Sequence record: MH051913
Source: Enterobacteria phage vB_EcoM_IME281
Reading direction: 5' to 3' (one strand)
Length of the DNA: 64,000 nt
Shown here: positions 1 to 64,000 of the stretch, piece after piece
How positions within the stretch are numbered: the first letter of the stretch is position 1
Layout: each line of letters starts with the position of its first letter
Program-made: the position numbers and the translations under genes
The notes under the pieces: generated by a model
Databases searched by the model: none
Told to the model about the DNA's origin: nothing
What the model saw: the letters and a program-made list of their open reading frames with translations, nothing else

Positions 1-471
1 TGGGCCTTCGTATTGAGGATAACGTTTTTCTGTATCGCCTTTATCATACCAAGTATACGGATTTTCCGGTGTGTTGACAAGATTCCAGAATTTCTCGCCT
101 TTTTCGTTTACATGGTAAAGGACCTGGTTTCCACCAGCAGTAGAATATCTTTGGATGGCTGCTTGGTAGGCGGCTTCTTGGCCGGTAATCCATCCATAAT
201 ACGGGTCGTATATATTATTACACATCAGTAGAACCCAATATAATTGGACATTGCCATAAAGAAGATGGGCTAATTCTTCCGGACGCGGGGCTCCATTGAT
301 ATAATAAGTTTTTAGTGTATAATTTTTAGCCACTCTATCAAAATATTCTTTATAATTTCTAAATATATCAGTCATCGGCACGCTCAATACATCGGCATTT
401 GTTAATGAGCCAGATTCTGGCTTGACTGTTTTTGATTCGTAATCGATAGGATCGAAAAATGAGAAGAGCAT
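1..471 (-). CDS. 53: baseplate wedge protein gp53-like (partial; runs off window start)
   Basis: Minus-strand frame open from ATG (complement of 469-471) to position 1, translated by hand with no stop; GGAGG 4 nt upstream; minus-strand TATAAATA at 499-506; synteny with gp4/gp2/gp3/gp1. Not in ORF track (no stop in window). Confidence 0.45.
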   Translation of the reverse strand, partial: MLFSFFDPIDYESKTVKPESGSLTNADVLSVPMTDIFRNYKEYFDRVAKNYTLKTYYINGAPRPEELAHLLYGNVQLYWVLLMCNNIYDPYYGWITGQEAAYQAAIQRYSTAGGNQVLYHVNEKGEKFWNLVNTPENPYTWYDKGDTEKRYPQYEGP

Positions 472-483
472 AGGGCCTCCGAG

Positions 484-491
484 TATAAATA
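484..491 (+). promoter_or_regulatory. late promoter TATAAATA for gp4
   Basis: Exact consensus 27 nt upstream of ATG 518. Confidence 0.6.
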
Positions 492-498
492 ATATTAA

Positions 499-506
499 TA
501 TTTATA
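499..506 (-). promoter_or_regulatory. late promoter TATAAATA (minus strand) for gp53
   Basis: Plus-strand TATTTATA is the minus-strand consensus, 28 nt upstream of minus-strand ATG at 471. Confidence 0.55.
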
Positions 507-517
507 AGGAGGCAACT

Positions 518-967
518 ATGGCTTACTCAGGGAAATTTAAACCTACCAACTTACAAAAATATAAAGGTGACTGGAAGAAAATCCAATATCGTTCCTCATG
601 GGAAGCATGGCTCATGCGTTGGCTTGACAATCATCCTAACGTAGTCCAATGGAACTCTGAAGAGGTAGTTATTCCGTATTTTAGTAATGCTGATGGAAAG
701 AAACGTCGATATTTTATGGACTTCTGGGTTAAGTTTGATAATGGCCAACAATTCTTTTTTGAAGTCAAACCTTTTAAAGAAACCCATCCTCCAGCGGCTC
801 CTGCTAAAATGACTACAGCCGCTAAAAAGAGATATATCAACGAACATTATACATGGAGTGTAAATAAAGATAAATGGAAAGCTGCTAAAGCTACAGCAGA
901 TAAAATGGGAATCAATTTTAGATTGATAACTGAAAACTCACTGAAAAAATTAGGATGGAAAGGATGA
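518..967 (+). CDS. 4: head completion protein gp4-like (149 aa)
   Basis: ORF with AAGGAGG RBS; TATAAATA late promoter at 484-491; size and position match T4 gp4 upstream of gp2. Confidence 0.5.
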
Positions 968-1791
968 GTATATTTTCCTACATCAATGAGGCCACTGAAA
1001 CCACAAAAGGTTCCAAGCCTACTCGTTCAGAGCAACAATGGATAGCTTTAGGTGTTGAATATGCCAAAGCTAAGGCCAAAGGTGTCTCGGCTAAGAAATT
1101 CGCTGAAGATAAAGGCATTAAGTATTCTAGCTTTACATCTGCGATGTCTCGATACTCGAGTCGAATTAAAACTGCTGTACAGGTCGAAAAACTCCAGAAG
1201 AAACCTGGCAATAAATTAACCAAAGCTGAACGTCAATTAATTTTGGTTAATAGTTTTAGAAAGAGTATTCGTGATAAGATTGCTAACGAAGGCGCTGCTG
1301 TAAACAATAAATCAGCTAAATGGTTTACAGAAACATTAAAGAAAGGAATTCGTGGACACCAGGTATCTAAACCATCTCCTGGTAAGCTTTATGCTTATAT
1401 CTATGACGCCAAACATAAGGATACCCTACCATACTGGGACAAATATCCATTAATCATTTATCTTGGGTTAGGTAAGCATAATCTGATGTACGGGTTGAAC
1501 TTACACTATATTCCACCTAAAGCACGTCAACAATTTCTAGAAGAATTGCTGAAGCAATACGCGAGTACGCCTACCATTACGAACTCGACTAAATTAAAAA
1601 TCGATTGGAGTAAGGTAAAAGGATTCGCTGGCACTGACGTGATGATTAAAGCTTATATCCCTGGAAATATCAAAGGACCTTTAGTAGAGATAAAACCTTC
1701 TGATTGGGCTAATGTCGTAATGATGCCTCTCCAGCAGTTCATGTCTAAAGGTAAGCGTTACTCAGCTCAGACAGTATGGAAGAACGCATAA
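955..1791 (+). CDS. 2: DNA end protector protein gp2-like (278 aa; start may be ATG at 964)
   Basis: ORF size (T4 gp2 274 aa) and synteny gp4-gp2-gp3-gp1; overlaps gp4 stop. Confidence 0.5.
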
Positions 1792-1939
1792 TAATCTATT
1801 ATCCCAGCCAGTTATTGAATGGAACAGACCTAGGACCATTATACACTGGCTAGGACTTAAGCAATATAGGAATCCTATGAACGGTTTATTTAACCAAACT
1901 AACACTACCAACTTTATCTTAGAGGTTAGTGACTCAGGA

Positions 1940-2467
1940 ATGACGCAGGCATTCAAATTGAACGTACAAGATGTAACACTACCGGGCATCCATATTCCGG
2001 TCTCAGACGTCCCAGGATCGACCCAAGGTATAAACCGTGCTAAACTGCCAGGTTCTACTGTAGAATTCGACCCTTTGATTGTGAACTTTCTTGTAGACCG
2101 CGAGTTGAAATCATGGCTGGACGTTTATAAATGGATGCTATCATTAAACAACTATGTAACACATGAATCTGAAGCCTGGCATCCTAAAGGTCAGCCTGAG
2201 GCTATCACCCTCCACATTCTTGATAACAACAAACAGAAAATCGTAATGAGCATTCATTACTACGGTGGTTGGCCATCCGACCTTTCCGAGATTCAGTACT
2301 CTTATAAAGAAGATTCCGACCCTGCGATAATCGCTACAGCAACATTCAACTTCAAATCGTTTGCTGTAGAAATAGATGGTACAATAGTTACAGGTCGTCC
2401 ACAAATTGATTCGTATGCCGAACAACGTGTGGCTCGTATGTCTATGCATCCATCTATGAGAAAATAA
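1940..2467 (+). CDS. 3: tail completion/sheath stabiliser gp3-like (175 aa)
   Basis: Internal ATG (M22 of track ORF 1877) gives T4 gp3 size (176 aa); synteny upstream of gene 1; start uncertain (1877 alternative). Confidence 0.4.
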   Translation: MTQAFKLNVQDVTLPGIHIPVSDVPGSTQGINRAKLPGSTVEFDPLIVNFLVDRELKSWLDVYKWMLSLNNYVTHESEAWHPKGQPEAITLHILDNNKQKIVMSIHYYGGWPSDLSEIQYSYKEDSDPAIIATATFNFKSFAVEIDGTIVTGRPQIDSYAEQRVARMSMHPSMRK

Positions 2468-3220
2468 TGAAACTAATATCAATTGTAGGAATCAAACGTA
2501 GCGGTAAGGATACCGTTGCTAACTATGTAATTGAGAATATGGATTCCGTAAAATTCCAACTCGCTGGTCCTATTAAAAAGTATCTGGCTGAAGCTTATGA
2601 ATACATATCTGATGACCCTGTATTCGACCGTAGCTATATGCCTAAACTTGATTTTAACTGTTTTGAAGGTATCGGTTACGACCGTGAAGAAATCATTCCT
2701 TTAAAACCATATGATGTGGTTGATATTTTTGAAAATGCTATTGTTAAGCTGAATAATATCCTTCCTATTCCCGGAATTGATGTTCGTACCGCATATCATT
2801 ATGGTCTTACCCCGGTCCAATATCTGTCTGAAGAAACAAAAGACCAGCTATTTGAAGTAATAAATAAAAATAACAATTGGTCAGTACGTCGTCTCATGCA
2901 GACCCTTGGGACTGATATTATTGTTAACCAATTTGATAAGATGTATTGGGTTAAGTTGTTCGCTTTAGACTATTTTGATAAAATATACTCTGATGCGAAA
3001 TACTATGTCGTACCTGATGTTCGTCAAACACATGAAATTGATTCGCTCAGAGCGATGGGTGCTACGATTATTCATGTAGTTCGCGCTGAAACCGGTCAAG
3101 TACAAGACTCGCACATCACTGAAGCGGGTCTACCAATTTTACCTGGTGACGTTGTTGTTGAAAATAACGGCACTCTTTCTGAACTATACACTACTATTGA
3201 TAAATTATTAGGAAATAAAA

Positions 3221-3228
<8 letters not shown>
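2467..3228 (+). CDS. 1: deoxynucleoside monophosphate kinase gp1
   Basis: P-loop GIKRSGKDT near N-terminus; strong similarity to recalled T4 gp1 (QLAGPIK, WSVRRLMQ, MYWVKLFALDY, ATIIHVVR). Confidence 0.85.
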
Positions 3229-4112
<884 letters not shown>

Positions 4113-4124
4113 TTTAAAAAAGGT

Positions 4125-4153
4125 GTTTACAAGGTCTATAGACATGATACTAT
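4125..4153 (+). promoter_or_regulatory. early promoter/stem-loop cassette (PeSL-like)
   Basis: GTTTAC, 17-nt spacer, TACTAT; conserved core GATACTATAGGCCTATCAA; palindrome GTCTATAGAC in spacer. Confidence 0.6.
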
Positions 4154-4190
4154 AGGCCTATCAAACCAAACCAACCACATGGAAATCAAA

Positions 4191-4415
4191 ATGAAAACTT
4201 ATCAAGAATTTATTACAGAAGCTAAAAAACACGAAGACCAACTGCCGGTTGTTACAAAAACCTTTGACGGTACATTGGCCGATTTTAAAAAAGTCCCTAG
4301 TGATAGGCTCGCTAAATTGACCGGGAGTATCGGTGAAAAAGATGGCAAGGTCACGTTTTCTGCTCAAGGTACAGCCAATCTTAAAAAACTTTTGAAAGCC
4401 GCTGGCGCAGAATAA
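4191..4415 (+). CDS. internal-protein-like, CTS family (74 aa)
   Basis: MKTYQEFITE|A N-terminus; preceded by early promoter cassette 4125-4153. Confidence 0.6.
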   Translation: MKTYQEFITEAKKHEDQLPVVTKTFDGTLADFKKVPSDRLAKLTGSIGEKDGKVTFSAQGTANLKKLLKAAGAE

Positions 4416-4416
4416 A

Positions 4417-4689
4417 ATGAAAACTTATCAAGAATTTATCGCTGAATCTATTCTTAATGAGGAAGTAAAAATTAACAAATCTGTTAAGACTATGATTGAT
4501 GATATAAATCATCTCTATAACATTGATTTGACTAATCATGTAACTTTAGGCAATAAGCGAAACTTTTTTGTATTTGATACTTCAGAACTTGACCAGAATC
4601 AAATTAACAATATTGAACGTTTTGCTAATGAAAAAGGGTTGCGCCACGAGACGGCTGGTTATAAAAAGTATGCAATTTATTTAAAATAA
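4417..4689 (+). CDS. internal-protein-like, CTS family (90 aa)
   Basis: MKTYQEFIAE|S N-terminus; tandem with two other CTS genes. Confidence 0.6.
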   Translation: MKTYQEFIAESILNEEVKINKSVKTMIDDINHLYNIDLTNHVTLGNKRNFFVFDTSELDQNQINNIERFANEKGLRHETAGYKKYAIYLK

Positions 4690-4691
4690 TT

Positions 4692-4721
4692 GTTTACAAT
4701 GGGCTTTAGTGATGATACTAT
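4692..4721 (+). promoter_or_regulatory. early promoter/stem-loop cassette
   Basis: GTTTAC, 18-nt spacer, TACTAT; GGGCT/AGCCC inverted repeat; conserved leader GAGTGATTGGAGAATAAAATG. Confidence 0.6.
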
Positions 4722-4757
4722 AGCCCTATCAAAACAAATGAGTGATTGGAGAATAAA

Positions 4758-4943
4758 ATGAAACGTTGTGAATTAATTAGAAATGTTACTGCACTGACCG
4801 CCGTTACTGCTTTTGGCTTTAGTATGTTTGCAGGATTCATGTTGGATTTGCTTACAACTTCCGAGAATACAATCTCTTTAGTAGTGGCATTCTTAATTGG
4901 TTCAATCTCTTTCGTTATGGATAAAATCTCTAAAGGTGAATAA
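4758..4943 (+). CDS. small membrane protein (61 aa)
   Basis: Hydrophobic helices; ATG after GGAG in conserved cassette leader (track used TTG at 4746). Confidence 0.5.
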   Translation: MKRCELIRNVTALTAVTAFGFSMFAGFMLDLLTTSENTISLVVAFLIGSISFVMDKISKGE

Positions 4944-5344
4944 TGAACGTTGAATATTATGTATATGCGGATTACGAAAATAATCCGTCTAAAGATGAAG
5001 ATAACCGTTTAGGTGTAGATGCTTTTGAATCCCCTGCAGCGGCATGGCAATGGGTTGAAAGAACTGATATTCCTTACCGTTATATTGAAGTTGTCGACCA
5101 CGCAGGAAACAAGTATCCTAAGGAAGCATATGTTCCTTCCGGAAAGGTAAATTTCCTTTTGTTTGCGGGTGATAATTATTATCCACGCGGCGGGTATACT
5201 GATTTAATCGCTAAAGCCTTCTCTGAAGATGAACTGCGCGATATCATTAAAGAAAACGAGAATAAGCCTCTTTACGGTTCTAATCGTTTTGGCTGGTGGC
5301 AGATTGTTAATGCCAATACCCACACTATTGTAGACGAGGGTTAA
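4943..5344 (+). CDS. hypothetical protein (133 aa)
   Basis: ORF track; ATGA stop/start coupling; no motif recognised. Confidence 0.5.
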   Translation: MNVEYYVYADYENNPSKDEDNRLGVDAFESPAAAWQWVERTDIPYRYIEVVDHAGNKYPKEAYVPSGKVNFLLFAGDNYYPRGGYTDLIAKAFSEDELRDIIKENENKPLYGSNRFGWWQIVNANTHTIVDEG

Positions 5345-5635
5345 ATGTTATACGTTAAGGTTACTAATCCAGAGAATGGCTATAAATCCGATCAGGTTGC
5401 AGCTGAGTTGTTGATTCGAAATTACGGCAAAGATGCTGTGCTTGATGTTCAACAGGTTAATATTGGCCGTAGTTCAAGCGATGTTAAACTCAAAGTTAAC
5501 AGCCAACGCTATAATTCTGTTAACTTTACTTTTTATACGGCAAATGAAAATGGGTTGGTCGAATATGACATCTTTAAAAATCCTTTGAAAATTGCTTCTA
5601 TTAAACTTGATTATATTAATATGTGGCCACAATGA
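5345..5635 (+). CDS. hypothetical protein (96 aa)
   Basis: ORF track; contiguous array. Confidence 0.5.
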   Translation: MLYVKVTNPENGYKSDQVAAELLIRNYGKDAVLDVQQVNIGRSSSDVKLKVNSQRYNSVNFTFYTANENGLVEYDIFKNPLKIASIKLDYINMWPQ

Positions 5636-6108
5636 ATATTAAATTCGGACAAATTATCCCTAAAGGTTATGCAATTGAAATTGAAACCTGGGAAAATGAT
5701 GGCGATAACTATAAAACCCAGACTGTATTTGGCGTAGAAGAACATGAAATCCAACAGTACAAATATATCCTAGAACTTTTCCATGGTTCTCATTGCAACA
5801 ACCCGGATAAATGTGGTAATTCGGAATGGGACGTAGTTAAGCATCTGGTTATTGCCCACATTGAATCGGGTGTAAAATCAGGCCAGTTGACCCCTGAATT
5901 TTTAGATAAGGCCCTCGGTATCCAAGACTTAGAAGCCTTGCTGAATGACGACGAGGAAGAATACTACTTGAATGAAGCCCTTACTGAGCTCCTTGGTATG
6001 GCTTGTGAATATGATGGTGATTTCATCCGTGTAATTTCTTACGTTAAGCTGTATATTATTGAAGAAGAAATTAAAATCCCTGATGTGAAAGCACTTGATA
6101 TGCTTTAA
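5632..6108 (+). CDS. hypothetical acidic protein (158 aa)
   Basis: First ATG in track ORF 5623 (GTG); overlaps upstream stop; D/E-rich C-terminal half. Confidence 0.5.
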   Translation: MNIKFGQIIPKGYAIEIETWENDGDNYKTQTVFGVEEHEIQQYKYILELFHGSHCNNPDKCGNSEWDVVKHLVIAHIESGVKSGQLTPEFLDKALGIQDLEALLNDDEEEYYLNEALTELLGMACEYDGDFIRVISYVKLYIIEEEIKIPDVKALDML

Positions 6109-6237
6109 GAATTATGTGATATTATTACTCTATCATTAATACCCTCTATTACCAAAGGTTCTTCCCTCAAAGAGCCTTTCATAATAGACAAGGTCTATTA
6201 ATCAAACTTACTTTACTTAATTTTATTTGAGGTGTTT

Positions 6238-6504
6238 ATGTTAGTATTAAAATTAGCTTTTTATGACCCAGAAACCAAGACAACAACTACTAAACGTTGT
6301 TCTATTTCATATGAATGCCAATTTGGCGAAGTTGAGACCGACGGCGAGCCCTTTATGGCAATTGCCGATAGCACATTCGCTAAACCAAAAATAATTCCAC
6401 TAGTTAATGCTGCGGCTTATCTGGTTGCTCCTGAAGAAATGACTTATCATACAATTCAGCACATGGCTAAAGATGATAATGCTCCTGCTGGATTTGTAAT
6501 TTAA
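6238..6504 (+). CDS. hypothetical protein (88 aa)
   Basis: ATG preceded by GAGGTG; track start 6232 is GTG. Confidence 0.45.
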   Translation: MLVLKLAFYDPETKTTTTKRCSISYECQFGEVETDGEPFMAIADSTFAKPKIIPLVNAAAYLVAPEEMTYHTIQHMAKDDNAPAGFVI

Positions 6505-6509
6505 ATTAA

Positions 6510-6583
6510 GGCCCTGTAGCTGGACGGTCAAGCGAGCGACTCATAATCGCTGGATGGTGGTTCGATTCCACCCAGGGCCACCA
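6510..6583 (+). tRNA. tRNA with CAT anticodon (Met or Ile2/lysidine)
   Basis: Hand-folded cloverleaf: acceptor GGCCCTG/CAGGGCC, anticodon stem AGCGA/TCGCT with loop CTCATAA, T-arm GGTGG-TTCGATT-CCACC, encoded CCA. Confidence 0.8.
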
Positions 6584-6587
6584 ATTT

Positions 6588-6662
6588 GGATGTGTAGCTC
6601 AGCGGTAGAGCAGTTGACTGTTAATCAATTGGTCCATGGTTCGAATCCATGCATGTCCGCCA
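6588..6662 (+). tRNA. tRNA-Asn (GTT anticodon)
   Basis: Hand-folded: D-stem GCTC/GAGC, anticodon loop CTGTTAA, T-arm CATGG-TTCGAAT-CCATG, acceptor with two G-U pairs, encoded CCA. Confidence 0.7.
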
Positions 6663-6666
6663 AATA

Positions 6667-6742
6667 CGAGGCATAGCTCAGAAGGAAGAGCAACGGTCTT
6701 CTAAACCGTAGGTCGTAGGTTCGATCCCTACTGTCTCGACCA
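6667..6742 (+). tRNA. tRNA-Arg (TCT anticodon)
   Basis: Hand-folded: D-stem GCTC/GAGC, anticodon stem ACGGT/ACCGT with loop CTTCTAA, T-loop TTCGATC, encoded CCA; T4 also encodes tRNA-Arg(UCU). Confidence 0.8.
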
Positions 6743-6945
6743 AACAAGAAACCGGGTCGCTACCGGTAAGTCGTCGGACTGAAGCTCCCTGAATAAGACC
6801 CGACTTTAAGGCGTACATGAGTTGACCTCTTAAAGTCCCTTATCTCACAGCTGAAACGGCGCACCGAACACTTGCCTAGCAGGTGGAACCCCGACAAGGT
6901 TACCCTAGGTGAAAGGCCCTTCCGAAAGGTTGGGCCTTTTTTTGT
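6743..6945 (+). ncRNA. candidate stable small RNA downstream of the tRNA cluster
   Basis: About 200 nt with no ORF, several local hairpins, ends in GAAA-loop terminator; T4 carries stable RNAs C and D at the equivalent position. Confidence 0.35.
6915..6943 (+). terminator. rho-independent terminator
   Basis: GGCCCTTCC-GAAA-GGTTGGGCC hairpin followed by a T7 run. Confidence 0.7.
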
Positions 6946-6952
6946 ATAAATA
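6945..6952 (+). promoter_or_regulatory. late promoter TATAAATA
   Basis: Exact T4 late promoter consensus 27 nt upstream of ATG 6979. Confidence 0.6.
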
Positions 6953-6978
6953 TACAGTAAACTAACTTAGGAAATAAT

Positions 6979-7533
6979 ATGAAACTTTTAAAATATTTGA
7001 GTTGGATTCTGTTGGTCCCACTAGATTTTATCTCTATGGTTCTAGCCGTTATCCTTGCGCCTTTTGTGGTTCCTTTTCATAATAAAAAGACTGGTAAATT
7101 GCCATACGGTTTTGATTGGATGATGACATACGATAATCCAATTGACGGCGATAAAGGTCATATTAAACGTTGGGCTAAAATCAGGAAAATGCCTGGTGGT
7201 GTTTATCTCCAGAGAGTAGCTTGGCTATGGCGAAATAAAGCTTATAACTTTGCTTATCATAAACTAGGCCGTGATTGTAGCTCGGAATTCCATTATCGTG
7301 GTAATCCTGACGTAGAATCAGGTTCTCCTGATAAAGCTCACCATGGTTGGTTGTGGATGTGGAATGATGACGCCTGGGGTGTATTTGCTTCAGTTCCTTA
7401 TCTTAAGGTCGGCGGAATCACATTTTACCTTCGCGTGTACTGTGGCTGGAAGCTTAAGAGTCTTTTGTCTCGTAAAATCCCTAAAGCTATGTTGGCCTTC
7501 CACGTGAACCCGTTCCGGTTCTACAAGAACTGA
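6979..7533 (+). CDS. Trp-rich protein with N-terminal transmembrane segment (184 aa), late-expressed
   Basis: Hydrophobic N-terminus; flanked on both sides by the same terminator/late-promoter module. Confidence 0.55.
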   Translation: MKLLKYLSWILLVPLDFISMVLAVILAPFVVPFHNKKTGKLPYGFDWMMTYDNPIDGDKGHIKRWAKIRKMPGGVYLQRVAWLWRNKAYNFAYHKLGRDCSSEFHYRGNPDVESGSPDKAHHGWLWMWNDDAWGVFASVPYLKVGGITFYLRVYCGWKLKSLLSRKIPKAMLAFHVNPFRFYKN

Positions 7534-7538
7534 TTTAC

Positions 7539-7565
7539 GGCCCTTCCGAAAGGTTGGGCCTTTTT
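7539..7565 (+). terminator. rho-independent terminator (copy of 6915-6943)
   Basis: Identical hairpin followed by T5 run. Confidence 0.7.
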
Positions 7566-7566
7566 G

Positions 7567-7574
7567 TATAAATA
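7567..7574 (+). promoter_or_regulatory. late promoter TATAAATA
   Basis: Exact consensus 29 nt upstream of ATG 7603. Confidence 0.6.
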
Positions 7575-7602
7575 GATAAGTTAATTAACACAGGAAACAA
7601 TA

Positions 7603-8220
7603 ATGAAAACTTACAATGAATTTTTGAACGAAAGCGTTCTGAATGAAGCCGGCGTGCGCATGACTAAAGATATGTGGCAAGCTGCTTATGATAAAATTTC
7701 CGGGACTAAAACCACTACCGAGTTCTTTAAAAACGTTTATGATATGTATGGTTTTGATACTAGTAGCCAGAAAGAATATTACAAAGCTTCCAAAGCTTTT
7801 AAAGATATCGTAGCCGGTGGCTCTACTAAGCCTGCTAAACCTGCTAAAGCTCCTGTTGCTAAACCTGCGGCTCAGCCCAAAGTTGCAGCACCGAAACCTA
7901 CACCTAAACCAGAACCTGTAAAAGAAGCTCCTAAATCTAAAATCAAGTTTGACACCAGCACTATAGTTAAAAAATATAACCAACTGGCTTCTTTAGTTTC
8001 TGAAATCGAATCTGAAACTAAACACCTTGTTCGTGAATTCAACGCTCTTCGTAACGGTCAACACATTAACAACCTGGATACCCCAGACCTGTATCGTCTC
8101 TATCTGACGGTTGAAGGCCTTAAGTATACCCAGCCTATGCGCGAAGAAATCAATAACAAACTTCGCCAAGCGGGCCGCATTGCTGGTGACGCAGCACAGT
8201 TCGAAAAGACTCGTAAATAA
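7603..8220 (+). CDS. internal-protein-like, CTS family, with Pro/Ala/Lys-rich linker (205 aa)
   Basis: MKTYNEFLNE|S N-terminus; PAKPAKAPVAKPAAQPKVAAPKPTPKPEP low-complexity linker; late promoter upstream. Confidence 0.6.
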   Translation: MKTYNEFLNESVLNEAGVRMTKDMWQAAYDKISGTKTTTEFFKNVYDMYGFDTSSQKEYYKASKAFKDIVAGGSTKPAKPAKAPVAKPAAQPKVAAPKPTPKPEPVKEAPKSKIKFDTSTIVKKYNQLASLVSEIESETKHLVREFNALRNGQHINNLDTPDLYRLYLTVEGLKYTQPMREEINNKLRQAGRIAGDAAQFEKTRK

Positions 8221-8225
8221 TGAAA

Positions 8226-8245
8226 GGAGACTTCGGTCTCCTTTT
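8226..8245 (+). terminator. rho-independent terminator
   Basis: GGAGAC-TTCG-GTCTCC hairpin plus T run. Confidence 0.65.
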
Positions 8246-8279
8246 AGGGGGTTTAATCTAAAAATAATTTCACAAAGTT

Positions 8280-8308
8280 GTTTACACCTCCTTTAAACAT
8301 GATACTAT
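8280..8308 (+). promoter_or_regulatory. early promoter/stem-loop cassette
   Basis: GTTTAC, 17 nt, TACTAT; core GATACTATAGACCTATCAAAACAACAGAGTGA. Confidence 0.6.
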
Positions 8309-8343
8309 AGACCTATCAAAACAACAGAGTGAAGGAGAGTAAA

Positions 8344-8607
8344 ATGGATAATTATGGTGAATTGTTTAATTTCTTTATGAAATGCGTTCCTGAAGAATTT
8401 GGTGCTACTGTTAACGATATTAAAGTTATCGGTCCTGAACACCCAGTGTATGAAACCTATGCAGTAATGGGTAATGAAGATGGACAGTGGTATACAATTA
8501 AAGTTGTGATTAGTATGTTCTCAGCTGAAGGCTACGCCAAATCGTCTACCAAAGTTTATCATGATAACGATTTTGATGCGGAAGAGTATTTCAATAATAT
8601 GAAATAA
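8344..8607 (+). CDS. hypothetical protein (87 aa)
   Basis: ATG after AAGGAGAG in cassette leader. Confidence 0.5.
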   Translation: MDNYGELFNFFMKCVPEEFGATVNDIKVIGPEHPVYETYAVMGNEDGQWYTIKVVISMFSAEGYAKSSTKVYHDNDFDAEEYFNNMK

Positions 8608-8609
8608 TT

Positions 8610-8639
8610 GTTTACATGGGCTCATGATTAAGATATTAT
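8610..8639 (+). promoter_or_regulatory. early promoter with hairpin
   Basis: GTTTAC then TATTAT; GGGCTCAT/ATGAGCCC inverted repeat around the -10. Confidence 0.5.
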
Positions 8640-8664
8640 GAGCCCATAATTTGAGGAGAACATA

Positions 8665-9063
8665 ATGAATATCGAAGATAAAGAAATGCAAGAGTTGTAT
8701 AATTCATTAACGCCTGAACAACAAAAAGCTGCCAAAGAATTAGAGAAAGCTCTTGCTTTCAACTTGGCAAAAACTGATTGGGCTGCCATGTATGAAGAAA
8801 AAACTAGATTAGAACTTGAAGCTGCTGAGAGAAATGAATGGATTGTCGAAACCAAGATTTCTGATGGTGGTTGCTCTGTTGAGGTGTCAGCTGTAGTTAA
8901 AGGCACTCATGGCGAAAAATCATGGGGTTGGCATAATGAAGCAAACAAACATATTGTTCTCTCAACGTCAAAAACTTATGGCCAAAGGGCTCCTGTATCC
9001 AAAGCTATTATTAAGCAAGCTCAATGGGAAGCCAATGAAATCTGCCTCGCAAAAATGAAATAA
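8665..9063 (+). CDS. hypothetical protein (132 aa)
   Basis: GAGGAG RBS; promoter cassette 8610-8639 upstream. Confidence 0.5.
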   Translation: MNIEDKEMQELYNSLTPEQQKAAKELEKALAFNLAKTDWAAMYEEKTRLELEAAERNEWIVETKISDGGCSVEVSAVVKGTHGEKSWGWHNEANKHIVLSTSKTYGQRAPVSKAIIKQAQWEANEICLAKMK

Positions 9064-9066
9064 AAT

Positions 9067-9096
9067 GTTTACATCCCTCAGAGGACAGGGTATAAT
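9067..9096 (+). promoter_or_regulatory. early promoter with hairpin
   Basis: GTTTAC, 18 nt, TATAAT; GAGGACA/TGTCCTC inverted repeat. Confidence 0.55.
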
Positions 9097-9138
9097 GTCC
9101 TCATGGATTATAAATCTTAATCAACTGAAGGAAATACT

Positions 9139-9732
9139 ATGAACACTTTAAAGAAAATCGTTGAATTCATCCGTTCTAAACTGGGTACTGCAATGGCTCA
9201 GAACCTGTCAATCGAAGACCAATACACCAAAGCTGCTTCTACCCTGATTGATAAGATTACTGAACTCCAGACTGCTCATGTTAAGTCCGTGAATGAAGAA
9301 AAACGTATTCGTGCGTTGGCTAATGAAAAAGACCAGCTTGCTGCTTCTAAAGAACGTGAAATTCGTAAACTGATTGCCGAAGGCGCTGATGTCCAGGTAC
9401 ATGCTAAACTTGGCCTCCTTTATCGTCGTACAGCTACTCAGCTTCGTAAGAAAGCCGATGATTATATCGAAATGCGTAATGAAATTAAACTGAAGGTCAA
9501 GGAACTTGATGACTCTCGTCAAGAACTGGCTGTTAAGCTCGAGTACATCCGTGAAACTCGTAATATGGCTGCCCTTGGTATTGCTACTGCCGATGATGTT
9601 GTTGAAATCGCTGCACTGACTAAGATTGATATTGAAGATACCCTGCTGCGTGTAGAAACGTTTAAAGGCCCACAAGTTGGAATGGATACGACTTCTGCCG
9701 ATATCGACGACTACATTAATTCACTTAAGTAA
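9139..9732 (+). CDS. coiled-coil protein, possible PspA/IM30-like (197 aa)
   Basis: Amphipathic N-terminal helix then long heptad-like charged coiled coil resembling PspA organisation; weak inference. Confidence 0.3.
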
Positions 9733-9739
9733 TGTTACT

Positions 9740-9762
9740 GGGAGACTTCGGTCTCCCTATTT
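9740..9762 (+). terminator. hairpin / weak terminator
   Basis: GGGAGAC-TTCG-GTCTCCC hairpin followed by TATTT. Confidence 0.45.
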
Positions 9763-9780
9763 GGAGGAGAGGAGAATATT

Positions 9781-10323
9781 ATGAGTTTATATGACGACCT
9801 GATATCAAATATTGATTGGTTTAAGCATAGTGGTCTTTCACATGAAACTAATTCAGTTCTTTATAGAATTCGCCAAGACTTAGGTTATTCCAATGATTTC
9901 TTAAGTCGAACAAATAGCCGTGGATACACTAGCAAATTACCTTTTATCTTTGCTTTAGCTGAGGACCTTTCTTTTGCAGAAGCTTTAGAAATTATTGACT
10001 TAAATCTGGGTATTCAACGAGTGGAATTCGCTGGATTATGCTATTCAGTATACGCTTTAAATGAACCGAGTGATTGTAAACAGCTTGTTGATGCTGACGA
10101 TGATTACCATTTAGTATGCTATTTGATGTTAGAAAATGGTGACCACTTTGGTATGGTCGACCGCCGCCCGAGTTATTCGGATATTAAAAATTACGATAAA
10201 GATGAGCTTATTATTTTGGCTAATGAGTATACATCAGAGATTCGAAAACAACAACGGAAGCTTAATCGTTTTATTGCTGAATGTCGCGAATACGCTAAAG
10301 AGGTTCAAAATGGAGCGGCCTAG
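9781..10323 (+). CDS. hypothetical protein (180 aa) with C-terminal FIAEC motif
   Basis: ORF track; C-terminal RFIAECREY resembles FIKEC tails of 10310 and 14739 products. Confidence 0.5.
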   Translation: MSLYDDLISNIDWFKHSGLSHETNSVLYRIRQDLGYSNDFLSRTNSRGYTSKLPFIFALAEDLSFAEALEIIDLNLGIQRVEFAGLCYSVYALNEPSDCKQLVDADDDYHLVCYLMLENGDHFGMVDRRPSYSDIKNYDKDELIILANEYTSEIRKQQRKLNRFIAECREYAKEVQNGAA

Positions 10324-10663
10324 TCTTTCATCACATGTTTATCAATTGACTGAATATGATATTGGTGCCAATTTATTATTAGGGATTGTTACAGCCATGC
10401 TTGGTGGCTTAATTGGCCTGGTAATGACCGTGGTTATGGCTGTAATCGAAGGAGTCACACCTATTGAGATGGGGTTCTATATGATAATCGCTCCGGCAGT
10501 TGTGGCCTATTTTATCCCTGTTGTGTATGATATTTGCCATACAAACGCTTTGAATGCTCCAATCCGTAAGAGATATGCTTTAGAGATGGCTAATTATAAT
10601 GAGTATGTAAATCAAACTAAACGTAATGACCTTGAAATCTTTATTAAGGAATGTAAATCATGA
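10310..10663 (+). CDS. membrane protein (117 aa) with C-terminal FIKECKS
   Basis: M59 of track ORF 10136, AGAGG RBS; two hydrophobic helices; ATGA coupling to next gene. Confidence 0.5.
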   Translation: MERPSLSSHVYQLTEYDIGANLLLGIVTAMLGGLIGLVMTVVMAVIEGVTPIEMGFYMIIAPAVVAYFIPVVYDICHTNALNAPIRKRYALEMANYNEYVNQTKRNDLEIFIKECKS

Positions 10664-10950
10664 ATAAAATTGAAATTGAAATCCCAGAACACAACGACGA
10701 GAAATCTGCAGAAAAGGCTATCTATGCTCTTCTGAATAAAGTGAATACCATCGAACATGAATGTGAAGCTATTGCCGATAAGTATGGTATCCAATTCGGT
10801 ACCGGTGATTATGGTTCAGGCCGTACATATTATCCTGTCGGTTATGAATGCTCCCAGTGGTTTAAAGATGAAATTGAAAACAACGGCGGTGAAGTTGAAA
10901 ATGGTGTCGTTACAGTTGGTGCTTGGGTCTCCTCTTCGGCAATGTGCTAA
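10660..10950 (+). CDS. small protein, WVSSS-C tandem paralog 1 (96 aa)
   Basis: Ends GAWVSSSAMC; first of five tandem paralogs. Confidence 0.55.
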   Translation: MNKIEIEIPEHNDEKSAEKAIYALLNKVNTIEHECEAIADKYGIQFGTGDYGSGRTYYPVGYECSQWFKDEIENNGGEVENGVVTVGAWVSSSAMC

Positions 10951-10959
10951 GGAAACGCT

Positions 10960-11241
10960 ATGATGAATGATTACCGTAAAAATAAAGAGCTGGCTGAAGC
11001 AGTAAATGATATTCATAAAGCTATTCGTCGTGCTGAGGAAATTGCAGACAAATATGAGACTCATTTTAATATATACCCTGCTCGCGGTATGGGCGGTGAC
11101 TATTATTCTCCTGGCGCCCTGAAAGCCGACCTTGCTCACTGGGAAGAATACGGTGAAGCTCAGTACGCTATTGTAAACCAACATGATTACACTACCAGCC
11201 TAGAAAATGGTGGATGGGTATCCTCTTCTTCTGAATGTTAA
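10960..11241 (+). CDS. small protein, WVSSS-C tandem paralog 2 (93 aa)
   Basis: Ends GGWVSSSSEC; shares ADKY motif with paralog 1. Confidence 0.55.
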   Translation: MMNDYRKNKELAEAVNDIHKAIRRAEEIADKYETHFNIYPARGMGGDYYSPGALKADLAHWEEYGEAQYAIVNQHDYTTSLENGGWVSSSSEC

Positions 11242-11250
11242 GGAATTATT

Positions 11251-11448
11251 ATGTCTCGTGAACTAGATTGTGCAATCCGTACTGCCGCGGCGGCTATTGA
11301 AAACGTTATCCAGATTTGCAAAGAAGAACGTGAAGAAGCTGATATCTATATCGATGGTCAACGTGACCTGGAACGTCATATCACGCTTTATAACGGTTGT
11401 ATTACTATTAGTGGTACCTCTTGGGTGTCCTCCTCTTACGAATGCTAA
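11251..11448 (+). CDS. small protein, WVSSS-C tandem paralog 3 (65 aa)
   Basis: Ends TSWVSSSYEC; TAAGGA stop/RBS junction. Confidence 0.55.
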   Translation: MSRELDCAIRTAAAAIENVIQICKEEREEADIYIDGQRDLERHITLYNGCITISGTSWVSSSYEC

Positions 11449-11457
11449 GGAAATAAA

Positions 11458-11667
11458 ATGACTATTGATGAAATTGAAAAACAAATCCGTGAATTAGTAC
11501 GTAAAGGTCAGTCCGTGGCTGACGAAACAGGTCAGCACTTCCACGCCGGCGGCGAAGAATATATTCCAGCTTCTAGTCCGGAATATGGCGATTACGAATG
11601 GGCCCGTGATGATTACGGTATTCCTGAAGGTGAAGGTTTCTGGTTTAGCTCCTCTATGTCTTGCTAA
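11458..11667 (+). CDS. small protein, WVSSS-C tandem paralog 4 (69 aa)
   Basis: Ends GFWFSSSMSC. Confidence 0.55.
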   Translation: MTIDEIEKQIRELVRKGQSVADETGQHFHAGGEEYIPASSPEYGDYEWARDDYGIPEGEGFWFSSSMSC

Positions 11668-11677
11668 GGTGATAAAA

Positions 11678-11902
11678 ATGACTGATATTAATGAATTAGA
11701 AAAAGCGGCACTTGAACTGGCTGCACTGTATAAGAAAGTAAAAGATATGGCTTCTGCTCAGGATTTTGGTGTTGAGCTCGACGATTATGACGGTGAAGTT
11801 CGTCTCGAAGATTGGCTGAATAGTTCTTGTTATGGTGAAGAAGCTGGTCGTACCTTCGTTGCTCGTGCCGATGGTAAAATCTGGTACCCAAGCTCATGCT
11901 AA
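11678..11902 (+). CDS. small protein, WVSSS-C tandem paralog 5 (74 aa)
   Basis: M32 of track ORF 11585; ends KIWYPSSC. Confidence 0.5.
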   Translation: MTDINELEKAALELAALYKKVKDMASAQDFGVELDDYDGEVRLEDWLNSSCYGEEAGRTFVARADGKIWYPSSC

Positions 11903-12123
11903 AATTGAAAAAACGATACATTCGTAAAATAAATGGTCTTCGCGATTATGCCAAAGGTTGGCCACTAAGTATTATTATGGCTGATAGACACCCACGTTAT
12001 AATACTGAGATGACTTATTACAAAAAGTACGATTCATATTGTCGGTCTAAAGCGGGTCGTTTAGATGGTTCTTATGAGGACTATTTTGGTAAAAAACCTA
12101 CTCGTGTTTCGTTAGGAAAATAA
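11896..12123 (+). CDS. hypothetical basic protein (75 aa)
   Basis: ORF track; start unclear. Confidence 0.3.
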   Translation: MLKLKKRYIRKINGLRDYAKGWPLSIIMADRHPRYNTEMTYYKKYDSYCRSKAGRLDGSYEDYFGKKPTRVSLGK

Positions 12124-12153
12124 TTTAACCACATGGATGTGATAGGAGGACTT

Positions 12154-12483
12154 ATGCATAAAGATTCAGTATTCAAATATCTTTTGAAAACAGATAAAGA
12201 ATTCTATATGAATGGGCAAGCTTTCTTGTTCGTTCGTGGTAAACGTGAGATGTTTTACAAATGCGACCTCTCAATGCACCATCATATGTATCACACCCAT
12301 GGCGAGCCTATACTGGGGTTCTCTGGTGACGAAACTAGACGTATAGCTATGTACTACGACCATTTTAAGCTCAATGATTGTGGTGACAACGCTTTGGTCT
12401 GGAATCCATCTTGGCGTCGTTGGGATACGGTAGACAACGATAAATTATTTTTAGAATATTGCAGAAGTGATGTACAGCTCTAA
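12154..12483 (+). CDS. hypothetical protein (109 aa)
   Basis: ATG after AGGAGGA RBS. Confidence 0.5.
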   Translation: MHKDSVFKYLLKTDKEFYMNGQAFLFVRGKREMFYKCDLSMHHHMYHTHGEPILGFSGDETRRIAMYYDHFKLNDCGDNALVWNPSWRRWDTVDNDKLFLEYCRSDVQL

Positions 12484-12526
12484 AAATACGTGTTACTATT
12501 ACCCTACACAAACATGAGGAGAACAT

Positions 12527-12766
12527 ATGTGGTATTACGCTCCGATGTCCGATAAGTCTAATGAACCGGTACGCATTACTCGTGCCAAGTTTAAAAAGAT
12601 TTATGGCTTTGCTTATAAGAAGTCTGATTACGGTGTTCGTTTTGAAGATGCTCACTGTATCAATGATCCTTATGCAGAAGAAATCTCTAATGAGATAATT
12701 CCTATCGTTGAGAGTAATTCCAATGATATGTGGGAATTACATAATACTTACGTTGCCGAAATTTAA
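12527..12766 (+). CDS. hypothetical protein (79 aa)
   Basis: GAGGAG RBS. Confidence 0.5.
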   Translation: MWYYAPMSDKSNEPVRITRAKFKKIYGFAYKKSDYGVRFEDAHCINDPYAEEISNEIIPIVESNSNDMWELHNTYVAEI

Positions 12767-12785
12767 GTTTACTGAGGAAAATATT

Positions 12786-13745
12786 ATGATGCTAGTTATT
12801 GGTTCTCGTGCACTGCACCACGCAGGTCTGATTGAAAATAAGTATATCGAAAATTCTGATTGGGATTTCATTGCCGACCAAGGCTCATGGAACCACTTTA
12901 AAGCTCGGATGTTCGGCGCCCATGTACACGTTGACAATCCTGATGTTCAGGCTTTCAAATGTATGCATAATGGTAAAGAAACCTATTTCGAAGCTTATAT
13001 CGTCCGTGCCCTGACTAATGTACGAGAAATTACCGGTGAGCTCCAAGATGAAGACTACACCTCAAGCTATCGTCTCCTGAAATATGCTGAAAATCATATT
13101 AAAAAGGACCGTCTTACAGGTTTCTATTGGGCGACGCCTGATATCTGTCTGGCTATCAAAACCTCTCATCGTTTCCTGAAGAATAATCCGTTCTTCTTGA
13201 AAACTATGTCCCACATCAAATACCTTCGTAATAAAGGTATCACCCTGAATGAAGAACTCCGGGAAATTATGCTGCAACGTCAAAAAGAAACGTTGAGCTA
13301 TTCCCATCCTAAATTGGATGTAAACAAATCATCGTTCTTTAATGATACCATTTATACGCTAGACCATGACTCCATCCATGAAGCAGTAGCATTGGCAGGG
13401 CGTCCTGCATATACCTTTTATATGAAGGAAGGTTCTGAAGTCATGACCTCTCGTGAGAAGTTCGAGGCTTTGCCTGAAGCTATTAAATTGGCTGGTGTGT
13501 ATGAAGAAACTTGTGTCCTGGCACTAGAACGTTCACAGGTTCCTAATGACTTCAATATTTCACCATCATTAAGTTTCTATATGGCTCTTGAGAAAGTGTG
13601 TACCTCAATCACTTCAGGTTGGTTCCGTGAGTACGCCTGGGAAAACTACCAAGCTGTGGTTAATATGTACAAGACTTTAGGTGAAAACGACTACATCAAA
13701 CGATTCCAAGACAACCATCATTTAATTCGTCCTTTCGAAAAATAA
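12786..13745 (+). CDS. hypothetical protein (319 aa), possible nucleotidyltransferase-like N-terminus
   Basis: GAGGAAAA RBS; N-terminal IGSRAL..DWDF loosely resembles GS..DxD NTase motif with long spacer; weak. Confidence 0.45.
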   Translation: MMLVIGSRALHHAGLIENKYIENSDWDFIADQGSWNHFKARMFGAHVHVDNPDVQAFKCMHNGKETYFEAYIVRALTNVREITGELQDEDYTSSYRLLKYAENHIKKDRLTGFYWATPDICLAIKTSHRFLKNNPFFLKTMSHIKYLRNKGITLNEELREIMLQRQKETLSYSHPKLDVNKSSFFNDTIYTLDHDSIHEAVALAGRPAYTFYMKEGSEVMTSREKFEALPEAIKLAGVYEETCVLALERSQVPNDFNISPSLSFYMALEKVCTSITSGWFREYAWENYQAVVNMYKTLGENDYIKRFQDNHHLIRPFEK

Positions 13746-13757
13746 TTGCACAAAACA

Positions 13758-13786
13758 GTGTACAAGGTCTATAGGTGTGATACTAT
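13758..13786 (+). promoter_or_regulatory. early promoter/stem-loop cassette
   Basis: GTGTAC, 17 nt, TACTAT; GGTCTATAG/CTATAGACC inverted repeat; near copy of 4125-4153. Confidence 0.55.
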
Positions 13787-13823
13787 AGACCTATCAAAAC
13801 AACAGAGTGAAATGGAGAATAAA

Positions 13824-14039
13824 ATGAAACTTTCTAACCAAGCAATCAACATGTTAAACGAAGTTCGTGCAGCTGGTGCTAAATGCCTGATGGTTAACAC
13901 TCGTGACGGTGACCTTCGTCAAGCATTTGGTGAATTGAAATCTGCTGACCTGGTTAAATGTTCAGTTGGTATTGGTAACGCACTTCGTGTATCCTTATCC
14001 CCTAAAGGTAAAATGTACTTTTCAACAAAAAGTAAGTGA
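13824..14039 (+). CDS. hypothetical protein (71 aa)
   Basis: ATG after GGAG in cassette leader (TGGAGAATAAAATG). Confidence 0.5.
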   Translation: MKLSNQAINMLNEVRAAGAKCLMVNTRDGDLRQAFGELKSADLVKCSVGIGNALRVSLSPKGKMYFSTKSK

Positions 14040-14049
14040 GGAAAATATT

Positions 14050-14739
14050 ATGAACGGCCCGAAAACTTTTAATTCTCAAGCTCGTGCAGTCGGTGGTTTT
14101 GCTCAAGATATCAGTAATGATATGATTAAAAATGAGCCTATGTTCTTTAATTGTGATGCTTATTTTGCTCATAAACACGGCGGTCCTATTACTCGTAGCT
14201 TTATTGAAAACCTGCCTGAAGATTGGCAATGTGGCCCTGATATTGTATTTGATTCCCGTGTACACATGTTAATGCCTGGCTGGTACCCTGCAATTCCAGG
14301 CTTCCACCATGATGATGTACCACGCCCGGATATTCCGGTCGGTCAACACTTTATTACCGCAGGGCAACCTGATTATGATAATCCTCGTTACCATTCTGAA
14401 CATATTCTTGGTCTTGTTAACGCTGATGTGTGTCCTACCCATTTTGCAACCGGAACTGCACAGTTCAGTCGGATTCCTGAAGGCGAACTTATCTATCGCC
14501 AGTGGCATAAAGAAGTTCTGGAAAAAATTGAGTCCAATGAATTAACCAAGTGGGATGCTCCTGACCGCACGTTACTCCAGTTTGATTGGCAGACATGGCA
14601 TACAGGTTCTCGTGCAGTAAGTAATGGGTGGCGCTGGTTTGGTCGTGTGTCTCGTAATACAGACCGTGTTAAAAAGATTACAAATGAAATCCGCGTTAAT
14701 GCTCAAGTATATCTGGAATTCCCTATGGAGGGCTGGTAA
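14050..14739 (+). CDS. hypothetical protein (229 aa), His-rich motifs
   Basis: GAGGAAAA RBS; FHHDD and HSEH motifs could indicate a metal-binding fold; weak. Confidence 0.45.
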   Translation: MNGPKTFNSQARAVGGFAQDISNDMIKNEPMFFNCDAYFAHKHGGPITRSFIENLPEDWQCGPDIVFDSRVHMLMPGWYPAIPGFHHDDVPRPDIPVGQHFITAGQPDYDNPRYHSEHILGLVNADVCPTHFATGTAQFSRIPEGELIYRQWHKEVLEKIESNELTKWDAPDRTLLQFDWQTWHTGSRAVSNGWRWFGRVSRNTDRVKKITNEIRVNAQVYLEFPMEGW

Positions 14740-15326
14740 TGGCCCTTTATGAACCTGGTTGTATGGGTATTGATACAAACTTCATCCGTCGGTCGGAAAA
14801 TGCTGGAATTATTATCCCAAGTGGTGAGACTATGATTATTAAAAAGTCCTGGCGAAATATAGATGACGGTGATGAAGGAATTTCAGCCAGTACAATAGAT
14901 TGGTCAGGTTGTACTGCCGAAATGAAACAGCTTTTAATTGAGGAATATAAAATGGGCTATATCGTAAACGGCTGGCAAGCGGAACCACATAAAGAACAGA
15001 CTCCAGACCCATTGATTTGTTATAGCAAAAAATACGGCTTCCGTGCATGGAGTGATGAATACGACAAATTGGTGAGTTCTAGATTCTATGTTTGGATGGG
15101 TATATTATTTTTCCCACTCCTAGGGTTTTTCCTGACAACAGATAATGACCTGCCTATTTGTGTATTCGCTTCAGCGATGTCTGCTGCTATCTTAGGTCTT
15201 ATCGCATCATTTTTATGGACATCGGTTATCGAAGTACCTTTTCGTATTTCTAAAGTTAAAAAGGTATATGATGATATCACTAAGAAAAATACATTAAACT
15301 CTTTTATTAAGGAATGTCGTAAATGA
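14739..15326 (+). CDS. hypothetical protein with C-terminal membrane segments and FIKECRK tail (195 aa)
   Basis: ORF track; C-terminal module shared with 10310 product. Confidence 0.5.
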   Translation: MALYEPGCMGIDTNFIRRSENAGIIIPSGETMIIKKSWRNIDDGDEGISASTIDWSGCTAEMKQLLIEEYKMGYIVNGWQAEPHKEQTPDPLICYSKKYGFRAWSDEYDKLVSSRFYVWMGILFFPLLGFFLTTDNDLPICVFASAMSAAILGLIASFLWTSVIEVPFRISKVKKVYDDITKKNTLNSFIKECRK

Positions 15327-15559
15327 GCATTGCAATTTATATTAAATCTGAGTCATGTGATTCATATCTATATTCCTATGATACCGGAACATCAGAAGAG
15401 AAAATTAAAGAAGACTTAGAAAGCGATATGGATATGTTCTGTCCTATTGGTGACTATATGCTTCAAGTGTCTGATAGTGAAAGTCCATCATCAGAAAATA
15501 GACTTCAAATTATTATGCAAGATATTTTTAAACAATCATGGGAACGAGACGATGGGTAA
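15323..15559 (+). CDS. hypothetical acidic protein (78 aa)
   Basis: ATGA overlap with upstream gene. Confidence 0.45.
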   Translation: MSIAIYIKSESCDSYLYSYDTGTSEEKIKEDLESDMDMFCPIGDYMLQVSDSESPSSENRLQIIMQDIFKQSWERDDG

Positions 15560-16001
15560 GAAAGCTAAGGAATTATCGGCAGGTATTTTATTCATGACCG
15601 TTGATAAAGAACTGGTCATGGGCCGTGTAACAGGCTCTCGTAATCCAGAGAACATGCGTCATAAATGGGACATTCCTAAAGGTCATGTCGAACCAGGCGA
15701 AGAGCCTATTCAAGCGGCAATGCGTGAAACCGAAGAAGAGATTGGATTCACAGCATACGATCCTGCATTCCTGAAAGACCTAGGTGAGTTCAAATATTCA
15801 AGCAATAAGAATCTACATCTGTTCTTATATACAGTGCCTGTGGAACACGAGCAGTTCAAGGATTGCAAATGTACGGCTTACCATACGTTCCCTGATGGTC
15901 GTACTATTCCTGAATTCGATGCGTTCGCCTTGATTAAACGTCCGCAATGGGAATATGTCATGGGTAAGTCGATGTTTAAGGTTTTAGATTCGCTCTTTTG
16001 A
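15552..16001 (+). CDS. nudE: Nudix hydrolase
   Basis: Nudix box GHVEPGEEPIQAAMRETEEEIG; position immediately upstream of lysozyme as T4 nudE; M36 of track ORF. Confidence 0.8.
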   Translation: MGKKAKELSAGILFMTVDKELVMGRVTGSRNPENMRHKWDIPKGHVEPGEEPIQAAMRETEEEIGFTAYDPAFLKDLGEFKYSSNKNLHLFLYTVPVEHEQFKDCKCTAYHTFPDGRTIPEFDAFALIKRPQWEYVMGKSMFKVLDSLF

Positions 16002-16009
16002 TATAAATA
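16002..16009 (+). promoter_or_regulatory. late promoter TATAAATA for gene e
   Basis: Exact consensus 23 nt upstream of ATG 16032, followed by ACCTCCT/AGGAGGT inverted repeat that covers the SD. Confidence 0.6.
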
Positions 16010-16031
16010 CCTCCTATACTCAGGAGGTATT

Positions 16032-16526
16032 ATGGATATTTTTGATATGTTACGTCAAGACGAAGGTCTTGATTTAAATCTTTATAAAGACACTGAAGGT
16101 TATTGGACTATTGGTATTGGCCAGTTAGTTACCAAGAACCCATCTAAAGATGTTGCTCGTGCTGAACTTGATAAGCTTATGGGCCGAGTTTGTAATGGTC
16201 GTATTACTATGGCTGAAGCCGAACAACTCTTTAACCGATCGGTTGAAAATGCTCGTAGAGCTATTCTGCGTAATCCTAAATTGAAACCTGTTTACGATGT
16301 ATTGGACGAAGTTCGTCGTTGTGCTTTAATTAACATGGTCTTCCAAATGGGTGAAGCAGGTGTAGCAGGGTTCACTAACTCTTTACGTATGCTCCAACAG
16401 AAACGTTGGAACGATGCGGCAGTTAACCTGGCTCAATCCCGTTGGTATAAACAAACCCCTAATCGTGCTAAGCGCGTGATTTCAACATTTAAAACAGGTA
16501 CTTGGAAAGCATATGAAAACTTATAA
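16032..16526 (+). CDS. e: endolysin (T4 lysozyme e)
   Basis: 164 aa; [56 protein letters not shown] near-collinear with T4 lysozyme. Confidence 0.95.
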
Positions 16527-16911
16527 TGAATTTATCGCAGAGAATGTAGTTCCTGCATCTAAAGAACTTCTGGCGATGTTTGAATCAGAAGAATTCACCG
16601 AAGAACTGAACGAGAACCTGACCCAGGCCACTCCTCAGGTTATTCGCGTTCGTAATGCCCTTCAGACTGGCATGCAGGCTCGTGTATCTAAGACTATGAA
16701 GCTGGCATTCACTACTTCTAAGAACGAAGACTATGGCGATGGTATCGCTATGAACACCGGACAGTATTATGTTGAGTGGAATGGCGAAACCGGTACTGCT
16801 AAGATTCGTCAGACACGTGCCGCTGGTGGCAAAATGCTGGACGTTAAATTGAACGTTAAAGAGAAAGACGTCGCAGCTTTGTTTAAGAATTGGATGAAAA
16901 CTTACAAATAA
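16513..16911 (+). CDS. internal-protein-like, CTS family (132 aa)
   Basis: [10 protein letters not shown]|N N-terminus; at the T4 ipIII/ipII locus beside e and denV. Confidence 0.6.
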
Positions 16912-16940
16912 GTTTACTTCTCCTGTAGGCATGATACTAT
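16912..16940 (+). promoter_or_regulatory. early promoter/stem-loop cassette upstream of denV
   Basis: GTTTAC, 17 nt, TACTAT; CTCCTGTAG/CTACAGGAG inverted repeat includes the SD. Confidence 0.65.
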
Positions 16941-16969
16941 AGACCTATCAACTACAGGAGATTAAAAAA

Positions 16970-17386
16970 ATGACTCGTATCAACCTTACCTTAGTATCTG
17001 AATTGGCTGACCAACACTTAATGGCTGAATATCGTGAATTACCACGTGTTTTCGGTGCAGTTCGTAAGCATGTTGCTAACGGTAAACGTGTTCGTGATTT
17101 TAAAATCAGTCCTACTTTTATCCTTGGCACAGGCCATGTTACATTCTTTTACGATAAGCTCGAATTTTTACGTAAGCGACAAATTGAGCTTATAGCCGAA
17201 TGTTTAAAACGTGGTTTTAATATCAAGGATACTACGGTCCAGGACATTAGTGATATTCCTCAGGAATTCCGTGGTGATTATGTTCCTCACGAAGCTTCTA
17301 TCGCTATTTCACAAGCCCGTTTAGACGAAAAAATTGCACAGCGCCCTACCTGGTACAAACATTATGGTAAGGCTATTTACGCTTAA
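16970..17386 (+). CDS. denV: endonuclease V (pyrimidine dimer DNA glycosylase)
   Basis: 138 aa; [28 protein letters not shown]... near-identical to recalled T4 DenV. Confidence 0.9.
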
Positions 17387-17428
17387 TTAAATCCGTGATA
17401 GAATACTTCTATCAACTTAAGGAATAAT

Positions 17429-17728
17429 ATGAAAACTTATCAAGAATTTATTACAGAAGCCAAAGCCCCTAAAGCATTTCAAATTGGAGTCCAAGGCACT
17501 TTAGACCAAGAATATGTTGACGCTATTGTAGCAAGCCTCGGTAAACAAGGTGTACAAGTGGATTTGGTTGATTTTACTAAAGGCAACACTTTTAATATTG
17601 TTACATCTAAAGGCTCTTTAGCTAAAGTTAAAAAGGCCTTTGGTGTAGCCCAAGCATACGAAATCGACCACTCTGAATTAGAAAATAAAGGTCGCCAGAA
17701 TACAATTAAAGGTTCTGGTTCTTTCTAA
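17429..17728 (+). CDS. internal-protein-like, CTS family (99 aa)
   Basis: MKTYQEFITE|A N-terminus. Confidence 0.6.
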   Translation: MKTYQEFITEAKAPKAFQIGVQGTLDQEYVDAIVASLGKQGVQVDLVDFTKGNTFNIVTSKGSLAKVKKAFGVAQAYEIDHSELENKGRQNTIKGSGSF

Positions 17729-17824
17729 TAAAGGCAAGCCGACCCTCTCCTCATGAACGTCGCGTCCTCTGAGTGATGGACCTTTCCCTACCTGTAATAA
17801 GGTCGAGCCCAAGTGCGGTAAAGG

Positions 17825-17853
17825 GTTTACATACGGATACATGGATGAATTAT
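17825..17853 (+). promoter_or_regulatory. possible early promoter
   Basis: GTTTAC with weak -10 (AATTAT). Confidence 0.3.
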
Positions 17854-17887
17854 GTGCCAAGGAACGGCCCCTCTACTGGAAACCACT

Positions 17888-18415
17888 ATGAAATTTTTAA
17901 CTCCCATTTATCTAACCTTAATGCACGCCTTCGCTGAACGCGCCATTGAACGTTTAGACTCGGACCAATATACCTGGTACGAACCCACTTCAAGAATGCA
18001 AGAGTTTGGTACTCTTCGACTTGACGGCGGGCGTCAAACAGGTAAAACAAGTGCCCTTGCCCAGTTCGCAGCTGATTGGGTTTCCAAGGGTAATGATGTG
18101 ATTGTTATGTCAAGTTCTTCGCATCGCTCACGAGAAATCTGTAATATAATAAAAAGGGTTTCTAAGGCCCAACCGCACCTTCAAGTAGAAGGTCCTGGGT
18201 TTGTTGTATATGATACCGTGCGTTCATTTTTAGACGAAGACAACTTCCATAAGTATCGTGGTCTATCAGTTACTCGATTATTGATTATTATCGAAGAGCC
18301 AATGCGCCTTCCATCGATGGATAAGTTCTATGAAGCTTACCAGGTAATGATTAACAAATTTATGTGCCAGGGTTCTAAACCTCTGCCACTGTTCTTTGTG
18401 ATAGGAATGCAATGA
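17888..18415 (+). CDS. P-loop NTPase-like hypothetical protein (175 aa)
   Basis: Walker A-like GGRQTGKTS; hydrophobic stretch LLIIIEE as possible Walker B. Confidence 0.45.
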   Translation: MKFLTPIYLTLMHAFAERAIERLDSDQYTWYEPTSRMQEFGTLRLDGGRQTGKTSALAQFAADWVSKGNDVIVMSSSSHRSREICNIIKRVSKAQPHLQVEGPGFVVYDTVRSFLDEDNFHKYRGLSVTRLLIIIEEPMRLPSMDKFYEAYQVMINKFMCQGSKPLPLFFVIGMQ

Positions 18416-18708
18416 TGACTGATGAAGAGCTTTTTGAGTTCTGCTATTTCTCACGTAAGGTTCGAAGAGAGGACCTTACTGCAAATTTCGAATATGCTTA
18501 TTTCTATCCATTAGAGTATGTATTCATGTCAGGGCCCTTTAAGGGCTCTCGTTTTAGATGTCATGCCCCAAGCATCCGATTAATGAAACAGGTTCCTTAC
18601 TTCACTCTCGAGTTCATCTCTGGGCCGTGTAAGGGTATTATTACTCGCAGTCTCTTGACGTATGACCAAGAGATTCATATGATTTCTGACTGGAAAAAAT
18701 ATGTCTAA
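18412..18708 (+). CDS. hypothetical protein (98 aa)
   Basis: ORF track; ATGA coupling. Confidence 0.45.
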   Translation: MMTDEELFEFCYFSRKVRREDLTANFEYAYFYPLEYVFMSGPFKGSRFRCHAPSIRLMKQVPYFTLEFISGPCKGIITRSLLTYDQEIHMISDWKKYV

Positions 18709-18919
18709 ATTGACTATTGAAGGTTCTGAAGAAGTTCTGAAGATGTTTGTTGACTGGTTCCACGAGCAAGGCGAACAAGGCTTTATGGAATGTTGGGGCG
18801 GCGGCCAATGGAATGGTAAAGAAATTGTTTACCCGACCACGTATATCTCTGTTAGTGGTGGATATGATGGCCTTCGTTTTGTAGAATATGATATTGCATC
18901 TGATGAGGAAGTAAAATGA
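18701..18919 (+). CDS. hypothetical protein (72 aa)
   Basis: ORF track. Confidence 0.45.
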   Translation: MSKLTIEGSEEVLKMFVDWFHEQGEQGFMECWGGGQWNGKEIVYPTTYISVSGGYDGLRFVEYDIASDEEVK

Positions 18920-19194
18920 TTGAAGATATCAAAGGTTACAAGCCGCATACCGACGATAAAATCGGTAAAGTGAATGCCATTAAAGATGCTGAAGTTCGAT
19001 TAGGCTTAATCTTTAAAGCATTAGAAGAAGAATACGTTGAAGCCTTTACATGCTCAGGTGTCGATAAAATGAGTGATGAAGAATTCGACCTCACTCATGA
19101 ACGTCTCGCCCAGATTCGTACGGCAATCGAACGCTTGAAAGAAGCATCCATGTGGGCCTGTCGTTCCGTTTTCCAACCTGAAGAAAAATACTAA
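18916..19194 (+). CDS. hypothetical protein (92 aa)
   Basis: ORF track; ATGA coupling. Confidence 0.45.
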   Translation: MIEDIKGYKPHTDDKIGKVNAIKDAEVRLGLIFKALEEEYVEAFTCSGVDKMSDEEFDLTHERLAQIRTAIERLKEASMWACRSVFQPEEKY

Positions 19195-19199
19195 AAGCA

Positions 19200-19228
19200 G
19201 TTTACATCTCCTGTAGACGTGGTACTAT
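19200..19228 (+). promoter_or_regulatory. early promoter/stem-loop cassette upstream of regB
   Basis: GTTTAC, 17 nt, TACTAT; CTCCTGTAG/CTACAGGAG inverted repeat; near-identical to 16912 copy. Confidence 0.65.
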
Positions 19229-19256
19229 AGACCTATCAACTACAGGAGATTACAAA

Positions 19257-19715
19257 ATGTCAGAAATTAATTCAGAAGTATTCATCCGCCGCAACAAATT
19301 ACGTCGTCAGTTCGAAACCGAATTTCGTGAACTTAACGCGTCCATCAAAAAAGCCGCCATTAAGAGCGGTGTCCCAGCTTTCTTTATTAAGTACTCTAAT
19401 CACTTGTTGGACCGTGCTATCCAACGTGAAATTGACGAAAAATATGTTTTCTCTTTGTTCAAGAAGCTCCATAACCATGTTAAAGAAATCCATGAATTTT
19501 TAATCCAGGAGCCTCTTCCTGACATAGAATCTGAAATTGTCCCAGGTAAAGTGTATCGTCCACTGCGTCTCGAGATTACTGATAAAACCTTATGGTTGGG
19601 TATGACCGTAGATCGTAAACATCCTGATAAAGGATATTCATTAAAATGTCGTATGGCATTTGTTAACTCTAAACGTTTAGAAGGTAAAACCAGCACGAAA
19701 GTAATCTATCTTTAA
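19257..19715 (+). CDS. regB: RegB site-specific endoribonuclease
   Basis: 152 aa; EVFIRRNKLRR..HLLDRAIQREIDE..RLEITD..CRMA matches recalled T4 RegB. Confidence 0.8.
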   Translation: MSEINSEVFIRRNKLRRQFETEFRELNASIKKAAIKSGVPAFFIKYSNHLLDRAIQREIDEKYVFSLFKKLHNHVKEIHEFLIQEPLPDIESEIVPGKVYRPLRLEITDKTLWLGMTVDRKHPDKGYSLKCRMAFVNSKRLEGKTSTKVIYL

Positions 19716-19727
19716 TAATGAGGTCTC

Positions 19728-20267
19728 ATGAAAAAAGTATTAGCCACTTTACTATTGACAGTTAGTATGTCTGCCTATAGCGTAGAGCCTACTTTCAGTA
19801 ATGAACAACTCGATAATTTACATTATGCGTATGCTTTCGGTGAACAATACCAAAAGTCGGGAAAGTTCAAAGAAAACCCTAATCAAAAAGGATTAGGATA
19901 TATAATGGCCGGATTATTATGGCAGGAATCATCTGCTGGAATTAATCAAGGTTTAAATAAAGATAAGCACCATGCTTATGGCATGTTCCAAAATTACTTG
20001 CCTACGTTAAGAAGTCGTGTTAAACAGGTAGGTTGGAAGATGTCAGACAAAGAAATAATCCGTATGGTCCAAAAACGACAGAACAGTGCCTCTTGGGCCT
20101 ACATTGAGCTGTCTTATTGGATTGATGTTCACAAAGGTGACCTGAGAAAAGCGATTGCTTCTTATAATGCGGGCTGGAATGTCAAAGCAGGCAGTAAATA
20201 TGCTTCCGAAGTTCTAGAAAAGGCCAATTACCTAAAATCTAAAAAGATGTTTGAGGCGGTGTATTAA
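19728..20267 (+). CDS. secreted lytic transglycosylase-like protein (179 aa)
   Basis: N-terminal signal peptide; LLWQESS with Glu, and AYNAGW motif resemble SLT domain. Confidence 0.45.
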   Translation: MKKVLATLLLTVSMSAYSVEPTFSNEQLDNLHYAYAFGEQYQKSGKFKENPNQKGLGYIMAGLLWQESSAGINQGLNKDKHHAYGMFQNYLPTLRSRVKQVGWKMSDKEIIRMVQKRQNSASWAYIELSYWIDVHKGDLRKAIASYNAGWNVKAGSKYASEVLEKANYLKSKKMFEAVY

Positions 20268-20624
20268 ATGATTAAGCAGATGACTATAGCGCTTATGTTG
20301 ATTGCTCCGGGAGTATTAGCGTCACAAGTTGATGATAGTAATAATTCAATTGTCGAGTATGCTACCCGTACAGCAAAAGATTATTGTCATCCGAGTAATA
20401 CTGAATGCATTATCGAATTCAGTTCAAAAATCACAGCTGCTTTTAAAGATGGCCAGAATGACGTAGAGCATCGCCGAATGAAAGAGAAAACTCTTTCTAA
20501 AAGATACGAGCAACGTCTAAACGTTACTGAATGTATTCCATCTGATAAAAAGTACAAAGAAATGTGCGCGTCTATGGTAGACAGACTCGTTGATTCATAC
20601 AATCGAGGATTAAATTCTAAATGA
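20268..20624 (+). CDS. secreted/periplasmic hypothetical protein (118 aa)
   Basis: Signal-peptide-like N-terminus MIKQMTIALMLIAPGVLA. Confidence 0.45.
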   Translation: MIKQMTIALMLIAPGVLASQVDDSNNSIVEYATRTAKDYCHPSNTECIIEFSSKITAAFKDGQNDVEHRRMKEKTLSKRYEQRLNVTECIPSDKKYKEMCASMVDRLVDSYNRGLNSK

Positions 20625-21100
20625 TTATTGATTATATTAAGGGCGATATTGTCGCCCTATTTCTCCAAGGTAATATTATTGCACACGGGTGCAACTGTTT
20701 CCACACAATGGGTTCTGGCGTAGCCGGACAGTTGGCAAAGGCTTATCCAAAAGTTTTAGAAATAGATAAAACCTCTACTGAATATGGTTCTCGTGATAAA
20801 TTAGGCAATATGTCTATTGTTTTTAAACATAAGCCTACAGGTTTTGGCATGTGCTATAACTTGTATACGCAATACGAACCAGGCCCTAATCTTGATTATG
20901 GCGCTTTAGTAAATTGTATGATAGAATTAAATCTACAAGCAGAAACCCTTTTGTTTAAACCAAGAATTTATATCCCTCGCATTGGTTGTGGTATTGCAGG
21001 TGGAGATTGGGAAAAGGTTTCTAAATTAATCAACATGTTTACTCCTGACATTGATCTGATAGTGGTGGATTATGAAAGCCCATTACCCGCATCCGTTTGA
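20621..21100 (+). CDS. macro domain protein (ADP-ribose binding/hydrolase fold)
   Basis: GDI..IAHGCNCFHTMGSGVAGQL and IGCGIAGG match macro-domain glycine-rich motifs. Confidence 0.5.
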   Translation: MIIDYIKGDIVALFLQGNIIAHGCNCFHTMGSGVAGQLAKAYPKVLEIDKTSTEYGSRDKLGNMSIVFKHKPTGFGMCYNLYTQYEPGPNLDYGALVNCMIELNLQAETLLFKPRIYIPRIGCGIAGGDWEKVSKLINMFTPDIDLIVVDYESPLPASV

Positions 21101-21284
21101 CCCTAAAAACAAAGCGGAAATTATTCGACGCTGGACCGAAACTCGAGTAACTAAATGTCCTATAAAAAGTCAACACAACACCGATAAATGGTATATTGGC
21201 GAATATGTTGAATATACTTTTATAGATAAAAATAAACGTAAACAGCACGTAGAAGAATATTGCTTAAAGGTACAATGGTTATGA
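21072..21284 (+). CDS. hypothetical protein (70 aa)
   Basis: ORF track; overlaps upstream gene by 29 nt. Confidence 0.35.
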   Translation: MKAHYPHPFDPKNKAEIIRRWTETRVTKCPIKSQHNTDKWYIGEYVEYTFIDKNKRKQHVEEYCLKVQWL

Positions 21285-21487
21285 GCCAAGCCCGAATTCT
21301 TAAAACGGCTAAATGTGAAAAATGCGAATGGCCAGTAATCGCAGCTTTATGCAACGATGAAATGGAATGTGAATTTGATTACTGGTGGTACTGTTCTAAT
21401 AAAGGATGTTCTAATCATAAGGGTGAAGGTTTTCATTCTGGTTATTGTGAACATCCTAAATTTGTGCGATATGGTGAACCTAAATGA
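21260..21487 (+). CDS. Cys-rich small protein (75 aa)
   Basis: CEKCEW..CNDEMEC..CSNKGCSNH..C arrangement suggests a zinc-binding fold. Confidence 0.45.
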   Translation: MLKGTMVMSQARILKTAKCEKCEWPVIAALCNDEMECEFDYWWYCSNKGCSNHKGEGFHSGYCEHPKFVRYGEPK

Positions 21488-21657
21488 GTTTGAGTAAAGA
21501 ACAAAAAGATAAATTGTTTGAGCTTATCCATGAGCTCATGGAACTTAATACAGAATGTGAATTTGATAACTCTCTAGACTGGGATTGGCATGCTGGTGAA
21601 GAAGATGAGTTTTCTAAAAAGGAAAATGAATTAATTGCTTATGTAAATAGTCTTTAA
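21484..21657 (+). CDS. hypothetical small acidic protein (57 aa)
   Basis: Not in ORF track (<60 aa); ATGA overlap with upstream stop; ends 10 nt before tk. Confidence 0.4.
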   Translation: MSLSKEQKDKLFELIHELMELNTECEFDNSLDWDWHAGEEDEFSKKENELIAYVNSL

Positions 21658-21666
21658 GAAGGTAAT

Positions 21667-22239
21667 ATGGCTCAACTTTATTTTCACTATGCTGCAATGA
21701 ATTCTGGGAAAACTGCTTCATTGCTAACAGCCGCTCATAACTACAAAGAACGCGGTATGGGCGTACTCCTTTTAAAGCCTGCGATAGACAATAGAGAATC
21801 AAGCCATAGCATTTCATCTCGTATAGGGATTAGCCAGGAGGCTAATGCAGTGACTCCGGATATGGACCTATACGAGTTCTATCGTTGGGCTGAATCTCAA
21901 AAAGATATCCACTGTGTATTTGTGGATGAAGCACAGTTCTTAGAACCGGCACAGATAAAACAACTGGCGAAGATAGTAGACAATTATAATGTTCCAGTTA
22001 TGTGCTATGGGCTAAGAACTGATTTTCAGGGTAAACTGTTTCCTGGCTCTGCTGAATTACTCGCTACAGCAGATAAACTCGTTGAGTACAAAGGTGTGTG
22101 CCACTGTGGCCGTAAAGCTACTATGACTGCTAGGGTCCAAGATGGTATCGCAATTAAGGACGGCGCCCAAGTTTCTATAGGTGGCAACGATTCTTACGTG
22201 TCATTGTGCAGGAAGCACTGGATAGAAATAACGAGTTGA
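21667..22239 (+). CDS. tk: thymidine kinase
   Basis: GAMNSGKT P-loop, FVDEAQF, C-terminal CxCGxxA..R zinc motif; 190 aa; T4 synteny. Confidence 0.9.
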   Translation: MAQLYFHYAAMNSGKTASLLTAAHNYKERGMGVLLLKPAIDNRESSHSISSRIGISQEANAVTPDMDLYEFYRWAESQKDIHCVFVDEAQFLEPAQIKQLAKIVDNYNVPVMCYGLRTDFQGKLFPGSAELLATADKLVEYKGVCHCGRKATMTARVQDGIAIKDGAQVSIGGNDSYVSLCRKHWIEITS

Positions 22240-22246
22240 GGGTACT

Positions 22247-22525
22247 ATGGACCTAAATTCAAAGATTTTAATTCTAGCGTTCGCTGTGGCTATTTCTTAC
22301 ATTGTTCTTTCGCCTATCATGGATGATGCGGCTTACAAAAGAGAGATAGAAGTTGTAGCAGCGACGTATAATGCTAATAATAAAGAATGCCCTAATAAAA
22401 ATGGAATGGATTTAATTAAAGCACATTATATGCTTTCCATTACCTCGCCTATACAGAGGAATTGGGTTGAATATAATTTTAACGACGTGTTCTATTCTTA
22501 TTGTCGTAAGCTTAAAAAGCTATAA
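22247..22525 (+). CDS. hypothetical protein with N-terminal TM helix (92 aa)
   Basis: ORF track; hydrophobic N-terminus. Confidence 0.45.
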   Translation: MDLNSKILILAFAVAISYIVLSPIMDDAAYKREIEVVAATYNANNKECPNKNGMDLIKAHYMLSITSPIQRNWVEYNFNDVFYSYCRKLKKL

Positions 22526-22528
22526 ATA
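22521..22528 (+). promoter_or_regulatory. possible late promoter TATAAATA
   Basis: Exact octamer but about 90 nt upstream of next ATG. Confidence 0.3.
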
Positions 22529-22618
22529 GTAATACTAACCGTAGAGCTTTAGCTTTTGGTAATCGCTATCGGTTAAGGCCGAAAGGCAAATTCGTATAAA
22601 ATAACAAAGGACTTTTGT

Positions 22619-22912
22619 ATGGGTATTTTCCGTACAGTGGCTTGTATCCTTATGATTGGATGTTTAAGCCCAACATCTTCACTAGCAAACAAATCCGACC
22701 CTAAATTGATGGACGCCTTTGCTAGTAGTGCGATGCCAGTTTATGCGCAAATGAGTAAACCTAGTGTAAAGGCCTCCGAAGACTACTGGGCTTATGTAAC
22801 TGCTTCTTGGAAAATTTCAAATTGCAATACAATAGAGTCTTGCTCGATTGAAGGTCGGGCTATCGGAGAACGATACGCTAAACTAATGAAGGTAGATGAT
22901 GAAATTCAATGA
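22619..22912 (+). CDS. putative lipoprotein (97 aa)
   Basis: Signal peptide with lipobox-like LIGC. Confidence 0.45.
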   Translation: MGIFRTVACILMIGCLSPTSSLANKSDPKLMDAFASSAMPVYAQMSKPSVKASEDYWAYVTASWKISNCNTIESCSIEGRAIGERYAKLMKVDDEIQ

Positions 22913-23282
22913 TTTCGTACTTAGTCGAGGGACTGAAGTAGATTCTTATATTGGTTGGCTGTTGGTTTCTTTAGCCTATTTTAAGTCAGCCCATTTGGAA
23001 ACCAAAAGCTATGCAAGACACAAAGCATATGACTTCTATTATACAGAAGTTCAAGGACCACTAGACCAGTTCAGTGAACAGTATTTAGGATTTAGTGGCA
23101 AAGAATATAAAGCATCACTACCATCTGCTTCAGAACTGCCTAAAGACCCCATAGATTTTCTTGATGAACTTATTAAAGCGTCTGATAAAATCTACAAAAA
23201 TCTTCCTAAGGCCATCCAATCGACTTTGGACGACATCACTGGTGTCTTTTACCAGACTAAGTATTTGTTAACGTTAGAATAA
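22896..23282 (+). CDS. hypothetical protein (128 aa)
   Basis: ORF track; followed by terminator. Confidence 0.45.
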   Translation: MMKFNDFVLSRGTEVDSYIGWLLVSLAYFKSAHLETKSYARHKAYDFYYTEVQGPLDQFSEQYLGFSGKEYKASLPSASELPKDPIDFLDELIKASDKIYKNLPKAIQSTLDDITGVFYQTKYLLTLE

Positions 23283-23287
23283 TCAAA

Positions 23288-23314
23288 GGTCTCACTTCGG
23301 TGGGACCTTTTTTC
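23288..23314 (+). terminator. rho-independent terminator
   Basis: GGTCTCAC-TTCG-GTGGGACC hairpin plus T6. Confidence 0.65.
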
Positions 23315-23322
23315 GTTTAGGT

Positions 23323-23351
23323 GTTTACTTCCTCTAGGAACGTGATACTAT
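23323..23351 (+). promoter_or_regulatory. early promoter/stem-loop cassette
   Basis: GTTTAC, 17 nt, TACTAT; core GTGATACTATAGACCTATCAACTA. Confidence 0.6.
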
Positions 23352-23379
23352 AGACCTATCAACTAATGAGGAGAACAGT

Positions 23380-23616
23380 ATGAAACTTACAAGTACTACG
23401 GTTTCATTGGAATATGAAATCAATAACCGCCTCCTTGAGATTAAGATATTCGACGACCGAAGTATCTTTGCTGACTACCGAGGGTACAGAATTCGCCTAG
23501 AAAAGGACGAGCTCAAGGAACCACGGCTCCTTAAAGACACATTAAAGGGATGTGGGTGTAAGCTGAAGACCACTCAAGCCCAAGAATTAATTTCTACTAT
23601 CAACAAATACTGGTGA
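23380..23616 (+). CDS. hypothetical protein (78 aa)
   Basis: GAGGAG RBS; cassette promoter upstream. Confidence 0.5.
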   Translation: MKLTSTTVSLEYEINNRLLEIKIFDDRSIFADYRGYRIRLEKDELKEPRLLKDTLKGCGCKLKTTQAQELISTINKYW

Positions 23617-23620
23617 TATT

Positions 23621-23803
23621 ATGTTAACTACTGAACAGATTGAGAAAATTATTAAACTCGCCCAGCATATTGAAAACGCATCCAATGACCTAGCTGTTGA
23701 ATATTGCGAAGGTTATTCATATTCTGGAATAGAGCAGTGTAAACGAGATTTGGCTAATTCTAAAGCGGCCTTGGTTGAGTATCTTAATGAGTTGAAAGCA
23801 TAA
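23621..23803 (+). CDS. hypothetical protein (60 aa)
   Basis: ORF track. Confidence 0.4.
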   Translation: MLTTEQIEKIIKLAQHIENASNDLAVEYCEGYSYSGIEQCKRDLANSKAALVEYLNELKA

Positions 23804-23924
23804 TGGCTGATGGCACAGGAGCCTGAAGATGATTTACTATCTTGAACCTTGGGCTTGGTCAACAATGATTATAGGCCCTATTTTAATCGGTTTATTCTTT
23901 TCATGGTTAGTGAGGAAATTGTAA

Positions 23925-24122
23925 ATGTTATACGATCCAAATGGTTGTTCTGAAGATGGTGTGATTGCCCTTTTAGCAGATGTTGAAGAATCTGACGATG
24001 ACGTCTTTGTTAAAGATTGGGAAGAAAAAGGTGGAATCACGCTCCAACAAGAAAATGATATGATTTGTCTGAATGCAGACCAAGTCGAAGAGCTTTATAG
24101 TATTTTAAAACATAACCGTTGA
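23925..24122 (+). CDS. hypothetical acidic protein (65 aa)
   Basis: ORF track; GAGGAA RBS. Confidence 0.4.
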   Translation: MLYDPNGCSEDGVIALLADVEESDDDVFVKDWEEKGGITLQQENDMICLNADQVEELYSILKHNR

Positions 24123-24132
24123 GGAATAGAAA

Positions 24133-24693
24133 ATGATTATTGAAACAACTGAATTGTTTGGCGAACTGTCCGCTGAAGTAGTTAATAACGCAATTGAGCT
24201 TTCACAAGAAGACGATAAAATCGTACTGACTATCGCTGATATTAAACCGCTTTATGATTTAATGGTTTTAGATAGACACGATTATCTTAACGGTCGGGCT
24301 AGTGCTCCTATCGATATCAATGATGATATGTTTGCCTATATCTATAAAAATGAAACCGGGTTTAATCTGGAAAATGGTATTGAATGTCTGAGCATCAGCG
24401 ATTCTGATAAATTCTTTGATTGTATTTTCAAACTGTTCCAGGAAGAATGCAAGCCGGAAGTTGAATGGAAAGTCCCTGGCCAAGATGCCGTGATTCGTTC
24501 TAGTGAAACCTTTGAAGGTGATGAAGAAGAACTGAATTATGATACTGAATTAACCGTGTATCAACATCAGGGCCGTGATTTGTTATCCTTGACCCAAAGA
24601 CACGATGGTGAAAGTGAAGTGGTATTTACTAAAGACGAACTAAAAGTTTTAGTCTCTTATCTGAACTCTGTTATCCCAACTATGAACTCTTAA
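24133..24693 (+). CDS. hypothetical strongly acidic protein (186 aa)
   Basis: ORF track; D/E-rich. Confidence 0.5.
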   Translation: MIIETTELFGELSAEVVNNAIELSQEDDKIVLTIADIKPLYDLMVLDRHDYLNGRASAPIDINDDMFAYIYKNETGFNLENGIECLSISDSDKFFDCIFKLFQEECKPEVEWKVPGQDAVIRSSETFEGDEEELNYDTELTVYQHQGRDLLSLTQRHDGESEVVFTKDELKVLVSYLNSVIPTMNS

Positions 24694-24703
24694 GGAAAAT
24701 ATT

Positions 24704-25162
24704 ATGATTATGATTATCAATGCAAACTCTTGGCACGCTAAACTTCATGACCGTTTTTATGACAGTCATTCTCGACCGCACTCTTTATGTGCTTACTTCT
24801 GGAAAATGGTTTGGGCTTGTTTTGCTTGTGCTGTTGTTGCAGGTAGTACGCTTTTTGGATTAACTGTTGCAGGTGTTGGTGTATTAGAGCATTTCTTTGT
24901 ATTAAGTACCCCTGTTCTGTTGAGTCTAGGGTTTGTTTTAGGATTGGTTGCAATAGCTCTTATTATTGCGCTATCCATTGGTTTGGCATTCGGTGCGATG
25001 AATTTACACGCATGGTATGATGCCCGTAGAGAAGAAAAGGAATGGCAACGTATTCAAGCTGAGCGTGAAGGCCGAGAAACTAAAGAAAACATCGTTATTC
25101 AATACATTAAAGCTCGTAAATCTAAGGTCTGTCCGGTAATCCACTTCGAGGACAAAGAATGA
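24704..25162 (+). CDS. integral membrane protein (152 aa)
   Basis: Multiple hydrophobic helices. Confidence 0.5.
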   Translation: MIMIINANSWHAKLHDRFYDSHSRPHSLCAYFWKMVWACFACAVVAGSTLFGLTVAGVGVLEHFFVLSTPVLLSLGFVLGLVAIALIIALSIGLAFGAMNLHAWYDARREEKEWQRIQAEREGRETKENIVIQYIKARKSKVCPVIHFEDKE

Positions 25163-26169
25163 GAACAGTTATGAAAGGCTACTTCGGTAGTCACCTTTAT
25201 GGAACAAGTACTCCAGAATCTGATGTTGATTTTAAAGAAATCTTTGTTCCACATCCGCGTGATATTCTGTTAGGTACGGCTATGAACCATACCAACCTGA
25301 ATACGAATAACACTGCTTCCAAAAACACTAAAGATGATGTTGACCACGAGCTTTACAGCCTGAAATATTTCTTTAAACTGGCGGCAGATGGCGAAACCGT
25401 TGCTCTGGATATGCTCCACACTCCACCTGAAATGGTGGTTAAATCTGATTTACCTGGTGTATGGAAATTTATCCAAGACAATCGTTCTCGGTTCTATACG
25501 ACTAACATGAAAGCCTATTTAGGGTACGTCCGTAAGCAAGCTTCTAAATATGGTGTTAAGGGTTCTCGACTAGCTGCACTGCGTGGTGTACTGGCTATTG
25601 TTAACCAGATTCCTGAACAGTGGGTCGATTATCAAGAAGGAATCCCTGATAGACTTCGTCGTACTAAGGTAGAAGATATCAAACACAGACTCCCTGAAAA
25701 TGAGTTCTGTGAATGGGTATTCCATAACCATGAGAAAACAGGTCCGCAAACGTTCTATACTGTTCTAGGACGTAAGTACCAAACTACTTTGTCTTTAATC
25801 GAGCTCAAGCAATCTCTGAATAAGCTCGATGCTGAATATGGTGAACGTGCCCGTAAAGCTGAAGCTAACGAAGGTATTGACTGGAAAGCTCTGAGCCATG
25901 CTTATCGGGCTGGGTATCAATTGTTGGAAATCTACCAAACAGGCGACCTGGTATTCCCATTGCGCGAAGCCTCTATCATTAAGCTGATTAAGGCCGGTGA
26001 ACTTCCATTTAAAGAGGTCCAAGAACTTCTTGAAGACACTGTTGATTTAGTCGAAGTACTGGCTATCCAGGCTCATAAGAACGGTATGCCTGCTAAGGTA
26101 GATATGAAGTTCTGGGACAAGTTTGTTGAAGAGGTATACCTTGACAACCACAACTCTTATTATCGATAA
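25159..26169 (+). CDS. nucleotidyltransferase-fold protein (336 aa)
   Basis: N-terminal YFGSHLYGTSTPESDVDF fits the hG[GS]x9-13DhD pol-beta-type NTase signature. Confidence 0.55.
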   Translation: MRTVMKGYFGSHLYGTSTPESDVDFKEIFVPHPRDILLGTAMNHTNLNTNNTASKNTKDDVDHELYSLKYFFKLAADGETVALDMLHTPPEMVVKSDLPGVWKFIQDNRSRFYTTNMKAYLGYVRKQASKYGVKGSRLAALRGVLAIVNQIPEQWVDYQEGIPDRLRRTKVEDIKHRLPENEFCEWVFHNHEKTGPQTFYTVLGRKYQTTLSLIELKQSLNKLDAEYGERARKAEANEGIDWKALSHAYRAGYQLLEIYQTGDLVFPLREASIIKLIKAGELPFKEVQELLEDTVDLVEVLAIQAHKNGMPAKVDMKFWDKFVEEVYLDNHNSYYR

Positions 26170-26176
26170 CGAAGAA

Positions 26177-26365
26177 ATGAAGGTCTTTTTATCATATGGA
26201 AGACCCCATAAAACCCGACGTTGGTATCTTGAAGCTGTCTGTAAAGAAACCGGACGTCGAGTCAATATCAAGTACGTGTGCAAACCTACGCCTAAACAGA
26301 CAAGACAATTTGTTAACTGGGCTATAAATGATATACGCTTCCATAATTTTTGGAGCGCAATTTAG
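26177..26365 (+). CDS. hypothetical small basic protein (62 aa)
   Basis: M19 of track ORF 26123; followed by terminator; weak RBS. Confidence 0.3.
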   Translation: MKVFLSYGRPHKTRRWYLEAVCKETGRRVNIKYVCKPTPKQTRQFVNWAINDIRFHNFWSAI

Positions 26366-26386
26366 GAACCTTCGGGTTCCTTTTTT
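26365..26386 (+). terminator. rho-independent terminator
   Basis: GGAACC-TTCG-GGTTCC plus T6. Confidence 0.7.
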
Positions 26387-26405
26387 GGGTTTAGTGCAAA
26401 AAAGA

Positions 26406-26434
26406 GTTTACACCCTCGTAGAGCATGTTATTAT
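26406..26434 (+). promoter_or_regulatory. early promoter/stem-loop cassette
   Basis: GTTTAC, 17 nt, TATTAT; degenerate core GTTATTATGGACCTATCAA. Confidence 0.55.
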
Positions 26435-26471
26435 GGACCTATCAAATCTACTGAGTGAAATGGAGAATATA

Positions 26472-27452
26472 ATGTTAACTATCAAAATCAACAAAGGTAT
26501 CTATCGCGGTAATGTAATCTCCGGTACGTTCATGAGTTCAGGTAAAACCTGGTTCCCTAATAAAATTCATGAATCCGAAGCTCACCTCGGTGATGGTAAG
26601 GTATTTGTACAGATTGATGGTGTTGAACGTGGTGTATGGGTGTTCAAATGTGACGTTGAAATGGAAGGTGCTGAAGCTCCTGCAATGGTTACTGAATCCG
26701 CTGAAGAAATGAAACATCGCATCAACAAACGTTTTAAAGTAATGAACATGATGACTAACGGAATCATCGATGGTAAAATTCGTTCCCTTATCATCTCTGG
26801 TGCCGCAGGTATTGGTAAAACTTATTCTTTGGATAAAGCATTACAGAATGCCCACGAAAATGAAACTATCGAATATAAATCAATCAACGGAAAGATTAGT
26901 GGAATCGGTCTTTACGAGCAGCTTTGGAATAACCGCGGCCCTAATAGTGTTCTTCTTATCGATGATGTTGATGTATTCTCTGATATGGATATCCTGAACC
27001 TGTTAAAAGCAGCATTGGATACCGGTGAAAAACGTAAGGTGTGCTGGAGCACTTCAAGTTCTTATCTCGATGATAAAAATATCGATAAAGAATTCGAATA
27101 CGAAGGCACCATCGTGTTCATCACCAACGTTGATATTGACCGTGAATTAGAGCGTGGAACTAAACTTGCTCCGCACCTCCAGGCTTTAGTATCTCGTTCA
27201 GTTTACTTAGACCTCGGAGTTCACTCTAACGAAGAGATTATGGTTCGTGTTGAAGACGTTATCCTGTCCACTGATATGATGCAAAATCGAGGTCTGACCG
27301 ATGCTGAGACTTATCAAGCACTGGCATGGATGAAGGCTAATGTATCTCGTCTTCGTAACGTATCATTACGTACAGCTCTTTATCTGGCGGACTTCATTGC
27401 CACCGATAAAAATGACTGGAACGAAATTGCTGAAGTTACACTTCTGAAATAA
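26472..27452 (+). CDS. AAA+ ATPase-like protein (326 aa)
   Basis: Walker A ISGAAGIGKTY, Walker B VLLIDDVD; M49 of track ORF with GGAG RBS. Confidence 0.6.
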   Translation: MLTIKINKGIYRGNVISGTFMSSGKTWFPNKIHESEAHLGDGKVFVQIDGVERGVWVFKCDVEMEGAEAPAMVTESAEEMKHRINKRFKVMNMMTNGIIDGKIRSLIISGAAGIGKTYSLDKALQNAHENETIEYKSINGKISGIGLYEQLWNNRGPNSVLLIDDVDVFSDMDILNLLKAALDTGEKRKVCWSTSSSYLDDKNIDKEFEYEGTIVFITNVDIDRELERGTKLAPHLQALVSRSVYLDLGVHSNEEIMVRVEDVILSTDMMQNRGLTDAETYQALAWMKANVSRLRNVSLRTALYLADFIATDKNDWNEIAEVTLLK

Positions 27453-27461
27453 AGGTGAATT

Positions 27462-27803
27462 ATGTTTGAACAATTTATTTACAATCTTTATAAAGCAGGT
27501 TTGGCCCATCGTGATGCCATGAAACAGTCCGTCGAGGACTATGATAAAGAAGTTATCGACGGATATACTAATAGAGTTTATAAAACAGATTGTGAAGAAG
27601 GAGATTACAAGAGACTGCTCTTGGCTGCGAAGACCCAGGCCTTAATAAATCTAGACCGTAAGCAGGTAAAGTTGGCAGGCGACTTCCGAGGTGAACTCTG
27701 CGCCATCAGGAATGAATATCGCATTCGTATTGAACATCAACGGAAACCTAATACCCAATCAGCGTGGTTTAGTGGACATGCCGGTGAAAAAAGTTTCTAT
27801 TAG
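27462..27803 (+). CDS. hypothetical protein (113 aa)
   Basis: ORF track. Confidence 0.45.
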   Translation: MFEQFIYNLYKAGLAHRDAMKQSVEDYDKEVIDGYTNRVYKTDCEEGDYKRLLLAAKTQALINLDRKQVKLAGDFRGELCAIRNEYRIRIEHQRKPNTQSAWFSGHAGEKSFY

Positions 27804-27805
27804 TT

Positions 27806-27834
27806 GTTTACATCTCCAGTAGAAATGATACTAT
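27806..27834 (+). promoter_or_regulatory. early promoter/stem-loop cassette
   Basis: GTTTAC, 17 nt, TACTAT; CTCCAGTAG/CTACTGGAG inverted repeat. Confidence 0.65.
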
Positions 27835-27860
27835 AGACCTATCAACTACTGGAGGTTATC

Positions 27861-28385
27861 ATGAACGCTAAAGATATTTTTTCACTGATTAATTTTAACA
27901 ATGGTAATTTCAAATCTGAAAAACAAAGCAAGTTCTTTAACGACGTTGCTTGTGGTAATGAGATTACCGTATCTGGAGGAGAGATTTACAAAAGCCGTTG
28001 GAACTGGATTGTTGTCATTGATTCAGTTGGTATTGTAGAGCTCTATAAAAACACTAACAAAAAACGTACTCTTCACTGGAGTCGTGAAACCAATCAAGCT
28101 TATCAAGCTGAACGTAACAAACGTTTAATGCCTACCGAATCTGACCTGGCAAACGTTAAATCTGATATCGCTTATTTCGATAATCTGATTGCCGAGGAAC
28201 AAGCGGTTATTGATAAGTTTGATGAAATCAAAGCTTGTAAAGAGATTCCTGAATTCATGCGGGAATCAGTAAATGAACAGTACGCCCTCACTTCAGGTCG
28301 TATCGAGCAGTACAAATCACAACGAGCTGAACGCCAAGCTCTGCTTCAGAAATTTGAAGAGCGTTTAAAGACGGTTCTCGCATAA
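27861..28385 (+). CDS. hypothetical protein (174 aa)
   Basis: GGAGG RBS; cassette promoter upstream. Confidence 0.5.
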   Translation: MNAKDIFSLINFNNGNFKSEKQSKFFNDVACGNEITVSGGEIYKSRWNWIVVIDSVGIVELYKNTNKKRTLHWSRETNQAYQAERNKRLMPTESDLANVKSDIAYFDNLIAEEQAVIDKFDEIKACKEIPEFMRESVNEQYALTSGRIEQYKSQRAERQALLQKFEERLKTVLA

Positions 28386-28448
28386 ACGCTTTATACCAAG
28401 GATGGTATAATGGTTCTAGGTTCTTAATTACTTACTGAGGAAATTATT

Positions 28449-29294
28449 ATGTCACAGGCAATTAATCAAATTCGTTCTGAAGTTAAAAAAGTTGTTAAAT
28501 TTGGTCGTATTCCTAGTTCTAAAGAAGTGGTTGAAAAGGTCCTATATATGATGTGGGACAAGTTCAATGTTTGTACTGTTAAAGATGACTTCACTAAAAT
28601 CTTTGACAAGACTAAAGGTTCGTTTACGTTAGAAGACCGAGTCATGAAAACCCTTCGTAAAACGGGTATGTTGTCTCGTGCTAATGCCAAAATTATTCTT
28701 AAAAATTATAACAAAGGCTACGACCTCTATGGTCGTTTAATCCCGGCGATGTCATTTGATGAAGTTGTTCAAGACCTTCATGCCAACCAACGACGTCTAC
28801 TGGCGCTTGGCGCTCGACTTGCAAAAGGTCAAGATAAGCAAATGCCATTTAAGACTAATGGTTCGGGTGATTGGATTATCTTTAATATTGTTAACCACCC
28901 TGGAAATGAAAATGAGTACACCATTTCAACTTTTAGTGGTTGCCAATATGACAACTGGAAGTTCCATCTGCGCTTGGCCCTATCTGAATTAGAACAACAC
29001 AGTGTTCTTAGTTTTGGTGATGCTGAAACTGGAGTAGGTCAACGTATTAAACTTTATAAAATTAAAGACCTGGCTGAAGAGCATTCAGAACAAGCTCCTA
29101 AAATGGAACCTGTACCAGTGCGAAGCAATGAGAAACATCAAGCCCAGATTGAGTATTTTAGCAATTTGCTTACTTGCTTGAATGTTACAATCCAACAACA
29201 AGATGATGAGATTTTCCGACTCTCTGGTCTGAATGCCAAAGCTAAGGCTGAACGCCAGAAATATATCGATATCCTAAATCTTCTTAAGGATTAA
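28449..29294 (+). CDS. hypothetical protein (281 aa)
   Basis: GAGGAAA RBS. Confidence 0.5.
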   Translation: MSQAINQIRSEVKKVVKFGRIPSSKEVVEKVLYMMWDKFNVCTVKDDFTKIFDKTKGSFTLEDRVMKTLRKTGMLSRANAKIILKNYNKGYDLYGRLIPAMSFDEVVQDLHANQRRLLALGARLAKGQDKQMPFKTNGSGDWIIFNIVNHPGNENEYTISTFSGCQYDNWKFHLRLALSELEQHSVLSFGDAETGVGQRIKLYKIKDLAEEHSEQAPKMEPVPVRSNEKHQAQIEYFSNLLTCLNVTIQQQDDEIFRLSGLNAKAKAERQKYIDILNLLKD

Positions 29295-29378
29295 TTATGG
29301 AATGGCTCGCTGTTCTTGGATATGTAATCGTAGCCACGGGTGTTCTGAGGCTAATTTTCTCAAACATTGTAGGTTAAT

Positions 29379-29594
29379 ATGGAAATCTTAGGTTTTATTC
29401 TCCTTTACTTTGTGCTAGGATTTATGACGACCTTTATCATTCATAAATCAGGTGATTGGAATCCAATCGAAATTGAATCAAGCTATGATGCAGTATTCAT
29501 TACACTAGTATGGCCCCTACTTTGGGTTGTTTTGGTCATTATGATGGTGTTTTGGCCTATTGCTAAATTCTATGAAAAATTATTTGGACTTTAA
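29379..29594 (+). CDS. small membrane protein (71 aa)
   Basis: Two hydrophobic helices. Confidence 0.45.
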   Translation: MEILGFILLYFVLGFMTTFIIHKSGDWNPIEIESSYDAVFITLVWPLLWVVLVIMMVFWPIAKFYEKLFGL

Positions 29595-29595
29595 T

Positions 29596-30477
29596 ATGAA
29601 CATTAAAACACGTAAAGAATACTCTATATACGACCATGACACTACTCGTCGTATCGCTATTGACCGGTTAGCAGACTTTGGTTATATTTGTAATGGTAAT
29701 TATACTTATGGCGTAGGACGTAAAGGAACTTATATCGGTTCTTTGAACGATTATTGCCGTTGCCCAGCCCACCTGTTTGGTGCAACATTGCGGGCTAATA
29801 TCAAAGACCTCTTGGCTACCGCAGGACGTATTTCTACGGTTCCTGTTAATATCAAAAGTATTAATTTTACGGCTCGTAACCTAGTCATTAATATTCTGCC
29901 TGATGGTATTCAAGTTCGTTTCCGTCCCACCTCAAAAGGCAATAAAGCCCTTCGTGAAGCATTCGAAACCTTATTCAGGGAAGCAATGACTCGTATTAAG
30001 GCAGTAGAATCATATAAAGTTACAACCGATGAATATGCCGATTGTTCTGGGCGAGCAGATGCAGTTTATTTTAATGTTAAACTAGCTCGCGAATATCTTT
30101 TATCTTATGCCCCTTATCAACCCCAACAAAAGGACCCACAAATGGAACGTCGTATATCTATCGCTACCTCTACAGTATCATGTGACAGTGTAGGCCAGTA
30201 TGCAGCCTATGACAAATTCAAAACCACTGCTGTGCCTAGTCCATTCAATTCCGAACCATATCATTGGAAAATTAAACCTGATAATTCTTTGGTTGTTACT
30301 AACCCTACGATGAAACCTATTGAGACCTATTATGCAGATAGCATTCAGGAATCAATCCACCGTTTAAATGGTCAGATTGAAGATGAGAAAAAGAGCATTC
30401 AAGACGTATTGACCCGCATCAAGAATATGGAAAACCAGCGTGACAAGCTCAGCGCGGCACTATTAGCTCTAAAATAG
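29596..30477 (+). CDS. hypothetical protein (293 aa)
   Basis: M13 of track ORF 29560; C-terminal coiled coil. Confidence 0.5.
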   Translation: MNIKTRKEYSIYDHDTTRRIAIDRLADFGYICNGNYTYGVGRKGTYIGSLNDYCRCPAHLFGATLRANIKDLLATAGRISTVPVNIKSINFTARNLVINILPDGIQVRFRPTSKGNKALREAFETLFREAMTRIKAVESYKVTTDEYADCSGRADAVYFNVKLAREYLLSYAPYQPQQKDPQMERRISIATSTVSCDSVGQYAAYDKFKTTAVPSPFNSEPYHWKIKPDNSLVVTNPTMKPIETYYADSIQESIHRLNGQIEDEKKSIQDVLTRIKNMENQRDKLSAALLALK

Positions 30478-30478
30478 T

Positions 30479-30508
30479 GTTTACATCCAAGGACGGATGG
30501 AGTATAAT
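30479..30508 (+). promoter_or_regulatory. early promoter
   Basis: GTTTAC, 18 nt, TATAAT. Confidence 0.55.
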
Positions 30509-30536
30509 CCTTTTATCAACTACTGAGGAGAATATC

Positions 30537-31547
30537 ATGACCCGTACTGAATACATCAATGCCTTTACTAAGTATATCACTGACAATACCCCTCCATTAA
30601 CACCGTATGAGGTGATAGTTTCTAATATCAATAAATGGGTAGACCAAATTGATAAAGCATTATCCAATTGTTTCAAAGATGAAATCGAAAAGATTGCAGG
30701 CCGTTTGTTTATTTCTGATATCGTAGATACATTTAAAGGTTCTCGACTGCTTTCACGGTTGGTCAATAAGGATATCCTTTCAGAGTTTGGCAAAGAGAAA
30801 CACCCAGGTTCCAGCCACGTTGTTAGCTACCAATGGTTTGGTGATGTTTTAAAAAGCTATATCAAAATGAAAGGTACCGACCCTAAGGGCTTATTTCCTT
30901 TACGTTGGGCCGGTGAATTTAAGGCTAACTCCGCATTAATTCTAAAAGCAGCAACCAAAACCTTTGTAAAGGGTGATTGTCGTACTATCCACCCTATGGC
31001 TGATGGCATGATTAAAACAAACAACTATAAAGGGAAGGTGCTTATTTCTATTATTTGGTCGCCTAGTTGGAAACCTAAAGAAGTTGAAGTTTCGAAATAC
31101 CAAGATATTTCCTACAATACCCTGAATATTGTAGAACAAGCTTTAGCTTTGATGGATACAGTAGAGAAATATGAGATTCAAGAAATCAACCACCACTTAG
31201 GCTGGAAAGGATATGAAGTTTTAGTAACAGTTCGCGAAATCAAATGCCCTGTTCCAAAAACCGACGCTGAAATTTACCAAGAAAAATGTGAGGAAATTGT
31301 GAACACTGATAAAGAGCCTGCAACCTTAGAAGACTTGATTGATGAGCTGAATGGCCCAAGGCTACTGGCCTGTGCACCAATTACTAAATCCAAGCCGCCA
31401 GAAGTAGTTGCTCTGGAAAAAGCATATAAAGATGCCCTTGCTATCAACAAAAAACTGACCGGACAATATACTGCTGCCAAGAAACTTTGGGAAGAGTCTA
31501 CCAATCGTCTGGATAAACTGGAACAAGCCCTGGAGCTGTTGAAATGA
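30537..31547 (+). CDS. hypothetical protein (336 aa)
   Basis: M21 of track ORF (GTG 30477); GAGGAG RBS; C-terminal coiled coil. Confidence 0.5.
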   Translation: MTRTEYINAFTKYITDNTPPLTPYEVIVSNINKWVDQIDKALSNCFKDEIEKIAGRLFISDIVDTFKGSRLLSRLVNKDILSEFGKEKHPGSSHVVSYQWFGDVLKSYIKMKGTDPKGLFPLRWAGEFKANSALILKAATKTFVKGDCRTIHPMADGMIKTNNYKGKVLISIIWSPSWKPKEVEVSKYQDISYNTLNIVEQALALMDTVEKYEIQEINHHLGWKGYEVLVTVREIKCPVPKTDAEIYQEKCEEIVNTDKEPATLEDLIDELNGPRLLACAPITKSKPPEVVALEKAYKDALAINKKLTGQYTAAKKLWEESTNRLDKLEQALELLK

Positions 31548-31765
31548 AATACCAATTAGCTGACGATATTGACCAAACTATTCCTGATTGGAATGCTGTT
31601 ATTAAAATTGTCGAACGTCGTGAAAAAGCTTCTAAGAATGTTCCAAACTGTCCTATGTGTGGAACTGAACAGGTCCAGTTGGTTCAATGGCGCCATAATC
31701 CGCTTCAGTATAAATGCCGCCATTGTAAACACCGATTTGAGCGAGACGAAAATGGCAAAGCGTAA
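31544..31765 (+). CDS. zinc-ribbon small protein (73 aa)
   Basis: CPMCG..x15..CRHCKH two CxxC pairs. Confidence 0.45.
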
Positions 31766-31988
31766 AGAATATGTAGAGGCCGCCGATAAGGCGGTTCGTG
31801 AACTTACTCTGGCTTATTATAAAGAGCATGGTAAATTCCCGGACAGTTATTCAGTATTGAAATCTGCTTTAACTCGTTCATATAATAATATGCGTTCAGA
31901 AGTTTATGATATTATGGACAAACATAAAGAACAAACCGGTCAATACCCGGATTATACTGAGACCTTCAAACAAGTATTAGGAATTTAA
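31752..31988 (+). CDS. hypothetical protein (78 aa)
   Basis: M62 of track ORF 31569; start uncertain. Confidence 0.35.
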
Positions 31989-31989
31989 A

Positions 31990-32253
31990 ATGTTTAAAAT
32001 TTATGGTTATGATTCAAATATTCATCGTTGTGTTTTCTGTGATAATGCTAAACGTTTTTTGGATGTTAAGAAACAACCTTACGAATTCATCAACGTTATG
32101 CCAGAAAAAGGTGTGTTTGATGATGAGAAGATTGCTCAACTCCTGGCTGCACTTGGTCGCGAATCTCAAATCGGTTTGACTATGCCGCAAGTATTTGCCC
32201 CTGACGGAACTTCTATTGGTGGCTTCGACCAACTGCGAGAATATTTCAAATGA
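31990..32253 (+). CDS. nrdC: glutaredoxin/thioredoxin NrdC
   Basis: 87 aa; MFKIYGYDSNIHRCVFCDNAKR..LTMPQVFAPDG..GGFDQLREYFK close to recalled T4 NrdC; CVFC redox motif. Confidence 0.9.
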   Translation: MFKIYGYDSNIHRCVFCDNAKRFLDVKKQPYEFINVMPEKGVFDDEKIAQLLAALGRESQIGLTMPQVFAPDGTSIGGFDQLREYFK

Positions 32254-32411
32254 TTGAATTAATGTTGGGTATTTTGTATCTTATCATTGGCATTGGTTAT
32301 GCTAAGACCTTAGCTAAATTGGATGATTCCGGTGATTTTTGTGGGTGGTTGACGTCTATGATTTGTTGGCCTTTATTTCTGGTTGGTGCTTCATTCTGGA
32401 ACTTCAAATGA
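32250..32411 (+). CDS. small membrane protein (53 aa)
   Basis: Not in ORF track; ATGA overlaps at both ends; hydrophobic. Confidence 0.4.
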   Translation: MIELMLGILYLIIGIGYAKTLAKLDDSGDFCGWLTSMICWPLFLVGASFWNFK

Positions 32412-32584
32412 CCGAATTTGATACAGCTTATGAAACCTGCGCAGGAGAGTTTGATACTCCTGCCCCTAGTAAAGAAACCGTATTGGCAAATCTCCCGGTT
32501 TGGTTAAAAGAAGAAGCCAACGAATGGGGCTGGACTGATACCTGTGTACGTGACCAACTATTTGAATTTATGGCGGAGTTATGA
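32408..32584 (+). CDS. hypothetical acidic protein (58 aa)
   Basis: M24 of track ORF 32339; ATGA coupling. Confidence 0.4.
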   Translation: MTEFDTAYETCAGEFDTPAPSKETVLANLPVWLKEEANEWGWTDTCVRDQLFEFMAEL

Positions 32585-32889
32585 TTGAATTAAATGAACA
32601 GACTATTTTTCTAGGTGATGGTACTGAAGATGACCTGGAATATAAACTATACGAGTATATGGTTTGGTTGGCTAAAGCAGAAGGTATTGACTTTGTTGTG
32701 GCTAATCCATATGGCGAGAACACCGTTGTAATCGGTGGCACTGCTTATGAAGTCCAATGGCAATACGTTGGGCTTGAATCTGAAGAATTTGAAGAAGATG
32801 AACATGGTGATTGGCATCCAATCGGTCCTTGGTATTGGGAAGACGGTGAACCCGATTTTGAAGTATCAAGTTGGTGGCGTGACCATTAA
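32581..32889 (+). CDS. hypothetical acidic Trp-rich protein (102 aa)
   Basis: ORF track. Confidence 0.45.
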   Translation: MIELNEQTIFLGDGTEDDLEYKLYEYMVWLAKAEGIDFVVANPYGENTVVIGGTAYEVQWQYVGLESEEFEEDEHGDWHPIGPWYWEDGEPDFEVSSWWRDH

Positions 32890-33005
32890 GCCCTGGTATA
32901 CCGCTCGATGGGAAACCGTCGAGCCAGAGGAACCGGTTTACAACGATTCCGAAATAGATTATAATGAACCTTCAAACAATGATTTAATCGATATGGAGTT
33001 TGGAT

Positions 33006-33179
33006 ATGAGTACCAAAATTGAAGTTGGCCGTCATAAAGGCCGTCTGATTGAACATTCACTTTACGAATTGTCGGATTCCCGTAAGTTACCTGATGAAGA
33101 ATCTGCTTTAATTTTTGCTGCAGCCGATTATATTCATTGGCTTGAAGCTCAACTTCGCTTTTCCGATGAGGCCTTCTGA
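33006..33179 (+). CDS. hypothetical protein (57 aa)
   Basis: Not in ORF track; stop overlaps ATG of next gene. Confidence 0.35.
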   Translation: MSTKIEVGRHKGRLIEHSLYELSDSRKLPDEESALIFAAADYIHWLEAQLRFSDEAF

Positions 33180-33481
33180 TGAATTTATTTGAATTTGAAG
33201 GTAAAACTGTTCGTATTACTGAAGAAGATGTCGACCATTATGTTGACTGGCCTGAATTAAACGGCAATCGCGGTTTTGAGTCAGGCGAGCTCTGTGAAGG
33301 TGCTGAAGTTAAAATCTTGAAGGTGGAGATTTCTCCATGGGGCAATCCTGAAATCATTGGCGTAACTGCTATCGAATTCAATGGTAAGGTATACGAATAC
33401 ACTAAAGAAATGTTTGAAGATACTAAAGCTTCATTCTGGTGTTTTTGGACTAACGATGATAATGAATTTGAGGTCGCATGA
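33179..33481 (+). CDS. hypothetical protein (100 aa)
   Basis: ORF track. Confidence 0.45.
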   Translation: MNLFEFEGKTVRITEEDVDHYVDWPELNGNRGFESGELCEGAEVKILKVEISPWGNPEIIGVTAIEFNGKVYEYTKEMFEDTKASFWCFWTNDDNEFEVA

Positions 33482-33663
33482 AAACTGCATTAGTCTATAC
33501 CGAAAAGTTAAATGGTGACAAAGTCTGGAAACTTCTTATTAAAGGAAGTCCTACCGACCAGTTTATGGCCACCTGTATTGGATTGTATACTCGTCCTACT
33601 AAAAAGATGATTCGTCAATTTAAACGGTTACATCGCTCGTTTTATAGTACATTCGAAAAATAA
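33478..33663 (+). CDS. hypothetical basic protein (61 aa)
   Basis: ORF track. Confidence 0.4.
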   Translation: MKTALVYTEKLNGDKVWKLLIKGSPTDQFMATCIGLYTRPTKKMIRQFKRLHRSFYSTFEK

Positions 33664-33698
33664 TAAATACCCTTATCTAATACAGGTAAGGGTTTATT

Positions 33699-34172
33699 AT
33701 GTTGTTGACTGGTAAATTATACAAAGAAGAAAAACAAAAACTTTATGATGCACAGGATGGTAAGTGTTTAATCTGTACCCGTGAATTAAACCCTGATGTT
33801 CAAAGCAACCACCTTGACCATGACCACGAATTAAACGGGCCAAAAGCTGGTAAGGTTCGTGGGTTACTATGCAACCTGTGTAATGCCGCAGAAGGACAAA
33901 TGAAGCATAAGTTTAACCGCTCCGGTCTTAAAGGTCAAAACGTTGACTACCTCGAATGGTTAGAGAATTTGCTTGTCTATCTGAAATCTGATTATACTGA
34001 AAACAATATCCATCCTAATTTCGTTCCTGATAAAACCAAAGAGTTCAGTAGATTAGGTAAGGAAGAAATGATTGCTGAAATGCTTTCACACGGAATGACT
34101 TATAATGAATCTGACACAAAGAAACAAATGGTCGATTCATTTAAAAAACAACTGAGGAAATCGCTTAAATGA
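33699..34172 (+). CDS. 49: endonuclease VII (Holliday junction resolvase)
   Basis: 157 aa; MLLTGKLYKEEKQK..CLIC..HLDHDHELNGPKAGKVRGLLCNLCNAAEG near-identical to recalled T4 gp49. Confidence 0.9.
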   Translation: MLLTGKLYKEEKQKLYDAQDGKCLICTRELNPDVQSNHLDHDHELNGPKAGKVRGLLCNLCNAAEGQMKHKFNRSGLKGQNVDYLEWLENLLVYLKSDYTENNIHPNFVPDKTKEFSRLGKEEMIAEMLSHGMTYNESDTKKQMVDSFKKQLRKSLK

Positions 34173-34282
34173 TTAATTTTTATGCCTTAACCGAATCTAT
34201 GAACGATATTATCCGGCGCATGGGTGTTGAGTATCCTGCTCAATGGTTATTTGTTGTAACTAATACATGGACTATCGTATGA
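34169..34282 (+). CDS. hypothetical micro-protein (37 aa)
   Basis: Not in ORF track; GAGGA RBS; ATGA overlaps at both ends. Confidence 0.3.
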   Translation: MINFYALTESMNDIIRRMGVEYPAQWLFVVTNTWTIV

Positions 34283-34494
34283 ATAAATTTCGTAATGCTG
34301 CTTCTGATATCCTGGCCAATATTACATTTGTCCTGTTTATTGTGTGCCTTTTAATCCTGGTTATCCCATTTGGATTGCTGTTCGTTATTATTGGTGCATT
34401 GAGTACTGAAAAGGGTCTTGAAGAGTCTGAGTTCGACAAACGAATCCAGGCTGTTCATAGTGTTATTTCTAAAATGATGAAGGTGAAAGAATGA
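34279..34494 (+). CDS. small membrane protein (71 aa)
   Basis: M5 of track ORF 34267; central hydrophobic helix. Confidence 0.45.
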   Translation: MNKFRNAASDILANITFVLFIVCLLILVIPFGLLFVIIGALSTEKGLEESEFDKRIQAVHSVISKMMKVKE

Positions 34495-34787
34495 AACGTT
34501 TTGAAGAGTATGTAGCTTTGAATTGGACCGCATGGGACAAGTTCGGTAATGACTGGTACTTCCATGACTGTGACCTGAACCCTGAATTCTTTAAAGGTAA
34601 GGAAGACGACCTTAAGGACATCTATGCTCTGTCAGAGATTCATGGTATTAAACCAACGGTTTATTTCTCTTTTGATGACACGGGTTTCCTTATCCAGATT
34701 TACGTCCCATACGGAACTAATGAAGACGAAGTTATCAAAACTTGGGACTACCAAGGAGTTATTTCCTGTGGACCAAAAGTTAACTAA
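34491..34787 (+). CDS. hypothetical protein (98 aa)
   Basis: ORF track. Confidence 0.45.
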   Translation: MKRFEEYVALNWTAWDKFGNDWYFHDCDLNPEFFKGKEDDLKDIYALSEIHGIKPTVYFSFDDTGFLIQIYVPYGTNEDEVIKTWDYQGVISCGPKVN

Positions 34788-35085
34788 AATTGAGATTTAC
34801 GGTATCCCTGAGACAGTCATGCGCTGTCCAGGGTGCATTGCAGTTCTATCGCTCCTAAATTCCCTTTCTATCCAATATACTTTCTATCCTGTGATTAACC
34901 AGACGCCGTCAGGCGCAGTATATGATAAGCCTCTTATAGTATCATTGGCCAAACGTGCCGGCTTCAAGAGCTTAGCTATACGCTATCCTGTAATCTTTGT
35001 TGATAATAAGAAAATAGAAAATATTCCTGCCTTCAAATCCCTTTTGATTGAGCTTGGCTATGACCGAGATTTAATTGAAGATTAG
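34768..35085 (+). CDS. glutaredoxin-like protein (about 105 aa; GTG start inferred)
   Basis: IEIYGIPETVMRCPGCIAV CxxC motif like NrdC/NrdH N-terminus; AAGGAG 9 nt upstream of GTG 34768; ATG 34720 alternative. Confidence 0.4.
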   Translation: MDQKLTKIEIYGIPETVMRCPGCIAVLSLLNSLSIQYTFYPVINQTPSGAVYDKPLIVSLAKRAGFKSLAIRYPVIFVDNKKIENIPAFKSLLIELGYDRDLIED

Positions 35086-35086
35086 T

Positions 35087-35115
35087 GTTTACTTCCTCTC
35101 CTCACGTGTTATAGT
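35087..35115 (+). promoter_or_regulatory. early promoter/stem-loop cassette
   Basis: GTTTAC, 17 nt, TATAGT; CCTCACGTGT/ACACATGAGG inverted repeat. Confidence 0.55.
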
Positions 35116-35144
35116 CTATCCTATCAACACATGAGGAGAACATT

Positions 35145-35321
35145 ATGACTATCCAAGATAAAGAAATTAAAGTCAACCAGTATTATTCAATCAACGGCAA
35201 AGCTGTTCTAGTAACTGAAATATCTAGCCTAGACGTGTGGTATACCATAATTGACCTTAATATTAAAATGATTTGTGACCGTGGTGTATTTTGTTCGATA
35301 GCTAAGGAAATTAAATTATGA
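35145..35321 (+). CDS. hypothetical protein (58 aa)
   Basis: Not in ORF track; GAGGAG RBS after promoter cassette 35087-35115. Confidence 0.4.
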   Translation: MTIQDKEIKVNQYYSINGKAVLVTEISSLDVWYTIIDLNIKMICDRGVFCSIAKEIKL

Positions 35322-35572
35322 GCCTGAAATTGCATTCAATGAAAAATGTCATCACCCTTAATCTGGATGATGAGCGCCTAATTTTTCTCACCGTCACTGA
35401 TAAGAATATTGAAATTGCAAATGGTCCTAAGACTTATTGCTGTCCTGTTAAGAATTGGAAGCATGTAACCTTTTTGACCCTGACCGACCGTCTGAAAGAC
35501 CTTAAGTTGGATTTGGATATCAAAGACATCCAGTACATTAAAAACCTTATTGGATACAAACTGTTGAGGTAA
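35318..35572 (+). CDS. hypothetical protein (84 aa)
   Basis: ORF track. Confidence 0.45.
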   Translation: MSLKLHSMKNVITLNLDDERLIFLTVTDKNIEIANGPKTYCCPVKNWKHVTFLTLTDRLKDLKLDLDIKDIQYIKNLIGYKLLR

Positions 35573-35574
35573 CT

Positions 35575-35868
35575 ATGGGTAAAACTATCCGTCGTAAAGA
35601 ATTGCCATCTAGAGATTTTAATTGCATTGCTAGACGTAAAGCACCTGATGGCGTATCGGAAGAAACTTTGAATGAAAATATCTTCCGGTCAGATAAATGG
35701 AAACGCTTTAGCGGCGTTGATTCTGAAGTTAAGAATGAAATGAACCGCCAACTTCGTAAAGAAGTGAGAAAACTGAAAAAAGATGTTTACAGCGACGATG
35801 AACCTGATTACAATACTTCTCATCGAGTTGCAAAACGTAAATCAAACGAATGCTATCGTTACAGCTGA
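35575..35868 (+). CDS. hypothetical basic protein (97 aa)
   Basis: ORF track. Confidence 0.45.
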   Translation: MGKTIRRKELPSRDFNCIARRKAPDGVSEETLNENIFRSDKWKRFSGVDSEVKNEMNRQLRKEVRKLKKDVYSDDEPDYNTSHRVAKRKSNECYRYS

Positions 35869-35875
35869 GGAAAAT

Positions 35876-36007
35876 ATGAATATCAAACGTATGCTTTTTA
35901 AACAAGGATTATACACTTTAAATGTTACTCCAAAAGGCGATACGACTAAGTGGTCAGTAAATGACTGGATTAAATTTATTGATGAAAATGGCAACTGGAA
36001 AATTTAA
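35876..36007 (+). CDS. hypothetical micro-protein (43 aa)
   Basis: M32 of track ORF 35783; GAGGAAAA RBS. Confidence 0.35.
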   Translation: MNIKRMLFKQGLYTLNVTPKGDTTKWSVNDWIKFIDENGNWKI

Positions 36008-36208
36008 ATGAATCCTGAATCTAAATTATCACAACGAATTGCTGAAGCCCGTCGTCAGTTCTTTGAAAATATGATAGCTCAAGGTATTGATGACGAAGTT
36101 TTTCTAAACTGGTTTTGGAATAACAAATATTCAAAATGCGCAGGAGCAATATTAATATCAGCCGCAATGATGTATGAAGGTTGGAAAGGTGCATTAGCAC
36201 AAAAATAG
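36008..36208 (+). CDS. hypothetical protein (66 aa)
   Basis: ORF track. Confidence 0.4.
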   Translation: MNPESKLSQRIAEARRQFFENMIAQGIDDEVFLNWFWNNKYSKCAGAILISAAMMYEGWKGALAQK

Positions 36209-36237
36209 TTTACAAACTCTTGGGACCAGAGTATAAT
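36208..36237 (+). promoter_or_regulatory. early promoter with hairpin
   Basis: GTTTAC, 18 nt, TATAAT; GGACCA/TGGTCC inverted repeat. Confidence 0.55.
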
Positions 36238-36277
36238 GGTCCTATGGATTATAAATTTTTAAACTGAGGAAATTATT

Positions 36278-36607
36278 ATGTCACAAGCTATTAAAAACGT
36301 ACTGAACTCTTTCGCTTTCGATAAAGTTAATGAACTGATGAAAACTGGCTTTGTAACTCCTCAGGTTCTTGACCAATGGGTTGCTGAACTGTTACCAATC
36401 ATGCACTCTAAAGACCAAAAAATTGGTAAGAACGGTATTCGTGAAATCCTGGTTCAATATATTCTCGACGAGTTTGATGTGGCCGCCTTTGGTGTCGAAT
36501 CTAAAGCTTGGCAGCCAGGTGAAATCACAGACAAAACCATCCGTCGTATGAAGAATCAACGTAAGAAAAAATTCGTTGACCTGAAAATTGTTAAGGCAGC
36601 TAAATGA
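36278..36607 (+). CDS. hypothetical protein (109 aa)
   Basis: GAGGAAA RBS; cassette promoter 36208-36237. Confidence 0.5.
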   Translation: MSQAIKNVLNSFAFDKVNELMKTGFVTPQVLDQWVAELLPIMHSKDQKIGKNGIREILVQYILDEFDVAAFGVESKAWQPGEITDKTIRRMKNQRKKKFVDLKIVKAAK

Positions 36608-36852
36608 GTAATTTGCCTGAAGATGTATCGGTTATAATAGTCCTTAAAGCTTTAGCCGGTTTCCAACGTACCCCTATGATGAATAATAGTGAAACCATTA
36701 TAAAAGCGGCTAATATGCTAAGTGGAAGTCATCGCGATTTCAGGATATTTCCTATAAGCTCTAAGACCACTTATATGAAAATGCCCGATCCTAAAATAGC
36801 TTGGGATGAAGGCATGACATTAAATGAATTTGAGGATTATTTAAATGATTAA
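36604..36852 (+). CDS. hypothetical protein (82 aa)
   Basis: ORF track; ATGA coupling. Confidence 0.45.
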   Translation: MSNLPEDVSVIIVLKALAGFQRTPMMNNSETIIKAANMLSGSHRDFRIFPISSKTTYMKMPDPKIAWDEGMTLNEFEDYLND

Positions 36853-37111
36853 AATAAAACTCTCTAATTACGATAAAAACTTGGAAATGATTGCTATGAA
36901 AGAAGAACTCCTGAATGATGTCCGCTTTACAGGTTATGCAGTCCAATTTAATGGTGATGGGGCTCTCCAGATTGAAGGTGGCCACTTTATTATCGAATAT
37001 GAATTTAAACGGTACTGGCTATACGCTAAAGATGAAGTTGGCGGTATTGATTACGTCGATGAGTTTGATAATCTTGATGATGCATTAGAAGGAGCTCGAT
37101 TCCTACAATGA
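36845..37111 (+). CDS. hypothetical protein (88 aa)
   Basis: ORF track. Confidence 0.45.
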   Translation: MIKIKLSNYDKNLEMIAMKEELLNDVRFTGYAVQFNGDGALQIEGGHFIIEYEFKRYWLYAKDEVGGIDYVDEFDNLDDALEGARFLQ

Positions 37112-37371
37112 AACCCATATCCACCACCCTCGCTTATGAAGGTCTCGGATTTTTCTTAATAGATAACTGTATGGATGTTGAGTTTGTTTGTGGTGAGACT
37201 TCTTTAGTATGGAAGTCTCATATTTCCAAATACAACCATCGGGATTATCCGGAACTTTTTAAAGAATTTTGCGGATATATGTCCGAACATGGATGTACTG
37301 ATACAATTTCTTATCCCGAGTTCATACAAATCCTTGAAACAGTATTTAAGGCTTATTGCTTACTCCGTTGA
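37108..37371 (+). CDS. hypothetical protein (87 aa)
   Basis: ORF track. Confidence 0.45.
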   Translation: MKPISTTLAYEGLGFFLIDNCMDVEFVCGETSLVWKSHISKYNHRDYPELFKEFCGYMSEHGCTDTISYPEFIQILETVFKAYCLLR

Positions 37372-37398
37372 TGCTTTAAACGGGTCTCCAAATACTAT
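37372..37398 (+). promoter_or_regulatory. candidate MotA-dependent middle promoter for gene 55
   Basis: MotA-box-like TGCTTTA, 14-nt gap, TACTAT (TATAAT also at 37401-37406). Confidence 0.4.
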
Positions 37399-37437
37399 GA
37401 TATAATAGACCTATGATTTGAGTTATCTGAGGTAACA

Positions 37438-37995
37438 ATGACCGAAATTAAACTGACTAAAAATAACTATGTAAATAATAAGGAGCTTCTGAAAGCCATT
37501 ACCCAGTGGAAAACAGAACTCCGAGAAAATACCGACCCTAATAAAATAGTTCGTCAGAACGACGTTATCGGCTTGGCTATTATGCTCATTGCTGAAGGCC
37601 TTTCTAAGCGTTTCAACTTCTCCGGATATACCCAATCTTGGAAGCAAGAAATGATTGCTGATGGAATCGAAGCCTCTATTAAAGGTCTTCATAACTTCGA
37701 CGAAACAAAATACGACAACCCACATGCATATATCACTATGGCTTGTTTTAATGCCTTTGTTCAGCGTATCAAGAAAGAACGTAAAGAAATGGCAAAGAAA
37801 TACAGCTACTTCGTCCATAACGTTTATGACGCCAATGACGACGACATGGTAGGTATCGCAGATGAAACTTTTATCCAGGATATTTACGACAAAATGACTC
37901 AGTATGAAACCTCTTTAGTTAAAGCGCTAGGGTCTGATAAGAGCGCCGAATCTAAAGTTGGTGAGCTGGATTTTTTATATGGAACTCAAGATTAA
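37438..37995 (+). CDS. 55: late transcription sigma factor gp55
   Basis: 185 aa; [62 protein letters not shown] matches recalled T4 gp55. Confidence 0.9.
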
Positions 37996-38206
37996 CCTGG
38001 TAGGCCTTTTAGAAGAAGTAGATGGAGAGTATTCGGCAATTCCTTATGTTCTTAAAATGTATCTTAAGGATATTGCCAAGCTTCCTATTGTAATAGACCC
38101 AAAACACCCTGATTCGGTAGAAATTAAAGCTGAAAAAGGAACATTAACTTATAACTATCACGTTACCGACGAAGATTTTTATATAAAACTGAATTACAAG
38201 GATTAA
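37979..38206 (+). CDS. hypothetical protein (75 aa)
   Basis: M8 of track ORF 37958; weak RBS. Confidence 0.35.
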
Positions 38207-38207
38207 T

Positions 38208-38519
38208 ATGCAAAGCACCGACATTTCTCAATTGACCGAAGAGCAAATTGAAGAAGCCCAGAAGCGTTTAGAAGAGAATAATGCTAAAGAAGCCGCTTCT
38301 CAAGCTGCCAAAATTCTTAAAAAGAATGCCCGTGAAATTAAGCGTCTTAATACACACGCACAGGGCGCTGTTCTCGAAAACAATTTCGAAGCTTACAAAT
38401 ATGCTATAATTAAATTACGTGGTATTTACCGTCAACCAACTACTGACGAAATCGTTAGAGTTATGTGGGAAACTACGCGTAAACAGATTTGGGAAATTAT
38501 CAATGGCGCTAGTAAATAA
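38208..38519 (+). CDS. hypothetical protein (103 aa)
   Basis: ORF track. Confidence 0.45.
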   Translation: MQSTDISQLTEEQIEEAQKRLEENNAKEAASQAAKILKKNAREIKRLNTHAQGAVLENNFEAYKYAIIKLRGIYRQPTTDEIVRVMWETTRKQIWEIINGASK

Positions 38520-38703
38520 ACCCTTTAAACGGCTTCTTATTGGAGCCGCCTTCAGACTTCGCTCATACGGTAATATTTGTATTAAGCAGACTGAAACCGA
38601 ATATAAAATGGTTGGGCAGTATTCCGATGAAATTTTTCGGATTGAGCCTGTAGCCAAGGTTTGGGTTGATTCACATCAACTTAAGAAGTGGTGGCAACGA
38701 TGA
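38503..38703 (+). CDS. hypothetical basic protein (66 aa)
   Basis: M29 of track ORF 38419. Confidence 0.3.
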   Translation: MALVNKPFKRLLIGAAFRLRSYGNICIKQTETEYKMVGQYSDEIFRIEPVAKVWVDSHQLKKWWQR

Positions 38704-38803
38704 TAACATGGACAGGTGGCTAATGAAAGACGAACATCCGGATTTTTAAGCTATGAATGACGAATACGAAAAAGTTTAAGAGGTTTTATGAATGACGAAT
38801 TCG

Positions 38804-38965
38804 ATGGATTTTGATAAGATTAAATCTGACAAAAATGAGATGATACTTAAATTTGAAGCTGCTCGTATTAAAGCGGAAAATGAAGGTACTATTACCTATA
38901 AGCCTATCAAGTTCAGGTCTTCTCATGAACCTCTGTATGGCGTATTAATTGGTAAAGGAGCTTAG
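38804..38965 (+). CDS. hypothetical protein (53 aa)
   Basis: Not in ORF track; follows three tandem 8-codon mini-ORFs; stop lies inside terminator hairpin. Confidence 0.35.
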   Translation: MDFDKIKSDKNEMILKFEAARIKAENEGTITYKPIKFRSSHEPLYGVLIGKGA

Positions 38966-38976
38966 GCTCCTTTTTT
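38957..38976 (+). terminator. rho-independent terminator
   Basis: GGAGC-TTAG-GCTCC plus T6. Confidence 0.6.
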
Positions 38977-39019
38977 GCTTTATATTCGGATGATAAAATG
39001 AACCAACTGAGGAGAACAT

Positions 39020-39163
39020 ATGGAATTACTTTTAGGATATGTCGTGTTATTCATGGCATTCTACACATTCACACGAGCCTGTTGGATAGGATTCTTTTCT
39101 ACTCCTGATGGGTTCATCTCAATAATTTTATTTTGCATTGCGATAACGGTGCTCGGCTTATGA
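39020..39163 (+). CDS. small membrane protein (47 aa)
   Basis: Not in ORF track; GAGGAGAA RBS; stop overlaps gp47 ATG (ATGA); hydrophobic. Confidence 0.4.
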   Translation: MELLLGYVVLFMAFYTFTRACWIGFFSTPDGFISIILFCIAITVLGL

Positions 39164-40182
39164 AAATATTAAACACTGGTGACTGGCACCTTGGAGTGAA
39201 GGCCGATGATGTGTGGGTACAAAATATCCAACGTCAAGGTATCCAAGACGCTATCAATTATTCTAAAGCAAATGGTATTACCGTGTGGATTCAATACGGT
39301 GATATCTTTGACGTTCGTAAAGCAATTACCCATAAGTGTATGGAATTCGCTCGCGAAATCTCTGATTTGCTTAAAGCTAATGGCATTACCATGTATACCA
39401 TTGTTGGTAATCATGATATGCACTACAAAAATACCTTGACTCCTAACGCAGCTTCTGAAGTTCTGGGTAAATATGACCATATCAAGGTTATTGAGAAACC
39501 TACTACGGTTAACTTTGATGGCACCGAAATTGATTTGATTCCATGGATGTGTGAAGAAAACACTACTGATATCATGGACCATATCAAAAATACCACAGCA
39601 GATTTCTGTATTGGACATTGGGAATTAAATGGTTTCTATTTCTATAAAGGAATGAAATCTCATGGTTTAGAACCTGATTTCCTTAAAAAGTATAAGCAAG
39701 TTTGGTCAGGTCACTTCCACACTATTTCTGATGCAGCAAACGTCAAGTACATTGGTACTCCATGGACCCTTACTGCAGGTGATGAGAACGACCCTCGTGG
39801 TTTCTGGATTTTCGATACCGAAACTCATAAAATGGATTTCATCATTAATGAAACCTGTTGGCATCGTAAGATTCATTATCCTAACGAGACTATCGATTAC
39901 AAAGATTTTACAAATATCGCAGTTCGTGTTATAGTCGATAAAATCGATGACGGTCTTACTAAGTTCGAATCAGAGCTTGAAAAGGTTGTTCACTCTTTAC
40001 GTATTGTGTCTAAGGTAGATAATAGTGTTGATATCGATGATTCTGAAGAGGAAGACGAAGTTAAATCCCTCTTGGATATGATGTATGATTATATCGATGC
40101 CCTTCCTGATGGCCACACTGAAGCCGATGTTAAAGCCCTTAAGACTATGGCTGCACAACTTTATAATGAGGTTACACGATGA
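39160..40182 (+). CDS. 47: recombination endonuclease subunit gp47 (Mre11-like)
   Basis: 340 aa; MKILNTGDWHLGVK..GDIFD..GNHD phosphoesterase motifs; near-collinear with recalled T4 gp47. Confidence 0.9.
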   Translation: MKILNTGDWHLGVKADDVWVQNIQRQGIQDAINYSKANGITVWIQYGDIFDVRKAITHKCMEFAREISDLLKANGITMYTIVGNHDMHYKNTLTPNAASEVLGKYDHIKVIEKPTTVNFDGTEIDLIPWMCEENTTDIMDHIKNTTADFCIGHWELNGFYFYKGMKSHGLEPDFLKKYKQVWSGHFHTISDAANVKYIGTPWTLTAGDENDPRGFWIFDTETHKMDFIINETCWHRKIHYPNETIDYKDFTNIAVRVIVDKIDDGLTKFESELEKVVHSLRIVSKVDNSVDIDDSEEEDEVKSLLDMMYDYIDALPDGHTEADVKALKTMAAQLYNEVTR

Positions 40183-40442
40183 CTTTAGATGAATTCAAAA
40201 AATCGGGACTTGAACTGGAACACGACTGTATAGTTATTGATGATGATGGTCAACCTAGTACAATTAAGTTCTGGTTTGAAGCCGTGAGCACTCGTGATAC
40301 CGGCGAGCTTATTAAAGTTTATGTTGCTACCGATTGGGCTGTAGAATTTAGCTTTAATGTAATGGTAGATGATACTCCAGAAACATTAATTCATATGGCT
40401 GAATCATGCATCAAGGATGCTTATAACGATGAAGACTTTTAA
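40179..40442 (+). CDS. hypothetical acidic protein (87 aa)
   Basis: ORF track; between 47 and 46. Confidence 0.45.
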   Translation: MTLDEFKKSGLELEHDCIVIDDDGQPSTIKFWFEAVSTRDTGELIKVYVATDWAVEFSFNVMVDDTPETLIHMAESCIKDAYNDEDF

Positions 40443-42111
40443 GTTAAAGAAAGTAACGTATAAAAATATTATGTCGGTCGGGCAGCAGCCCATTACAATC
40501 CAACTTGATAAGGTCCAAAAGACCTTAGTCACTGGTAAAAATGGTGCAGGGAAATCAACATTCCTTGAAGCTGTAACATTTGCTCTGTTCGGTAAGCCTT
40601 TTCGTGATGTTAAGAAAGGGCAGTTGATTAACTCAAGTAACAAGAAAGACCTTTTGGTCGAACTGTGGATGGAATATGATGTCAAAGAATACTATATCAA
40701 ACGCGGGCAAAAACCCAACGTTTTTGAAATCTCTTGTGACGGTGAACGTCTTGATGAATCTGCCAGCAGTAAAGACTTCCAAGCGGAATTTGAACAGCTT
40801 ATCGGAATGTCCTACGCAAGCTTCAAACAAATTGTCGTACTCGGCACAGCTGGATATACCCCTTTTATGGGCCTATCCACTCCTGCAAGAAGAAAACTCG
40901 TCGAAGACCTCTTAGAGGTTTCCGTATTAGCGGATATGGATAAGTTGAACAAATCTTTGATTCGTGAGACTAATAGCCAAATCCAAGTAATAGACGTTAA
41001 GCAAGATTCTATTACCCAACAAATTAAAATTTATAATGACAACGAAGAACGCCAACGTAAATTATCTGGCGAGAACGCGGCCCGTCTACAATTAATGTAT
41101 GATGAGCTCGTTAAAGAAGCCAGGACTGCGAAGGCGAGCATAGAATCCCTGACTGATGAATTACTCAATGTTATCGTAGATGATGACCCTAGCGATTCCA
41201 TGAGTGACCTGAGTAATAAAGGATTTGCAATCAAAAATGATATGGCAACCTTTACAAAGGTGGTTAAGTTATACGAAACCGGTGGTCACTGCCCTACGTG
41301 TATGCAAGGGTTAGAAGAGCATGGTAATATCCTTACTAAAATTAAGGATAAAAACTTTGAGCTTCAAAAATCTTTGGATAAGATTAATGAGCAATACCAA
41401 GAGCTCAAGCTCATTAAAGACCAAGTAACCGAACAACGCAATAAAGCATTGGCTATTAAATCTCAGATAGCTACTCATAAGCAGCAAGCCATTACTGCTG
41501 TAGAGAAAGCCAAAAAGGTTAAGGTATTAATTGACCAAGCGGCAGCTGAGTTCGTAAGTAATGCCGAAGAGATTGCTGCGCTTCAAGCAGAGCTTGATAA
41601 AATCGTCTCTACCAAATCGTCCTTGGTAATGGAAAAATATCATCGTGGAATTCTGACAGAAATGTTGAAGGATGCAGGTATTAAAGGTTCCATTATTAAG
41701 AAATACATTCCTATCTTTAATAAGCAGATTAATTCTTATTTGAAGATTATGGAAGCGGACTACGTCTTTACCCTAGACGAAGAATTCAATGAGACGATTA
41801 AATCACGTGGACGTGAAGACTTTAGTTATGCTTCATTTTCACAGGGTGAGAAAGCACGTATTGATATCGCACTACTTTTTACCTGGCGTGATATTGCTGA
41901 AAAAGTCAGTGGAGTCCACATTAGTACATTAGTGTTGGATGAAGTTTTTGATGGAGCAGTTGACGCTGAGGCTGTTAAGGCGATTGCAAGTATTCTTAAT
42001 AGTCTTGAAGACAGTAATGTTTTTATAATCAGCCACAGGGACCATGACCCTCAAGCATATGGTCAGCATTTACAAATGAAAAAGGTTGGTCGATTTACAA
42101 TTATGGAATAA
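40429..42111 (+). CDS. 46: recombination endonuclease subunit gp46 (Rad50/SbcC-like ATPase)
   Basis: 560 aa from M5 of track ORF, same length as T4 gp46; Walker A GKNGAGKST, CxxC hook, C-terminal LILDEVFDG. Confidence 0.9.
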   Translation: MKTFKLKKVTYKNIMSVGQQPITIQLDKVQKTLVTGKNGAGKSTFLEAVTFALFGKPFRDVKKGQLINSSNKKDLLVELWMEYDVKEYYIKRGQKPNVFEISCDGERLDESASSKDFQAEFEQLIGMSYASFKQIVVLGTAGYTPFMGLSTPARRKLVEDLLEVSVLADMDKLNKSLIRETNSQIQVIDVKQDSITQQIKIYNDNEERQRKLSGENAARLQLMYDELVKEARTAKASIESLTDELLNVIVDDDPSDSMSDLSNKGFAIKNDMATFTKVVKLYETGGHCPTCMQGLEEHGNILTKIKDKNFELQKSLDKINEQYQELKLIKDQVTEQRNKALAIKSQIATHKQQAITAVEKAKKVKVLIDQAAAEFVSNAEEIAALQAELDKIVSTKSSLVMEKYHRGILTEMLKDAGIKGSIIKKYIPIFNKQINSYLKIMEADYVFTLDEEFNETIKSRGREDFSYASFSQGEKARIDIALLFTWRDIAEKVSGVHISTLVLDEVFDGAVDAEAVKAIASILNSLEDSNVFIISHRDHDPQAYGQHLQMKKVGRFTIME

Positions 42112-42127
42112 GCCTCTTATTGAGGCT
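42111..42127. terminator. hairpin between convergent genes (possible bidirectional terminator)
   Basis: AGCCTC-TTATT-GAGGCT; T-rich flank on plus strand only. Confidence 0.4.
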
Positions 42128-42833
42128 TCATTTTACAGTTATCGAAATGCCAACGATTCATATTACCGGAATTCCCTTGTTTACCACAATGAGGGCATTC
42201 TACCTTCTTTTCTGATTTTTTGCGTCCGTTAGGATTTTTCTTACAAAAAACTTTATGAGCCGCAATAACACAGGATTTTCCTGAAAGGCCACAGAATTCA
42301 CATTCCACAATTTTATGGACCATGTTTTCTAGGCCTTTCTTTATTTTTAATTTTTGCTCTTCAGATATAGAGCGGTCTACTTTATTAGGGCCTTTAGGAC
42401 AGTTATCGAAATGCCATCTGTTCATATTGCCTACCAATCCAGTTTTGCCACAGTGTGGACAGGTAACTCTAGGCTTTTTTAAAGCGGAAATTGACATTTT
42501 CTTTCTGGTTTCTTCCGAGAATTCTTTATCCTTTTGGGCTTCTGAATTCTTACGACGAAGCCATCCAAATAATTTATTTTTAGACCTATCAGCTTTTGGT
42601 GAGCTAACTGTCATCATTCTTGCTGCATAGACTAACGATGCGTTATCTGGATGGATTTTAACTAACAACTGGTGAGCCAAGTAATGTTCTTCAGGTGTTA
42701 AGTCTACCAAGTTTAAAGCGTCATCCGTCCCACCCATGCATTGTGGTATAATGTGATGACGTTCTTTATAGGTAGTTAAATTTCTATTAACTGCTCGTTG
42801 AATAAGCTTTTCGTATATTGATTTATAATTCAT
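42117..42833 (-). mobile_element. free-standing HNH homing endonuclease gene (238 aa)
   Basis: Only opposite-strand gene in the replication block; MNYKSIYEKL start typical of T4 Mob/Seg enzymes; HNH core HHIIPQCMGGTDDALNLVDLTPEEHYLAH; two C-terminal repeats CPHCGK..GNMNRWHFDNC; inserted where T4 has only 45.2. Confidence 0.75.
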
Positions 42834-42876
42834 TATCAAATCCTTATTTGACACAGCGACCGATAAAGATATTTAT

Positions 42877-43071
42877 ATGGCTTCCAATTTTATAACAGGC
42901 CAGCATTTGTTGGCCGTTCCAGAAATAAAGAGATATGTTTTAGTTAACAACTTCTCTGGAGACGAACATCTTGTTACTGAAGATTATCTCCAAAATGCTT
43001 TTAAGTCAGAATATGTTACAATCATGTCAAATAGAAATCCAGCATGGTTTGTCTATGAGTACTTTGATTAA
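42877..43071 (+). CDS. hypothetical protein (64 aa)
   Basis: ORF track; size and position similar to T4 45.2. Confidence 0.35.
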   Translation: MASNFITGQHLLAVPEIKRYVLVNNFSGDEHLVTEDYLQNAFKSEYVTIMSNRNPAWFVYEYFD

Positions 43072-43073
43072 AT

Positions 43074-43097
43074 TGCTTTAAAATATTGATTTATAAT
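43074..43097 (+). promoter_or_regulatory. candidate MotA-dependent middle promoter
   Basis: MotA-box-like TGCTTTA, 11-nt gap, TATAAT. Confidence 0.45.
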
Positions 43098-43127
43098 ACA
43101 TTTACCAACTAAATGAGAGAAAATATT

Positions 43128-43547
43128 ATGTTTGCTACTTCTAATGGCGTTACCGTTAAAGATATCCAAGTTAAAACCATCCGTACTGATTCCAACCCAC
43201 ATAATCAGAACCGTATCCGTAAATCATGGGTACTGAATATTGATACCGACTCTGCACGCCGACTGCAGTCTCTTCCACAAGAAACCAAGTTTATGCTGTA
43301 CAGTATCATCGATAATGATGTATCTGATAAGTGGATTGAAATCATGCGTAAACACTTTAAAGATTCTTTGGCTGCAGGTGCTAAACTTGTTATCGACCGC
43401 GACGGTTCTGAACGTTTAGAAGATGATTATTGCGTCGACCCTGATGAGCAGTTGCTTGAAGCCGGTTCTATTATTGCTTCCAAGATTCCAGAGTATATTG
43501 AATCTCTGCCTGAATCAATCCGTAAACAAATGATCGTAATTGCTTAA
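43128..43547 (+). CDS. rpbA: RNA polymerase binding protein RpbA-like (139 aa)
   Basis: Position between gp46 and gp45 as T4 rpbA; M6 of track ORF; assignment positional. Confidence 0.45.
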   Translation: MFATSNGVTVKDIQVKTIRTDSNPHNQNRIRKSWVLNIDTDSARRLQSLPQETKFMLYSIIDNDVSDKWIEIMRKHFKDSLAAGAKLVIDRDGSERLEDDYCVDPDEQLLEAGSIIASKIPEYIESLPESIRKQMIVIA

Positions 43548-43572
43548 TAATTTGACTTGATAAGGAAACATT

Positions 43573-44271
43573 ATGAAATTCTCTAAAGAAACCCTGAACA
43601 TTCTTAAAAACTTCTCTGGTATTAACCCAGGCATTATGCTTAAACCAGGTAACACCATTCTGACCCGATCTGTTACCGGTGCAAGTTATGGTGAAGCTAC
43701 TGTAAGTGATACCTTCGATATCGAAGCAGCAATCTATGATTTGAATGGCTTCTTAAGTATTCTGTCTTTGGTATCGGAAAGTGCTGAAGTTTCGGTAAGT
43801 GAAGACCAAACAACATTAATTATTAAAGACCAACGTTCAACAATTAAGTGGCCTATTGCCGACCCAAGCACAATCGCATTCCCAAGTAAAGCTATTCCGT
43901 TCCCTGTGGCCGAAGTTATTTTCGACCTGAAAGCCGAAGATTATCAACAGTTGATGCGTGTGTCCTCTGGTCTGAGTATTGATACATTTGCAATCACTGT
44001 AGACGATGGTAAAATTGTTATCAACGGTTATAAACAAGTCGACGATAAAGAATTAACTCGCCCATTGTATTCTCTGGTCGTGGCCGACCATGATGGTCCT
44101 GACTTTAAGTTCATCATTAACAAAACCAATATGAAAATGATGCCTGCTGATTATCATGTGTTGTTATGGGCGCGCGGTGAAGGTCAGGATGCTCGATTTG
44201 CAGCTAAGTTTGAAGGTACACAAGCTTCTTATGTATTAGCTATGGAAGCAGGCTCAAGCCACTCGTTCTAA
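43573..44271 (+). CDS. 45: sliding clamp gp45
   Basis: 232 aa; MKFSKETLNILKNF..NPGIMLK..AIYDLNGFL..ITVDDGKIVINGY matches recalled T4 gp45. Confidence 0.9.
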   Translation: MKFSKETLNILKNFSGINPGIMLKPGNTILTRSVTGASYGEATVSDTFDIEAAIYDLNGFLSILSLVSESAEVSVSEDQTTLIIKDQRSTIKWPIADPSTIAFPSKAIPFPVAEVIFDLKAEDYQQLMRVSSGLSIDTFAITVDDGKIVINGYKQVDDKELTRPLYSLVVADHDGPDFKFIINKTNMKMMPADYHVLLWARGEGQDARFAAKFEGTQASYVLAMEAGSSHSF

Positions 44272-44332
44272 AGCATAGGGAGGAATTTCCTCCCTTGGAG
44301 TATAATGTAAAAACAAACCTGAGGAAATTAAT

Positions 44333-45292
44333 ATGCTTACAGTAAATAATAATGAATTCATGTGGGAACAGAAATATCGTCCAGGTACTTTATCTGAATG
44401 TATTCTGCCTGCTCATGATAAAGAAACTCTCCAAGCCATTGTTAATAAGGGCCTAATCCCTAACATTATCCTAGTCTCTGCTTCACCAGGCACAGGTAAA
44501 ACTACCGTGGCTAAAGCATTGTGTGCTGATACAAATTCAGACATGTTGTTTGTTAACGGTTCCGACTGTCGTATTGATTTCGTTCGTAACGAACTTACTC
44601 GTTTTGCATCTTCTAAATCTATCGAAGGTAAACGTAAGGTAATTGTTATTGACGAATTCGACCGTGCTGGTGTTGCTGAAGCTCAACGCCACCTTCGTTC
44701 ATTCTTAGAGGCCTATTCCTCAAACTGTTCTGTAATTATTACAGCAAACAATATTGATGGTATCATCGGTCCACTTCAATCCCGTTGTCGTGTAATTAAA
44801 TTTGGTGAAGCCACTCCAGCTGACCAAACAGCCATGATGAAAGAAATGATTCATCGTGCCGTAGCAATTTGTAAAAACGAAAATATCGAAGTCGAAGACC
44901 TTAAAGTTATTGCGGCTTTAGTTAAACAAAACTTCCCTGACTTCCGTAAAACAGTTAACCAACTGGACCGTTATTCCTCAAGTGGTAAAATCGATACAGG
45001 CATTTTGAGTATTGTAATGAATACCAATTCGCCTATTGATGAAGTAGTGGCTGCACTGAAAGATAAAAACTTTAAAGAACTCCGTGCATTAGCTCCTCGT
45101 CATGTCAATGATTATGCCAACTTTATTATGGCATTGGCTAACGAACTCTATGGTAAATTGCCTGGACCAAGCATTGTTAGAATGTATGAAATCATCGGTG
45201 AAAATAACCAATACCATGGTATTGCTGCTAACCCAGAAATTCACCTGACTTATCTGTTTATCCAACTTGCTCTGGAGCTCCAATGGCTATAA
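44333..45292 (+). CDS. 44: clamp loader large subunit gp44 (AAA+)
   Basis: 319 aa; Walker A SPGTGKTT, Walker B VIVIDEFDR, SRC motif QSRCRV; strong match to recalled T4 gp44. Confidence 0.95.
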   Translation: MLTVNNNEFMWEQKYRPGTLSECILPAHDKETLQAIVNKGLIPNIILVSASPGTGKTTVAKALCADTNSDMLFVNGSDCRIDFVRNELTRFASSKSIEGKRKVIVIDEFDRAGVAEAQRHLRSFLEAYSSNCSVIITANNIDGIIGPLQSRCRVIKFGEATPADQTAMMKEMIHRAVAICKNENIEVEDLKVIAALVKQNFPDFRKTVNQLDRYSSSGKIDTGILSIVMNTNSPIDEVVAALKDKNFKELRALAPRHVNDYANFIMALANELYGKLPGPSIVRMYEIIGENNQYHGIAANPEIHLTYLFIQLALELQWL

Positions 45293-45855
45293 GTCTTTTT
45301 GATGATGACGTTGAACTGAATGAACATGAAGTTGCTTGGAAACAACGTAACGACGCTGCTATTCAAGCCTTAGCCGATTCATTTAAAGAAAAGGCTGAAA
45401 ACGAATTGTTTGCCATTATGAACGATATCACATACGGTAAAAAACAACGTAACTTGGCTCAATCGGAAAACTATAATCAATTTTGGCTAGATAATAGTTT
45501 GAGCCAACACGTAGATTGCATTATGCAAGCCGCGATGGTTAACTGTCTTAAACTTGATGACCAAAGTCACTTCAATTATCTTTTACATGCTGTTCCCAAG
45601 GGTAAGAGATTTGGTAAATGGGCTAAGGCCCATGATGATGAAGTTAGTGTAGTTTTTATTACTCGTTTATTGATGAAATACCATTCAATTAATAATGATG
45701 ACGCTTATCGTTATCTCGAGACTTATAAAATTAAAGGCCATCTTCCAGCAATGCTTAAGAAGATGAAAGGGTTGGTTACGGACGAGTTCCTGAAATCCGT
45801 AACTAAAAATGTGAAAGAACAAAAAGACTTGAAAAAGAAAGCATTGGAATGGTAA
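45283..45855 (+). CDS. 62: clamp loader small subunit gp62
   Basis: 190 aa; NEHEVAW..DSFKEKAENE..SHFNYLLHAVPKGKRFGKWAK..KGLVTDEFLK..TKNVKEQK matches recalled T4 gp62. Confidence 0.8.
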   Translation: MAISLFDDDVELNEHEVAWKQRNDAAIQALADSFKEKAENELFAIMNDITYGKKQRNLAQSENYNQFWLDNSLSQHVDCIMQAAMVNCLKLDDQSHFNYLLHAVPKGKRFGKWAKAHDDEVSVVFITRLLMKYHSINNDDAYRYLETYKIKGHLPAMLKKMKGLVTDEFLKSVTKNVKEQKDLKKKALEW

Positions 45856-45861
45856 ATTAAA

Positions 45862-46224
45862 ATGATTGAAATTACTCTGAAACAACCTGAAGACTTTTTG
45901 AAAGTGAAAGAGACCCTGACTCGTATGGGTATCGCTAATAATAAAGAAAAGAAACTATATCAATCCTGTCACATTTTGCAAAAGCAAGGACGGTATTATA
46001 TTGTCCACTTTAAAGAGATGTTGCGTATGGATGGCCGCCAGGTAGATATCGATGGTGAAGACTACCAACGTCGTGATTCTATCGCCCAGCTTCTTAAGGA
46101 TTGGGGACTTATTGATATAGTAGACGATTCTGAATTGTTCGAAATTACTAATAATTTCCGTGTCATTTCCTTTAAACAGAAAAATGACTGGGAACTATTG
46201 TCTAAGTATACGATTGGTAATTAA
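45862..46224 (+). CDS. regA: translational repressor RegA
   Basis: 120 aa; MIEITLKQPEDFLKVKETLTRMGIANNKEK..YQSCHILQK..LRMDGRQV..NNFRVISFKQK matches recalled T4 RegA. Confidence 0.85.
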   Translation: MIEITLKQPEDFLKVKETLTRMGIANNKEKKLYQSCHILQKQGRYYIVHFKEMLRMDGRQVDIDGEDYQRRDSIAQLLKDWGLIDIVDDSELFEITNNFRVISFKQKNDWELLSKYTIGN

Positions 46225-46225
46225 T

Positions 46226-46441
46226 ATGATTCTTGAAATTGAAACGTGTGAACGTCTTAAAGAGGTGTATGGGCTTTCACCAACTCAAACTGTTTTTGAC
46301 CTTTCCGAAGAGCTCCAAATAGAATTTCAAAAGGACCACCATAAGTTACTACATCCAGGTCAGCAAGTCTTCCAGGCTATGATTAAAACTAAAGACGAAG
46401 ATGGCAATCCGACTATTAAACGCTTGACAATAGAAATTTAA
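46226..46441 (+). CDS. hypothetical protein (71 aa)
   Basis: M23 of track ORF 46160; followed by terminator. Confidence 0.4.
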   Translation: MILEIETCERLKEVYGLSPTQTVFDLSEELQIEFQKDHHKLLHPGQQVFQAMIKTKDEDGNPTIKRLTIEI

Positions 46442-46445
46442 GCAA

Positions 46446-46465
46446 AGGGACTTCGGTCCCTTTTT
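46446..46465 (+). terminator. rho-independent terminator
   Basis: AGGGAC-TTCG-GTCCC plus T5. Confidence 0.65.
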
Positions 46466-46523
46466 GGAGTATAATGATTCATCAACAAATAAAAGACAAT
46501 CACTCGTCTATAAAGGAAATGAA

Positions 46524-49235
46524 ATGCAAGAATTCTATTTGACAGTCGAACAAATCGGTGATAATATTCTCGAACGTTACATCGATAAAAATGGTAACGA
46601 ACGTAGTCGTGAAGTTCCTTACAAGCCTACAATGTTTATGCATGCTAACCCAGAGCAAGCCGTAAAATATATTGACATCTACGGTAAGGGCTGTGTTAAG
46701 AAAGAATTCGATTCAATGCGCGATGCTTCTCAGTGGATGAAGCGCATGGACGATATGGGTCTCGAAGCCCTTGGTATGGACGACTATAAATTAGCCTATT
46801 TGTCTGATACCTATCGTAAAGAAATCAAGTATGATTCTTCCAAGATTCGTATTGCTAACTTCGACATCGAGGTAACATCCCCTGATGGATTCCCTGAACC
46901 TGCCCAGGCTAAACATCCTATCGATGCCATTACTCACTACGACTCGATTGATGATAAATTCTATGTATTTGACCTTTTAGTTTCACCTTACGGTACGGTC
47001 GAAGAGTGGTCGATTAAAATCGCTGAGAAACTCCAAGACGAAGGTGGTGACGAAGTTCCACAAGAAATCATTGACAAAATCGTTTATCTTCCGTTTAATT
47101 CTGAAGAAGAAATGATGCTTGAGTATCTGAATTTCTGGCAACAGAAAACTCCTGTGATTTTGACTGGATGGAACGTTGAATCATTTGACGTGCCATACGT
47201 TTATAACCGTCTGAAAAATCTGTTTGGTGAGAACACTGCTAAGCGATTAAGCCCACATCGTAAGACTCGTGTTAAAGTTATCGAGAATATGTACGGTGTT
47301 CGCGAAATTATTACACTGTTCGGTATCTCTGTTCTGGATTATATCGACCTTTATAAAAAATTCAGCTTTACTAACCAGCCTTCTTATTCTCTGGATTATG
47401 TTTCTGAATATGAATTGAAAGTAGGTAAGTTGAAATATGATGGTCCTATCTCCAAGTTACGTGAGACGAACCACCAACGATATATTTCCTATAACATTAT
47501 CGACGTATATCGTGTTGTGCAGATTGATATGAAACGCCAGTTCATTCTTCTTAGTCTGGACATGGGTTACTATGCCAAGATGCAGATTCAGTCGGTGTTC
47601 AGTCCAATTAAGACTTGGGACGCTATTATCTTTAATAGCCTTAAAGAACAGGGTAAAGTTATTCCTCAGGCCAAATCGCATGCGGTTCAACCTTATCCAG
47701 GTGCTTTCGTTAAGGAACCTATTCCTAACGCGTACAAATATGTAATGAGTTTCGACCTTACATCTCTGTACCCGAGTATCATTCGACAAGTGAATATAAG
47801 CCCAGAGACCATCGCAGGCACATTCGCCAACGCACCGATACATGAATATATTGCCGGAACTGCTCCGCGTCCTAGCGACACCTACAGTTGCTCTCCTAAC
47901 GGCATGATGTACTATAAAGACCGTGACGGTGTGATTCCTACAGAAATCACGAAGGTGTTCTTACAGCGTAAAGAACATAAAGGTTATATGCTTGCAGCTC
48001 AACGTAATGGTGAGTTAATTAAAGAAGCATTAGAAAATCCTAATCTGTCTGTTGATAGTCCACTGGATATCGATTATCGTTTCGACTTCTCTGACGAAAT
48101 CAAAGCTCAGATTAAAAAATTGTCAGCATCTTCTTTAAAAGAAATGTTGTTCAAAGCCGAACGTACTGAAGTCGCAGGTATGACTGCTCAGATTAACCGT
48201 AAGTTGCTTATCAACTCCCTTTATGGTGCACTTGGTAACGTATGGTTCCGTTACTATGACCTCAGGAACGCAACTGCAATCACATTGTTTGGTCAAATGG
48301 CCCTCCAATGGATTGAACGTAAGGTTAACGAATATCTGAATGGCGTGTGCAAGACTGAAAACCAGAAGTTCGTGCTCTATGGTGATACTGACTCCATTTA
48401 TGTTAAGGCTGACGCAATCATCAATAAAGTAGGCGAAGACAAATTCCGTGATACCAACCATTGGGTAGACTTCTTAGATAAATTTGCACGTGAACGTATG
48501 GAACCGGCTATTGATGCAGGCTTCCGTGAGATGTGCGAATACATGAACAACAAACAGCACTTGATGTTCATGGACCGAGAAGCTATCGCTGGTCCTCCGC
48601 TTGGTTCTAAAGGTCTTGGTGGATTCTGGACAGGCAAGAAACGTTATGCACTGAACGTTTGGGACATGGAAGGTACTCGTTATGCCGAACCACACTTGAA
48701 AATCATGGGTCTCGAAACTCAGAAATCAAGTACGCCTAAAGCGGTTCAGAAAGCACTGAAAGAATGTATCCGTCGTATGCTTCAAGAAGGCGAGGCTTCT
48801 TTGCAAGAATATTTCAAACAGTTTAATAAGGAATTTAACGAATTAGACTATGTAAGCATTGCTGCAGTATCCAGTGCTAACAACATCGAGAAATATAATG
48901 AAGGCGGATTCCCTGGTTCTAAATGCCCGTACCACATCAAAGGTTGCTTAGCTTACATGCGTGCTTCTGCTGGTGATTTGACTATGCCTCGTATCGTTGA
49001 TGGTGAAAAGGTATATGTACTGCCACTTAAAGAAGGCAACCCGTTCGGTGAAGCTTGTATGGCATGGCCGTCAGGTATTGAACTTCCGATTCAGATTCGT
49101 GACCAAGTCCTCCGTTGGATGGACTACAACGTACTGTTCCAAAAGACCTTTATCAAACCTCTGACCGGTTTTACTGAGTCTGCTAAAATCGACTACGAGA
49201 AAAAAGCAACATTATTTGACATGTTTGACTTTTAA
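46524..49235 (+). CDS. 43: DNA polymerase gp43 (family B)
   Basis: 903 aa from ATG 46524 (track started at TTG 46464); exonuclease FDIEV, pol motifs SLYPSI and YGDTDS; near-collinear with recalled RB69/T4 gp43. Confidence 0.97.
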   Translation: MQEFYLTVEQIGDNILERYIDKNGNERSREVPYKPTMFMHANPEQAVKYIDIYGKGCVKKEFDSMRDASQWMKRMDDMGLEALGMDDYKLAYLSDTYRKEIKYDSSKIRIANFDIEVTSPDGFPEPAQAKHPIDAITHYDSIDDKFYVFDLLVSPYGTVEEWSIKIAEKLQDEGGDEVPQEIIDKIVYLPFNSEEEMMLEYLNFWQQKTPVILTGWNVESFDVPYVYNRLKNLFGENTAKRLSPHRKTRVKVIENMYGVREIITLFGISVLDYIDLYKKFSFTNQPSYSLDYVSEYELKVGKLKYDGPISKLRETNHQRYISYNIIDVYRVVQIDMKRQFILLSLDMGYYAKMQIQSVFSPIKTWDAIIFNSLKEQGKVIPQAKSHAVQPYPGAFVKEPIPNAYKYVMSFDLTSLYPSIIRQVNISPETIAGTFANAPIHEYIAGTAPRPSDTYSCSPNGMMYYKDRDGVIPTEITKVFLQRKEHKGYMLAAQRNGELIKEALENPNLSVDSPLDIDYRFDFSDEIKAQIKKLSASSLKEMLFKAERTEVAGMTAQINRKLLINSLYGALGNVWFRYYDLRNATAITLFGQMALQWIERKVNEYLNGVCKTENQKFVLYGDTDSIYVKADAIINKVGEDKFRDTNHWVDFLDKFARERMEPAIDAGFREMCEYMNNKQHLMFMDREAIAGPPLGSKGLGGFWTGKKRYALNVWDMEGTRYAEPHLKIMGLETQKSSTPKAVQKALKECIRRMLQEGEASLQEYFKQFNKEFNELDYVSIAAVSSANNIEKYNEGGFPGSKCPYHIKGCLAYMRASAGDLTMPRIVDGEKVYVLPLKEGNPFGEACMAWPSGIELPIQIRDQVLRWMDYNVLFQKTFIKPLTGFTESAKIDYEKKATLFDMFDF

Positions 49236-49237
49236 GT

Positions 49238-49267
49238 GTTTACATACCACATGGAACGTGGTAGTAT
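49238..49267 (+). promoter_or_regulatory. early promoter upstream of imm-like gene
   Basis: GTTTAC, 18 nt, TAGTAT; CCTATCAACTACATGAGGA leader resembles cassette core. Confidence 0.5.
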
Positions 49268-49297
49268 CCTTCCTATCAACTACATGAGGAAATTATA

Positions 49298-49534
49298 ATG
49301 GAAGCTTTAATCGTTAGTGCTGGTGTTTTAGGATTCGGTTCTCTGGTTATTATGTTCATTGGTTACTTTTTACCATGGATTCTGGCCCTTCTGCGAGGCA
49401 CTCGTAGCAATGTCGGAATCTTCTTCCTTAATCTCCTGTTAGGGTGGACGATGATTGGTTGGGTAGTGGCTTTAATCTGGGCTATCGTCGCTGAACGTAA
49501 ATCAAACGCACAAATCATTATCGTTAAACAATGA
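49298..49534 (+). CDS. imm: superinfection immunity protein Imm-like (78 aa)
   Basis: Two TM helices; immediately downstream of gene 43 as T4 imm; positional. Confidence 0.5.
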   Translation: MEALIVSAGVLGFGSLVIMFIGYFLPWILALLRGTRSNVGIFFLNLLLGWTMIGWVVALIWAIVAERKSNAQIIIVKQ

Positions 49535-49668
49535 AGATAATTATTTTATTTCTTATAATGGCTGCCTTTACCGTTTATTGGGCAGTGGCAATTCCTCCAA
49601 TGATTCCAACATTAATCATGGGATGGATTATTCTTATAGCACAAATTAAGTATAACTGTTTTAATTGA
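49531..49668 (+). CDS. small membrane protein (45 aa)
   Basis: Not in ORF track; ATGA overlap with imm stop; hydrophobic. Confidence 0.4.
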   Translation: MKIIILFLIMAAFTVYWAVAIPPMIPTLIMGWIILIAQIKYNCFN

Positions 49669-49675
49669 GGATATT

Positions 49676-50176
49676 ATGAAAAAGTTAATTATCGCAATGA
49701 GTATGCTCCTATCAGGTTGCGCAGTCCAATATGGTGATGCAGTTTCTGCTGATGAAGTTGGTAAAGCTCGTATCGCAGCTGAACAGAAACAATTCGACGG
49801 CGAAATGAAATTCCGTGCCGGTTCTGGACTTGTGTACACCCGAGCTAATAATCAATGTGGTAATAACTGTGCAAAATATGCTCAAAGGGAAATCGAATTC
49901 CAACGTGAACAAGAGTCTAAGCGTGAAGCGGTACTAGCCAAACACCAGGCAGAAATGAAGCGCCAAGATGATTTGTACAAAAAGCAGAAACTGTATGCCA
50001 TGTGTGTAAACCATATCAATCTACAGATTTCTGTCCACGAGGCTCGTTATTACGAAATGCTCGAAACCGAGAGCTTCGATAAGGCTCGTGATTATAAGAA
50101 ACAAATCAACAAGCTTAAGACCAAAGTGCCTGCTGCAGTAGAACAGTGCATGGAATACGGTAAAGATAAGATTTAA
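49676..50176 (+). CDS. putative lipoprotein with coiled coil (166 aa)
   Basis: Signal peptide with lipobox LLSGC. Confidence 0.5.
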   Translation: MKKLIIAMSMLLSGCAVQYGDAVSADEVGKARIAAEQKQFDGEMKFRAGSGLVYTRANNQCGNNCAKYAQREIEFQREQESKREAVLAKHQAEMKRQDDLYKKQKLYAMCVNHINLQISVHEARYYEMLETESFDKARDYKKQINKLKTKVPAAVEQCMEYGKDKI

Positions 50177-50237
50177 GCAATAGAAATTTATTAAAAAATA
50201 GTGTATAATGTACCTACATTCACTTGAGGAACAGATA

Positions 50238-51911
50238 ATGAAAAAGGTTGTTATTTTAGGCGCAGGTCTTGGCTCACGGTTGTATCCAATTACTAACGAA
50301 ATCCCAAAGGTATTGGTTAACTACAAACAACATACGGTATTAAAACATTTGTATGATTTGTATAGTAACCAATCAGATGAAATTATTCTGGTTATTCACA
50401 GCAAATTTAACGACCTCGTTAAAGGCTATATTAAATCCATTAACATGATTACTGGTGATAAGCCTAAATTCACTATTCGTAACGTTGATGTTGCTAATGG
50501 TTCAGCTCATGCTATCGATTGCATTGCCGAAGATATCATTGGCCATAATGTCCTGTTTAACTGGTGTGACATCATTCCTATCGGTCATAAAGTTGAATGG
50601 GGTAACGACTATTGTTATACCTATGGAACTGACTGTCGCTTTACATTTGAAGAACCGTACTTACGTGAAATTGGTACCGGTGGCGGTGTAGTTGGTTTGT
50701 ATCAGGTAGCCAATTGGACAGGTTTCGACCGTTCTAATTATGGCGAAGACCTTGCTGATAACCTGGATTCAATGGTCTATTTGACTGAACGTAAACTGGA
50801 TTTTGTAGTTGATGTCGGTGACAAATTGAAACTTGCCAAGGCCCATGAAGATTCTGAAATTAACCGTGAATTTAATAAATTAGAGTTCACCGAGAATCTG
50901 GCTATTAAAGTACCAACTAACGAATTAGGTAAAGAAATTCAATCTAAAGAAATCAATTGGTATAATTCTATTGATTCTGAATTCGTTCCTAGCATTGTAG
51001 ACTTTTCTCCAGGCGAATTCATTAAAATGGAACGTATCTTTGGTCGTACCATGGCAGATGCCTACCGGTTTATGTCCAAAGAAACTAAAGTCCTCATGGT
51101 TTATAAGGTCATTAGTGCATTACGTTCATTCGGTGGAACTATCGATAACCCGTCCGATGAGCAGTGGTATTCCGATGTTAAGAAAGAAGTATTGGACAAG
51201 GTCCTTATTCGTAATGCTTCTATTGCCGGATTGATTGAAGGCTTTGCTCCACAGGGCATTACCCATGTTAACGATTTCAAAGTAGGCGACCCCGAAAAAC
51301 TTCTCCGCCATGCACTAGAAATTCTGTCCGAACATAAAGAACCGTACCAACTTATTCACGGCGACCCGCACTACAGTAATATTATGTTGTCGGATGAAGG
51401 TGATATTAAAATCATCGACCCGCGTGGTTATTTTGGTAATAGTTCTAAAGGCCCTGCGATTTATGATGAAGCTAAGGTGCTTTATTCTATCGATGGCTAT
51501 GACAAATTTAACTCAGACCCTCTATGGGGTGGATTAACTCGTAACGGAACCCGTGTATTCGTTGATATCGAAAAGGTTATGCCTTTAGACGATATTCCTA
51601 TGTGCACATTTAAGCACAAGCTCTGGATTGCTGTTATTTGGATGGCTCTGGCAGGTTACTTTAAGAATAACCCTCTGAAAGCTCTGGGTGCTTATTATAA
51701 CGGTTTGTATCAACTGAGTGTGCTGCTTAAGCGGCATCCTCGTAAGCGTAAGCTTATCACAGGTGAATTTGTCGATGAAGTTCGTGACCCTATCACGGCT
51801 CAAATTATTACTCGTTGCCCTGATAAGTGGGTTTTGCTTGACCAGGAAACTGGTGTAAAATATAAACCTACAGGTTCTACTGAACTCCACAAACAATGGA
51901 AGAAAATTTAA
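50238..51911 (+). CDS. bifunctional sugar-1-phosphate nucleotidyltransferase / APH-type kinase (557 aa)
   Basis: N-terminal ILGAGLGSRLYPIT..PKVLV matches NDP-sugar pyrophosphorylase G-x-G-x-R signature; C-terminal LIHGDPHYSNIML..IIDPRGYFG matches HGDxHxxN kinase motif; GAGGAA RBS (M11 of track ORF). Confidence 0.6.
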   Translation: MKKVVILGAGLGSRLYPITNEIPKVLVNYKQHTVLKHLYDLYSNQSDEIILVIHSKFNDLVKGYIKSINMITGDKPKFTIRNVDVANGSAHAIDCIAEDIIGHNVLFNWCDIIPIGHKVEWGNDYCYTYGTDCRFTFEEPYLREIGTGGGVVGLYQVANWTGFDRSNYGEDLADNLDSMVYLTERKLDFVVDVGDKLKLAKAHEDSEINREFNKLEFTENLAIKVPTNELGKEIQSKEINWYNSIDSEFVPSIVDFSPGEFIKMERIFGRTMADAYRFMSKETKVLMVYKVISALRSFGGTIDNPSDEQWYSDVKKEVLDKVLIRNASIAGLIEGFAPQGITHVNDFKVGDPEKLLRHALEILSEHKEPYQLIHGDPHYSNIMLSDEGDIKIIDPRGYFGNSSKGPAIYDEAKVLYSIDGYDKFNSDPLWGGLTRNGTRVFVDIEKVMPLDDIPMCTFKHKLWIAVIWMALAGYFKNNPLKALGAYYNGLYQLSVLLKRHPRKRKLITGEFVDEVRDPITAQIITRCPDKWVLLDQETGVKYKPTGSTELHKQWKKI

Positions 51912-52294
51912 TGTCGCATCGAGTAGAAAATAAGCCACATTTATGTTTTGATATCGATAACACAATCACGATTTGGAACCATGACCGTGATTATGAGAAC
52001 TTTAAACCGGACACCGAAATGGTGTCCATGATTAATAAGCTTTATGATGAAGGGTACGAGATTACATTATTCACTGCCCGCGGCATGACTTCATGTGGCC
52101 CAGGTCGAATCTTGGTTGAAGTAGTTCCTGCATTGGTTAAGAACCTTGAAAAGATTGGATTGAAATATCATAATCTGCTTACGCATAAGCCGAGTTATAC
52201 TTTTATCATCGATGACCGAGCAATCCGTCCTGACCACTTTAAAGAAATGGTTCGTGAAGGAACTCTTGATAGTTATAAGGCCTATCATCCATGA
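51911..52294 (+). CDS. HAD-family phosphatase-like protein (127 aa)
   Basis: Motif I CFDIDNTIT; motif II-like LFTARG; TAATG coupling to upstream gene. Confidence 0.5.
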   Translation: MSHRVENKPHLCFDIDNTITIWNHDRDYENFKPDTEMVSMINKLYDEGYEITLFTARGMTSCGPGRILVEVVPALVKNLEKIGLKYHNLLTHKPSYTFIIDDRAIRPDHFKEMVREGTLDSYKAYHP

Positions 52295-52827
52295 ATCCAA
52301 AAATCATTGTTATAGACGGCCCGGATAATTCCGGGAAGTCCACTTTAATTAAAAATCTGTTATCCAATAAGAAATACCGCCTTATTGATTTTCCTAAAAA
52401 GATTAATGGCAAGTGTATTTCATTAGGAACTGATAACGATAAGGCTTTAGTTGAAACTCTGTATAAGTTTTTAGACCCTAATTTCGTTTATATCCTTGAC
52501 CGTGGTTATCCAAGTAATATTGTTTACTCAGGATTCCTTCGTGGTGAAATGGACCCTTATGTAGAACTGGAAGATTGGAAAGGGTTTAAATCCGAATTTA
52601 ACGTTATCGAGGTTATTTTAACTCGCAATCCATTAGACGAAGACTTCGAAGACGACCTTATTAAATTAACCAAAGATGAGTTCAACCTAACTATCCGGCA
52701 ATACGAAACATGTTTTGAAAACGTGTTTAAAATCTTAAATCATGACGGCCATAATAATTTGCTTAATGTTGATATGGTAGAATTAAAACGTCTGAACGAA
52801 TATATTGAAAATAAGGTGAATAAATGA
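52291..52827 (+). CDS. P-loop nucleotide/nucleoside kinase-like protein (178 aa)
   Basis: Walker A VIDGPDNSGKST near N-terminus, like thymidylate/dNMP kinases. Confidence 0.5.
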   Translation: MNPKIIVIDGPDNSGKSTLIKNLLSNKKYRLIDFPKKINGKCISLGTDNDKALVETLYKFLDPNFVYILDRGYPSNIVYSGFLRGEMDPYVELEDWKGFKSEFNVIEVILTRNPLDEDFEDDLIKLTKDEFNLTIRQYETCFENVFKILNHDGHNNLLNVDMVELKRLNEYIENKVNK

Positions 52828-53522
52828 AACACATTACCGCTGTTAGTTTTGAAAATGCATTTAAACAAATGAACGAAGAAATCCTGGAAGCTCCACAGTT
52901 TGCAGTTGATTCTCGTATCGGACGTTGTTATGAAATTGGTTCTGCTTCGGTAGAAGTACTGGATGCAAGCACCTATAAATTCACCGACCCACGTATCAAT
53001 CGTATTAGTTATGAATATGCCGAATCCTTTTGGAAATTTATGATTTCTGGTGGTACTGACGCTGCCGAAGCATTTAAGGAATACCCTAATGTTGCTAAGT
53101 TCATTGATAAGCCGAAAAGTGATGTATTGCCTGCAAACTTCAACACTTTCTATGGACCTCGAATTGTGGCCCAACTCCCAGCCCTACTTAAAGAGCTTAA
53201 AGAAAAGGCTAACTCGCGAAGAGTTGTGTTCCAGATTCTCCAAGAACAAGACCAAGCCCTCCTTGATTCTGACGAATCCTTAGAATATCCTTGCACCGAT
53301 TCGGTAACGTATTATATTCGTGACGGACGTTTGTATGCACACACCCATATGCGTTCACAAAACTGCGCCGTTGTTATGCAGCTGGATTTCTATCTGCAGG
53401 GTAAACTGATGGCATTTATTGCTGAACAGTGTGGTGTCGGTTTAGGTACATATTCCCACACCATGGTAAGTGCACACGTGTTTGAACGTGATTTTGACTA
53501 CGTCCGAGGTTTCCTGAAATGA
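52824..53522 (+). CDS. 42: thymidylate synthase-fold pyrimidine hydroxymethylase (probable dCMP hydroxymethylase)
   Basis: YPCT active-site Cys context and HMRSQNCAVVMQLDFY..HTMVSAHVF align with thymidylate synthase family (MYQRSCD..NIASY..DTHLY); occupies gene 42 position. Confidence 0.55.
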   Translation: MKHITAVSFENAFKQMNEEILEAPQFAVDSRIGRCYEIGSASVEVLDASTYKFTDPRINRISYEYAESFWKFMISGGTDAAEAFKEYPNVAKFIDKPKSDVLPANFNTFYGPRIVAQLPALLKELKEKANSRRVVFQILQEQDQALLDSDESLEYPCTDSVTYYIRDGRLYAHTHMRSQNCAVVMQLDFYLQGKLMAFIAEQCGVGLGTYSHTMVSAHVFERDFDYVRGFLK

Positions 53523-54412
53523 GTTTGTTTATCGTTCCTATTTTCAGTATGCGTAGTTACGAAACAGGTGAATATGCCGTCCTTAAGGACGGCAATTTTC
53601 AACTCCATTTAAATCGTGCTCGTCCAGGTGATTATCTGGCTTATCCTAGAAATTCGAGCGATATCAAAGAATGCATTGAATTATTCCCAGAACTGAATTT
53701 CGTACCACTTTGGTATAAAGAAAATGCTTATGAAACCCGTAAACATTTCTGGTCTGAAAATGAGTTTGTAGTCGATTCACTAATCGAATACTATGATTGC
53801 TCAGGACTGGTGACCGATATCACCGGTTATGATGGTGCTCATACTGTACAATTCAACTTTAATATCACAATGGACCCTGAAGTTCCTCGTTATTATATCG
53901 ACGAGTTCATTGATATTGATGTGGCTTCAGTTGAACGTTCACTTTATACTACAGTCTTGAATCAATGCCAGAAAGACGTCCTGGTGTCACGAGGTGCATC
54001 CTCTGATAAGATTTTTGTAGACCAAAAGGTAATTAATCCTGCAGTAATTGAGCGTTACTCTGAAGGTCTAGCGCCTATTAAAATTGATGGTATTTTCCAT
54101 CCATTCCGTATTTCGGATAAGTGTTATCAATTCGAAAGAGTTGTAGACCAAGCTGCCGCTGAAGGTGCTCGTCTTTATATCACCGACCCTAATGATTCAT
54201 TTAAGCGCGAAGACTATCGTCCTGATGTAGAGATTATTAAATTCAAACCGAGTAAGGTTGAATATTATCAAATTCTGAAATCAAGACCACATATCATTTA
54301 TCATGAGAACCCAGGTTTAGTATTCCATCCTGGTCTGGCTGAATTCATTTATTTCGGTGCCAATATTCATTCTGAATACGAAATGCCACGTTATGAGGAC
54401 GTAGTATGCTAG
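53519..54412 (+). CDS. hypothetical protein (297 aa), candidate DNA sugar transferase by position
   Basis: Sits where T4 has beta-gt, downstream of the NDP-sugar module; no glycosyltransferase motif recognised. Confidence 0.4.
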   Translation: MSLFIVPIFSMRSYETGEYAVLKDGNFQLHLNRARPGDYLAYPRNSSDIKECIELFPELNFVPLWYKENAYETRKHFWSENEFVVDSLIEYYDCSGLVTDITGYDGAHTVQFNFNITMDPEVPRYYIDEFIDIDVASVERSLYTTVLNQCQKDVLVSRGASSDKIFVDQKVINPAVIERYSEGLAPIKIDGIFHPFRISDKCYQFERVVDQAAAEGARLYITDPNDSFKREDYRPDVEIIKFKPSKVEYYQILKSRPHIIYHENPGLVFHPGLAEFIYFGANIHSEYEMPRYEDVVC

Positions 54413-54537
54413 GTCCTCTATTGCTTTTTATAGGTTTGGTATTATTCTCTTTCGGAGCCTTGCTATTATTAGTGTGGCTCGAGAAACGAGAAGTTCGGAA
54501 GATAGTCGATAAGGCTATCAACCGAGGAATTAAGTAA
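54406..54537 (+). CDS. small membrane protein (43 aa)
   Basis: Not in ORF track; GAGGAC RBS; hydrophobic. Confidence 0.35.
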   Translation: MLGPLLLFIGLVLFSFGALLLLVWLEKREVRKIVDKAINRGIK

Positions 54538-54614
54538 TGCTGTAGCTGTGAAGTGATATAATTACCCTATCTTAAAACGTGAGAAAAATATAATGATGCC
54601 TATGGAAAAATATA

Positions 54615-55787
54615 ATGTCTGATTTAAAATCCCGTTTGATTAAAGCTTCTACTTCTAAAATGACTGCCGACCTGACCAAATCTAAATTGTTTAATGGTCG
54701 TGACGAAGTTCCTACTCGTATTCCTATGCTTAATATTGCATTGGGTGGTGCGTTGAATGCAGGCTTACAATCAGGTTTGACAATCTTTGCTGCACCGTCT
54801 AAACACTTTAAAACGTTGTTTGGATTAACTATGGTTGCGGCATATATGAAGAAATATCCAGACGCAATTTGCTTGTTCTATGACTCTGAGTTCGGTGCTT
54901 CAGAATCTTATTTCCGTTCAATGGGTGTTGACCTGGAACGTGTAGTTCATACGCCAATCCAGTCAGTCGAACAACTGAAGGTTGACATGACCAACCAATT
55001 AGAAGAAATTACTCGTGGTGAAAAGGTTATTATCTTTATCGACTCCATCGGTAACACTGCTTCTAAGAAAGAAACCGAAGATGCTTTGAACGAGAAAGTT
55101 GTAGGTGATATGACTCGTGCTAAGTCTCTGAAATCTCTGTTCCGTATCGTAACACCTTATCTGACTATCAAGGATATTCCTTGCGTAGCAATTAACCATA
55201 CGGCTATGGAAATTGGTGGAATGTATCCTAAAGAGATTATGGGTGGCGGTACTGGTATTCTGTACTCTGCTTCTACCGTATTCTTTATCTCTAAACGTCA
55301 GGTTAAAGATGGTACCGAGCTCACTGGTTATGACTTCACCCTGAAGGCCGAAAAATCTCGTACTGTTAAAGAGAAATCAACGTTCCCAATTACTGTGAAC
55401 TTTGAAGGCGGTATCGACCCGTTTAGTGGTCTGCTCGAAATGGCTACTGATATCGGTTTTGTCGTGAAACCTAAAGCCGGTTGGTATAATCGTGCATTCC
55501 TTGACGAAACCACGGGTGAAATGGTTCAAGAAGAAAAAGCATGGCGTGCTAAAGCTACCGATTGCGTTGAGTTCTGGGGACCGCTGTTTAAACATGCTCC
55601 GTTCCGTGAAGCAATCGAGAATAAGTATAAGCTCGGTGCAATTAATTCTATTAAAGAAGTTGACGATGCAGTGAACGACCTTATTAACTCTCGTGTCTCT
55701 AAGAACGTTGCTGTTAAATTAGGTGGAAATACCCAAAGCGCCGCTGATATCGAAAACGATTTAGAAGAGATGGATTTAGATGACTGA
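54615..55787 (+). CDS. uvsX: UvsX recombinase (RecA-like)
   Basis: 390 aa; MSDLKSRLIKASTSK..; Walker A GPSKHFKT; near-collinear with recalled T4 UvsX. Confidence 0.95.
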   Translation: MSDLKSRLIKASTSKMTADLTKSKLFNGRDEVPTRIPMLNIALGGALNAGLQSGLTIFAAPSKHFKTLFGLTMVAAYMKKYPDAICLFYDSEFGASESYFRSMGVDLERVVHTPIQSVEQLKVDMTNQLEEITRGEKVIIFIDSIGNTASKKETEDALNEKVVGDMTRAKSLKSLFRIVTPYLTIKDIPCVAINHTAMEIGGMYPKEIMGGGTGILYSASTVFFISKRQVKDGTELTGYDFTLKAEKSRTVKEKSTFPITVNFEGGIDPFSGLLEMATDIGFVVKPKAGWYNRAFLDETTGEMVQEEKAWRAKATDCVEFWGPLFKHAPFREAIENKYKLGAINSIKEVDDAVNDLINSRVSKNVAVKLGGNTQSAADIENDLEEMDLDD

Positions 55788-56109
55788 TTTATCTGATTTA
55801 GATAATTTTGTTAAAGACACTGAAGAGGGTCCTAGTGACCCTCGTTATTATGAGAAATCGTTAGATATAATCCGTAAGTCAATGGGTTCGGTTAAGCAGG
55901 AAATTATGCTTACTTTACCCGATGGCACTGCTCACATCGTTTATGTGATGAATATTGTTATTGAGAAAGATGGAAAAGTGTCGGTTGATTTCGGAACGCC
56001 TTCCGAAGACCGAAAAGAAGAGCTAGCGCTTCATGTAGAAAAATGTGTTACAATGCAAATACAAGAAGAACTGGATAAAATTAAATCTAAGAGGTGGTGG
56101 AAGTGGTAG
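55780..56109 (+). CDS. 40: gp40-like protein (109 aa)
   Basis: Size and position between uvsX and 41 as T4 gene 40; positional. Confidence 0.5.
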   Translation: MTDLSDLDNFVKDTEEGPSDPRYYEKSLDIIRKSMGSVKQEIMLTLPDGTAHIVYVMNIVIEKDGKVSVDFGTPSEDRKEELALHVEKCVTMQIQEELDKIKSKRWWKW

Positions 56110-57533
56110 AAACTATTTTGGCTCAACTGCTAGGCAATAGTGATTATTTCACTAAGGTCTGGCCTTATATGAATGATTCTTATTTTGACCAGGGTCCGGC
56201 AAAGACCCTTTTCAAAGAAATCAAAAAACATGTCAATGAATATAATGCGGTGCCTTCTAAAAATGCTTTGAGTATTGCATTAGATAACAGCACCCTTTCA
56301 GAAGTTGAACATCAAGGAGCTAAAGAGCTTTTAAATTCTCTGAATGCAGGCCCTGAAGACCAAGAATGGTTGGTTAAAGAGACAGAGAAATATGTTCAGA
56401 AGGCAGCGATGTATAATGCCACTTCAAAAATTATTGAAATTCAAACTAATGCAGACCTTCCGGTTGAGCAACAAAATAGAAAACTCCCAGGTATTGGTGC
56501 TATTCCAGATATCATGCGTGATGCATTATCGATTTGTTTCGATTCTGAATTAGGCCACGACTGGATGGATGACTATGAAGAACGTTTTAAAAGTTATTCT
56601 GATAAAGCCTGTAAGGTTCCATTCCGTCTTAATATTCTGAACAAGATTACTAAGGGTGGCGCTGAGTTTGGTACTGAAAACGTATTGTTGGCAGGAACAA
56701 ACGTAGGTAAGTCTCTTGGACTGTGTTCATTGGCTGCTGATTACCTTCAATCAGGTTATGATGTTCTTTATATCTCCATGGAGATGGCAGAGGAAGTATG
56801 TGCTAAGCGTATCGATGCTAACCTTCTGGATGTATCACTGGATGATATCGATGATGGTCACGTCTCATGGCCTGAATATAAAGCTAAGATGGATAAGTGG
56901 CGTTCAACTGCTACTTTAGGTCGTTTAAAGATTAAACAGTACCCTACTGGTGGTGCTAATGCCGATACATTCCGTGCATTATTAAACGAATACAAGCTCA
57001 AACAAAACTTTGTCCCACAGGTCGTTATCGTCGACTACCTGGCCATCTGTGCATCTTCTCGTACGAAAGTTTTCTCTGAAAACAGTTACGGATTGATTAA
57101 GATGGTTGCTGAAGAACTACGTGGGCTTGCAGTAGAGAAGAAATTATTGCTGTGGACGGCAGCCCAGACTACTCGTGGTGCGAACGTTGCAGCCGAAATC
57201 GATATGGCCGATATTGCTGAATCTTTTGGTATTGCACATACTGCAGACTTCATGTTAGGTGTGGTCGAGACAGAAGAGTTTGCTCAGATGGGTATGCAAA
57301 TGGTTAAGCAGCTTAAATCTCGTTATGGTGATAAGAGCTACTACAACAAATTTAAGATTGGTGTTAAGAAAGGAAACCAGCGTTGGTATGAAGTTGAAGA
57401 CGATTCCAACCCAGGCCCTGTGAACACCGTTCGTGAGGCTACAGGTGAAATGAATCGCCAAGCTGAAGTCAATCGCCAGACACGTGTTAATAGAAGTGAT
57501 TTAGACGATTTAGCAGCATCTATCAAATTTTAA
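56103..57533 (+). CDS. 41: replicative DNA helicase gp41 (GTG start inferred)
   Basis: Walker A GTNVGKS, Walker B VVIVDYL; strong match to recalled T4 gp41; GTG 56103 gives MVETIL (T4 MVEIIL), 476 aa; track starts at GTG 56094. Confidence 0.9.
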   Translation: MVETILAQLLGNSDYFTKVWPYMNDSYFDQGPAKTLFKEIKKHVNEYNAVPSKNALSIALDNSTLSEVEHQGAKELLNSLNAGPEDQEWLVKETEKYVQKAAMYNATSKIIEIQTNADLPVEQQNRKLPGIGAIPDIMRDALSICFDSELGHDWMDDYEERFKSYSDKACKVPFRLNILNKITKGGAEFGTENVLLAGTNVGKSLGLCSLAADYLQSGYDVLYISMEMAEEVCAKRIDANLLDVSLDDIDDGHVSWPEYKAKMDKWRSTATLGRLKIKQYPTGGANADTFRALLNEYKLKQNFVPQVVIVDYLAICASSRTKVFSENSYGLIKMVAEELRGLAVEKKLLLWTAAQTTRGANVAAEIDMADIAESFGIAHTADFMLGVVETEEFAQMGMQMVKQLKSRYGDKSYYNKFKIGVKKGNQRWYEVEDDSNPGPVNTVREATGEMNRQAEVNRQTRVNRSDLDDLAASIKF

Positions 57534-57552
57534 GGAGCTTCGGCTCCTTTTT
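57534..57552 (+). terminator. rho-independent terminator
   Basis: GGAGC-TTCG-GCTCC plus T5. Confidence 0.65.
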
Positions 57553-57561
57553 GTTTTAAGG

Positions 57562-57590
57562 GTTTACATCTCCTATAGGCATGATACTAT
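57562..57590 (+). promoter_or_regulatory. early promoter/stem-loop cassette
   Basis: GTTTAC, 17 nt, TACTAT; core GCATGATACTATAGACCTATCAAC identical to 16912 copy. Confidence 0.65.
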
Positions 57591-57614
57591 AGACCTATCA
57601 ACTTGGAGAACAAA

Positions 57615-57932
57615 ATGAAAACTATCGATTGTAAAGCAGAACATAAAGTGTATTACCACGGAAGTTGTAGTGATGCTAATATTGGTAATATGCTTTGTCC
57701 TCCTGAGGAAACAGGAGTTCTGTCTGAAACTGGTCGTAAGAAAAACCTGAATCGTGTATTCTTTACTGAGGATATTGGTTTGGCTAAGATTTATGCTGGA
57801 CGAGCTGCTCGTTCAGTGGGAGGAGAACCTCGTCTTTATCGTGTAATTGCTCCGGTAGATGTGGTTTGTTTAAATGATACTAAAGGCGCTACGGTATATC
57901 ATGCCGAATGGGCCTTCTGTGAGGAAATCTAA
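57615..57932 (+). CDS. hypothetical protein (105 aa), cassette-driven insertion upstream of dmd
   Basis: ATG after GGAGAACAAA in cassette leader (track used TTG 57603); contains HGS, AKIYAG and YHAEW motifs. Confidence 0.5.
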   Translation: MKTIDCKAEHKVYYHGSCSDANIGNMLCPPEETGVLSETGRKKNLNRVFFTEDIGLAKIYAGRAARSVGGEPRLYRVIAPVDVVCLNDTKGATVYHAEWAFCEEI

Positions 57933-58136
57933 ATGTTTAAATTAGAGATCGTAGTGTTTATTGGTTGGTTTGAAAATGGTAATATGTTTACCAAAGAAAC
58001 TGCGCTGGATGTTAGTGACCAAAAAATGATTGAATGGGTTACAGTGCAGTATGCAGAAGTGAATAATGCACTGGTGAAAGCCTTTGTTAATGACAATAAA
58101 GTTTTTGAATATGATGCCCGCATTGAGGAAATCTAA
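57933..58136 (+). CDS. dmd: Dmd antitoxin (inhibitor of host RnlA/LsoA RNase toxins)
   Basis: 67 aa; VVFIGWFENGNMFTKE..QYAEVNNALVKAFVNDNKV matches recalled T4 Dmd; between 41 and 61. Confidence 0.8.
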   Translation: MFKLEIVVFIGWFENGNMFTKETALDVSDQKMIEWVTVQYAEVNNALVKAFVNDNKVFEYDARIEEI

Positions 58137-58277
58137 ATGGAAGAAGTAGAATGTGTAGTGTGCGGCTGTTCAGTTTGTGAAGACGAAGCCGTTTTTGACG
58201 CGTATGATAATGCGACTTGTTTAGACTGTGACAGTGAATTCGAAGAAATTGCTCATAAACATGAAGACGAGGAATAA
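58137..58277 (+). CDS. zinc-ribbon micro-protein (46 aa)
   Basis: Not in ORF track; CVVCGCSVC...CLDC four-Cys motif; fills gap exactly between neighbours. Confidence 0.45.
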   Translation: MEEVECVVCGCSVCEDEAVFDAYDNATCLDCDSEFEEIAHKHEDEE

Positions 58278-58574
58278 ATGAATATTCAAATTATGAAGCC
58301 TGTTAAAAGTGGCTTTTGGGACCGGTCTTTCGGTAAGCATAAGATTTATGCAGATCGTATTAACAGTCGCTGGGAACTTGTCCTTTCTCAGGAAACTAAA
58401 GGCGAAATGGATTTTGTAGAGTTCTACGAATTCGATGTTCGTCCTACTAAGCGCCAGATTCGTCAGTGCAAAAAAGCTTTTCGTGCTTATGTTGGTGGTG
58501 AGGTTCTCCGTCGTCAACGTCGTCTGATAATGGAATCACAGTTAGTAACTTTAGATTACGCTAAAGTAAAATAA
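58278..58574 (+). CDS. hypothetical basic protein with RPTKRQ motif (98 aa)
   Basis: ORF track; VRPTKRQIRQCKKAFRAYV shared with 59363 product. Confidence 0.45.
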   Translation: MNIQIMKPVKSGFWDRSFGKHKIYADRINSRWELVLSQETKGEMDFVEFYEFDVRPTKRQIRQCKKAFRAYVGGEVLRRQRRLIMESQLVTLDYAKVK

Positions 58575-58576
58575 GT

Positions 58577-58606
58577 GTTTACAACGGTCTATGGTAGTGA
58601 TACTAT
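58577..58606 (+). promoter_or_regulatory. early promoter/stem-loop cassette
   Basis: GTTTAC, 18 nt, TACTAT; core GTGATACTATAGACCTATCAACTAATGAGGAG. Confidence 0.6.
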
Positions 58607-58634
58607 AGACCTATCAACTAATGAGGAGTTAAAA

Positions 58635-58928
58635 ATGAAAAAGTTATTAATCGCAGCAATCCTTACAGTAGCATCATGTGGCACAGCTCCAGTTACAGCT
58701 GGGTTGGATAAAGACCTTTGTGAATGGTCTATGACTGCAGACCAAGAATCAGTTGAACATCAGATTTATGCTGATATCATGAACATCACTAAACGTGACC
58801 GTCCTGATATGGTTAAAGAAGTATCCGACCAATTGGCTTCTAGCGGTGTTATGCAGTATAACTATGTTCTGTACTGTGATGCTAATTTCGATAACAAAAA
58901 TATCGTTAAAGAGGTGACAGGTGAATAA
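58635..58928 (+). CDS. putative periplasmic lipoprotein (97 aa)
   Basis: M21 of track ORF; signal peptide with lipobox-like VASC; size and position similar to T4 sp (61.3), positional only. Confidence 0.4.
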   Translation: MKKLLIAAILTVASCGTAPVTAGLDKDLCEWSMTADQESVEHQIYADIMNITKRDRPDMVKEVSDQLASSGVMQYNYVLYCDANFDNKNIVKEVTGE

Positions 58929-59361
58929 GATTAACAGAAATTTGGTTATCAAAAAACTTCGTTGTAAAAATCCAAATGCCCAGGCATACAGAATGTATTG
59001 GAGCGACGACCATCAATACCTGGGTTATTTTATTGTTGATAGCGATGATAGGATTGTATTTGCCCATAAACTTCTTAATAGAGAATTAAACCACTGGCAA
59101 GAACTTATTGCTGTTAAGTCTAAATTATTTTCGCGCAATACAATACACCAATTGGTTTATTTTTTCGCTGATGGTTTTCCTGACAAGGTTGAATTTGAAG
59201 GATTCGAATTTAAAGATATCCTCCCGGACAATGAATTTAACGACTGCGTTAATATGGATATCCCTAGCAAGTATATCAAAAACAGTCTGTTGAAAATTCT
59301 GGAAGCTCCGGTTTATTCAATCGACGACCAGATTTTTAATGCCTTTATGAATCGAGGTTGA
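58921..59361 (+). CDS. hypothetical protein (146 aa; GTG start)
   Basis: ORF track; AGAGG RBS before GTG. Confidence 0.4.
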   Translation: MNKINRNLVIKKLRCKNPNAQAYRMYWSDDHQYLGYFIVDSDDRIVFAHKLLNRELNHWQELIAVKSKLFSRNTIHQLVYFFADGFPDKVEFEGFEFKDILPDNEFNDCVNMDIPSKYIKNSLLKILEAPVYSIDDQIFNAFMNRG

Positions 59362-59362
59362 T

Positions 59363-59584
59363 ATGTTTGTTTTAACTCAATTCTCTAAAGCGGTATATGG
59401 TTACTCTTGTCAGTGGGAAGTCTTTATTGATTCTCCTTCACCTAAGTATGGTGTTTTTGGACGAGTAACTACTCAAGCTTATGTTGCACGGCCAACTAAG
59501 CGCCAGCTTCGTAAACTTAAAAAGGCCCATCGTCAACTGATTAAAAGAAGGGAACAATATGAGTGCAATGTGTACGGGCTCTAA
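59363..59584 (+). CDS. hypothetical basic protein with RPTKRQ motif (73 aa)
   Basis: ORF track; ARPTKRQLRKLKKAHRQLI paralogous to 58278 product. Confidence 0.45.
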   Translation: MFVLTQFSKAVYGYSCQWEVFIDSPSPKYGVFGRVTTQAYVARPTKRQLRKLKKAHRQLIKRREQYECNVYGL

Positions 59585-59750
59585 GATTTCTGTATTCGAG
59601 TTGTTCGAAGAATATGAAATCGTATCAAAAGACCAAGAAGCTATCCATGTTATTGCTGATGATGGTGTGACCTGGATTATCCCACTTTACCACGAAGATA
59701 CGTACGAAGTCACTGACGCCAACGGTGACAAAGCTATTTTCGTAATATAA
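59559..59750 (+). CDS. hypothetical protein (63 aa)
   Basis: ORF track. Confidence 0.4.
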   Translation: MSAMCTGSKISVFELFEEYEIVSKDQEAIHVIADDGVTWIIPLYHEDTYEVTDANGDKAIFVI

Positions 59751-59766
59751 ATAAGGCCAGGAGCCT

Positions 59767-59928
59767 ATGAAATCTTTTAAAGAAGTTATGAACGAAGATA
59801 TGGTCGCAGGCGATGCTGGTGGAAATCCATCTAATATTGCCTCCGGAACTACCTCAGGCGCAGTCGTCAACAAAGGGCCTGAACAAATCCCATCTAAAAA
59901 GCGTAAAGAAAAATCCGAAAACGAATGA
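59767..59928 (+). CDS. hypothetical low-complexity protein (53 aa)
   Basis: Not in ORF track; AGGAG RBS; Gly/Ser-rich then basic tail. Confidence 0.4.
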   Translation: MKSFKEVMNEDMVAGDAGGNPSNIASGTTSGAVVNKGPEQIPSKKRKEKSENE

Positions 59929-59966
59929 TATAATGGCTCTATTAATTTAGAGCCCAAGGAAAAATA

Positions 59967-60995
59967 ATGTCATATGTCGATAGAGAATTTGCTGTACGTG
60001 CCTTGAATTACCAACCTAAATTCAGACAAGTAACTGGTAGTGATTTTAAATTAAATTGTCGTTGTCGTGTATGCGGTGACTCCCAAAAGGATGAGAACAA
60101 AGCTCGTTTTTGGGCCTATCCGGCCAATGACGGTTCCATTATGTTGCATTGTTTTAACTGCGACTATTCAGCAGGAATTAAGAAGTACCTATATGAATAT
60201 GAGCCTGATTTATATCGCGAATATATTCTTGAGAAACATAAAGAGCAATCGTTCGGGAGACAAGCTGCACCTAAGGTGGAGATATCTGAAAAAATTAAAG
60301 CTAAGATGCCTGTCATCGAAAAGCTTAATTTCTGCGAACGATTAGATAGAATGCCGAAGGACCATCCTATTATCAAATATGTGACGCTGCGTTGCATTCC
60401 TGAAAATAAATGGAATCGACTATGGTTTACTAAAGAATGGCCTGCATTGGTTAACTCAGTTAATCCAGGGACCTATTCTAAAGAAATGCCTGAGCCTCGT
60501 TTGGTTATTCCTATTTTCAATAAGGATAAACAAATAGAAAGTTTCCAGGGTCGAGCTTTACGTAAAGATGCTCCACAAAAATATATTACAATAAAAGCTC
60601 ATGACCAAGCTACAAAAATATATGGAATGGATACGGTTGATGAACGTCAATTGGTATGGGTTATGGAAGGACCGATTGATTCTTTATTTGTCCCTAATGC
60701 CATAGCAATTACTGGCGGGTCTTTGGACTTGGCTATGGTTCCATGTAAAGAAACTCGTGCTTGGGTAATGGACAATGAACCCCGTCATCCTGACACAATT
60801 AAGCGTATGCAACGATTAGTTGATGCCGGCGAAAGGGTCCTATTCTGGGACAAGGCTCCATGGCCTTCTAAAGATATAAATGATATGGTTATGAAAGATA
60901 AAGCTGATATAAATGATATATTGGCGTATATGAAAGCTAATATAGCCCAAGGTCTAATGGCAAAAATGAGGCTTTCAAAATATTCTAAAATTTAG
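59967..60995 (+). CDS. 61: DNA primase gp61
   Basis: 342 aa (same as T4 gp61); N-terminal zinc ribbon CRCRVCGDS..CFNCDY; position after 41. Confidence 0.85.
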   Translation: MSYVDREFAVRALNYQPKFRQVTGSDFKLNCRCRVCGDSQKDENKARFWAYPANDGSIMLHCFNCDYSAGIKKYLYEYEPDLYREYILEKHKEQSFGRQAAPKVEISEKIKAKMPVIEKLNFCERLDRMPKDHPIIKYVTLRCIPENKWNRLWFTKEWPALVNSVNPGTYSKEMPEPRLVIPIFNKDKQIESFQGRALRKDAPQKYITIKAHDQATKIYGMDTVDERQLVWVMEGPIDSLFVPNAIAITGGSLDLAMVPCKETRAWVMDNEPRHPDTIKRMQRLVDAGERVLFWDKAPWPSKDINDMVMKDKADINDILAYMKANIAQGLMAKMRLSKYSKI

Positions 60996-61192
60996 ACAGG
61001 AACTCCGCTAAAGAATCCAATTATGCTTAATACGTGTTCCATTGTAACCGCTGGTAAAATTACCCCTTGGCTAGCGGCTACAGGAACTACTAAAAGATTC
61101 CAAAGGAATACGTCTAGCGCAAGAAAACCTAACATCATTTTCTTGTCTTTCTTTTCAGCCAATTTCCAGATTTGGTAAAAAATACTACCCAT
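60992..61192 (-). CDS. small hydrophobic protein on opposite strand (66 aa)
   Basis: Minus-strand ORF with AGGAGGA RBS 4 nt upstream of ATG; hydrophobic C-terminal half. Confidence 0.5.
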   Translation of the reverse strand: MGSIFYQIWKLAEKKDKKMMLGFLALDVFLWNLLVVPVAASQGVILPAVTMEHVLSIIGFFSGVPV

Positions 61193-61221
61193 GTTATCCT
61201 CCTGTTAAATTAATATTTATT

Positions 61222-61245
61222 CGCTTTAATCTAGCAGTTTATAAT
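61222..61245 (+). promoter_or_regulatory. possible middle promoter for gene 56
   Basis: Imperfect MotA box CGCTTTA, 11-nt gap, TATAAT. Confidence 0.3.
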
Positions 61246-61286
61246 TATCTAACTTACTAACAAATGAATTGATAAGGAAAAATATA

Positions 61287-61808
61287 ATGGCTCATTTTAA
61301 TGAATGTTCTCAACTGATTGCCGGTGCCGATAAAGCTGAAGAAGCTTATTTTAATGCTCTGATTCACGAAGATAAAGACCCTCTGCAGGTTATGCTTGAT
61401 ATGCAGAAATCTTTGCAGGTTCGTTTAGCTAAAGATAAGCCTGAATATAATCGTCATCCTGATGATTTGGCCACTGCGGGTGAAGTTGTCGATTGGCTTC
61501 GCAACCAGAAAGATTATATTGATGACGAATTCCGTGAACTTATGACTTCTCTTGGTGGTATGAGCAATGGTGAAAAAGATGCATCTGCAGTATGGAAGCC
61601 TTGGAAAGCTCAACATGCTGAACGTCGTGAAACCCTGATTAACGATTTGTCTCCTGAAGACCAGCTCGAAATTAAATTCGAAATGATTGATATTCTGCAC
61701 TTTGTTCTGAATATGTTCCAGGGTCTTGGACTGACCGCTGAAGAAATCTTTAAACTGTATTACCTGAAAAATGCCGAGAACTTTGCTCGTCAAGACCGAG
61801 GTTATTAA
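61287..61808 (+). CDS. 56: dCTP pyrophosphatase gp56
   Basis: 173 aa; MAHFNEC..DKDPLQVMLDMQ..IDDEFRELMTSLG..SPEDQLEIKFE..EEIFKLYYLKNAENFARQDRGY matches recalled T4 gp56. Confidence 0.85.
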   Translation: MAHFNECSQLIAGADKAEEAYFNALIHEDKDPLQVMLDMQKSLQVRLAKDKPEYNRHPDDLATAGEVVDWLRNQKDYIDDEFRELMTSLGGMSNGEKDASAVWKPWKAQHAERRETLINDLSPEDQLEIKFEMIDILHFVLNMFQGLGLTAEEIFKLYYLKNAENFARQDRGY

Positions 61809-61810
61809 GT

Positions 61811-61818
61811 TATAAATA
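61811..61818 (+). promoter_or_regulatory. late promoter TATAAATA for soc
   Basis: Exact consensus 32 nt upstream of ATG 61850. Confidence 0.55.
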
Positions 61819-61849
61819 CACCTGTAATTAAACAACAAAGGAGTTAATT

Positions 61850-62083
61850 ATGGGTGGTTTCGTTAATATCAAAACCTTTACACATCCAGCTGGTGAAGGT
61901 AAAGAAGTTAAAGGTGTTGAAGTATCTGTCCCGTTTGAAATCTATTCAAACGAGCATCGTATTGCGAATGCACACTATCAGACATTTCCTTCTGAAAAGG
62001 CGGCATACACTACTGTAGTAACTGATGCAGCCGATTGGCGAACTAAGAACGCGGCGATGTTTACGCCTACCCCAGTAGTTTAA
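61850..62083 (+). CDS. soc: small outer capsid protein Soc
   Basis: 77 aa; FVNIKTF..AHYQTFPSEKAAY matches recalled T4 Soc; late promoter upstream. Confidence 0.75.
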   Translation: MGGFVNIKTFTHPAGEGKEVKGVEVSVPFEIYSNEHRIANAHYQTFPSEKAAYTTVVTDAADWRTKNAAMFTPTPVV

Positions 62084-62089
62084 TTATAA

Positions 62090-62111
62090 GGAACCTTCGG
62101 GTTCCTTTTTT
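62090..62111 (+). terminator. rho-independent terminator
   Basis: GGAACC-TTCG-GGTTCC plus T6 (same hairpin as 26365-26386). Confidence 0.7.
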
Positions 62112-62121
62112 GGTTTTAAGG

Positions 62122-62151
62122 GTTTACTTTCTAAGAAGGTTATGTTAAGAT
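62122..62151 (+). promoter_or_regulatory. possible early promoter
   Basis: TTTTAAGGGTTTAC shared with 57562 copy; weak -10. Confidence 0.35.
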
Positions 62152-62179
62152 GGTCTCTTATCTTATAGAGGAGAATGCT

Positions 62180-62389
62180 ATGTTAAATCGTTGGATTAAA
62201 CCAAATAAAACTTTAGATGAAATTATCGCTAATCATGTATTGAAAAAGTACTTCTATACGCCTTGGTATACCGAAGTTATTGTCCATTCATTTATGATGC
62301 ATGAAGACGGTTCTATCGAATTTAATGCCGAAATCCGTCACGAGACTGATGATATTGATAAAGTTGAATTTAAACGAGGTTTCCTATGA
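62180..62389 (+). CDS. hypothetical protein (69 aa)
   Basis: M11 of track ORF; GAGGAGAA RBS. Confidence 0.45.
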   Translation: MLNRWIKPNKTLDEIIANHVLKKYFYTPWYTEVIVHSFMMHEDGSIEFNAEIRHETDDIDKVEFKRGFL

Positions 62390-62703
62390 TTCGTTGGCTT
62401 AAGAATTTTTTCAAGACCAAACCTGGTGAAGGGGTGGTTCCTATCTCAGGTCTGAAGGAATATGTTTATGTGGGCGATGGTATGATGGAAGAAGTTATAC
62501 GGCAACCTGAAAAAGCAGGTAATGTGGGCCTGGGTGCCCTTCCTTTGAATTCTAAAAAGTTTAAAGAACATTTAGAAGCTCGTCGCACAAGCCATATTGA
62601 TAGTACTCCTATTATGGTTGCGGCTGCTGTTAGTTCATGGACCGGCGATTCGTCTTATTCTGACTCAGGAAGCTGCGGCTCATCGTCCGGCTCGTGTGAT
62701 TGA
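62386..62703 (+). CDS. hypothetical protein with Ser/Gly/Cys-rich tail (105 aa)
   Basis: ORF track; C-terminal [19 protein letters not shown]. Confidence 0.45.
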   Translation: MIRWLKNFFKTKPGEGVVPISGLKEYVYVGDGMMEEVIRQPEKAGNVGLGALPLNSKKFKEHLEARRTSHIDSTPIMVAAAVSSWTGDSSYSDSGSCGSSSGSCD

Positions 62704-62903
62704 TGAAACCTTTATCATGGCTTAAAGATTGGCTAGACCGTCCTGGTGATTATCTTGATGACGGGTGGTTGGACCAAGCTAATGCAGAAATGAAACGCGA
62801 GTCCGAAGAATGGATTCTTAAAGGTATCCGTGAAGAACGCGAAAAGAAATTAGAACGCGAAGCTCTTAGAATTATGCGTGACATCTATGGGGATAAATCA
62901 TGA
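62700..62903 (+). CDS. hypothetical protein (67 aa)
   Basis: ORF track; ATGA coupling. Confidence 0.45.
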
Positions 62904-63067
62904 CTACTGAAGAGGCCGAAAAACAAGCTAAAGAGGCACTGGATTTGCTTCTTAAAATTGGTAGTAAAATGATGGAAGAAAACGAGAAATACATCCAAGA
63001 AAATAAAATTCCGGATGGTCCTTTAGTAGGTAAACTAAAAAGAGGAAAATATAATGAAAGTCTATGA
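62900..63067 (+). CDS. hypothetical protein (55 aa)
   Basis: Not in ORF track; ATGA overlap with upstream stop; overlaps next ORF by 14 nt. Confidence 0.3.
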
Positions 63068-63542
63068 ACTCGAATTCCATGTACGTGATTCTGCCGGACA
63101 AACGCGTCCTTATGATGCTACGGTGTGTCTTATCTTTGTCGACAATGGTATGAATTCTATAACCCAGTTAGAAACACGATTAAAAGATATTAAGCTGCCA
63201 GAAAATATTATGATGAAGGCGTATCATAATAAAAATGTTGATGTTGCTGAAGGTTGTCCTTTTAGCCTGGCTGAAGCATTACATATCAAGGGTTATCGCC
63301 ATCCGGACCCGGATGGCGAAGGAACAATGGACATTTTCTATAAAGATACCGATAGAATGTCCAACGAACGTCTTAAAGGTCGTACTTATCTTATTTCCGC
63401 TACCGAAGACCTTATTGAAGTTGAACGTCAGATTTGGAAGCACTTTGATATTGGATTGCGCTTTACCATGACTGAAGACGCTATTCGTGATGCTAAGGTA
63501 CGAGCTCGTATGTACGAGTACGGTCCTATCGGTGGTTACTAA
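63054..63542 (+). CDS. hypothetical protein (162 aa)
   Basis: AGAGGAAAA RBS. Confidence 0.5.
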
Positions 63543-63730
63543 TGGACTTATTTGATATGTTTGTCATTCCGGACCCTGAGCCTGAAACAACTCAGGAGCC
63601 GCCTGTTGACCTTGTCAACGAACTTGATATGATTATACGGAAGCATGGTTTTAAGTTGCCTAAAGAGGTCCTTAGTGACCTTGCTTCTTATTACTTAGAC
63701 CCTCCACCCTGGGCTCCTTGGGTAAAATAA
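63542..63730 (+). CDS. hypothetical protein (62 aa)
   Basis: ORF track. Confidence 0.4.
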   Translation: MDLFDMFVIPDPEPETTQEPPVDLVNELDMIIRKHGFKLPKEVLSDLASYYLDPPPWAPWVK

Positions 63731-63733
63731 AGT

Positions 63734-63761
63734 TTTACACCTCCTCCCTTCATGTTATAAT
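63734..63761 (+). promoter_or_regulatory. early promoter with hairpin
   Basis: TTTTAC -35-like, TATAAT; inverted repeat covers the SD GGAGG. Confidence 0.45.
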
Positions 63762-63785
63762 GACCTCTAAATCACTGGAGGTCAT

Positions 63786-64000
63786 ATGAACATCGAACAA
63801 AAATGTCTTTATCAAGACCGAATCAATTCCAAATTTTCAAAATCTGAACAAGCCTTGTTAGAGAAATGTCTGGATGCCAAAAAGGACCCTAACTTCCATT
63901 ACGACCTTGACAAACTGGTTCGTAAGCATGTTACTTCGGCCGTTCCCGTAGAGTTGTATCGTGGGATTACCACCAGAGAACTTGAGCAATTAGAGCTCCT
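63786..64000 (+). CDS. hypothetical protein (partial; runs off window end)
   Basis: ATG after GGAGG in cassette-like leader; open to window end; LYRG motif near the end, function not assignable. Confidence 0.4.
   Translation, partial: MNIEQKCLYQDRINSKFSKSEQALLEKCLDAKKDPNFHYDLDKLVRKHVTSAVPVELYRGITTRELEQLEL

Follow-up and report, generated by a model that had tools for sequence, protein, structure and literature searches.

Tandem 8-codon ORFs upstream of a-gt.2 in a T4-like phage as candidate members of a micropeptide family of Enterobacterales phages

In the reading that we favour, and to which we give a probability of roughly 40%, three 8-codon ORFs lying in tandem between genes a-gt.3 and a-gt.2 of a T4-like phage would be real translated micro-genes, each consisting of a single module from an unannotated acidic/aromatic micropeptide family of Enterobacterales phages; they would be selected at the peptide level and perhaps act as tail mimics. 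Each unit appears to be a module of a widespread micro-ORF/micropeptide family, which goes beyond what the initial annotation of this DNA had seen; this family seems to be previously undescribed. Its comparative signature is unusually clear: one and the same peptide, bounded by a start and a stop codon of its own, is found in many unrelated contexts and is written with all synonymous codons.

The DNA analysed, 64,000 nt of Enterobacteria phage vB_EcoM_IME281 (hereafter the window), shares 99.6% identity with Escherichia phage JS98, a T4-like Dhakavirus whose annotation was transferred to window coordinates and supplies the gene names used here. Mapped in this way, the order on the + strand is gene 55, a-gt.5, a-gt.4, a-gt.3, an 88-nt spacer, a-gt.2, a terminator, 47.1, 47, 46.2, 46.1 and 46. 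The spacer carries no annotated feature and holds the three mini-ORFs, which extend from it into the first 23 nt of a-gt.2 (Table 1). Their sequences and positions as given in the initial annotation are exact in the window, and the 30-35 bp spacing that it mentioned corresponds to start-to-start distances of 30 and 35 nt. The TGA stop of a-gt.3 lies 4 nt 5′ of the ATG at 38708 and 19 nt 5′ of unit 1; in the longer form of unit 1 that may start just past this stop, codons 3-4 are freely variable among relatives. Unit 2 has no Shine-Dalgarno (SD) sequence and starts 3 nt past the unit 1 stop. The AAGAGGT SD stands 4 nt before the ATG at 38788 (unit 3) and 8 nt before the ATG at 38792 (a-gt.2), and the 4 nt immediately 3′ to it are hypervariable among relatives. 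A promoter scan of the region gave background level only.

Table 1. Features at and around the a-gt.3/a-gt.2 spacer (window coordinates)
Feature	Position	Strand	Remarks
a-gt.4	38208-38519	+	JS98 annotation mapped
a-gt.3, 66 aa, upstream gene	38503-38703	+	JS98 annotation mapped, ORF list
Possible longer form of unit 1, MDRWLMKDEHPDF, 13 aa, start ATG or GTG just past a-gt.3 stop	38708-38749	+	
SD-like AGGTGG, 3 nt 5′ of unit 1	38714-38719	+	poorly conserved in relatives
Unit 1, MKDEHPDF-stop, ATG AAA GAC GAA CAT CCG GAT TTT TAA	38723-38749	+	DEHPDF C-terminal module
Unit 2, MNDEYEKV-stop, ATG AAT GAC GAA TAC GAA AAA GTT TAA	38753-38779	+	DEYE(K/G)V module
Alternative +1-frame ORF, MTNTKKFKRFYE-stop	38757-38795	+	TGA overlaps a-gt.2 ATG as ATGA
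SD AAGAGGT	38777-38783	+	first two bases overlap unit 2 stop codon; conserved
Unit 3, MNDEFDGF-stop, ATG AAT GAC GAA TTC GAT GGA TTT TGA	38788-38814	+	member of the apparently widespread 8-codon M-x-DEFDGF micro-ORF
a-gt.2, 57 aa, Pfam DUF5486, +1 frame relative to unit 3	38792-38965	+	annotation, profile match
Intrinsic terminator hairpin over a-gt.2 stop codon	38954-38973	+	terminator scan

The +1-frame ORF reported to overlap the third unit is indeed present and is gene a-gt.2, but the start at 38804 proposed for it (53 aa) is replaced by the annotated ATG at 38792, because codon 38804 is ACG in many relatives. Its product matches the DUF5486 profile at 72.9 bits (gathering cut-off 27, E 1.9e-20), and its first residues are unconstrained among relatives (N/S, S/L, M/T). 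That this ORF ends in a terminator was borne out by the hairpin listed in Table 1. In phage UPEC07 the frame of the alternative +1-frame ORF continues into the 28-aa ORF described below, which gives an annotated 39-aa CDS.

The three-unit arrangement is not a chance one. ATGAANGAYGAR occurs three times in the window, every copy being at this locus (0.31 expected), and none of 100 shuffled windows reached three copies. The window contains 88 ATG-start ORFs of 8 codons, among which the three units alone passed an ad hoc filter (two adjacent acidic residues and F, V, L, W or Y as last residue); a six-frame search of the window for [DE][DE][FHYW]xx[FVLW]-stop again returned these three units only. 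Units 2 and 3 were found by repeat search as a 35-nt tandem repeat with 74% identity.

This stretch has matches in about 100 Dhaka- and Gaprivervirus genomes, over lengths of 231 to 328 nt compared with 261 in JS98, and the architecture was followed in 18 of these relatives. Phages IME08, Bp7 and 212 carry M(K/N)DEYEKV-stop followed by MNDEFDGF-stop, and VR5 carries MNDEHPDF-stop followed by MNDEFDGF-stop. The full series MKDEHPDF-stop, MNDEYEKV-stop and MNDEFDGF-stop is found in JS98, JS10, MN01, CLBP2 and Mizar. In SP18, UPEC07, EAWsc9 and Esco_phi_B-01, M(K/N)DEYEKV-stop and MNDEFDGF-stop flank a 28-aa ORF (MTIDDVDILTSDELKRLGNIFQDEHPDF-stop) that ends in DEHPDF. The initial annotation had proposed to look for the triplet in related genomes, where one to three units or the 28-aa ORF are found, and it had suggested recombination at a gene start, which agrees with this variation and with the chimeric nature of unit 1. 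JS98 exceeds IME08 by exactly one 30-nt unit, which sits between ATGAAAGACGAA and TACGAA. Unit 1 of JS98 is chimeric: the ATGAAAGACGAA head continues at GACGAA into the tail, DEHPDF-stop, with which the 28-aa ORF ends. Such chimeric junctions at GACGAA indicate that units are gained or lost by recombination. Accordingly, the number and order of units are altered by recombination at shared 12-nt ATGAAYGACGAA heads and at TTT-TAA-GAGG junctions. Fragments of other modules also occur in other frames (LVGFGEG-stop in VR7, MREIDLGIF-stop in Mosigvirus). As for unit 2, relatives carry D>Y, E>K, a premature stop (TH57) and ATG>TTG (VR7), so that its constraint looks relaxed and the unit is apparently decaying in this lineage.

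Loci of other T4-like genera were retrieved by a-gt.2 homology, independently of the mini-ORF sequence. Most Tequatroviruses carry (G/A)TG AAA GAT GAA CAC CCA GAC TTC TGA, that is (V/M)KDEHPDF-stop, which overlaps the a-gt.3 stop, with a-gt.2 in the +1 frame. The same arrangement is found in Mosigvirus with ATG CAT GAC GAA CAT CCC GAC TTC TGA (MHDEHPDF-stop), preceded there by MREIDLGIF-stop as a second tiny ORF. By these homology searches DEHPDF-stop adjoins a-gt.2 in Tequatrovirus, Mosigvirus and Dhaka/Gaprivervirus. T4 and HY03 carry two different 1-nt deletions, each of which fuses the unit in frame to a-gt.2, and the fused T4 reference protein starts MVATVKDEHPTSEIDYNKIR. We took an even sample of 60 from the 832 phage records matching this fused protein: five align from T4 residue 1 and the others from residue 5-14, mostly 10-11. 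With so few alignments reaching residue 1, the majority state is a mini-ORF that is separate from a-gt.2 and overlaps it in the +1 frame, and the T4 fusion is the exception.

Differences in DEHPDF-stop between the T4-like genera are GAT/GAC, CAT/CAC, CCA/CCC/CCG/CCT, GAC/GAT, TTC/TTT and TGA/TAA. The lone non-synonymous change inside the motif is D>N in one locus (L070), and apart from this change and residue 2 all variation in unit 1 across these genera is synonymous. Intact 8-codon ORFs are kept in genera whose a-gt.2 proteins are only ~60% identical. For unit 3, 27 T4-like copies (11 distinct variants) contain three polymorphic sites, all three at third codon positions, while the 4-nt spacer just 5′ of it is saturated with changes. 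Read in the frame of a-gt.2, the same three changes are non-synonymous (N>S, S>L and M>T); therefore the constrained frame in the overlap is that of the mini-ORF and not that of a-gt.2. When units 1 and 3 are pooled, 8 of 9 variable sites fall at third positions (binomial against 1/3 about 0.001, by hand arithmetic and with sites treated as independent). Conservation is thus biased to synonymous changes for units 1 and 3 in this small sample, and we infer that selection acts on the peptides themselves. Pattern scans return synonymous variants only, by construction, and the argument for selection therefore rests on this smaller, homology-retrieved set.

We scanned the viral contigs of IMG/VR for DEHPDF-stop, and for M-x-DEFDGF with the stop left unspecified. 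The first pattern returned the T4-like loci and small SD-bearing ORFs in unrelated contigs. One of them, MFDEFDGFDEHPDF, is a 14-aa ORF that joins both JS98 modules in lambdoid phages of Proteus, Yersinia and Salmonella, directly after the terminator following the Q gene and before the holin gene; in Gifsy-2 this Q-gene terminator region is shared and the micro-ORF is absent. Further small ORFs were MKDEFDGFDEHPDF, MHDEHPDF and MIRNFRFSDEHPDF, and RB43-, Cronus-, phiEco32- and phAPEC8-like phages were among those with peptides of 24-39 aa. DEHPDF is also the C-terminus of a RecT-family protein and of a 127-aa protein; they were considered as cases of a transferable tail motif and down-weighted as possible chance matches, because in IMG/VR chance alone should give ~0.6 proteins with this ending (our own estimate). 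A scan for DEYEKV-stop outside T4-like phages gave mostly chance-looking matches, L219 alone being convincing.

With the second pattern, the stop fell exactly at codon 9 in 99 of the 138 matches listed, as against ~5% expected by chance. The second residue of these codon-9 stoppers varied (MH 51, MN 20, MK 10, MY 9, MF 5, ML 2, MR 1 and MT 1 among the matches listed), and M-x-DEFDGF-stop occurred in more than 20 flanking contexts in T4-, epsilon15-, lambda- and phiEco32-like phages, again among the matches listed. The 51 MH copies in this set belong to one epsilon15/phiV10-type prophage family. The region around the epsilon15-type copy, just upstream of terS, is present in 637 of 5426 complete E. 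coli genomes, a count of the region and not of the intact micro-ORF; approximately 9 of 60 epsilon15-like copies have lost the stop by a TTTT>TTT change. After collapsing near-identical flanks, at least 30 distinct upstream contexts remained among the matches listed. An SD-like motif was present in 14 of 30 upstream contexts of these matches (15% of background ATGs), and a terminator-like hairpin within 75 nt in 14 of their 44 downstream contexts (6% in the background), several hairpins beginning 1-7 nt past the micro-ORF stop. Across the contexts of the matches listed every synonymous codon for D, E, F and G is used, and a DNA- or RNA-level signal is therefore disfavoured. In a scan of one genome per species the 8-codon ORF turned up in six genomes of Enterobacterales and in two Bacteroidota MAGs, with about one match expected by chance; this distribution suggests that the family is restricted to Enterobacterales and their phages.

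Longer relatives were examined with a natural 39-aa member of the family, which matches phrog_6828 (function unknown). A protein search with this member, padded with one extra N-terminal Met, returned 27 small proteins of 30-63 aa without a Pfam domain. All are made of shuffled modules MKDEFDGF, IGYGEGI(R/H)QA, EDVDVF and VGFGEGISS, with one or two of DEHPDF, DERPDL, EENWGF and DEYEGV at or near the C-terminus. DEFDGF, DEHPDF and DEYE(K/G)V are found repeatedly, whether in 8-codon ORFs, in ORFs of 14 aa with two modules or at the N- or C-terminus of 24-41-aa peptides; a start of their own and a stop right after the module are found in independent contexts. Unit 3 corresponds to the N-terminal module and unit 1 to the C-terminal module DEHPDF, and DEYEKV of unit 2 resembles the C-terminal module DEYEGV. 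The small peptides had no match in Pfam, NCBIfam, PADLOC or PDB, and no description of them was found in the literature searched.

From these comparisons we infer that the units are translated. Unit 1 could start at its SD-like site or by reinitiation after a-gt.3, unit 2 by reinitiation 3 nt past the unit 1 stop, and unit 3 at the SD that it has in common with a-gt.2. Short acidic peptides with a free C-terminal Phe might then serve as trans-acting decoys, a speculative scheme modelled on the acidic C-terminal tails by which proteins attach to hubs of replication and repair; they would be directed at a conserved partner in enterobacteria. Transfer of ribosomes along the chain of tiny ORFs, from a-gt.3 to a-gt.2, would be a by-product. 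We favour a short linear motif acting in trans because the modules are conserved at N-termini, at C-termini and in concatenated form, because genomic contexts and downstream genes differ, because the acidic/aromatic composition with a free C-terminal Phe is that of hub-docking tail motifs, and because free peptides of the tail kind are known to bind (PMC7913777). The tail-mimic idea itself is speculative and drawn from resemblance. In its most general form, which we put forward tentatively and with considerable doubt, enteric phages would carry a class of free 8-14-aa micropeptides whose shuffled acidic D-E-aromatic-x-x-Phe modules, as decoys, fill the pocket where tails dock on a conserved hub protein of host or phage, for instance a sliding clamp or an SSB-interacting protein. 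Several observations count against translated, selected micro-genes. Unit 2 lacks an SD and is disrupted in some relatives, and the SD of unit 1 is not conserved; T4 and HY03, owing to their 1-nt deletions, do without a separate mini-ORF and with no obvious harm, and the loss of the stop in some epsilon15-like copies points the same way. Moreover, an 8-aa peptide should have a short lifetime in the cell.

The main rival to a trans-acting role is a cis-acting leader or relay, in which the act of translating the tiny ORFs would matter and ribosomes would pass from a-gt.3 to a-gt.2 by termination-reinitiation. Variants of it include a nascent peptide that stalls the ribosome at the stop, competition of the ATGs at 38788 and 38792 for one SD and, for temperate phages, a terminator hairpin that could be kept from forming by a ribosome halted at the nearby stop. 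Short cis-acting leader peptides do exist, such as the 8-aa cmlA and 5-aa cat leaders and TnaC. Consistent with such a role are the short stop-to-start distances, the single SD for unit 3 and a-gt.2, and the +1 overlap with a-gt.2 in Tequatro-, Mosig-, Dhaka/Gapriver- and phiEco32-like phages; in Tequatrovirus, an SD-like GGTGG is located 5 nt from the mini-ORF start and 12 nt from the a-gt.2 ATG. The temperate-phage micro-ORF heads late operons, past the Q gene and terminator or just before terS, and the downstream enrichment of terminator-like hairpins (14/44 among the matches listed vs 6%) points in the same direction. However, DEFDGF is just as well conserved where it opens peptides of 30-40 aa and the stop is far away, and modules are also found concatenated (MFDEFDGFDEHPDF, MFDEFDGFDEFDGF). 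Downstream genes differ or are absent, the stop codons are a mixture of TGA and TAA, and in JS98 the units are not followed by a hairpin and lie in a region less structured than shuffles. The RNA fold of 38690-38850 was not more stable than shuffles (z = +0.95), for which reason an RNA element or attenuator in JS98 was rejected. Rfam gave a 13.9-bit chance match on the terminator only for the window region and nothing for four related loci, and no terminator was found between the units and a-gt.2 in JS98. The leader or reinitiation control raised in the initial annotation thus draws no support from RNA structure in JS98, and on balance we regard a cis-acting leader or relay as rather improbable.

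Inert recombination scars are a further alternative, in which the units would be recent, not yet decayed fragments of a small gene (a phrog_6828-type peptide or an ancestral a-gt.2 N-terminus) kept only by the adjoining a-gt.2 signals. Unstable copy number, chimeric junctions, fragments of other modules in other frames (VR7, Mosigvirus), the visible degeneration of unit 2 and the fusion of the T4 unit to a-gt.2 all fit this possibility. They have to be set against 8-codon ORFs that stay intact across genera, with synonymous-only change beside a saturated spacer, and against the predominance of the 8-codon form, which among the matches listed is the commonest, occurs in more than 20 unrelated contexts and is enriched in SD motifs. 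The idea of scars, already present in the initial annotation, holds insofar as units are gained and lost by recombination; the recurrence of the 8-codon form and the peptide-level conservation of units 1 and 3 suggest that they are more than scars. As an explanation of the whole locus, scars are unlikely: unlikely for units 1 and 3, plausible for unit 2.

A frameshift device had also been suggested, and a prfB-type +1 shift, with start at ATG 38788 and tRNA-Phe slipping from UUU to the overlapping UUU at GGA-UUU-UGA to yield MNDEFDGF-DKIKSDK..., is highly improbable: UUU_UGA with an open +1 frame is present in JS98 (GGA UUU UGA, 38806-38814), in a phiEco32-like locus (L027) and in epsilon15-like prophages, acidic heads are naturally fused in frame to a-gt.2 in T4 and HY03, and the constrained frame is the mini-ORF's and not that of a-gt.2, but Tequatrovirus and Mosigvirus have a non-slippery GAC UUC UGA (UUC_UGA) with poor re-pairing on UCU, no SD-like stimulator stands 3 nt upstream of the site, a +1-frame ATG is within SD reach in every lineage (ATG 38792 being 8 nt from GAGG) and the DUF5486 profile slightly prefers the annotated N-terminus (72.9 vs 68.3 bits for the shifted product).

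Gene callers and family databases ignore ORFs below ~20-30 codons, and a family of 8-codon genes is therefore invisible by construction. If the most general reading, that of free tail-decoy micropeptides, is true, these would be among the smallest selected protein-coding genes known, in T4-like, lambdoid, epsilon15-like, phiEco32-like and phAPEC8-like phages, and if the peptides are made and active, they would be directly testable selected micropeptides in the best-studied phage groups. The micro-ORF constrains the annotated gene that it overlaps, and not vice versa. The module family also accounts for a hypervariable spot in T4-like genomes, and the comparison probably corrects the a-gt.2 start, with the T4 reference gene as an atypical fusion. 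Finally, the locus could serve as a model for how modules are shuffled by way of microhomologies of 6-12 nt.

The family fits none of bar minigenes, leader peptides and acidic tail motifs fully. With prfB-type frameshifting the locus has in common a UUU_UGA followed by a +1-frame ORF; it differs in having no SD stimulator, a shift site that homologous loci do not all keep and, in every case, an independent start. Leader peptides (attenuator leaders, TnaC, cmlA, cat) are, like the units, tiny ORFs with conserved peptides at gene starts, sometimes with a terminator directly after. In contrast to them, JS98 has no alternative RNA structures, the modules are conserved far from stops and no ligand or regulatory logic is evident; the hairpin of attenuation leaders is not found in JS98, whereas some temperate-phage members have a terminator directly after. 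Very short phage ORFs are also represented by bar and by synthetic 2-8-codon minigenes. Studies of minigenes reach lengths of up to 8 codons, with drop-off falling and normal termination rising as length grows to 8 codons, and for lambda bar and synthetic minigenes the effect is independent of the peptide (PMC2490762). Bar minigenes act by peptidyl-tRNA drop-off and tRNA sequestration and their peptide is not conserved, whereas the units have a conserved amino-acid sequence; at 8 codons they are also unlike toxic bar-type minigenes of 2-3 codons.

Two acidic tails invite comparison. JS98 gp43 DNA polymerase ends in ..KKATLFDMFDF, so that F-D-x-F stands at a free C-terminus as in the micro-ORFs of the same phage. 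The tail of RB69 polymerase, KKASLFDMFDF, binds the gp45 clamp; to our knowledge, the lambdoid, epsilon15-like and phiEco32-like phages that also carry micro-ORFs have no T4-type clamp. The tip of E. coli SSB has the sequence MDFDDDIPF, and as free 9-15-mers SSB-tip peptides bind to partner proteins and modulate them (PMC7913777). Similarly to the SSB tip, units 1 and 3 are short, acidic and aromatic-containing with a free C-terminal Phe, and the combination of an acidic run and a C-terminal Phe found in SSB-Ct is present in MKDEHPDF-stop and MNDEFDGF-stop. GFDEHPDF and SSB DFDDDIPF have the pattern F-D-acidic-x-x-x-F in common. Pro is at -2 in the SSB tip and at -3 in DEHPDF, DEFDGF has none, and no unit ends in Pro-Phe; the units are moreover not attached to a DNA-binding protein, so the resemblance is to be taken as a lead only. 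The closest sharing of modules is with phrog_6828 proteins (~40 aa; e.g. a hypothetical protein of Enterobacter phage EC152), which are likewise from phages of enterobacterial hosts. The JS98 units differ from them in being single 8-aa modules with their own start and stop, without the IGYGEGI, EDVDVF, VGFGEGI core and too short for a profile or a gene caller. What the two have in common is the modules themselves, phrog_6828 proteins carrying MKDEFDGF at the N-terminus and DEHPDF, DERPDL, EENWGF or DEYEGV at the C-terminus.

In the window, a +1-frame ORF crosses the second mini-ORF of the array (unit 2), and its end overlaps the start of a-gt.2 as ATGA. In UPEC07 the frame of this ORF continues into the 28-aa ORF that ends in DEHPDF, giving an annotated 39-aa CDS. 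Mini-ORF and a-gt.2 are separate in most Tequatroviruses. The reference T4 a-gt.2 (63 aa, beginning MVATVKDEHPTSEID) corresponds to the two fused in-frame because of a 1-nt deletion, and a different 1-nt deletion in HY03 (L024) has the same outcome. A further tiny ORF, MREIDLGIF-stop, was observed in Mosigviruses (L075, L077, L079), joined to the a-gt.3 stop via ATGA; it matches the N-terminus of a 26-aa ORF of Erwinia phage Cronus (L031), MVKEINLDIFIGCNECGCYDDEHPDF, within which lies a CxxCxC motif.

Features located in the window and in related sequences
Feature	Location	Strand	Remarks
ORF MTNTKKFKRFYE-stop, +1 frame	window 38757-38795	+	starts within unit 2, at the downstream ATG of ATGAATG
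245-aa ORF, opposite strand	window 42117-42854	-	directly past gene 46; HNH-like HHIIPQCMGG and repeated CPHCGK zinc-finger motifs
MHDEFDGF micro-ORF	L200 3755-3781		E. coli prophage, epsilon15/phiV10 type
T4 fused a-gt.2	L222, NC_000866 38731-38922
RecT-family protein C-terminus	L043 2555-2575

A cassette consisting of an ORF ending SGCFEDEHPDF-stop, the micro-ORF MYDEFDGF-stop and an a-gt.2-like gene is common to phiEco32-type podoviruses and T4-like myoviruses (phiEco32-like loci L027 and L058, 77 kb; H94, IMEP8). This shared arrangement implies that the cassette was exchanged horizontally. In L058, taken as phiEco32 itself, the micro-ORF is followed by a terminator, without a-gt.2. Several records annotate homologues of a-gt.2, a-gt.3 and a-gt.4 as 'prohead core protein protease', 'head maturation protease', 'hemolysin' or 'anti-restriction nuclease' (UPEC07, L007; Klebsiella phage Biddle_MM4, L023; H12; H24); the protease, hemolysin and anti-restriction nuclease names look like annotation-transfer errors. 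Elsewhere in the window, the 245-aa ORF looks, from its motifs, like a homing endonuclease insertion.

At a set of prophage loci the micro-ORF is adjoined by a 12-bp palindrome, GTGACATGTCAC, located immediately upstream in epsilon15-like copies and otherwise immediately downstream of the stop (L089, L101, L202, L208, L209 and related prophage loci). Locus L209 carries two micro-ORFs in opposite orientation, 2.2 kb apart, with the palindrome at each. This palindrome could serve as an operator or as a site related to packaging. In the prophage L200, the PGAP start of the small terminase gene is a TTG within the micro-ORF, and the gene as called spans a terminator-like hairpin; the true start is probably ATGATG, ~70 nt downstream. 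In 9 of the ~60 epsilon15-like copies (L085, L104, L106 and similar), TTTT ahead of the TGA is shortened to TTT, the stop is gone and a 37-aa ORF (MHDEFDGFEYCRQLWRLYFAWYYYHNGNYYHGGYDAC) runs through the hairpin. Such a variant could reflect homopolymer sequencing error, decay or genuine variation.

A 388-aa RecT-family protein ends, after a Pro/Ala-rich linker, in GQMRFDEHPDF-stop. That ending could have matched by chance, or it could be a true acidic tail on a recombinase. The motif I/V-G-F/Y-G occurs in the core modules (IGYGEGI, VGFGEGI and KIGFGEGI) of the longer peptides (P0001-P0027, the small proteins matching the 39-aa member; locus L038). The IGF loop of ClpX (GIGFGA) docks on ClpP. 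For the longer peptides, its resemblance to this motif may be a lead in its own right.

What the first reader, a model, noticed from the sequence alone, without database searches (positions are those of the whole stretch)
42117..42833. Free-standing HNH homing endonuclease on the opposite strand between gp46 and rpbA
This is the only minus-strand gene inside the replication/recombination block. It has the MNYK... start and HNH core typical of T4 Mob/Seg-type enzymes plus two C-terminal repeats CPHCGK..GNMNRWHFDNC (likely zinc-binding DNA-recognition modules). Its 3' end shares a hairpin with the end of gene 46. It is a candidate mobile element whose cleavage site may lie in the 46/rpbA region of endonuclease-less relatives.
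Basis: partly seen in the sequence, partly recalled or inferred. Interest (0 to 1): 0.5.

Follow-up and report, generated by a model that had tools for sequence, protein, structure and literature searches.

The report
Mob-type homing endonuclease gene cassette
This is an ordinary selfish "homing endonuclease" gene of the phage T4 Mob type, already annotated in close relatives, and comparison with those relatives shows that the cassette was copied recently into this phage between two conserved replication/recombination genes.

Summary
The ORF is real: 42117-42833, minus strand, 238 aa. The window is a JS10/EcWhh-1-like Dhakavirus (a T4-type phage).

**Protein.** Residues 1-116 are 46-48% identical to T4 MobE and MobB, and the HNH residues are intact.

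**Location.** It lies between gene 46 and gene 45.2, not directly beside rpbA.

The interpretation passes both of them:
- Empty alleles exist. In JS10 and EcWhh-1, genes 46 and 45.2 overlap by ATGA.
- The catalytic residues are conserved.

**Evidence of recent transfer.**
- The window is recipient-type at 138 informative sites outside 41899-42886 and donor-type (Bp7/MX01/KIT01) at all 64 inside.
- The cassette is 98.0-98.6% identical to those phages, while the flanks are 89-94% identical.

**Wider picture.**
- The same 717-nt gene sits at the same junction in five genera, with dN/dS of 0.04-0.2.
- In the near-isogenic phage UP19, a GIY-YIG endonuclease occupies this junction instead.

**Verdict.** Near-identical copies are already annotated as "putative homing endonuclease", so this is already known as an annotation. 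Its target site and activity have never been tested. Interest is low to moderate.

The parts
42117..42833 (-). Free-standing homing endonuclease gene, 238 codons plus stop. It encodes a Mob-type HNH domain followed by I-TevIII-type zinc fingers.
   Evidence: ORF and translation. phrog_655 'homing endonuclease' at 4e-69. 97-99% aa identity to annotated 'putative homing endonuclease' genes of MX01, Bp7, KIT01 and 04086. AlphaFold2 mean pLDDT 93.7.
42672..42764 (-). HNH beta-beta-alpha-metal core, residues 24-54 (E24, H26, H27, N41, H50, H54).
   Evidence: These residues are invariant in 47 homologues. The model has strands at 24-27 and 42-45 and a helix at 47-60. The family profile aligns this stretch to the HNH motif of E. 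coli McrA (6ghc, E 5e-4) and of Cas8-HNH. Residues 1-116 are 46% identical to T4 MobE.
42399..42461 (-). Zinc finger 1, CPHCGKTGLVGNMNRWHFDNC (residues 125-145, CX2CX12HX3C).
   Evidence: Motif scan. Predicted beta-beta-alpha module at 122-144. It forms a DNA-level repeat with finger 3.
42243..42302 (-). Zinc finger 2, CEFCGLSGKSCVIAAHKVFC (residues 178-197, CX2CX11HX3C).
   Evidence: Motif scan and alignment to the first finger of the T4 I-TevIII remnant. Predicted beta-beta-alpha module at 175-196.
42135..42197 (-). Zinc finger 3, CPHCGKQGNSGNMNRWHFDNC (residues 213-233). This is the one finger that is invariant in the family.
   Evidence: C213, C216, H229 and C233 are invariant in 47 homologues. 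Residues 157-236 align to the two I-TevIII fingers at E 3e-9. phrog_12324 'intron-like DNA endonuclease' at 3.5e-7.
42099..42140 (.). Hairpin at the convergent 3' ends of gene 46 and the HEG; a likely two-way terminator. The HEG stop codon is in the loop, and gene 46's stop (42109-42111) is in the stem.
   Evidence: dG -14.2 kcal/mol with z -4.3 on the + strand; -11.7 kcal/mol with z -3.2 on the - strand. It is absent from empty alleles. An AAGCCTC-N5-GAGGCTT hairpin is kept in four genera and is replaced by a different palindrome in RB32.
42870..42877 (-). TATAAATA, the T4 late-promoter consensus, 37 nt upstream of the HEG start codon. It overlaps the A of the gene 45.2 ATG.
   Evidence: Exact match, and one of only two on the minus strand of the window. 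The motif count alone is not above chance. TATAAATA is present 41-53 nt upstream of the HEG ATG in 5 of 6 HEG-bearing loci from five genera; the sixth has CATAAATA.
42841..42845 (-). Shine-Dalgarno AAGGA, 7 nt upstream of the HEG ATG.
   Evidence: Read directly from the sequence. It is kept as AAGGA or AAGGG in most relatives.
42805..42829 (+). Possible MotA-type middle promoter (AGCTTTT-N12-TATAAT) on the sense strand of genes 46/45.2, lying antisense to HEG codons 2-10. It could drive 45.2. This is an inference.
   Evidence: This pattern occurs 8 times on the + strand and once on the - strand of the window, against 0.7 expected. It is kept in 5 of 6 HEG-bearing loci. In T4 and P896 the cassette replaces an intergenic GCTTTA-N11-12-TATAAT promoter; RB69 has the same elements 15 nt apart. 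Caveat: the same bases encode conserved HEG residues.
41899..42886 (.). Imported cassette: the last 213 nt of gene 46, the hairpin, the HEG, its promoter, and the first 10 nt of gene 45.2. The crossovers lie within 41758-41898 and 42887-42920.
   Evidence: At sites where empty alleles (JS10, EcWhh-1) and HEG-bearing alleles (Bp7, MX01, KIT01) differ, the window is empty-type at 31 of 31 sites in 40695-41757, HEG-type at 64 of 64 sites in 41899-42886, and empty-type at 107 of 107 sites in 42921-44614. Cassette identity to those phages is 98.0-98.6%, against 89-94% for the flanks.
41899..42111 (+). Diverged 3' block of gene 46 (Walker B to H-loop coding region) that travels with the HEG.
   Evidence: 54-80% identity to the empty alleles, against 96-100% upstream. 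Of 71 codons, 34 differ synonymously and 12 non-synonymously from JS10; the preceding 79 codons have 3 differences. Outside the HEG-bearing Dhakavirus records, most matches are only 60-80% identical.
40417..42111 (+). Gene 46 (Rad50/SbcC-like recombination nuclease subunit), the left flank.
   Evidence: phrog_77 at 1e-190; Pfam SMC_N and AAA_23.
42877..43071 (+). Gene 45.2, the right flank. Its first codons (MASNF, against MSDF in empty alleles) come from the cassette.
   Evidence: Pfam Gp45_2 at 5e-26. Junction alignment.

Best explanation
This is a free-standing homing endonuclease gene (HEG) of the T4 Mob family.

**What is shown**
- The protein joins a MobE/MobB-type HNH nuclease domain (residues 1 to about 116) to an extended DNA-binding region. 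That region holds two NUMOD3-like helices and three CCHC zinc fingers of the kind that bind zinc and DNA in I-TevIII.
- The gene sits in a roughly 990-bp cassette between genes 46 and 45.2, convergent with gene 46.
- The cassette brings its own late-promoter consensus, ribosome-binding site and two-way hairpin. It also brings a new stop region for gene 46 and a new start region for gene 45.2.
- The cassette is absent from the window's nearest relatives. It is present, nearly identical, in more distant Dhakaviruses.

**What is inferred**
- During a mixed infection the enzyme, made late, nicks or cuts the endonuclease-less allele near the 46/45.2 junction.
- The phage recombination machinery repairs the break from the HEG-bearing genome. 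This copies in the HEG plus a short stretch of flanking DNA.
- The HEG-bearing allele is immune because the insertion, and the linked changes, destroy the site.
- The only differences between HEG-bearing and empty alleles that recur in all four genera compared lie in the last ~11 nt of gene 46, the intergenic spacer and the first ~3 codons of gene 45.2. The recognition site is therefore most likely next to the junction.
- The diverged 213-nt end of gene 46 is most likely donor DNA carried along with the HEG.
For: **Homology and catalytic residues**
- phrog_655 at 4e-69.
- BLASTP to T4 MobE gives 46% identity at E 3e-30, and to MobB 48% at E 3e-29.
- The HNH residues and the last zinc finger are invariant in 47 homologues.
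- The family profile hits the HNH motifs of McrA and Cas8-HNH in the PDB.
- The AlphaFold2 model has mean pLDDT 93.7, with one beta-beta-alpha HNH core and three beta-beta-alpha fingers.

**Zinc fingers**
- The motif matches the CX2CX12-13HX3C fingers that bind zinc and are needed for DNA binding in I-TevIII (PMC1865063).
- Residues 157-236 align with the T4 I-TevIII remnant at E 3e-9.

**Mobility**
- Empty alleles exist in JS10 and EcWhh-1.
- The informative-site pattern in the window is clean: 31 recipient-type, 64 donor-type, then 107 recipient-type sites.
- The cassette is 98.0-98.6% identical to Bp7, MX01, KIT01 and 04086, against 89-94% for the flanks. The window's flanks are 98.7-100% identical to the empty phages.
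- The same 717-nt gene lies at the same junction in Dhakavirus, Gaprivervirus, Marfavirus, Mosigvirus and Tequatrovirus. Its distribution is sporadic: about 14 of 155 Mosigvirus records and 6 of about 40 Gaprivervirus records carry it.

**Selection and expression signals**
- dN/dS is 0.04-0.2.
- The late promoter and the hairpin are conserved across genera.

**Precedent**
- MobE nicks the neighbouring gene in a way that depends on its HNH motif, and it is inherited through double-strand-break repair (PMC2790892).
Against: - No cleavage or cross was done, so neither the activity nor the target site is shown.
- The Pfam HNH models stay below their gathering scores: HNH_5 scores 14.9 against 27.5 bits.
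- These genomes are mosaic even where there is no HEG. Examples are 40800-40899 and 43300-43499. A patch on its own therefore does not prove homing.
- The diverged gene 46 block is present in three genera but absent from the Mosigvirus pair. Its role in immunity is therefore doubtful.
- Placing the target at the junction assumes that specificity is shared across genera and that RB69-type alleles are sensitive.
Confidence: 0.8

Rival explanations
1. The cassette spread by ordinary homologous recombination between co-infecting T4-type phages. The endonuclease contributed nothing and may be inactive or irrelevant to its own spread.
For: These phages are mosaic at many places that carry no HEG: 40800-40899 is 78-79% identical and 43300-43499 is 83% identical to some relatives. 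No activity data exist.
Against: - The imported tract brackets the HEG tightly. The crossovers fall in the first homologous stretches on either side.
- A second, unrelated HEG cassette at the same junction shows the same signature: 100% identity over 1051 nt between UP19 and UGJNEcP3, against 94% and 90% in the flanks.
- The catalytic residues are invariant and dN/dS is 0.04-0.2. An inert passenger would not be expected to show this.
Confidence: 0.1
2. The enzyme is kept mainly because it benefits the phage. It would act as a weapon that cuts gene 46 or 45.2 of competing phages (interference competition, marker exclusion), or the cassette would be retained because it supplies a promoter for 45.2. 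It would not be a purely selfish element.
For: - Long persistence at one site in five genera, under purifying selection.
- The cassette replaces the native middle promoter of the empty alleles and carries a promoter-like site facing 45.2.
- Published precedents: marker exclusion by T4 endonucleases (PMC2988022) and an intron endonuclease used in phage competition (PMC11620839).
Against: - The distribution is sporadic, with most genomes in each genus empty.
- This reading does not exclude homing; it uses the same biochemical step.
- The promoter-like bases also encode conserved residues of the HEG.
Confidence: 0.08
3. The gene is a decaying relic whose product no longer cuts DNA, like T4 mobA or the T4 I-TevIII remnant.
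For: Many T4 endonuclease genes are defective (PMC2988022, Table 1). The Pfam HNH score is sub-threshold.
Against: - The ORF is full length, at 717 nt, in all ten copies compared.
- There are no frameshifts.
- All HNH and zinc-finger ligands are kept.
- dN/dS is 0.04-0.07 against the closest copies.
Confidence: 0.02

Closest known systems
T4 MobE (and the uncharacterised T4 MobB and MobC): free-standing HNH homing endonucleases
   Same: - The N-terminal 116 residues are 46% identical to MobE, 48% to MobB and 37% to MobC, including the MNYxxIY start and the HHIIPxCMGGxDDxxNLVxLTxxEH core.
- It is free-standing, between conserved DNA-metabolism genes.
- It is sporadically distributed.
- It spreads together with flanking DNA. 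MobE is shown to do this through an HNH-dependent nick in nrdB (PMC2790892).
   Different: - The DNA-binding part is different. MobE (141 aa) has no zinc finger, and MobB has a different C-terminal domain.
- The insertion site is different: 46|45.2 rather than nrdA|nrdB or a-gt|a-gt.2.
- It is transcribed against its neighbours from its own late promoter, whereas mobE has no promoter and is co-transcribed with nrdA (PMC2790892).
I-TevIII of phage RB3 (nrdB intron HNH endonuclease)
   Same: - The architecture is the same: an N-terminal HNH domain followed by C-terminal CX2CX12-13HX3C zinc fingers.
- Residues 157-236 align with the two fingers of the T4 I-TevIII remnant at E 3e-9. phrog_12324 scores 3.5e-7.
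- In I-TevIII these fingers bind zinc and are required for DNA binding (PMC1865063).
   Different: - It is free-standing, not intron-encoded.
- It has three fingers rather than two.
- Whether it dimerises to make a double-strand break, as I-TevIII does, is unknown.
RB32 ORF054w and the annotated 'putative homing endonuclease' genes of Bp7, MX01 and KIT01
   Same: - Same gene, same junction, same orientation.
- 97-99% aa identity to the MX01, Bp7, KIT01 and 04086 copies (04086 is unannotated there), and 64% to RB32 ORF054w, which is annotated 'similar to mobB'.
   Different: Here the gene sits in a JS10/EcWhh-1-type genome, and no record in the phage collection holds that combination. None of these copies has been tested experimentally as far as the searched literature shows.
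Seg-type (GIY-YIG) endonuclease at the same junction in UP19 and UGJNEcP3
   Same: - Same insertion point between genes 46 and 45.2.
- It also travels with a diverged 3' end of gene 46.
- It shares the terminal CCHC zinc finger: 49% identity over 39 aa by BLASTP, and 62% over the 26-aa core by TBLASTN.
   Different: - The catalytic domain is unrelated: phrog_314 at 2.7e-50, with a weak match to TIGR01453 group I intron endonuclease.
- It is on the + strand.
- It is translationally coupled to both neighbours through TAATG overlaps.

Membership tests
HNH (beta-beta-alpha-metal) nuclease superfamily | Conserved His (general base), Asn and His/Asn (metal ligand) in the HNH motif | tested here: met
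   H26, H27, N41, H50 and H54 are invariant in 47 homologues. The family profile aligns residues 21-50 to the HNH motif of McrA (6ghc, E 5e-4) and of Cas8-HNH (E 0.009).
HNH (beta-beta-alpha-metal) nuclease superfamily | Beta-hairpin followed by a helix (beta-beta-alpha fold) | tested here: met
HNH (beta-beta-alpha-metal) nuclease superfamily | Match to a Pfam HNH model at its gathering score | tested here: not met
   HNH_5 scores 14.9 bits against a cut-off of 27.5. The RB32 homologue scores 16.9 on PF01844 against 21.4. Pfam covers the Mob clade poorly. This lowers the formal Pfam assignment but does not affect the homology to MobE.
HNH (beta-beta-alpha-metal) nuclease superfamily | Metal-dependent DNA cleavage | not testable with these tools
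   This needs a biochemical assay.
T4 Mob-type free-standing homing endonucleases | Sequence homology to T4 Mob proteins | tested here: met
   MobE 46% identity at E 3e-30; MobB 48% at E 3e-29; MobC 37% at E 2e-19.
T4 Mob-type free-standing homing endonucleases | Lies between conserved genes, not in an intron or intein | tested here: met
   It lies between gene 46 and gene 45.2. In empty alleles the two genes abut or overlap.
T4 Mob-type free-standing homing endonucleases | Sporadic presence, with empty-site alleles in close relatives | tested here: met
   JS10, EcWhh-1 and about 40 other Dhakavirus records are empty, while five distinct phages carry the gene. The same holds in Mosigvirus and Gaprivervirus.
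T4 Mob-type free-standing homing endonucleases | Transfer together with flanking DNA (co-conversion) | tested here: met
   A donor-type tract at 41899-42886 sits inside a recipient-type background: 64, 31 and 107 informative sites with no exceptions. The cassette is 98.0-98.6% identical to the donor-type phages, against 89-94% for the flanks. This is a footprint from natural history, not an observed cross.
T4 Mob-type free-standing homing endonucleases | Site-specific cleavage of the endonuclease-less allele, with the own allele resistant | not testable with these tools
   This is only inferred. The differences shared by all four pairs of HEG-bearing and empty alleles are confined to the junction.
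I-TevIII-type zinc-finger DNA-binding domain | CX2CX12-13HX3C fingers homologous to those of I-TevIII | tested here: met
   Three motifs, at residues 125-145, 178-197 (CX2CX11HX3C) and 213-233. Residues 157-236 align to the T4 I-TevIII remnant at E 3e-9. The motif definition is taken from PMC1865063.
I-TevIII-type zinc-finger DNA-binding domain | Zinc binding and a requirement for DNA binding | not testable with these tools
   Shown for I-TevIII only (PMC1865063).
I-TevIII (intron-encoded endonuclease) | Encoded inside a group I intron | tested here: not met
   The gene is intergenic, on the opposite strand from its neighbours, and no intron context is seen in the junction alignments. It works like I-TevIII in architecture but is not an intron endonuclease.

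The most novel reading that the evidence does not exclude
The 46|45.2 junction would be a contested site where two unrelated nuclease classes use the same terminal CCHC zinc finger to find the same target: the Mob-type HNH here and a Seg-type GIY-YIG in near-isogenic UP19. Each cassette would carry its own deeply diverged, cleavage-resistant 3' end of the Rad50-like gene 46, so competition between endonucleases would drive diversification of the Walker B/H-loop coding region of an essential recombination gene. The HNH cassette would also make itself hard to lose by carrying, antisense within its first ten codons, the middle promoter that gene 45.2 needs.
Probability: 0.15. Interest if true: 0.5.

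Novelty: already known. Interest (0 to 1): 0.28.

Why it matters
As an element it adds little. Mob-type endonuclease genes in T4-type phages are textbook, and this one is already annotated in GenBank.

Its value is as a ready-made test system:
- Three near-isogenic natural phages differ at one junction. EcWhh-1 and JS10 are empty, this phage carries the HNH cassette, and UP19 carries the GIY-YIG cassette.
- Crosses among them could give the target site and strand-break type of a Mob enzyme. Only MobE has such data so far.
- The same crosses could show what happens when two endonucleases compete for one site.

Tried and rejected
- **PDB sequence search with the single protein.** It returned only chance matches to flavivirus envelope proteins. 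The family profile was needed to reach HNH structures.
- **Target inside the diverged 213-nt end of gene 46.** I first took this block to be the immunity determinant, because it recurs in Dhakavirus, Gaprivervirus and Tequatrovirus. The Mosigvirus pair weakens this idea. NRG-P0074 and RB69 are identical up to 11 nt before the gene 46 stop.
- **A donor lineage for that block.** None was found. Apart from the HEG-bearing Dhakavirus records, nearly all matches are 60-80% identical, and T4, T2 and JS10 are all about 72-75%.
- **A terminase-associated packaging HNH.** Rejected on context and on homology to the Mob proteins.
- **The SegH/Hef paper (PMC1275590).** It is not held in the library.
- **Other Mob- or Seg-like genes in the window.** None was found by TBLASTN with eleven endonuclease queries.
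- **The RB32 row of the dN/dS table.** It is unreliable because an indel shifts the codon register.
Full report
**1. The observation**

The window has a 239-codon reading frame on the minus strand at 42117-42833, beginning MNYKSIYEKL.

Its neighbours on the plus strand are:
- gene 46 at 40417-42111 (phrog_77, 1e-190);
- gene 45.2 at 42877-43071 (Pfam Gp45_2, 5e-26);
- rpbA at 43113-43547 (Pfam Phage_RpbA, 3.5e-46);
- genes 45, 44 and 62 further on.

The gene therefore lies between 46 and 45.2, not directly beside rpbA.

They are also a 33-nt direct repeat at 88% identity in the DNA. A third, divergent finger of the same CX2C...HX3C type lies between them at residues 178-197.

The hairpin at the meeting point of the two genes is real. 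It folds at -14.2 kcal/mol (z -4.3) on the plus strand and -11.7 kcal/mol (z -3.2) on the minus strand. The HEG stop codon lies in its loop.

Among ORFs of 110 aa or more, the other minus-strand ones either overlap plus-strand genes or, for the two that stand free, have no PHROG match. A TBLASTN search with eleven T4-type endonucleases finds no other such gene in the 64 kb.

**2. What the protein is**

- PHROGs places it in phrog_655, 'homing endonuclease', at 4e-69.
- Residues 1-116 are 46% identical to T4 MobE (E 3e-30), 48% to MobB and 37% to MobC.
- A search of the large protein collection finds 3428 relatives. In an alignment of 47 diverse ones, E24, H26, H27, P30, G35, N41, H50 and H54 are invariant, as are C213, C216, H229 and C233.
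- The family profile aligns residues 21-50 with the HNH motif of E. coli McrA (E 5e-4) and of Cas8-HNH fusions.
- AlphaFold2 gives a confident model with mean pLDDT 93.7. It has a beta-beta-alpha unit at residues 24-60 and three small beta-beta-alpha fingers.
- Pfam's own HNH models stay below threshold, and whole-model structure searches are not significant. I record these as formal failures. They do not outweigh the direct homology to MobE.
- The finger motif is the CX2CX12-13HX3C motif that binds zinc and is needed for DNA binding in I-TevIII (PMC1865063).
- Residues 157-236 align with the two fingers kept in the T4 I-TevIII remnant at E 3e-9.

In short, the protein is a MobE/MobB-type nuclease head on an I-TevIII-type DNA-binding tail with one extra finger.

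**3. Is it a mobile element?**

The window is a Dhakavirus. Its flanks are 98.7-100% identical to JS10, EcWhh-1 and UP19.

JS10 and EcWhh-1 have nothing at this place: genes 46 and 45.2 overlap as GAATGAGTGATTTT. About 40 of the 54 Dhakavirus records are like this. Five distinct phages (Bp7, MX01, KIT01, 04086, FB) carry the gene.

At sites where the empty phages and Bp7/MX01/KIT01 differ, the window shows this pattern with no exceptions:

| Window region | Informative sites | Type |
|---|---|---|
| 40695-41757 | 31 | empty-type |
| 41899-42886 | 64 | HEG-type |
| 42921-44614 | 107 | empty-type |

The cassette is 98.0-98.6% identical to those four phages, while the flanks are only 89-94% identical. 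This is the footprint expected of a gene conversion that copied the cassette into a JS10-like genome.

The gene is intact (717 nt) in all ten copies examined. Its dN/dS is 0.04-0.07 against the closest copies and 0.08-0.2 against other genera (the RB32 value is unreliable because of an indel).

The same gene, at 64-73% amino-acid identity, lies at the same junction and in the same orientation in four other genera: Gaprivervirus P479, Marfavirus pzk-kv8, Mosigvirus NRG-P0074 and Tequatrovirus RB32. In each genus only a minority of genomes carry it.

**4. A second endonuclease at the same junction**

UP19 is 98.9-99.9% identical to the window in the flanks. It holds a 227-aa plus-strand gene exactly between 46 and 45.2, joined to both by TAATG overlaps.

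This gene is Seg-like: phrog_314 at 2.7e-50, with a weak match to TIGR01453.

Its cassette is 100% identical over 1051 nt to that of UGJNEcP3, although the flanks of those two phages are only 94% and 90% identical. It therefore carries the same signature of recent spread.

Its last 26-39 residues are the same CCHC finger as in the window's protein. That finger matches the family consensus, so I do not read the sharing as evidence for a common target.

**5. Expression signals**

- *Late promoter.* On the HEG strand, TATAAATA (the T4 late-promoter consensus, from established knowledge) lies at 42870-42877, 37 nt upstream of the ATG. An AAGGA ribosome-binding site follows it. The motif is present 41-53 nt upstream of the HEG ATG in five of six loci from five genera. 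Its count in the window is not above chance, so the argument rests on position and conservation.
- *Hairpin.* The hairpin is absent from empty alleles. Related HEG-bearing loci keep it, or replace it with another palindrome.
- *Displaced native promoter.* In T4 and P896 (empty alleles) the spacer between genes 46 and 45.2 contains a MotA-box middle promoter, GCTTTA-N11-12-TATAAT. RB69 has the same two elements 15 nt apart, outside the pattern I scanned for. The cassette replaces this spacer.
- *Possible replacement promoter.* The cassette has AGCTTTT-N12-TATAAT on the plus strand at 42805-42829, antisense to HEG codons 2-10, and this is kept in five of six loci. The pattern occurs 8 times on the plus strand and once on the minus strand of the window, against 0.7 expected.
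- *Caveat.* The same bases encode conserved HEG residues, so the promoter reading is an inference. Promoters for host genes embedded in T4 endonuclease genes are known for segG, segA, segE, mobB and mobC (PMC2988022).

**6. Where the enzyme probably acts**

The last 213 nt of gene 46 are only 54-80% identical between the window and the empty alleles, whereas the sequence upstream is 96-100% identical. Most of the change is synonymous: 34 synonymous and 12 non-synonymous codon differences in 71 codons. Apart from the other HEG-bearing Dhakaviruses, nearly all matches in the collection are only 60-80% identical.

A similar block accompanies the gene in Gaprivervirus and Tequatrovirus, and it also accompanies the GIY-YIG cassette. 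I first took this block to be the immunity determinant.

The Mosigvirus pair argues against that. NRG-P0074 and RB69 are identical up to 11 nt before the gene 46 stop.

The only differences shared by all four pairs of HEG-bearing and empty alleles are in three places:
- the last ~11 nt of gene 46;
- the spacer;
- the first ~3 codons of gene 45.2.

If specificity is shared across genera, the recognition site lies at the junction and is destroyed by the insertion. The diverged block is then donor DNA carried along. I put this at roughly 55%.

A site further inside gene 46 remains possible. Free-standing T4 endonucleases often cut hundreds of base pairs from their own gene (PMC2988022).

Whether the enzyme nicks, as MobE does (PMC2790892), or cuts both strands as a dimer, as I-TevIII does (PMC1865063), cannot be told from sequence.

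**7. Rivals**

- *Ordinary recombination without endonuclease action.* This could produce such a patch, since these genomes are mosaic elsewhere. It does not explain two independent cassettes each tightly bracketed by crossovers, nor the strong purifying selection.
- *A role as a competition weapon, or retention through the embedded promoter.* This is compatible with homing rather than opposed to it.
- *A dead relic.* This is unlikely given the intact motifs.

**8. Novelty and verdict**

Near-identical genes are annotated as 'putative homing endonuclease' in Bp7 and MX01 and as 'mob-like endonuclease' in KIT01. The RB32 homologue is annotated 'similar to mobB'.

I found no paper that tests this particular gene.

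The element is therefore already known in kind and by annotation. What is new here is the comparative evidence that it moved recently into this genome, and that the junction is shared with a GIY-YIG rival.

Noticed in passing
L003 1612-2295 (UP19) and L010 1607-2290 (UGJNEcP3); equivalent to the window junction at 42111/42877: A different, plus-strand, Seg-like (GIY-YIG) endonuclease gene occupies exactly the same 46|45.2 junction in phages whose flanks are up to 99.9% identical to the window. It is joined to both neighbours by TAATG overlaps and ends in the same CCHC zinc finger. Its cassette is 100% identical between two phages whose flanks are 90-94% identical.
   Followed up: partly
L001 3766-4266 (Bp7) and the same place in L006 (MX01); equivalent to window 44272-44332: Bp7 and MX01 carry another endonuclease gene (phrog_314 at 3.6e-17, with a NUMOD3 motif) between genes 45 and 44. 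The window has only a short spacer there.
   Followed up: partly
L018 2179-3069 (Mosigvirus AV109): A 296-aa gene matching phrog_7504 'homing endonuclease' (2e-16) sits between rpbA and gene 45. The 46-45.2-rpbA-45-44 block therefore has at least four different endonuclease insertion points among relatives.
   Followed up: no
L008 1613-2329 (phage FB), compared with window 42117-42833: The FB copy is a chimera. Codons 1 to about 150 are 93-98% identical in DNA to the window's. Codons from about 150 to 238 (fingers 2 and 3) and the adjoining end of gene 46 are only 56-78% identical. This implies recombination inside the endonuclease gene.
   Followed up: partly
window 40800-40899, 43300-43499 and 44000-44099: Short patches that are only 78-86% identical to the Bp7/MX01/KIT01/04086/FB group and UGJNEcP3, though not to all of them at every patch, while remaining 97-100% identical to JS10, EcWhh-1 and UP19. 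No endonuclease gene is nearby. This is ordinary mosaicism, and a patch alone should therefore not be over-read.
   Followed up: no
window 42815-42829 and 43083-43097: The 15 nt ATATTGATTTATAAT occur twice. One copy is antisense to HEG codons 2-6. The other lies in the strong MotA-type promoter TGCTTTAAAATATTGATTTATAAT just upstream of rpbA.
   Followed up: no
L001 1-1428 (Bp7): In the Bp7 record, gene 46 is annotated as two CDS (record coordinates 30909-32147 and 32227-32409). The second ends well before the position of the stop in the other phages. This is probably a frameshift or a sequencing error in that record.
   Followed up: no
window 10816-11184 and 59625-59957, minus strand: These are the only other free-standing minus-strand ORFs of 110 aa or more. 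Neither has a PHROG match, so they are probably not genes.
   Followed up: partly

Follow-up and report, generated by a model that had tools for sequence, protein, structure and literature searches.

The window (the whole 64,000-nucleotide stretch of record MH051913) is assigned to a JS98-like T4-type coliphage of the genus Dhakavirus, on the basis of its identity to phage UP19 (99.5% over 49298-54537) and to JS98 (98%). Five co-directional, overlapping enzyme genes occupy 50238-54412 between the DNA polymerase gene and uvsX, in the order fusion, phosphatase, kinase, synthase, transferase (Table 1). The block 49298-54537 is 93-99.5% identical across 50 phage records and each enzyme of the cluster has more than 350 homologues in phages, so the open reading frames are not chance. 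All seven reading frames listed in a preliminary description of this DNA lie on the + strand where it had placed them, and every motif it named is present (GAGLGSR, HGDPHYSN and DIDNTIT, the P-loop GPDNSGKS and the PF00303 fold). It had also reported that alpha-gt and beta-gt are missing from the window; this holds, and extends to the rest of the UP19 genome. A T4-type gp42 was not found in the genome, which also carries denB, an alc-like gene and a dCMP deaminase. The promoter-like site just upstream of the operon is only suggestive, since sites of this kind are no commoner across the region than shuffling would predict.

Table 1. Features of the modification locus, with accessory genes from elsewhere in the window
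Feature	Position	Strand	Size	Evidence
gp1-type dNMP kinase (accessory to the pathway)	2467..3228	+		Pfam DNMK PF21448, 1.5e-89
imm-like superinfection immunity gene	49298..49534	+	78 aa	Pfam Imm_superinfect PF14373, 5e-18; phrog_1039
Membrane ORF, RB69 gp54 homologue	49558..49668	+	36 aa	phrog_3610, 1e-19; annotated in JS98
Predicted lipoprotein	49676..50176	+	166 aa	Lipobox LLSGC; phrog_1754, 2e-52 (function-unknown family)
Promoter-like site TAGAAA-17-TATAAT	50181..50209	+		Consensus scan, 10/12 matches; just 5' of enzyme operon
AfhE-like bifunctional fusion	50238..51911	+	557 aa	Pfam NTP_transferase and APH; full-length homology to AfhE
AfhF-like HAD phosphatase	51911..52294	+	127 aa	DIDNTIT; PDB 9IQW, E 7e-54; 1xpj, 4e-12
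Thymidylate-kinase-like P-loop kinase	52291..52827	+	178 aa	GPDNSGKS; phrog_761 thymidylate kinase, 1.5e-39
Predicted 5-hydroxy-dCMP synthase	52824..53522	+	232 aa	Thymidylate-synthase fold PF00303, 3.6e-13
GT-B-fold glycosyltransferase	53519..54412	+	297 aa	Orthologue of RB69 gp46:47 and DLP3 gp79
gp56-like dCTP pyrophosphatase (accessory)	61269..61808	+		Pfam dUTPase_2, 4.7e-6

Two of the genes upstream of the operon had been listed together with the enzymes, and are rated here as neighbours only. The imm-like product is 43% identical to T4 Imm and its gene lies outside the pathway, as the lipoprotein probably does. The N-terminus of the latter, MKKLIIAMSMLLSGC, is a lipobox, and in Serratia phage LC53 the corresponding position holds a signal-peptide protein with 29% identity to it (E 1e-20). 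An additional small gene, overlooked previously, encodes a 36-aa membrane protein that is 53% identical to RB69 gp54 (tblastn) and 50-56% identical to small ORFs of LC53 and HY126. A gp54-type ORF is kept beside the cluster in RB69, LC53 and HY126.

The mechanical reading frame of the fusion begins at 50208. The ATG at 50238 was chosen as the start; it is preceded by a GAGGAA ribosome-binding site (50226-50231) and a TATAAT box, agrees with the N-termini of homologues, and gives the 557 residues reported earlier. For the HAD protein the mechanical start is 51896 and the chosen start 51911. The N-terminal domain of the fusion is a sugar-1-phosphate nucleotidyltransferase (Pfam NTP_transferase, residues 13-110, 3e-8), which also matches MurU/GlmU/GalU-type NCBIfam profiles; an APH-type sugar kinase domain (Pfam APH, residues 356-427, 1e-5) makes up the C-terminal part. 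The catalytic motifs of both, including GAGLGSR and HGDPHYSN, are intact. Over its full length the fusion is 42.7% identical to HY126 AfhE, 42.5% to the LC53 protein and 80% to that of Klebsiella phage Marfa; its identity to RB69 gp52:53 is 41-44%. The HAD phosphatase is 62% identical to HY126 AfhF and RB69 gp51 and matches the NCBIfam capsule biosynthesis phosphatase TIGR01689 (1e-14). The P-loop kinase gives weak cmk/dTMP-kinase matches in Pfam and NCBIfam, is 38% identical to RB69 gp45, 42.5% to the LC53 and 85% to the Marfa protein, and is also homologous to DLP3 gp78. It would phosphorylate a nucleotide, either 5-hydroxy-dCMP or a derivative of it, a role that is deduced in every phage.

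The product in the beta-gt slot has the GT-B fold and gave no sequence match in Pfam, NCBIfam or PDB. It is 65-70% identical to RB69 gp46:47, 67% to HY126 GT1 and approximately 50% to the gp79-like first transferase of DLP3, bearing out the earlier suggestion of a transferase at this position, and putatively adds the first (base-proximal) arabinose. In the NAR 2026 study (PMC13326640) none of the purified transferases, used singly, arabinosylated 5-hydroxycytosine DNA in vitro, so the first transfer step, and with it the activity of the first transferase, is a deduction in every phage.

The genes at 50238-54412 are very probably the Dhakavirus version of a pathway by which arabinosylated 5-hydroxycytosine takes the place of cytosine in virion DNA. 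The chemistry and enzymology of the relatives are published (PMC13326640, PMC13390438), and the clusters for which 5-hydroxy-dC is predicted explicitly include those of Dhakaviruses (Lee et al. NAR 2026, PMC13326640). The synthase matches PDB 9IQU/9IQC/9IR2 (phmmer, E 2e-125); 9IQU and the phosphatase match 9IQW both belong to the HY126 deposit series. The synthase shares 80% identity with RB69 gp48 and the HY126 enzyme but only 24.5% with T4 gp42. RB69 gp48 makes 5-hydroxy-dC, as proven by 18O2 labelling and LC-MS (PMC13326640). In an alignment with E. coli ThyA, T4 gp42 and RB69 gp48, Cys146 is kept and the changes L143E, N177D and D169N are seen. Position 169 is Asp in T4 gp42; the Asn found here is the criterion of verified 5-hydroxy-dCMP synthases, and occurs in all of them (PMC13326640). 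The preliminary description was thus right about the thymidylate-synthase fold, but the D169N signature and the identity to RB69 gp48 point to a flavin/O2-dependent 5-hydroxy-dCMP synthase, as in the relatives, and not to the hydroxymethylase it named. The same two features indicate that the sugar would be carried by an ether bond on 5-hydroxycytosine, not on the hydroxymethylcytosine (hmC) it had proposed. A pathway in which a dCMP hydroxymethylase gives hmC, the fusion salvages free arabinose and the sugar is set on the hydroxymethyl group was proposed in its product, arabinosyl-hmC, for RB69 by Thomas et al. 2018, with homologues of ORF53_52c in JS98-like IME08 (PMC6024577), and L143E and N177D are also found in hydroxymethylases. 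It is nevertheless very improbable given residue 169 and the kinship of the synthase, and the RB69 hmC assignment is called erroneous in two later papers (PMC13326640, PMC13390438). Salvage from the free sugar, also part of the preliminary description, is not supported either: in HY126 arabinose-5-phosphate is the substrate of the kinase domain, and its 5-phosphate is stripped by the HAD phosphatase before the nucleotidyl transfer (PMC13326640, summarising He et al. 2026).

Which sugar Dhakavirus uses is less secure than which base, because the arabinose-5-phosphate isomerase that 270 other phage records have with the cluster is absent from the whole genome. The module of Dhakavirus, Marfavirus and Bragavirus could act on 5-hydroxycytosine with another entry substrate, or with a sugar other than D-arabinofuranose, as hexoses are found on this base in Rhizobium phage RL38J1 (PMC13326640). 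The fusion and P-loop kinase are approximately 40% identical to the characterised versions of RB69, LC53 and HY126, which share approximately 70% with one another (as between RB69 and LC53); the hydroxylase and transferase, by contrast, are equidistant across all lineages. The fusion forms its own clade with those of Klebsiella (80%) and Proteus (71%) phages, and the loci of Marfa and PM2 also have no isomerase beside the polymerase gene. Against this, neither domain of the fusion has lost its catalytic motifs, and the HAD phosphatase (62-68%) and transferase (64-70%) are close to those of the arabinose phages, which suggests shared intermediates and a shared donor. Hosts make arabinose-5-phosphate (KdsD/GutQ) for Kdo synthesis, so a phage isomerase is dispensable, and a different substrate or sugar is considered unlikely. 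That the sugar enzymes serve the cell envelope or capsule, for example by excluding superinfecting phages through changes to the LPS or capsule of the host, is hardly credible. The HAD protein does carry the database names 'capsule biosynthesis protein' and 'phosphoheptose isomerase', and the adjoining imm-like gene and lipoprotein act at the envelope, but those names are inherited labels, not tests. The sugar genes and the synthase gene form a single operon of overlapping genes between polymerase and uvsX; neither a signal peptide nor a membrane segment is seen in the transferase model; and homologous clusters were shown to yield arabinosylated DNA (PMC13326640, PMC13390438).

In the arabinosyl-5-hydroxycytosine pathway, dCMP would be supplied by the gp56-like dCTPase (annotated in UP19 as a nucleoside triphosphate pyrophosphohydrolase), which lowers dCTP. 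The thymidylate-synthase homologue would hydroxylate dCMP at C5, using flavin and O2. Conversion of 5-hydroxy-dCMP to the triphosphate may involve the gp1 dNMP kinase, whose homologue RB69 gp159 makes the diphosphate (PMC13326640), possibly the thymidylate-kinase-like protein, and host NDP kinase, after which the phage polymerase would build it into DNA. With no isomerase of its own, the phage must depend on KdsD/GutQ of the host for arabinose-5-phosphate. The fusion is expected to phosphorylate this compound at C1, through its kinase domain, to arabinofuranose-1,5-bisphosphate, the HAD phosphatase to remove the 5-phosphate, and the nucleotidyltransferase domain to make UDP-arabinofuranose from arabinofuranose-1-phosphate and UTP. 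The transferase would then set arabinose on the 5-hydroxyl as an ether-linked sugar; as it is the only one in the genome, the predicted product is mono-arabinosyl-5-hydroxycytosine. The hydroxylase chemistry, the AfhE and AfhF activities and the structure of the modification are carried over from RB69, HY126 and DLP3; the papers that were read contain no report on the chemistry of Dhakavirus DNA, and the assignment is by homology. The preliminary description as a whole is therefore partly supported: orthology to the RB69/HY126 cluster favours its self-contained pathway with an NDP-sugar other than UDP-glucose, and homology favours arabinose, but DNA arabinosylation had been described before (Thomas et al. 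2018, Mahler et al. 2025, He et al. 2026, Lee et al. 2026).

The clusters of the Mosigviruses RB69 (gp45-gp55, gp3) and HY126 (Afh genes) likewise lie between DNA polymerase and uvsX, and have orthologues in Dhakavirus of the synthase, first GT-B transferase, HAD phosphatase, fusion, thymidylate-kinase-like protein and gp54 ORF. In Dhakavirus the gene set is smaller: neither the window nor the rest of the genome contains the isomerase (gp55), the U32-family protein (gp50), gp49 or the second transferase (gp3). Its kinase gene precedes the synthase and transferase genes instead of following them, and the imm-like gene and lipoprotein take the position of the isomerase. Klebsiella phage Marfa (Marfavirus) and Proteus phage PM2 (Bragavirus) have the Dhakavirus gene order, with no isomerase between polymerase and fusion, and share its divergent clade of AfhE and kinase. 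Both retain the U32-family protein (83-89% to RB69 gp50), and PM2 a chorismate-mutase-like ORF, which Dhakavirus has lost. No DNA chemistry of Marfa or PM2 was found in the published literature.

Acinetobacter phage DLP3 (gp76-gp83; tri-arabinosyl-5-hydroxycytosine) has the same set of synthase, kinase, phosphatase, fusion and first transferase but, unlike Dhakavirus, has three transferases and an isomerase; addition of its third arabinose was reconstituted in vitro with gp76 and gp77 (PMC13326640). The gene 42/alpha-gt/beta-gt system of T4 (glucosyl-hydroxymethylcytosine) shares the logic and genome position of the cluster: a thymidylate-synthase-fold enzyme acts on dCMP before replication, supported by a dCTPase and a dNMP kinase, and a GT-B transferase acts on DNA. 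T4 uses folate-dependent hydroxymethylation (D169) and host UDP-glucose, whereas Dhakavirus would use flavin/O2 hydroxylation (N169) and phage-made UDP-arabinose, and no homology between the transferases is detectable by sequence. Shewanella phage Thanatos, of a distant host and lineage, resembles Dhakavirus in encoding just one GT-B-like protein, of 300 aa, besides one fusion and one D169N-type synthase (TH1_060/TH1_062/TH1_063). Its authors reported TH1_063, the homologue of the 297-aa protein, as a UDP-xylose pyrophosphorylase and not a transferase, which counts against the pathway as assigned here; Thanatos DNA carries a single pentose.

All seven co-directional ORFs that the preliminary description placed in 49298-54537 are present as described, and the motifs GAGLGSR, HGDPHYSN, DIDNTIT and GPDNSGKS were all found in the translations; one further ORF of 36 aa, at 49558-49668, had been overlooked. 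An Imm_superinfect domain was detected in the region (Pfam, 5e-18). Each of the five enzyme genes shares 1-4 bases with the next, which indicates that they form a single translationally coupled operon. Escherichia phage UP19 has the block at 99.5% identity, the type Dhakaviruses JS98 and JS10 have it at about 98%, and it is carried by 50 phage records at 93-99.5% identity. The JS98 record has, since its deposition, labelled these genes 'similar to RB69 orf045c/047c/048c/051c/052c'. The 166-aa lipoprotein at 49676-50176 (lipobox LLSGC, phrog_1754) has a counterpart in Serratia phage LC53 which is 29% identical, lies in the same position right after the DNA polymerase and is annotated only 'signal peptide'. 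In RB69 the lipoprotein gene is absent at that position. Like the neighbouring imm, the lipoprotein may act at the envelope or in exclusion.

Arabinose on RB69 DNA was reported in 2018, when it was believed to be carried on hmC, and a split ORF53_52c fusion, with a homologue in the JS98-like IME08, was proposed as a UDP-arabinose enzyme (PMC6024577). The hmC assignment in RB69 was called erroneous by an independent 2026 paper (PMC13390438), and the arabinose is ether-bonded directly to a 5-hydroxycytosine base (Lee et al. NAR 2026, PMC13326640). A thymidylate-synthase homologue which binds flavin and uses O2 makes 5-hydroxy-dCMP, and between one and three arabinoses are then attached by GT-B transferases (PMC13326640). 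For phage HY126, the work of He et al. (Nat Chem Biol 2026), as related in PMC13326640, has the kinase/uridylyltransferase fusion AfhE phosphorylating arabinose-5-P at C1, the HAD phosphatase AfhF stripping the 5-phosphate, and the N-terminal domain of AfhE producing UDP-arabinofuranose; Mahler et al. (Cell Host Microbe 2025) are also cited there. Lee et al. name Dhakaviruses with other genera in which syntenic clusters 'strongly suggest' that 5-hydroxy-dC is made (PMC13326640). The system is already described, for Dhakaviruses too by comparative genomics.

The 232-aa enzyme, which has a thymidylate synthase fold (PF00303, 3.6e-13), was aligned with E. coli ThyA, T4 gp42 and RB69 gp48. The catalytic cysteine (C146 in ThyA) is invariant in this alignment. 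At ThyA position 169, where T4 gp42 and ThyA have Asp, the enzyme has Asn and reads MRSQN, the same as RB69 gp48; D169N is diagnostic of 5-hydroxy-dCMP synthases (Lee et al. 2026, PMC13326640). It also has Asp at ThyA 177 (N177D), the dCMP specificity residue, and Glu at 143 (L143E), where an acidic residue is a further criterion (PMC13326640). The enzyme shares 80% identity with RB69 gp48 and with its HY126 counterpart, and matches PDB entries 9IQU, 9IQC and 9IR2 (E 2e-125). A flavin cofactor and O2 as the oxygen source have been shown for RB69 gp48 and HY126 (PMC13326640), and on its diagnostic residues the 232-aa enzyme is predicted to be a 5-hydroxy-dCMP synthase of the same flavin- and O2-using kind. 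It had earlier been taken for a hydroxymethylase, with hmC as the base, a view that gives way to D169N and the close identity to gp48. A dCMP hydroxymethylase of the T4 gp42 type is contradicted by Asn169 and by an identity to gp42 of only 24.5% over 159 aa. In the window and the rest of UP19, td is the sole other thymidylate-synthase-family gene, and no T4-type gp42 was found elsewhere in this genome.

The fusion enzyme consists of an N-terminal sugar-1-P nucleotidyltransferase domain (Pfam NTP_transferase, 3e-8; MurU/GlmU/GalU-type matches in NCBIfam), in which the G-x-G-x-R loop GAGLGSRLYPIT is kept, and a C-terminal domain of the APH/choline-kinase type (Pfam APH, 1.2e-5). Its HGDxxxSN and IDPRG motifs are invariant across the window, Klebsiella phage Marfa, Proteus phage PM2 and LC53. 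It matches HY126 AfhE over the full length (42.7% identity over 576 columns, E 4e-143) and falls in a clade apart from it. In the account given in PMC13326640, activity with arabinose-5-P and UTP as substrates is reported for HY126 only. We regard the fusion as a putative arabinose-5-P kinase/UDP-arabinose pyrophosphorylase of the AfhE type. The length of 557 aa first given for it is right, with ATG 50238 as the start: the mechanical start of the long ORF is at 50208, where a TATAAT box covers the ATG, and it is ATG 50238 that is preceded by a GAGGAA ribosome-binding site and with which the N-termini of homologues agree. Promoter and terminator scans, used only for this choice of start codon, were not above shuffle expectation. 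With automatic ORF calling, the N-terminus could gain 10 spurious residues.

In the HAD phosphatase, motif I (DxDxT) is DIDNTIT. The protein is 62% identical to its HY126 and RB69 counterparts and matches PDB 9IQW (E 7e-54), which belongs to one deposit series with the HY126 structures; neither it nor the 297-aa protein had a significant match in Pfam. The P-loop protein falls in a thymidylate-kinase PHROG (1.5e-39) and is a homologue of RB69 gp45 (38% identity), its sequence having no match in the PDB. A dNMP kinase and a dCTPase are also encoded in the window, and their positions are tabulated with those of related genes in other phages. A weak tblastn match to RB69 gp51 at 61380-61601 (E 0.004) lies inside the gp56-like dCTPase gene and was judged to be chance.

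Supporting genes in the window, and U32-family and chorismate-mutase-type genes of other phages (L002, L010, L012 and L013 are the RB69, LC53, Marfa and PM2 sequences)
Feature	Position	Phage	Remarks
gp1 dNMP kinase	2467-3228	window	DNMK 1.5e-89
gp56-like dCTPase	61269-61808	window	dUTPase_2/MazG-like
U32-family gene (389 aa)	L002:5493-6662	RB69	gp50
U32/chorismate-mutase-type genes	L010:4796-6306	LC53	
U32-family gene	L012:8787-9947	Marfa	
U32/chorismate-mutase-type genes	L013:8826-9992 and 10937-11323	PM2	

The gene for the 297-aa protein is directly downstream of the synthase gene, syntenic with the gene for the first transferase in phages that arabinosylate their DNA, and its product is 65-70% identical to RB69 gp46/47, 64% to the LC53 protein and 67% to that of HY126. 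A search of the PDB with its sequence gave no match, and its identity as a transferase was recovered solely by a fold search, in which a confident model displayed the two Rossmann domains of the GT-B fold. It is probably the first arabinosyltransferase, of the RB69 gp46:47/DLP3 gp79 type, and the early suggestion of a transferase in the beta-gt slot agrees with this fold and orthology. Single purified transferases were inactive in vitro on arabinose transfer to 5-hydroxycytosine (PMC13326640). A homologue in Shewanella phage Thanatos, TH1_063, was assigned UDP-xylose pyrophosphorylase activity in a 2025 paper, in conflict with the transferase function indicated by the GT-B model here and by the NAR 2026 paper (PMC13326640).

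The hydroxylase and the transferase are equidistant among three lineages, whereas the fusion and the kinase of the window are far more diverged.

Amino acid identities of four cluster proteins among the window, RB69 and LC53
Protein	RB69 vs LC53	Window vs RB69/LC53
Hydroxylase	about 80%	about 80%
First transferase	about 65%	about 65%
Fusion enzyme	69-76%	41-44%
P-loop kinase	68%	38-42%

The clade of window-type fusions comprises 50 Dhakavirus, 23 Klebsiella (Marfa-like, 80%) and 6 Proteus (71%) records, with a further 287 fusion records at 42-45% or lower relative to the window type. The Marfa and PM2 loci have the gene order fusion, phosphatase, kinase, as in the window; the isomerase is absent next to their polymerase, and the U32 gene is kept (83-89% to RB69 gp50). 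A kinase right after the phosphatase and the absence of a phage isomerase go with the Dhakavirus/Marfa/Proteus clade of fusion and kinase, the two-clade split not being seen for hydroxylase and transferase. Among phage records, 270 carry the isomerase, with Klebsiella absent among the ten organism names listed; Escherichia accounts for 137 isomerase records, against 177 for the fusion enzyme.

The 389-aa cluster protein of most arabinosylating phages is a member of Peptidase_U32 (7e-11) and is conserved at 83-89% between genera. Its gene is accompanied, in LC53 and PM2, by one for a protein with a chorismate mutase type II domain (1.7e-11). Both genes are absent from the window, and within the group of Dhakavirus, Marfa-like phages and Bragavirus the U32-family protein is lost by Dhakavirus alone. 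U32 proteins acting with prephenate are known as oxygen-independent hydroxylases (RlhA, TrhP and UbiU/V), and the phage U32 protein may allow 5-hydroxycytosine to be made anaerobically. If so, DNA modification in Dhakaviruses would be strictly O2-dependent, which would be odd for a gut phage. Common to Dhakaviruses, Marfa-like Klebsiella phages and Proteus Bragaviruses is a sugar-activation module of their own, with a divergent fusion and kinase and no phage isomerase. That this module starts from another substrate or makes another sugar than the Mosigvirus pathway, combined with the idea on oxygen and U32 loss, is a rather unlikely proposition.

The first proposal of a pathway for a non-glucose sugar holds, the cluster being orthologous to the arabinose pathway of relatives. 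The sugar-activation route proposed with it, salvage of free sugar, does not; AfhE of HY126, in the work relayed by PMC13326640, starts from arabinose-5-P. A pathway in which free sugar enters and arabinose is placed on hmC fails, as the hmC reading is contradicted by the D169N signature and by the published chemistry of enzymes that are 80% identical. Another sugar or entry substrate would be in keeping with the divergent activation module but is disfavoured, since the phosphatase and the transferase are well conserved. What speaks for an envelope function of the cluster is database names, all of them inherited.

The modification puts a bulky base that bears a sugar in the place of every cytosine. 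Relatives are thereby protected from many type II restriction enzymes and CRISPR nucleases, and at the same time become open to attack by type IV enzymes such as BrxU/GmrSD (PMC13326640, PMC13390438). For therapy candidates of the JS98 group, DNA chemistry bears on host-range prediction, CRISPR engineering, and sequencing or cloning.

For the absent components, the remainder of the UP19 genome was assembled, and it and the window were searched as one. The arabinose-5-P isomerase (SIS domain, RB69 gp55) had no tblastn match in either (best E 4.1), and there is no SIS annotation in UP19. Nor was there a homologue of RB69 gp50 (U32-family), gp49 or the second transferase gp3, or of T4 alpha-gt or beta-gt; the best E in these searches was 0.075 (T4 alpha-gt), all other queries giving at least 0.46. 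T4-type gp42 and imm.1 were likewise sought in the window and the rest of UP19 and not found. The preliminary description had noted that alpha-gt and beta-gt are lacking in the window, and the rest of UP19 lacks them also. Over all ORFs of at least 80 aa, phmmer queries with gp3 of RB69 and with alpha-gt and beta-gt found no second transferase, and hmmsearch with the GT1 family profile gave a single match, the 297-aa protein. The gap between rIIA.1 and gene 39, in which RB69 holds gp3, is only 588 bp in JS98. Ten large unassigned ORFs of the window gave no glycosyltransferase in Pfam. The adjacent large ORFs 25159-26169 and 26328-27452 include an RlaP-type nucleotidyltransferase (PF10127, 1.8e-11) and a 374-aa protein that combines a P-loop/STAND-like NTPase region with an HTH_37 match at its C-terminus (Pfam). 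ORFs 13966-14739, 28449-29294, 30477-31547 and 7603-8220 (205-356 aa) had no Pfam match at E<=0.01, and are hypothetical in the UP19 annotation.

The missing isomerase, U32 protein and second transferase, taken with the divergent fusion and kinase, make the Dhakavirus cluster a minimal variant. The pathway should rely on arabinose-5-phosphate from the host, whose enzymes for it are KdsD and GutQ. Dhakavirus DNA should carry mono-arabinosylated 5-hydroxycytosine, as does that of Thanatos, which has one transferase (PMC13326640). What the window adds is modest, namely a documented minimal set of the five enzymes with gp1 and gp56, which suggests that the pathway can do without the additional isomerase, U32 protein and second transferase. 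Compared to the complete system of RB69 and DLP3, Dhakavirus is without the phage isomerase and the second (or third) transferase, but the supporting dCTPase and dNMP kinase are present here also.
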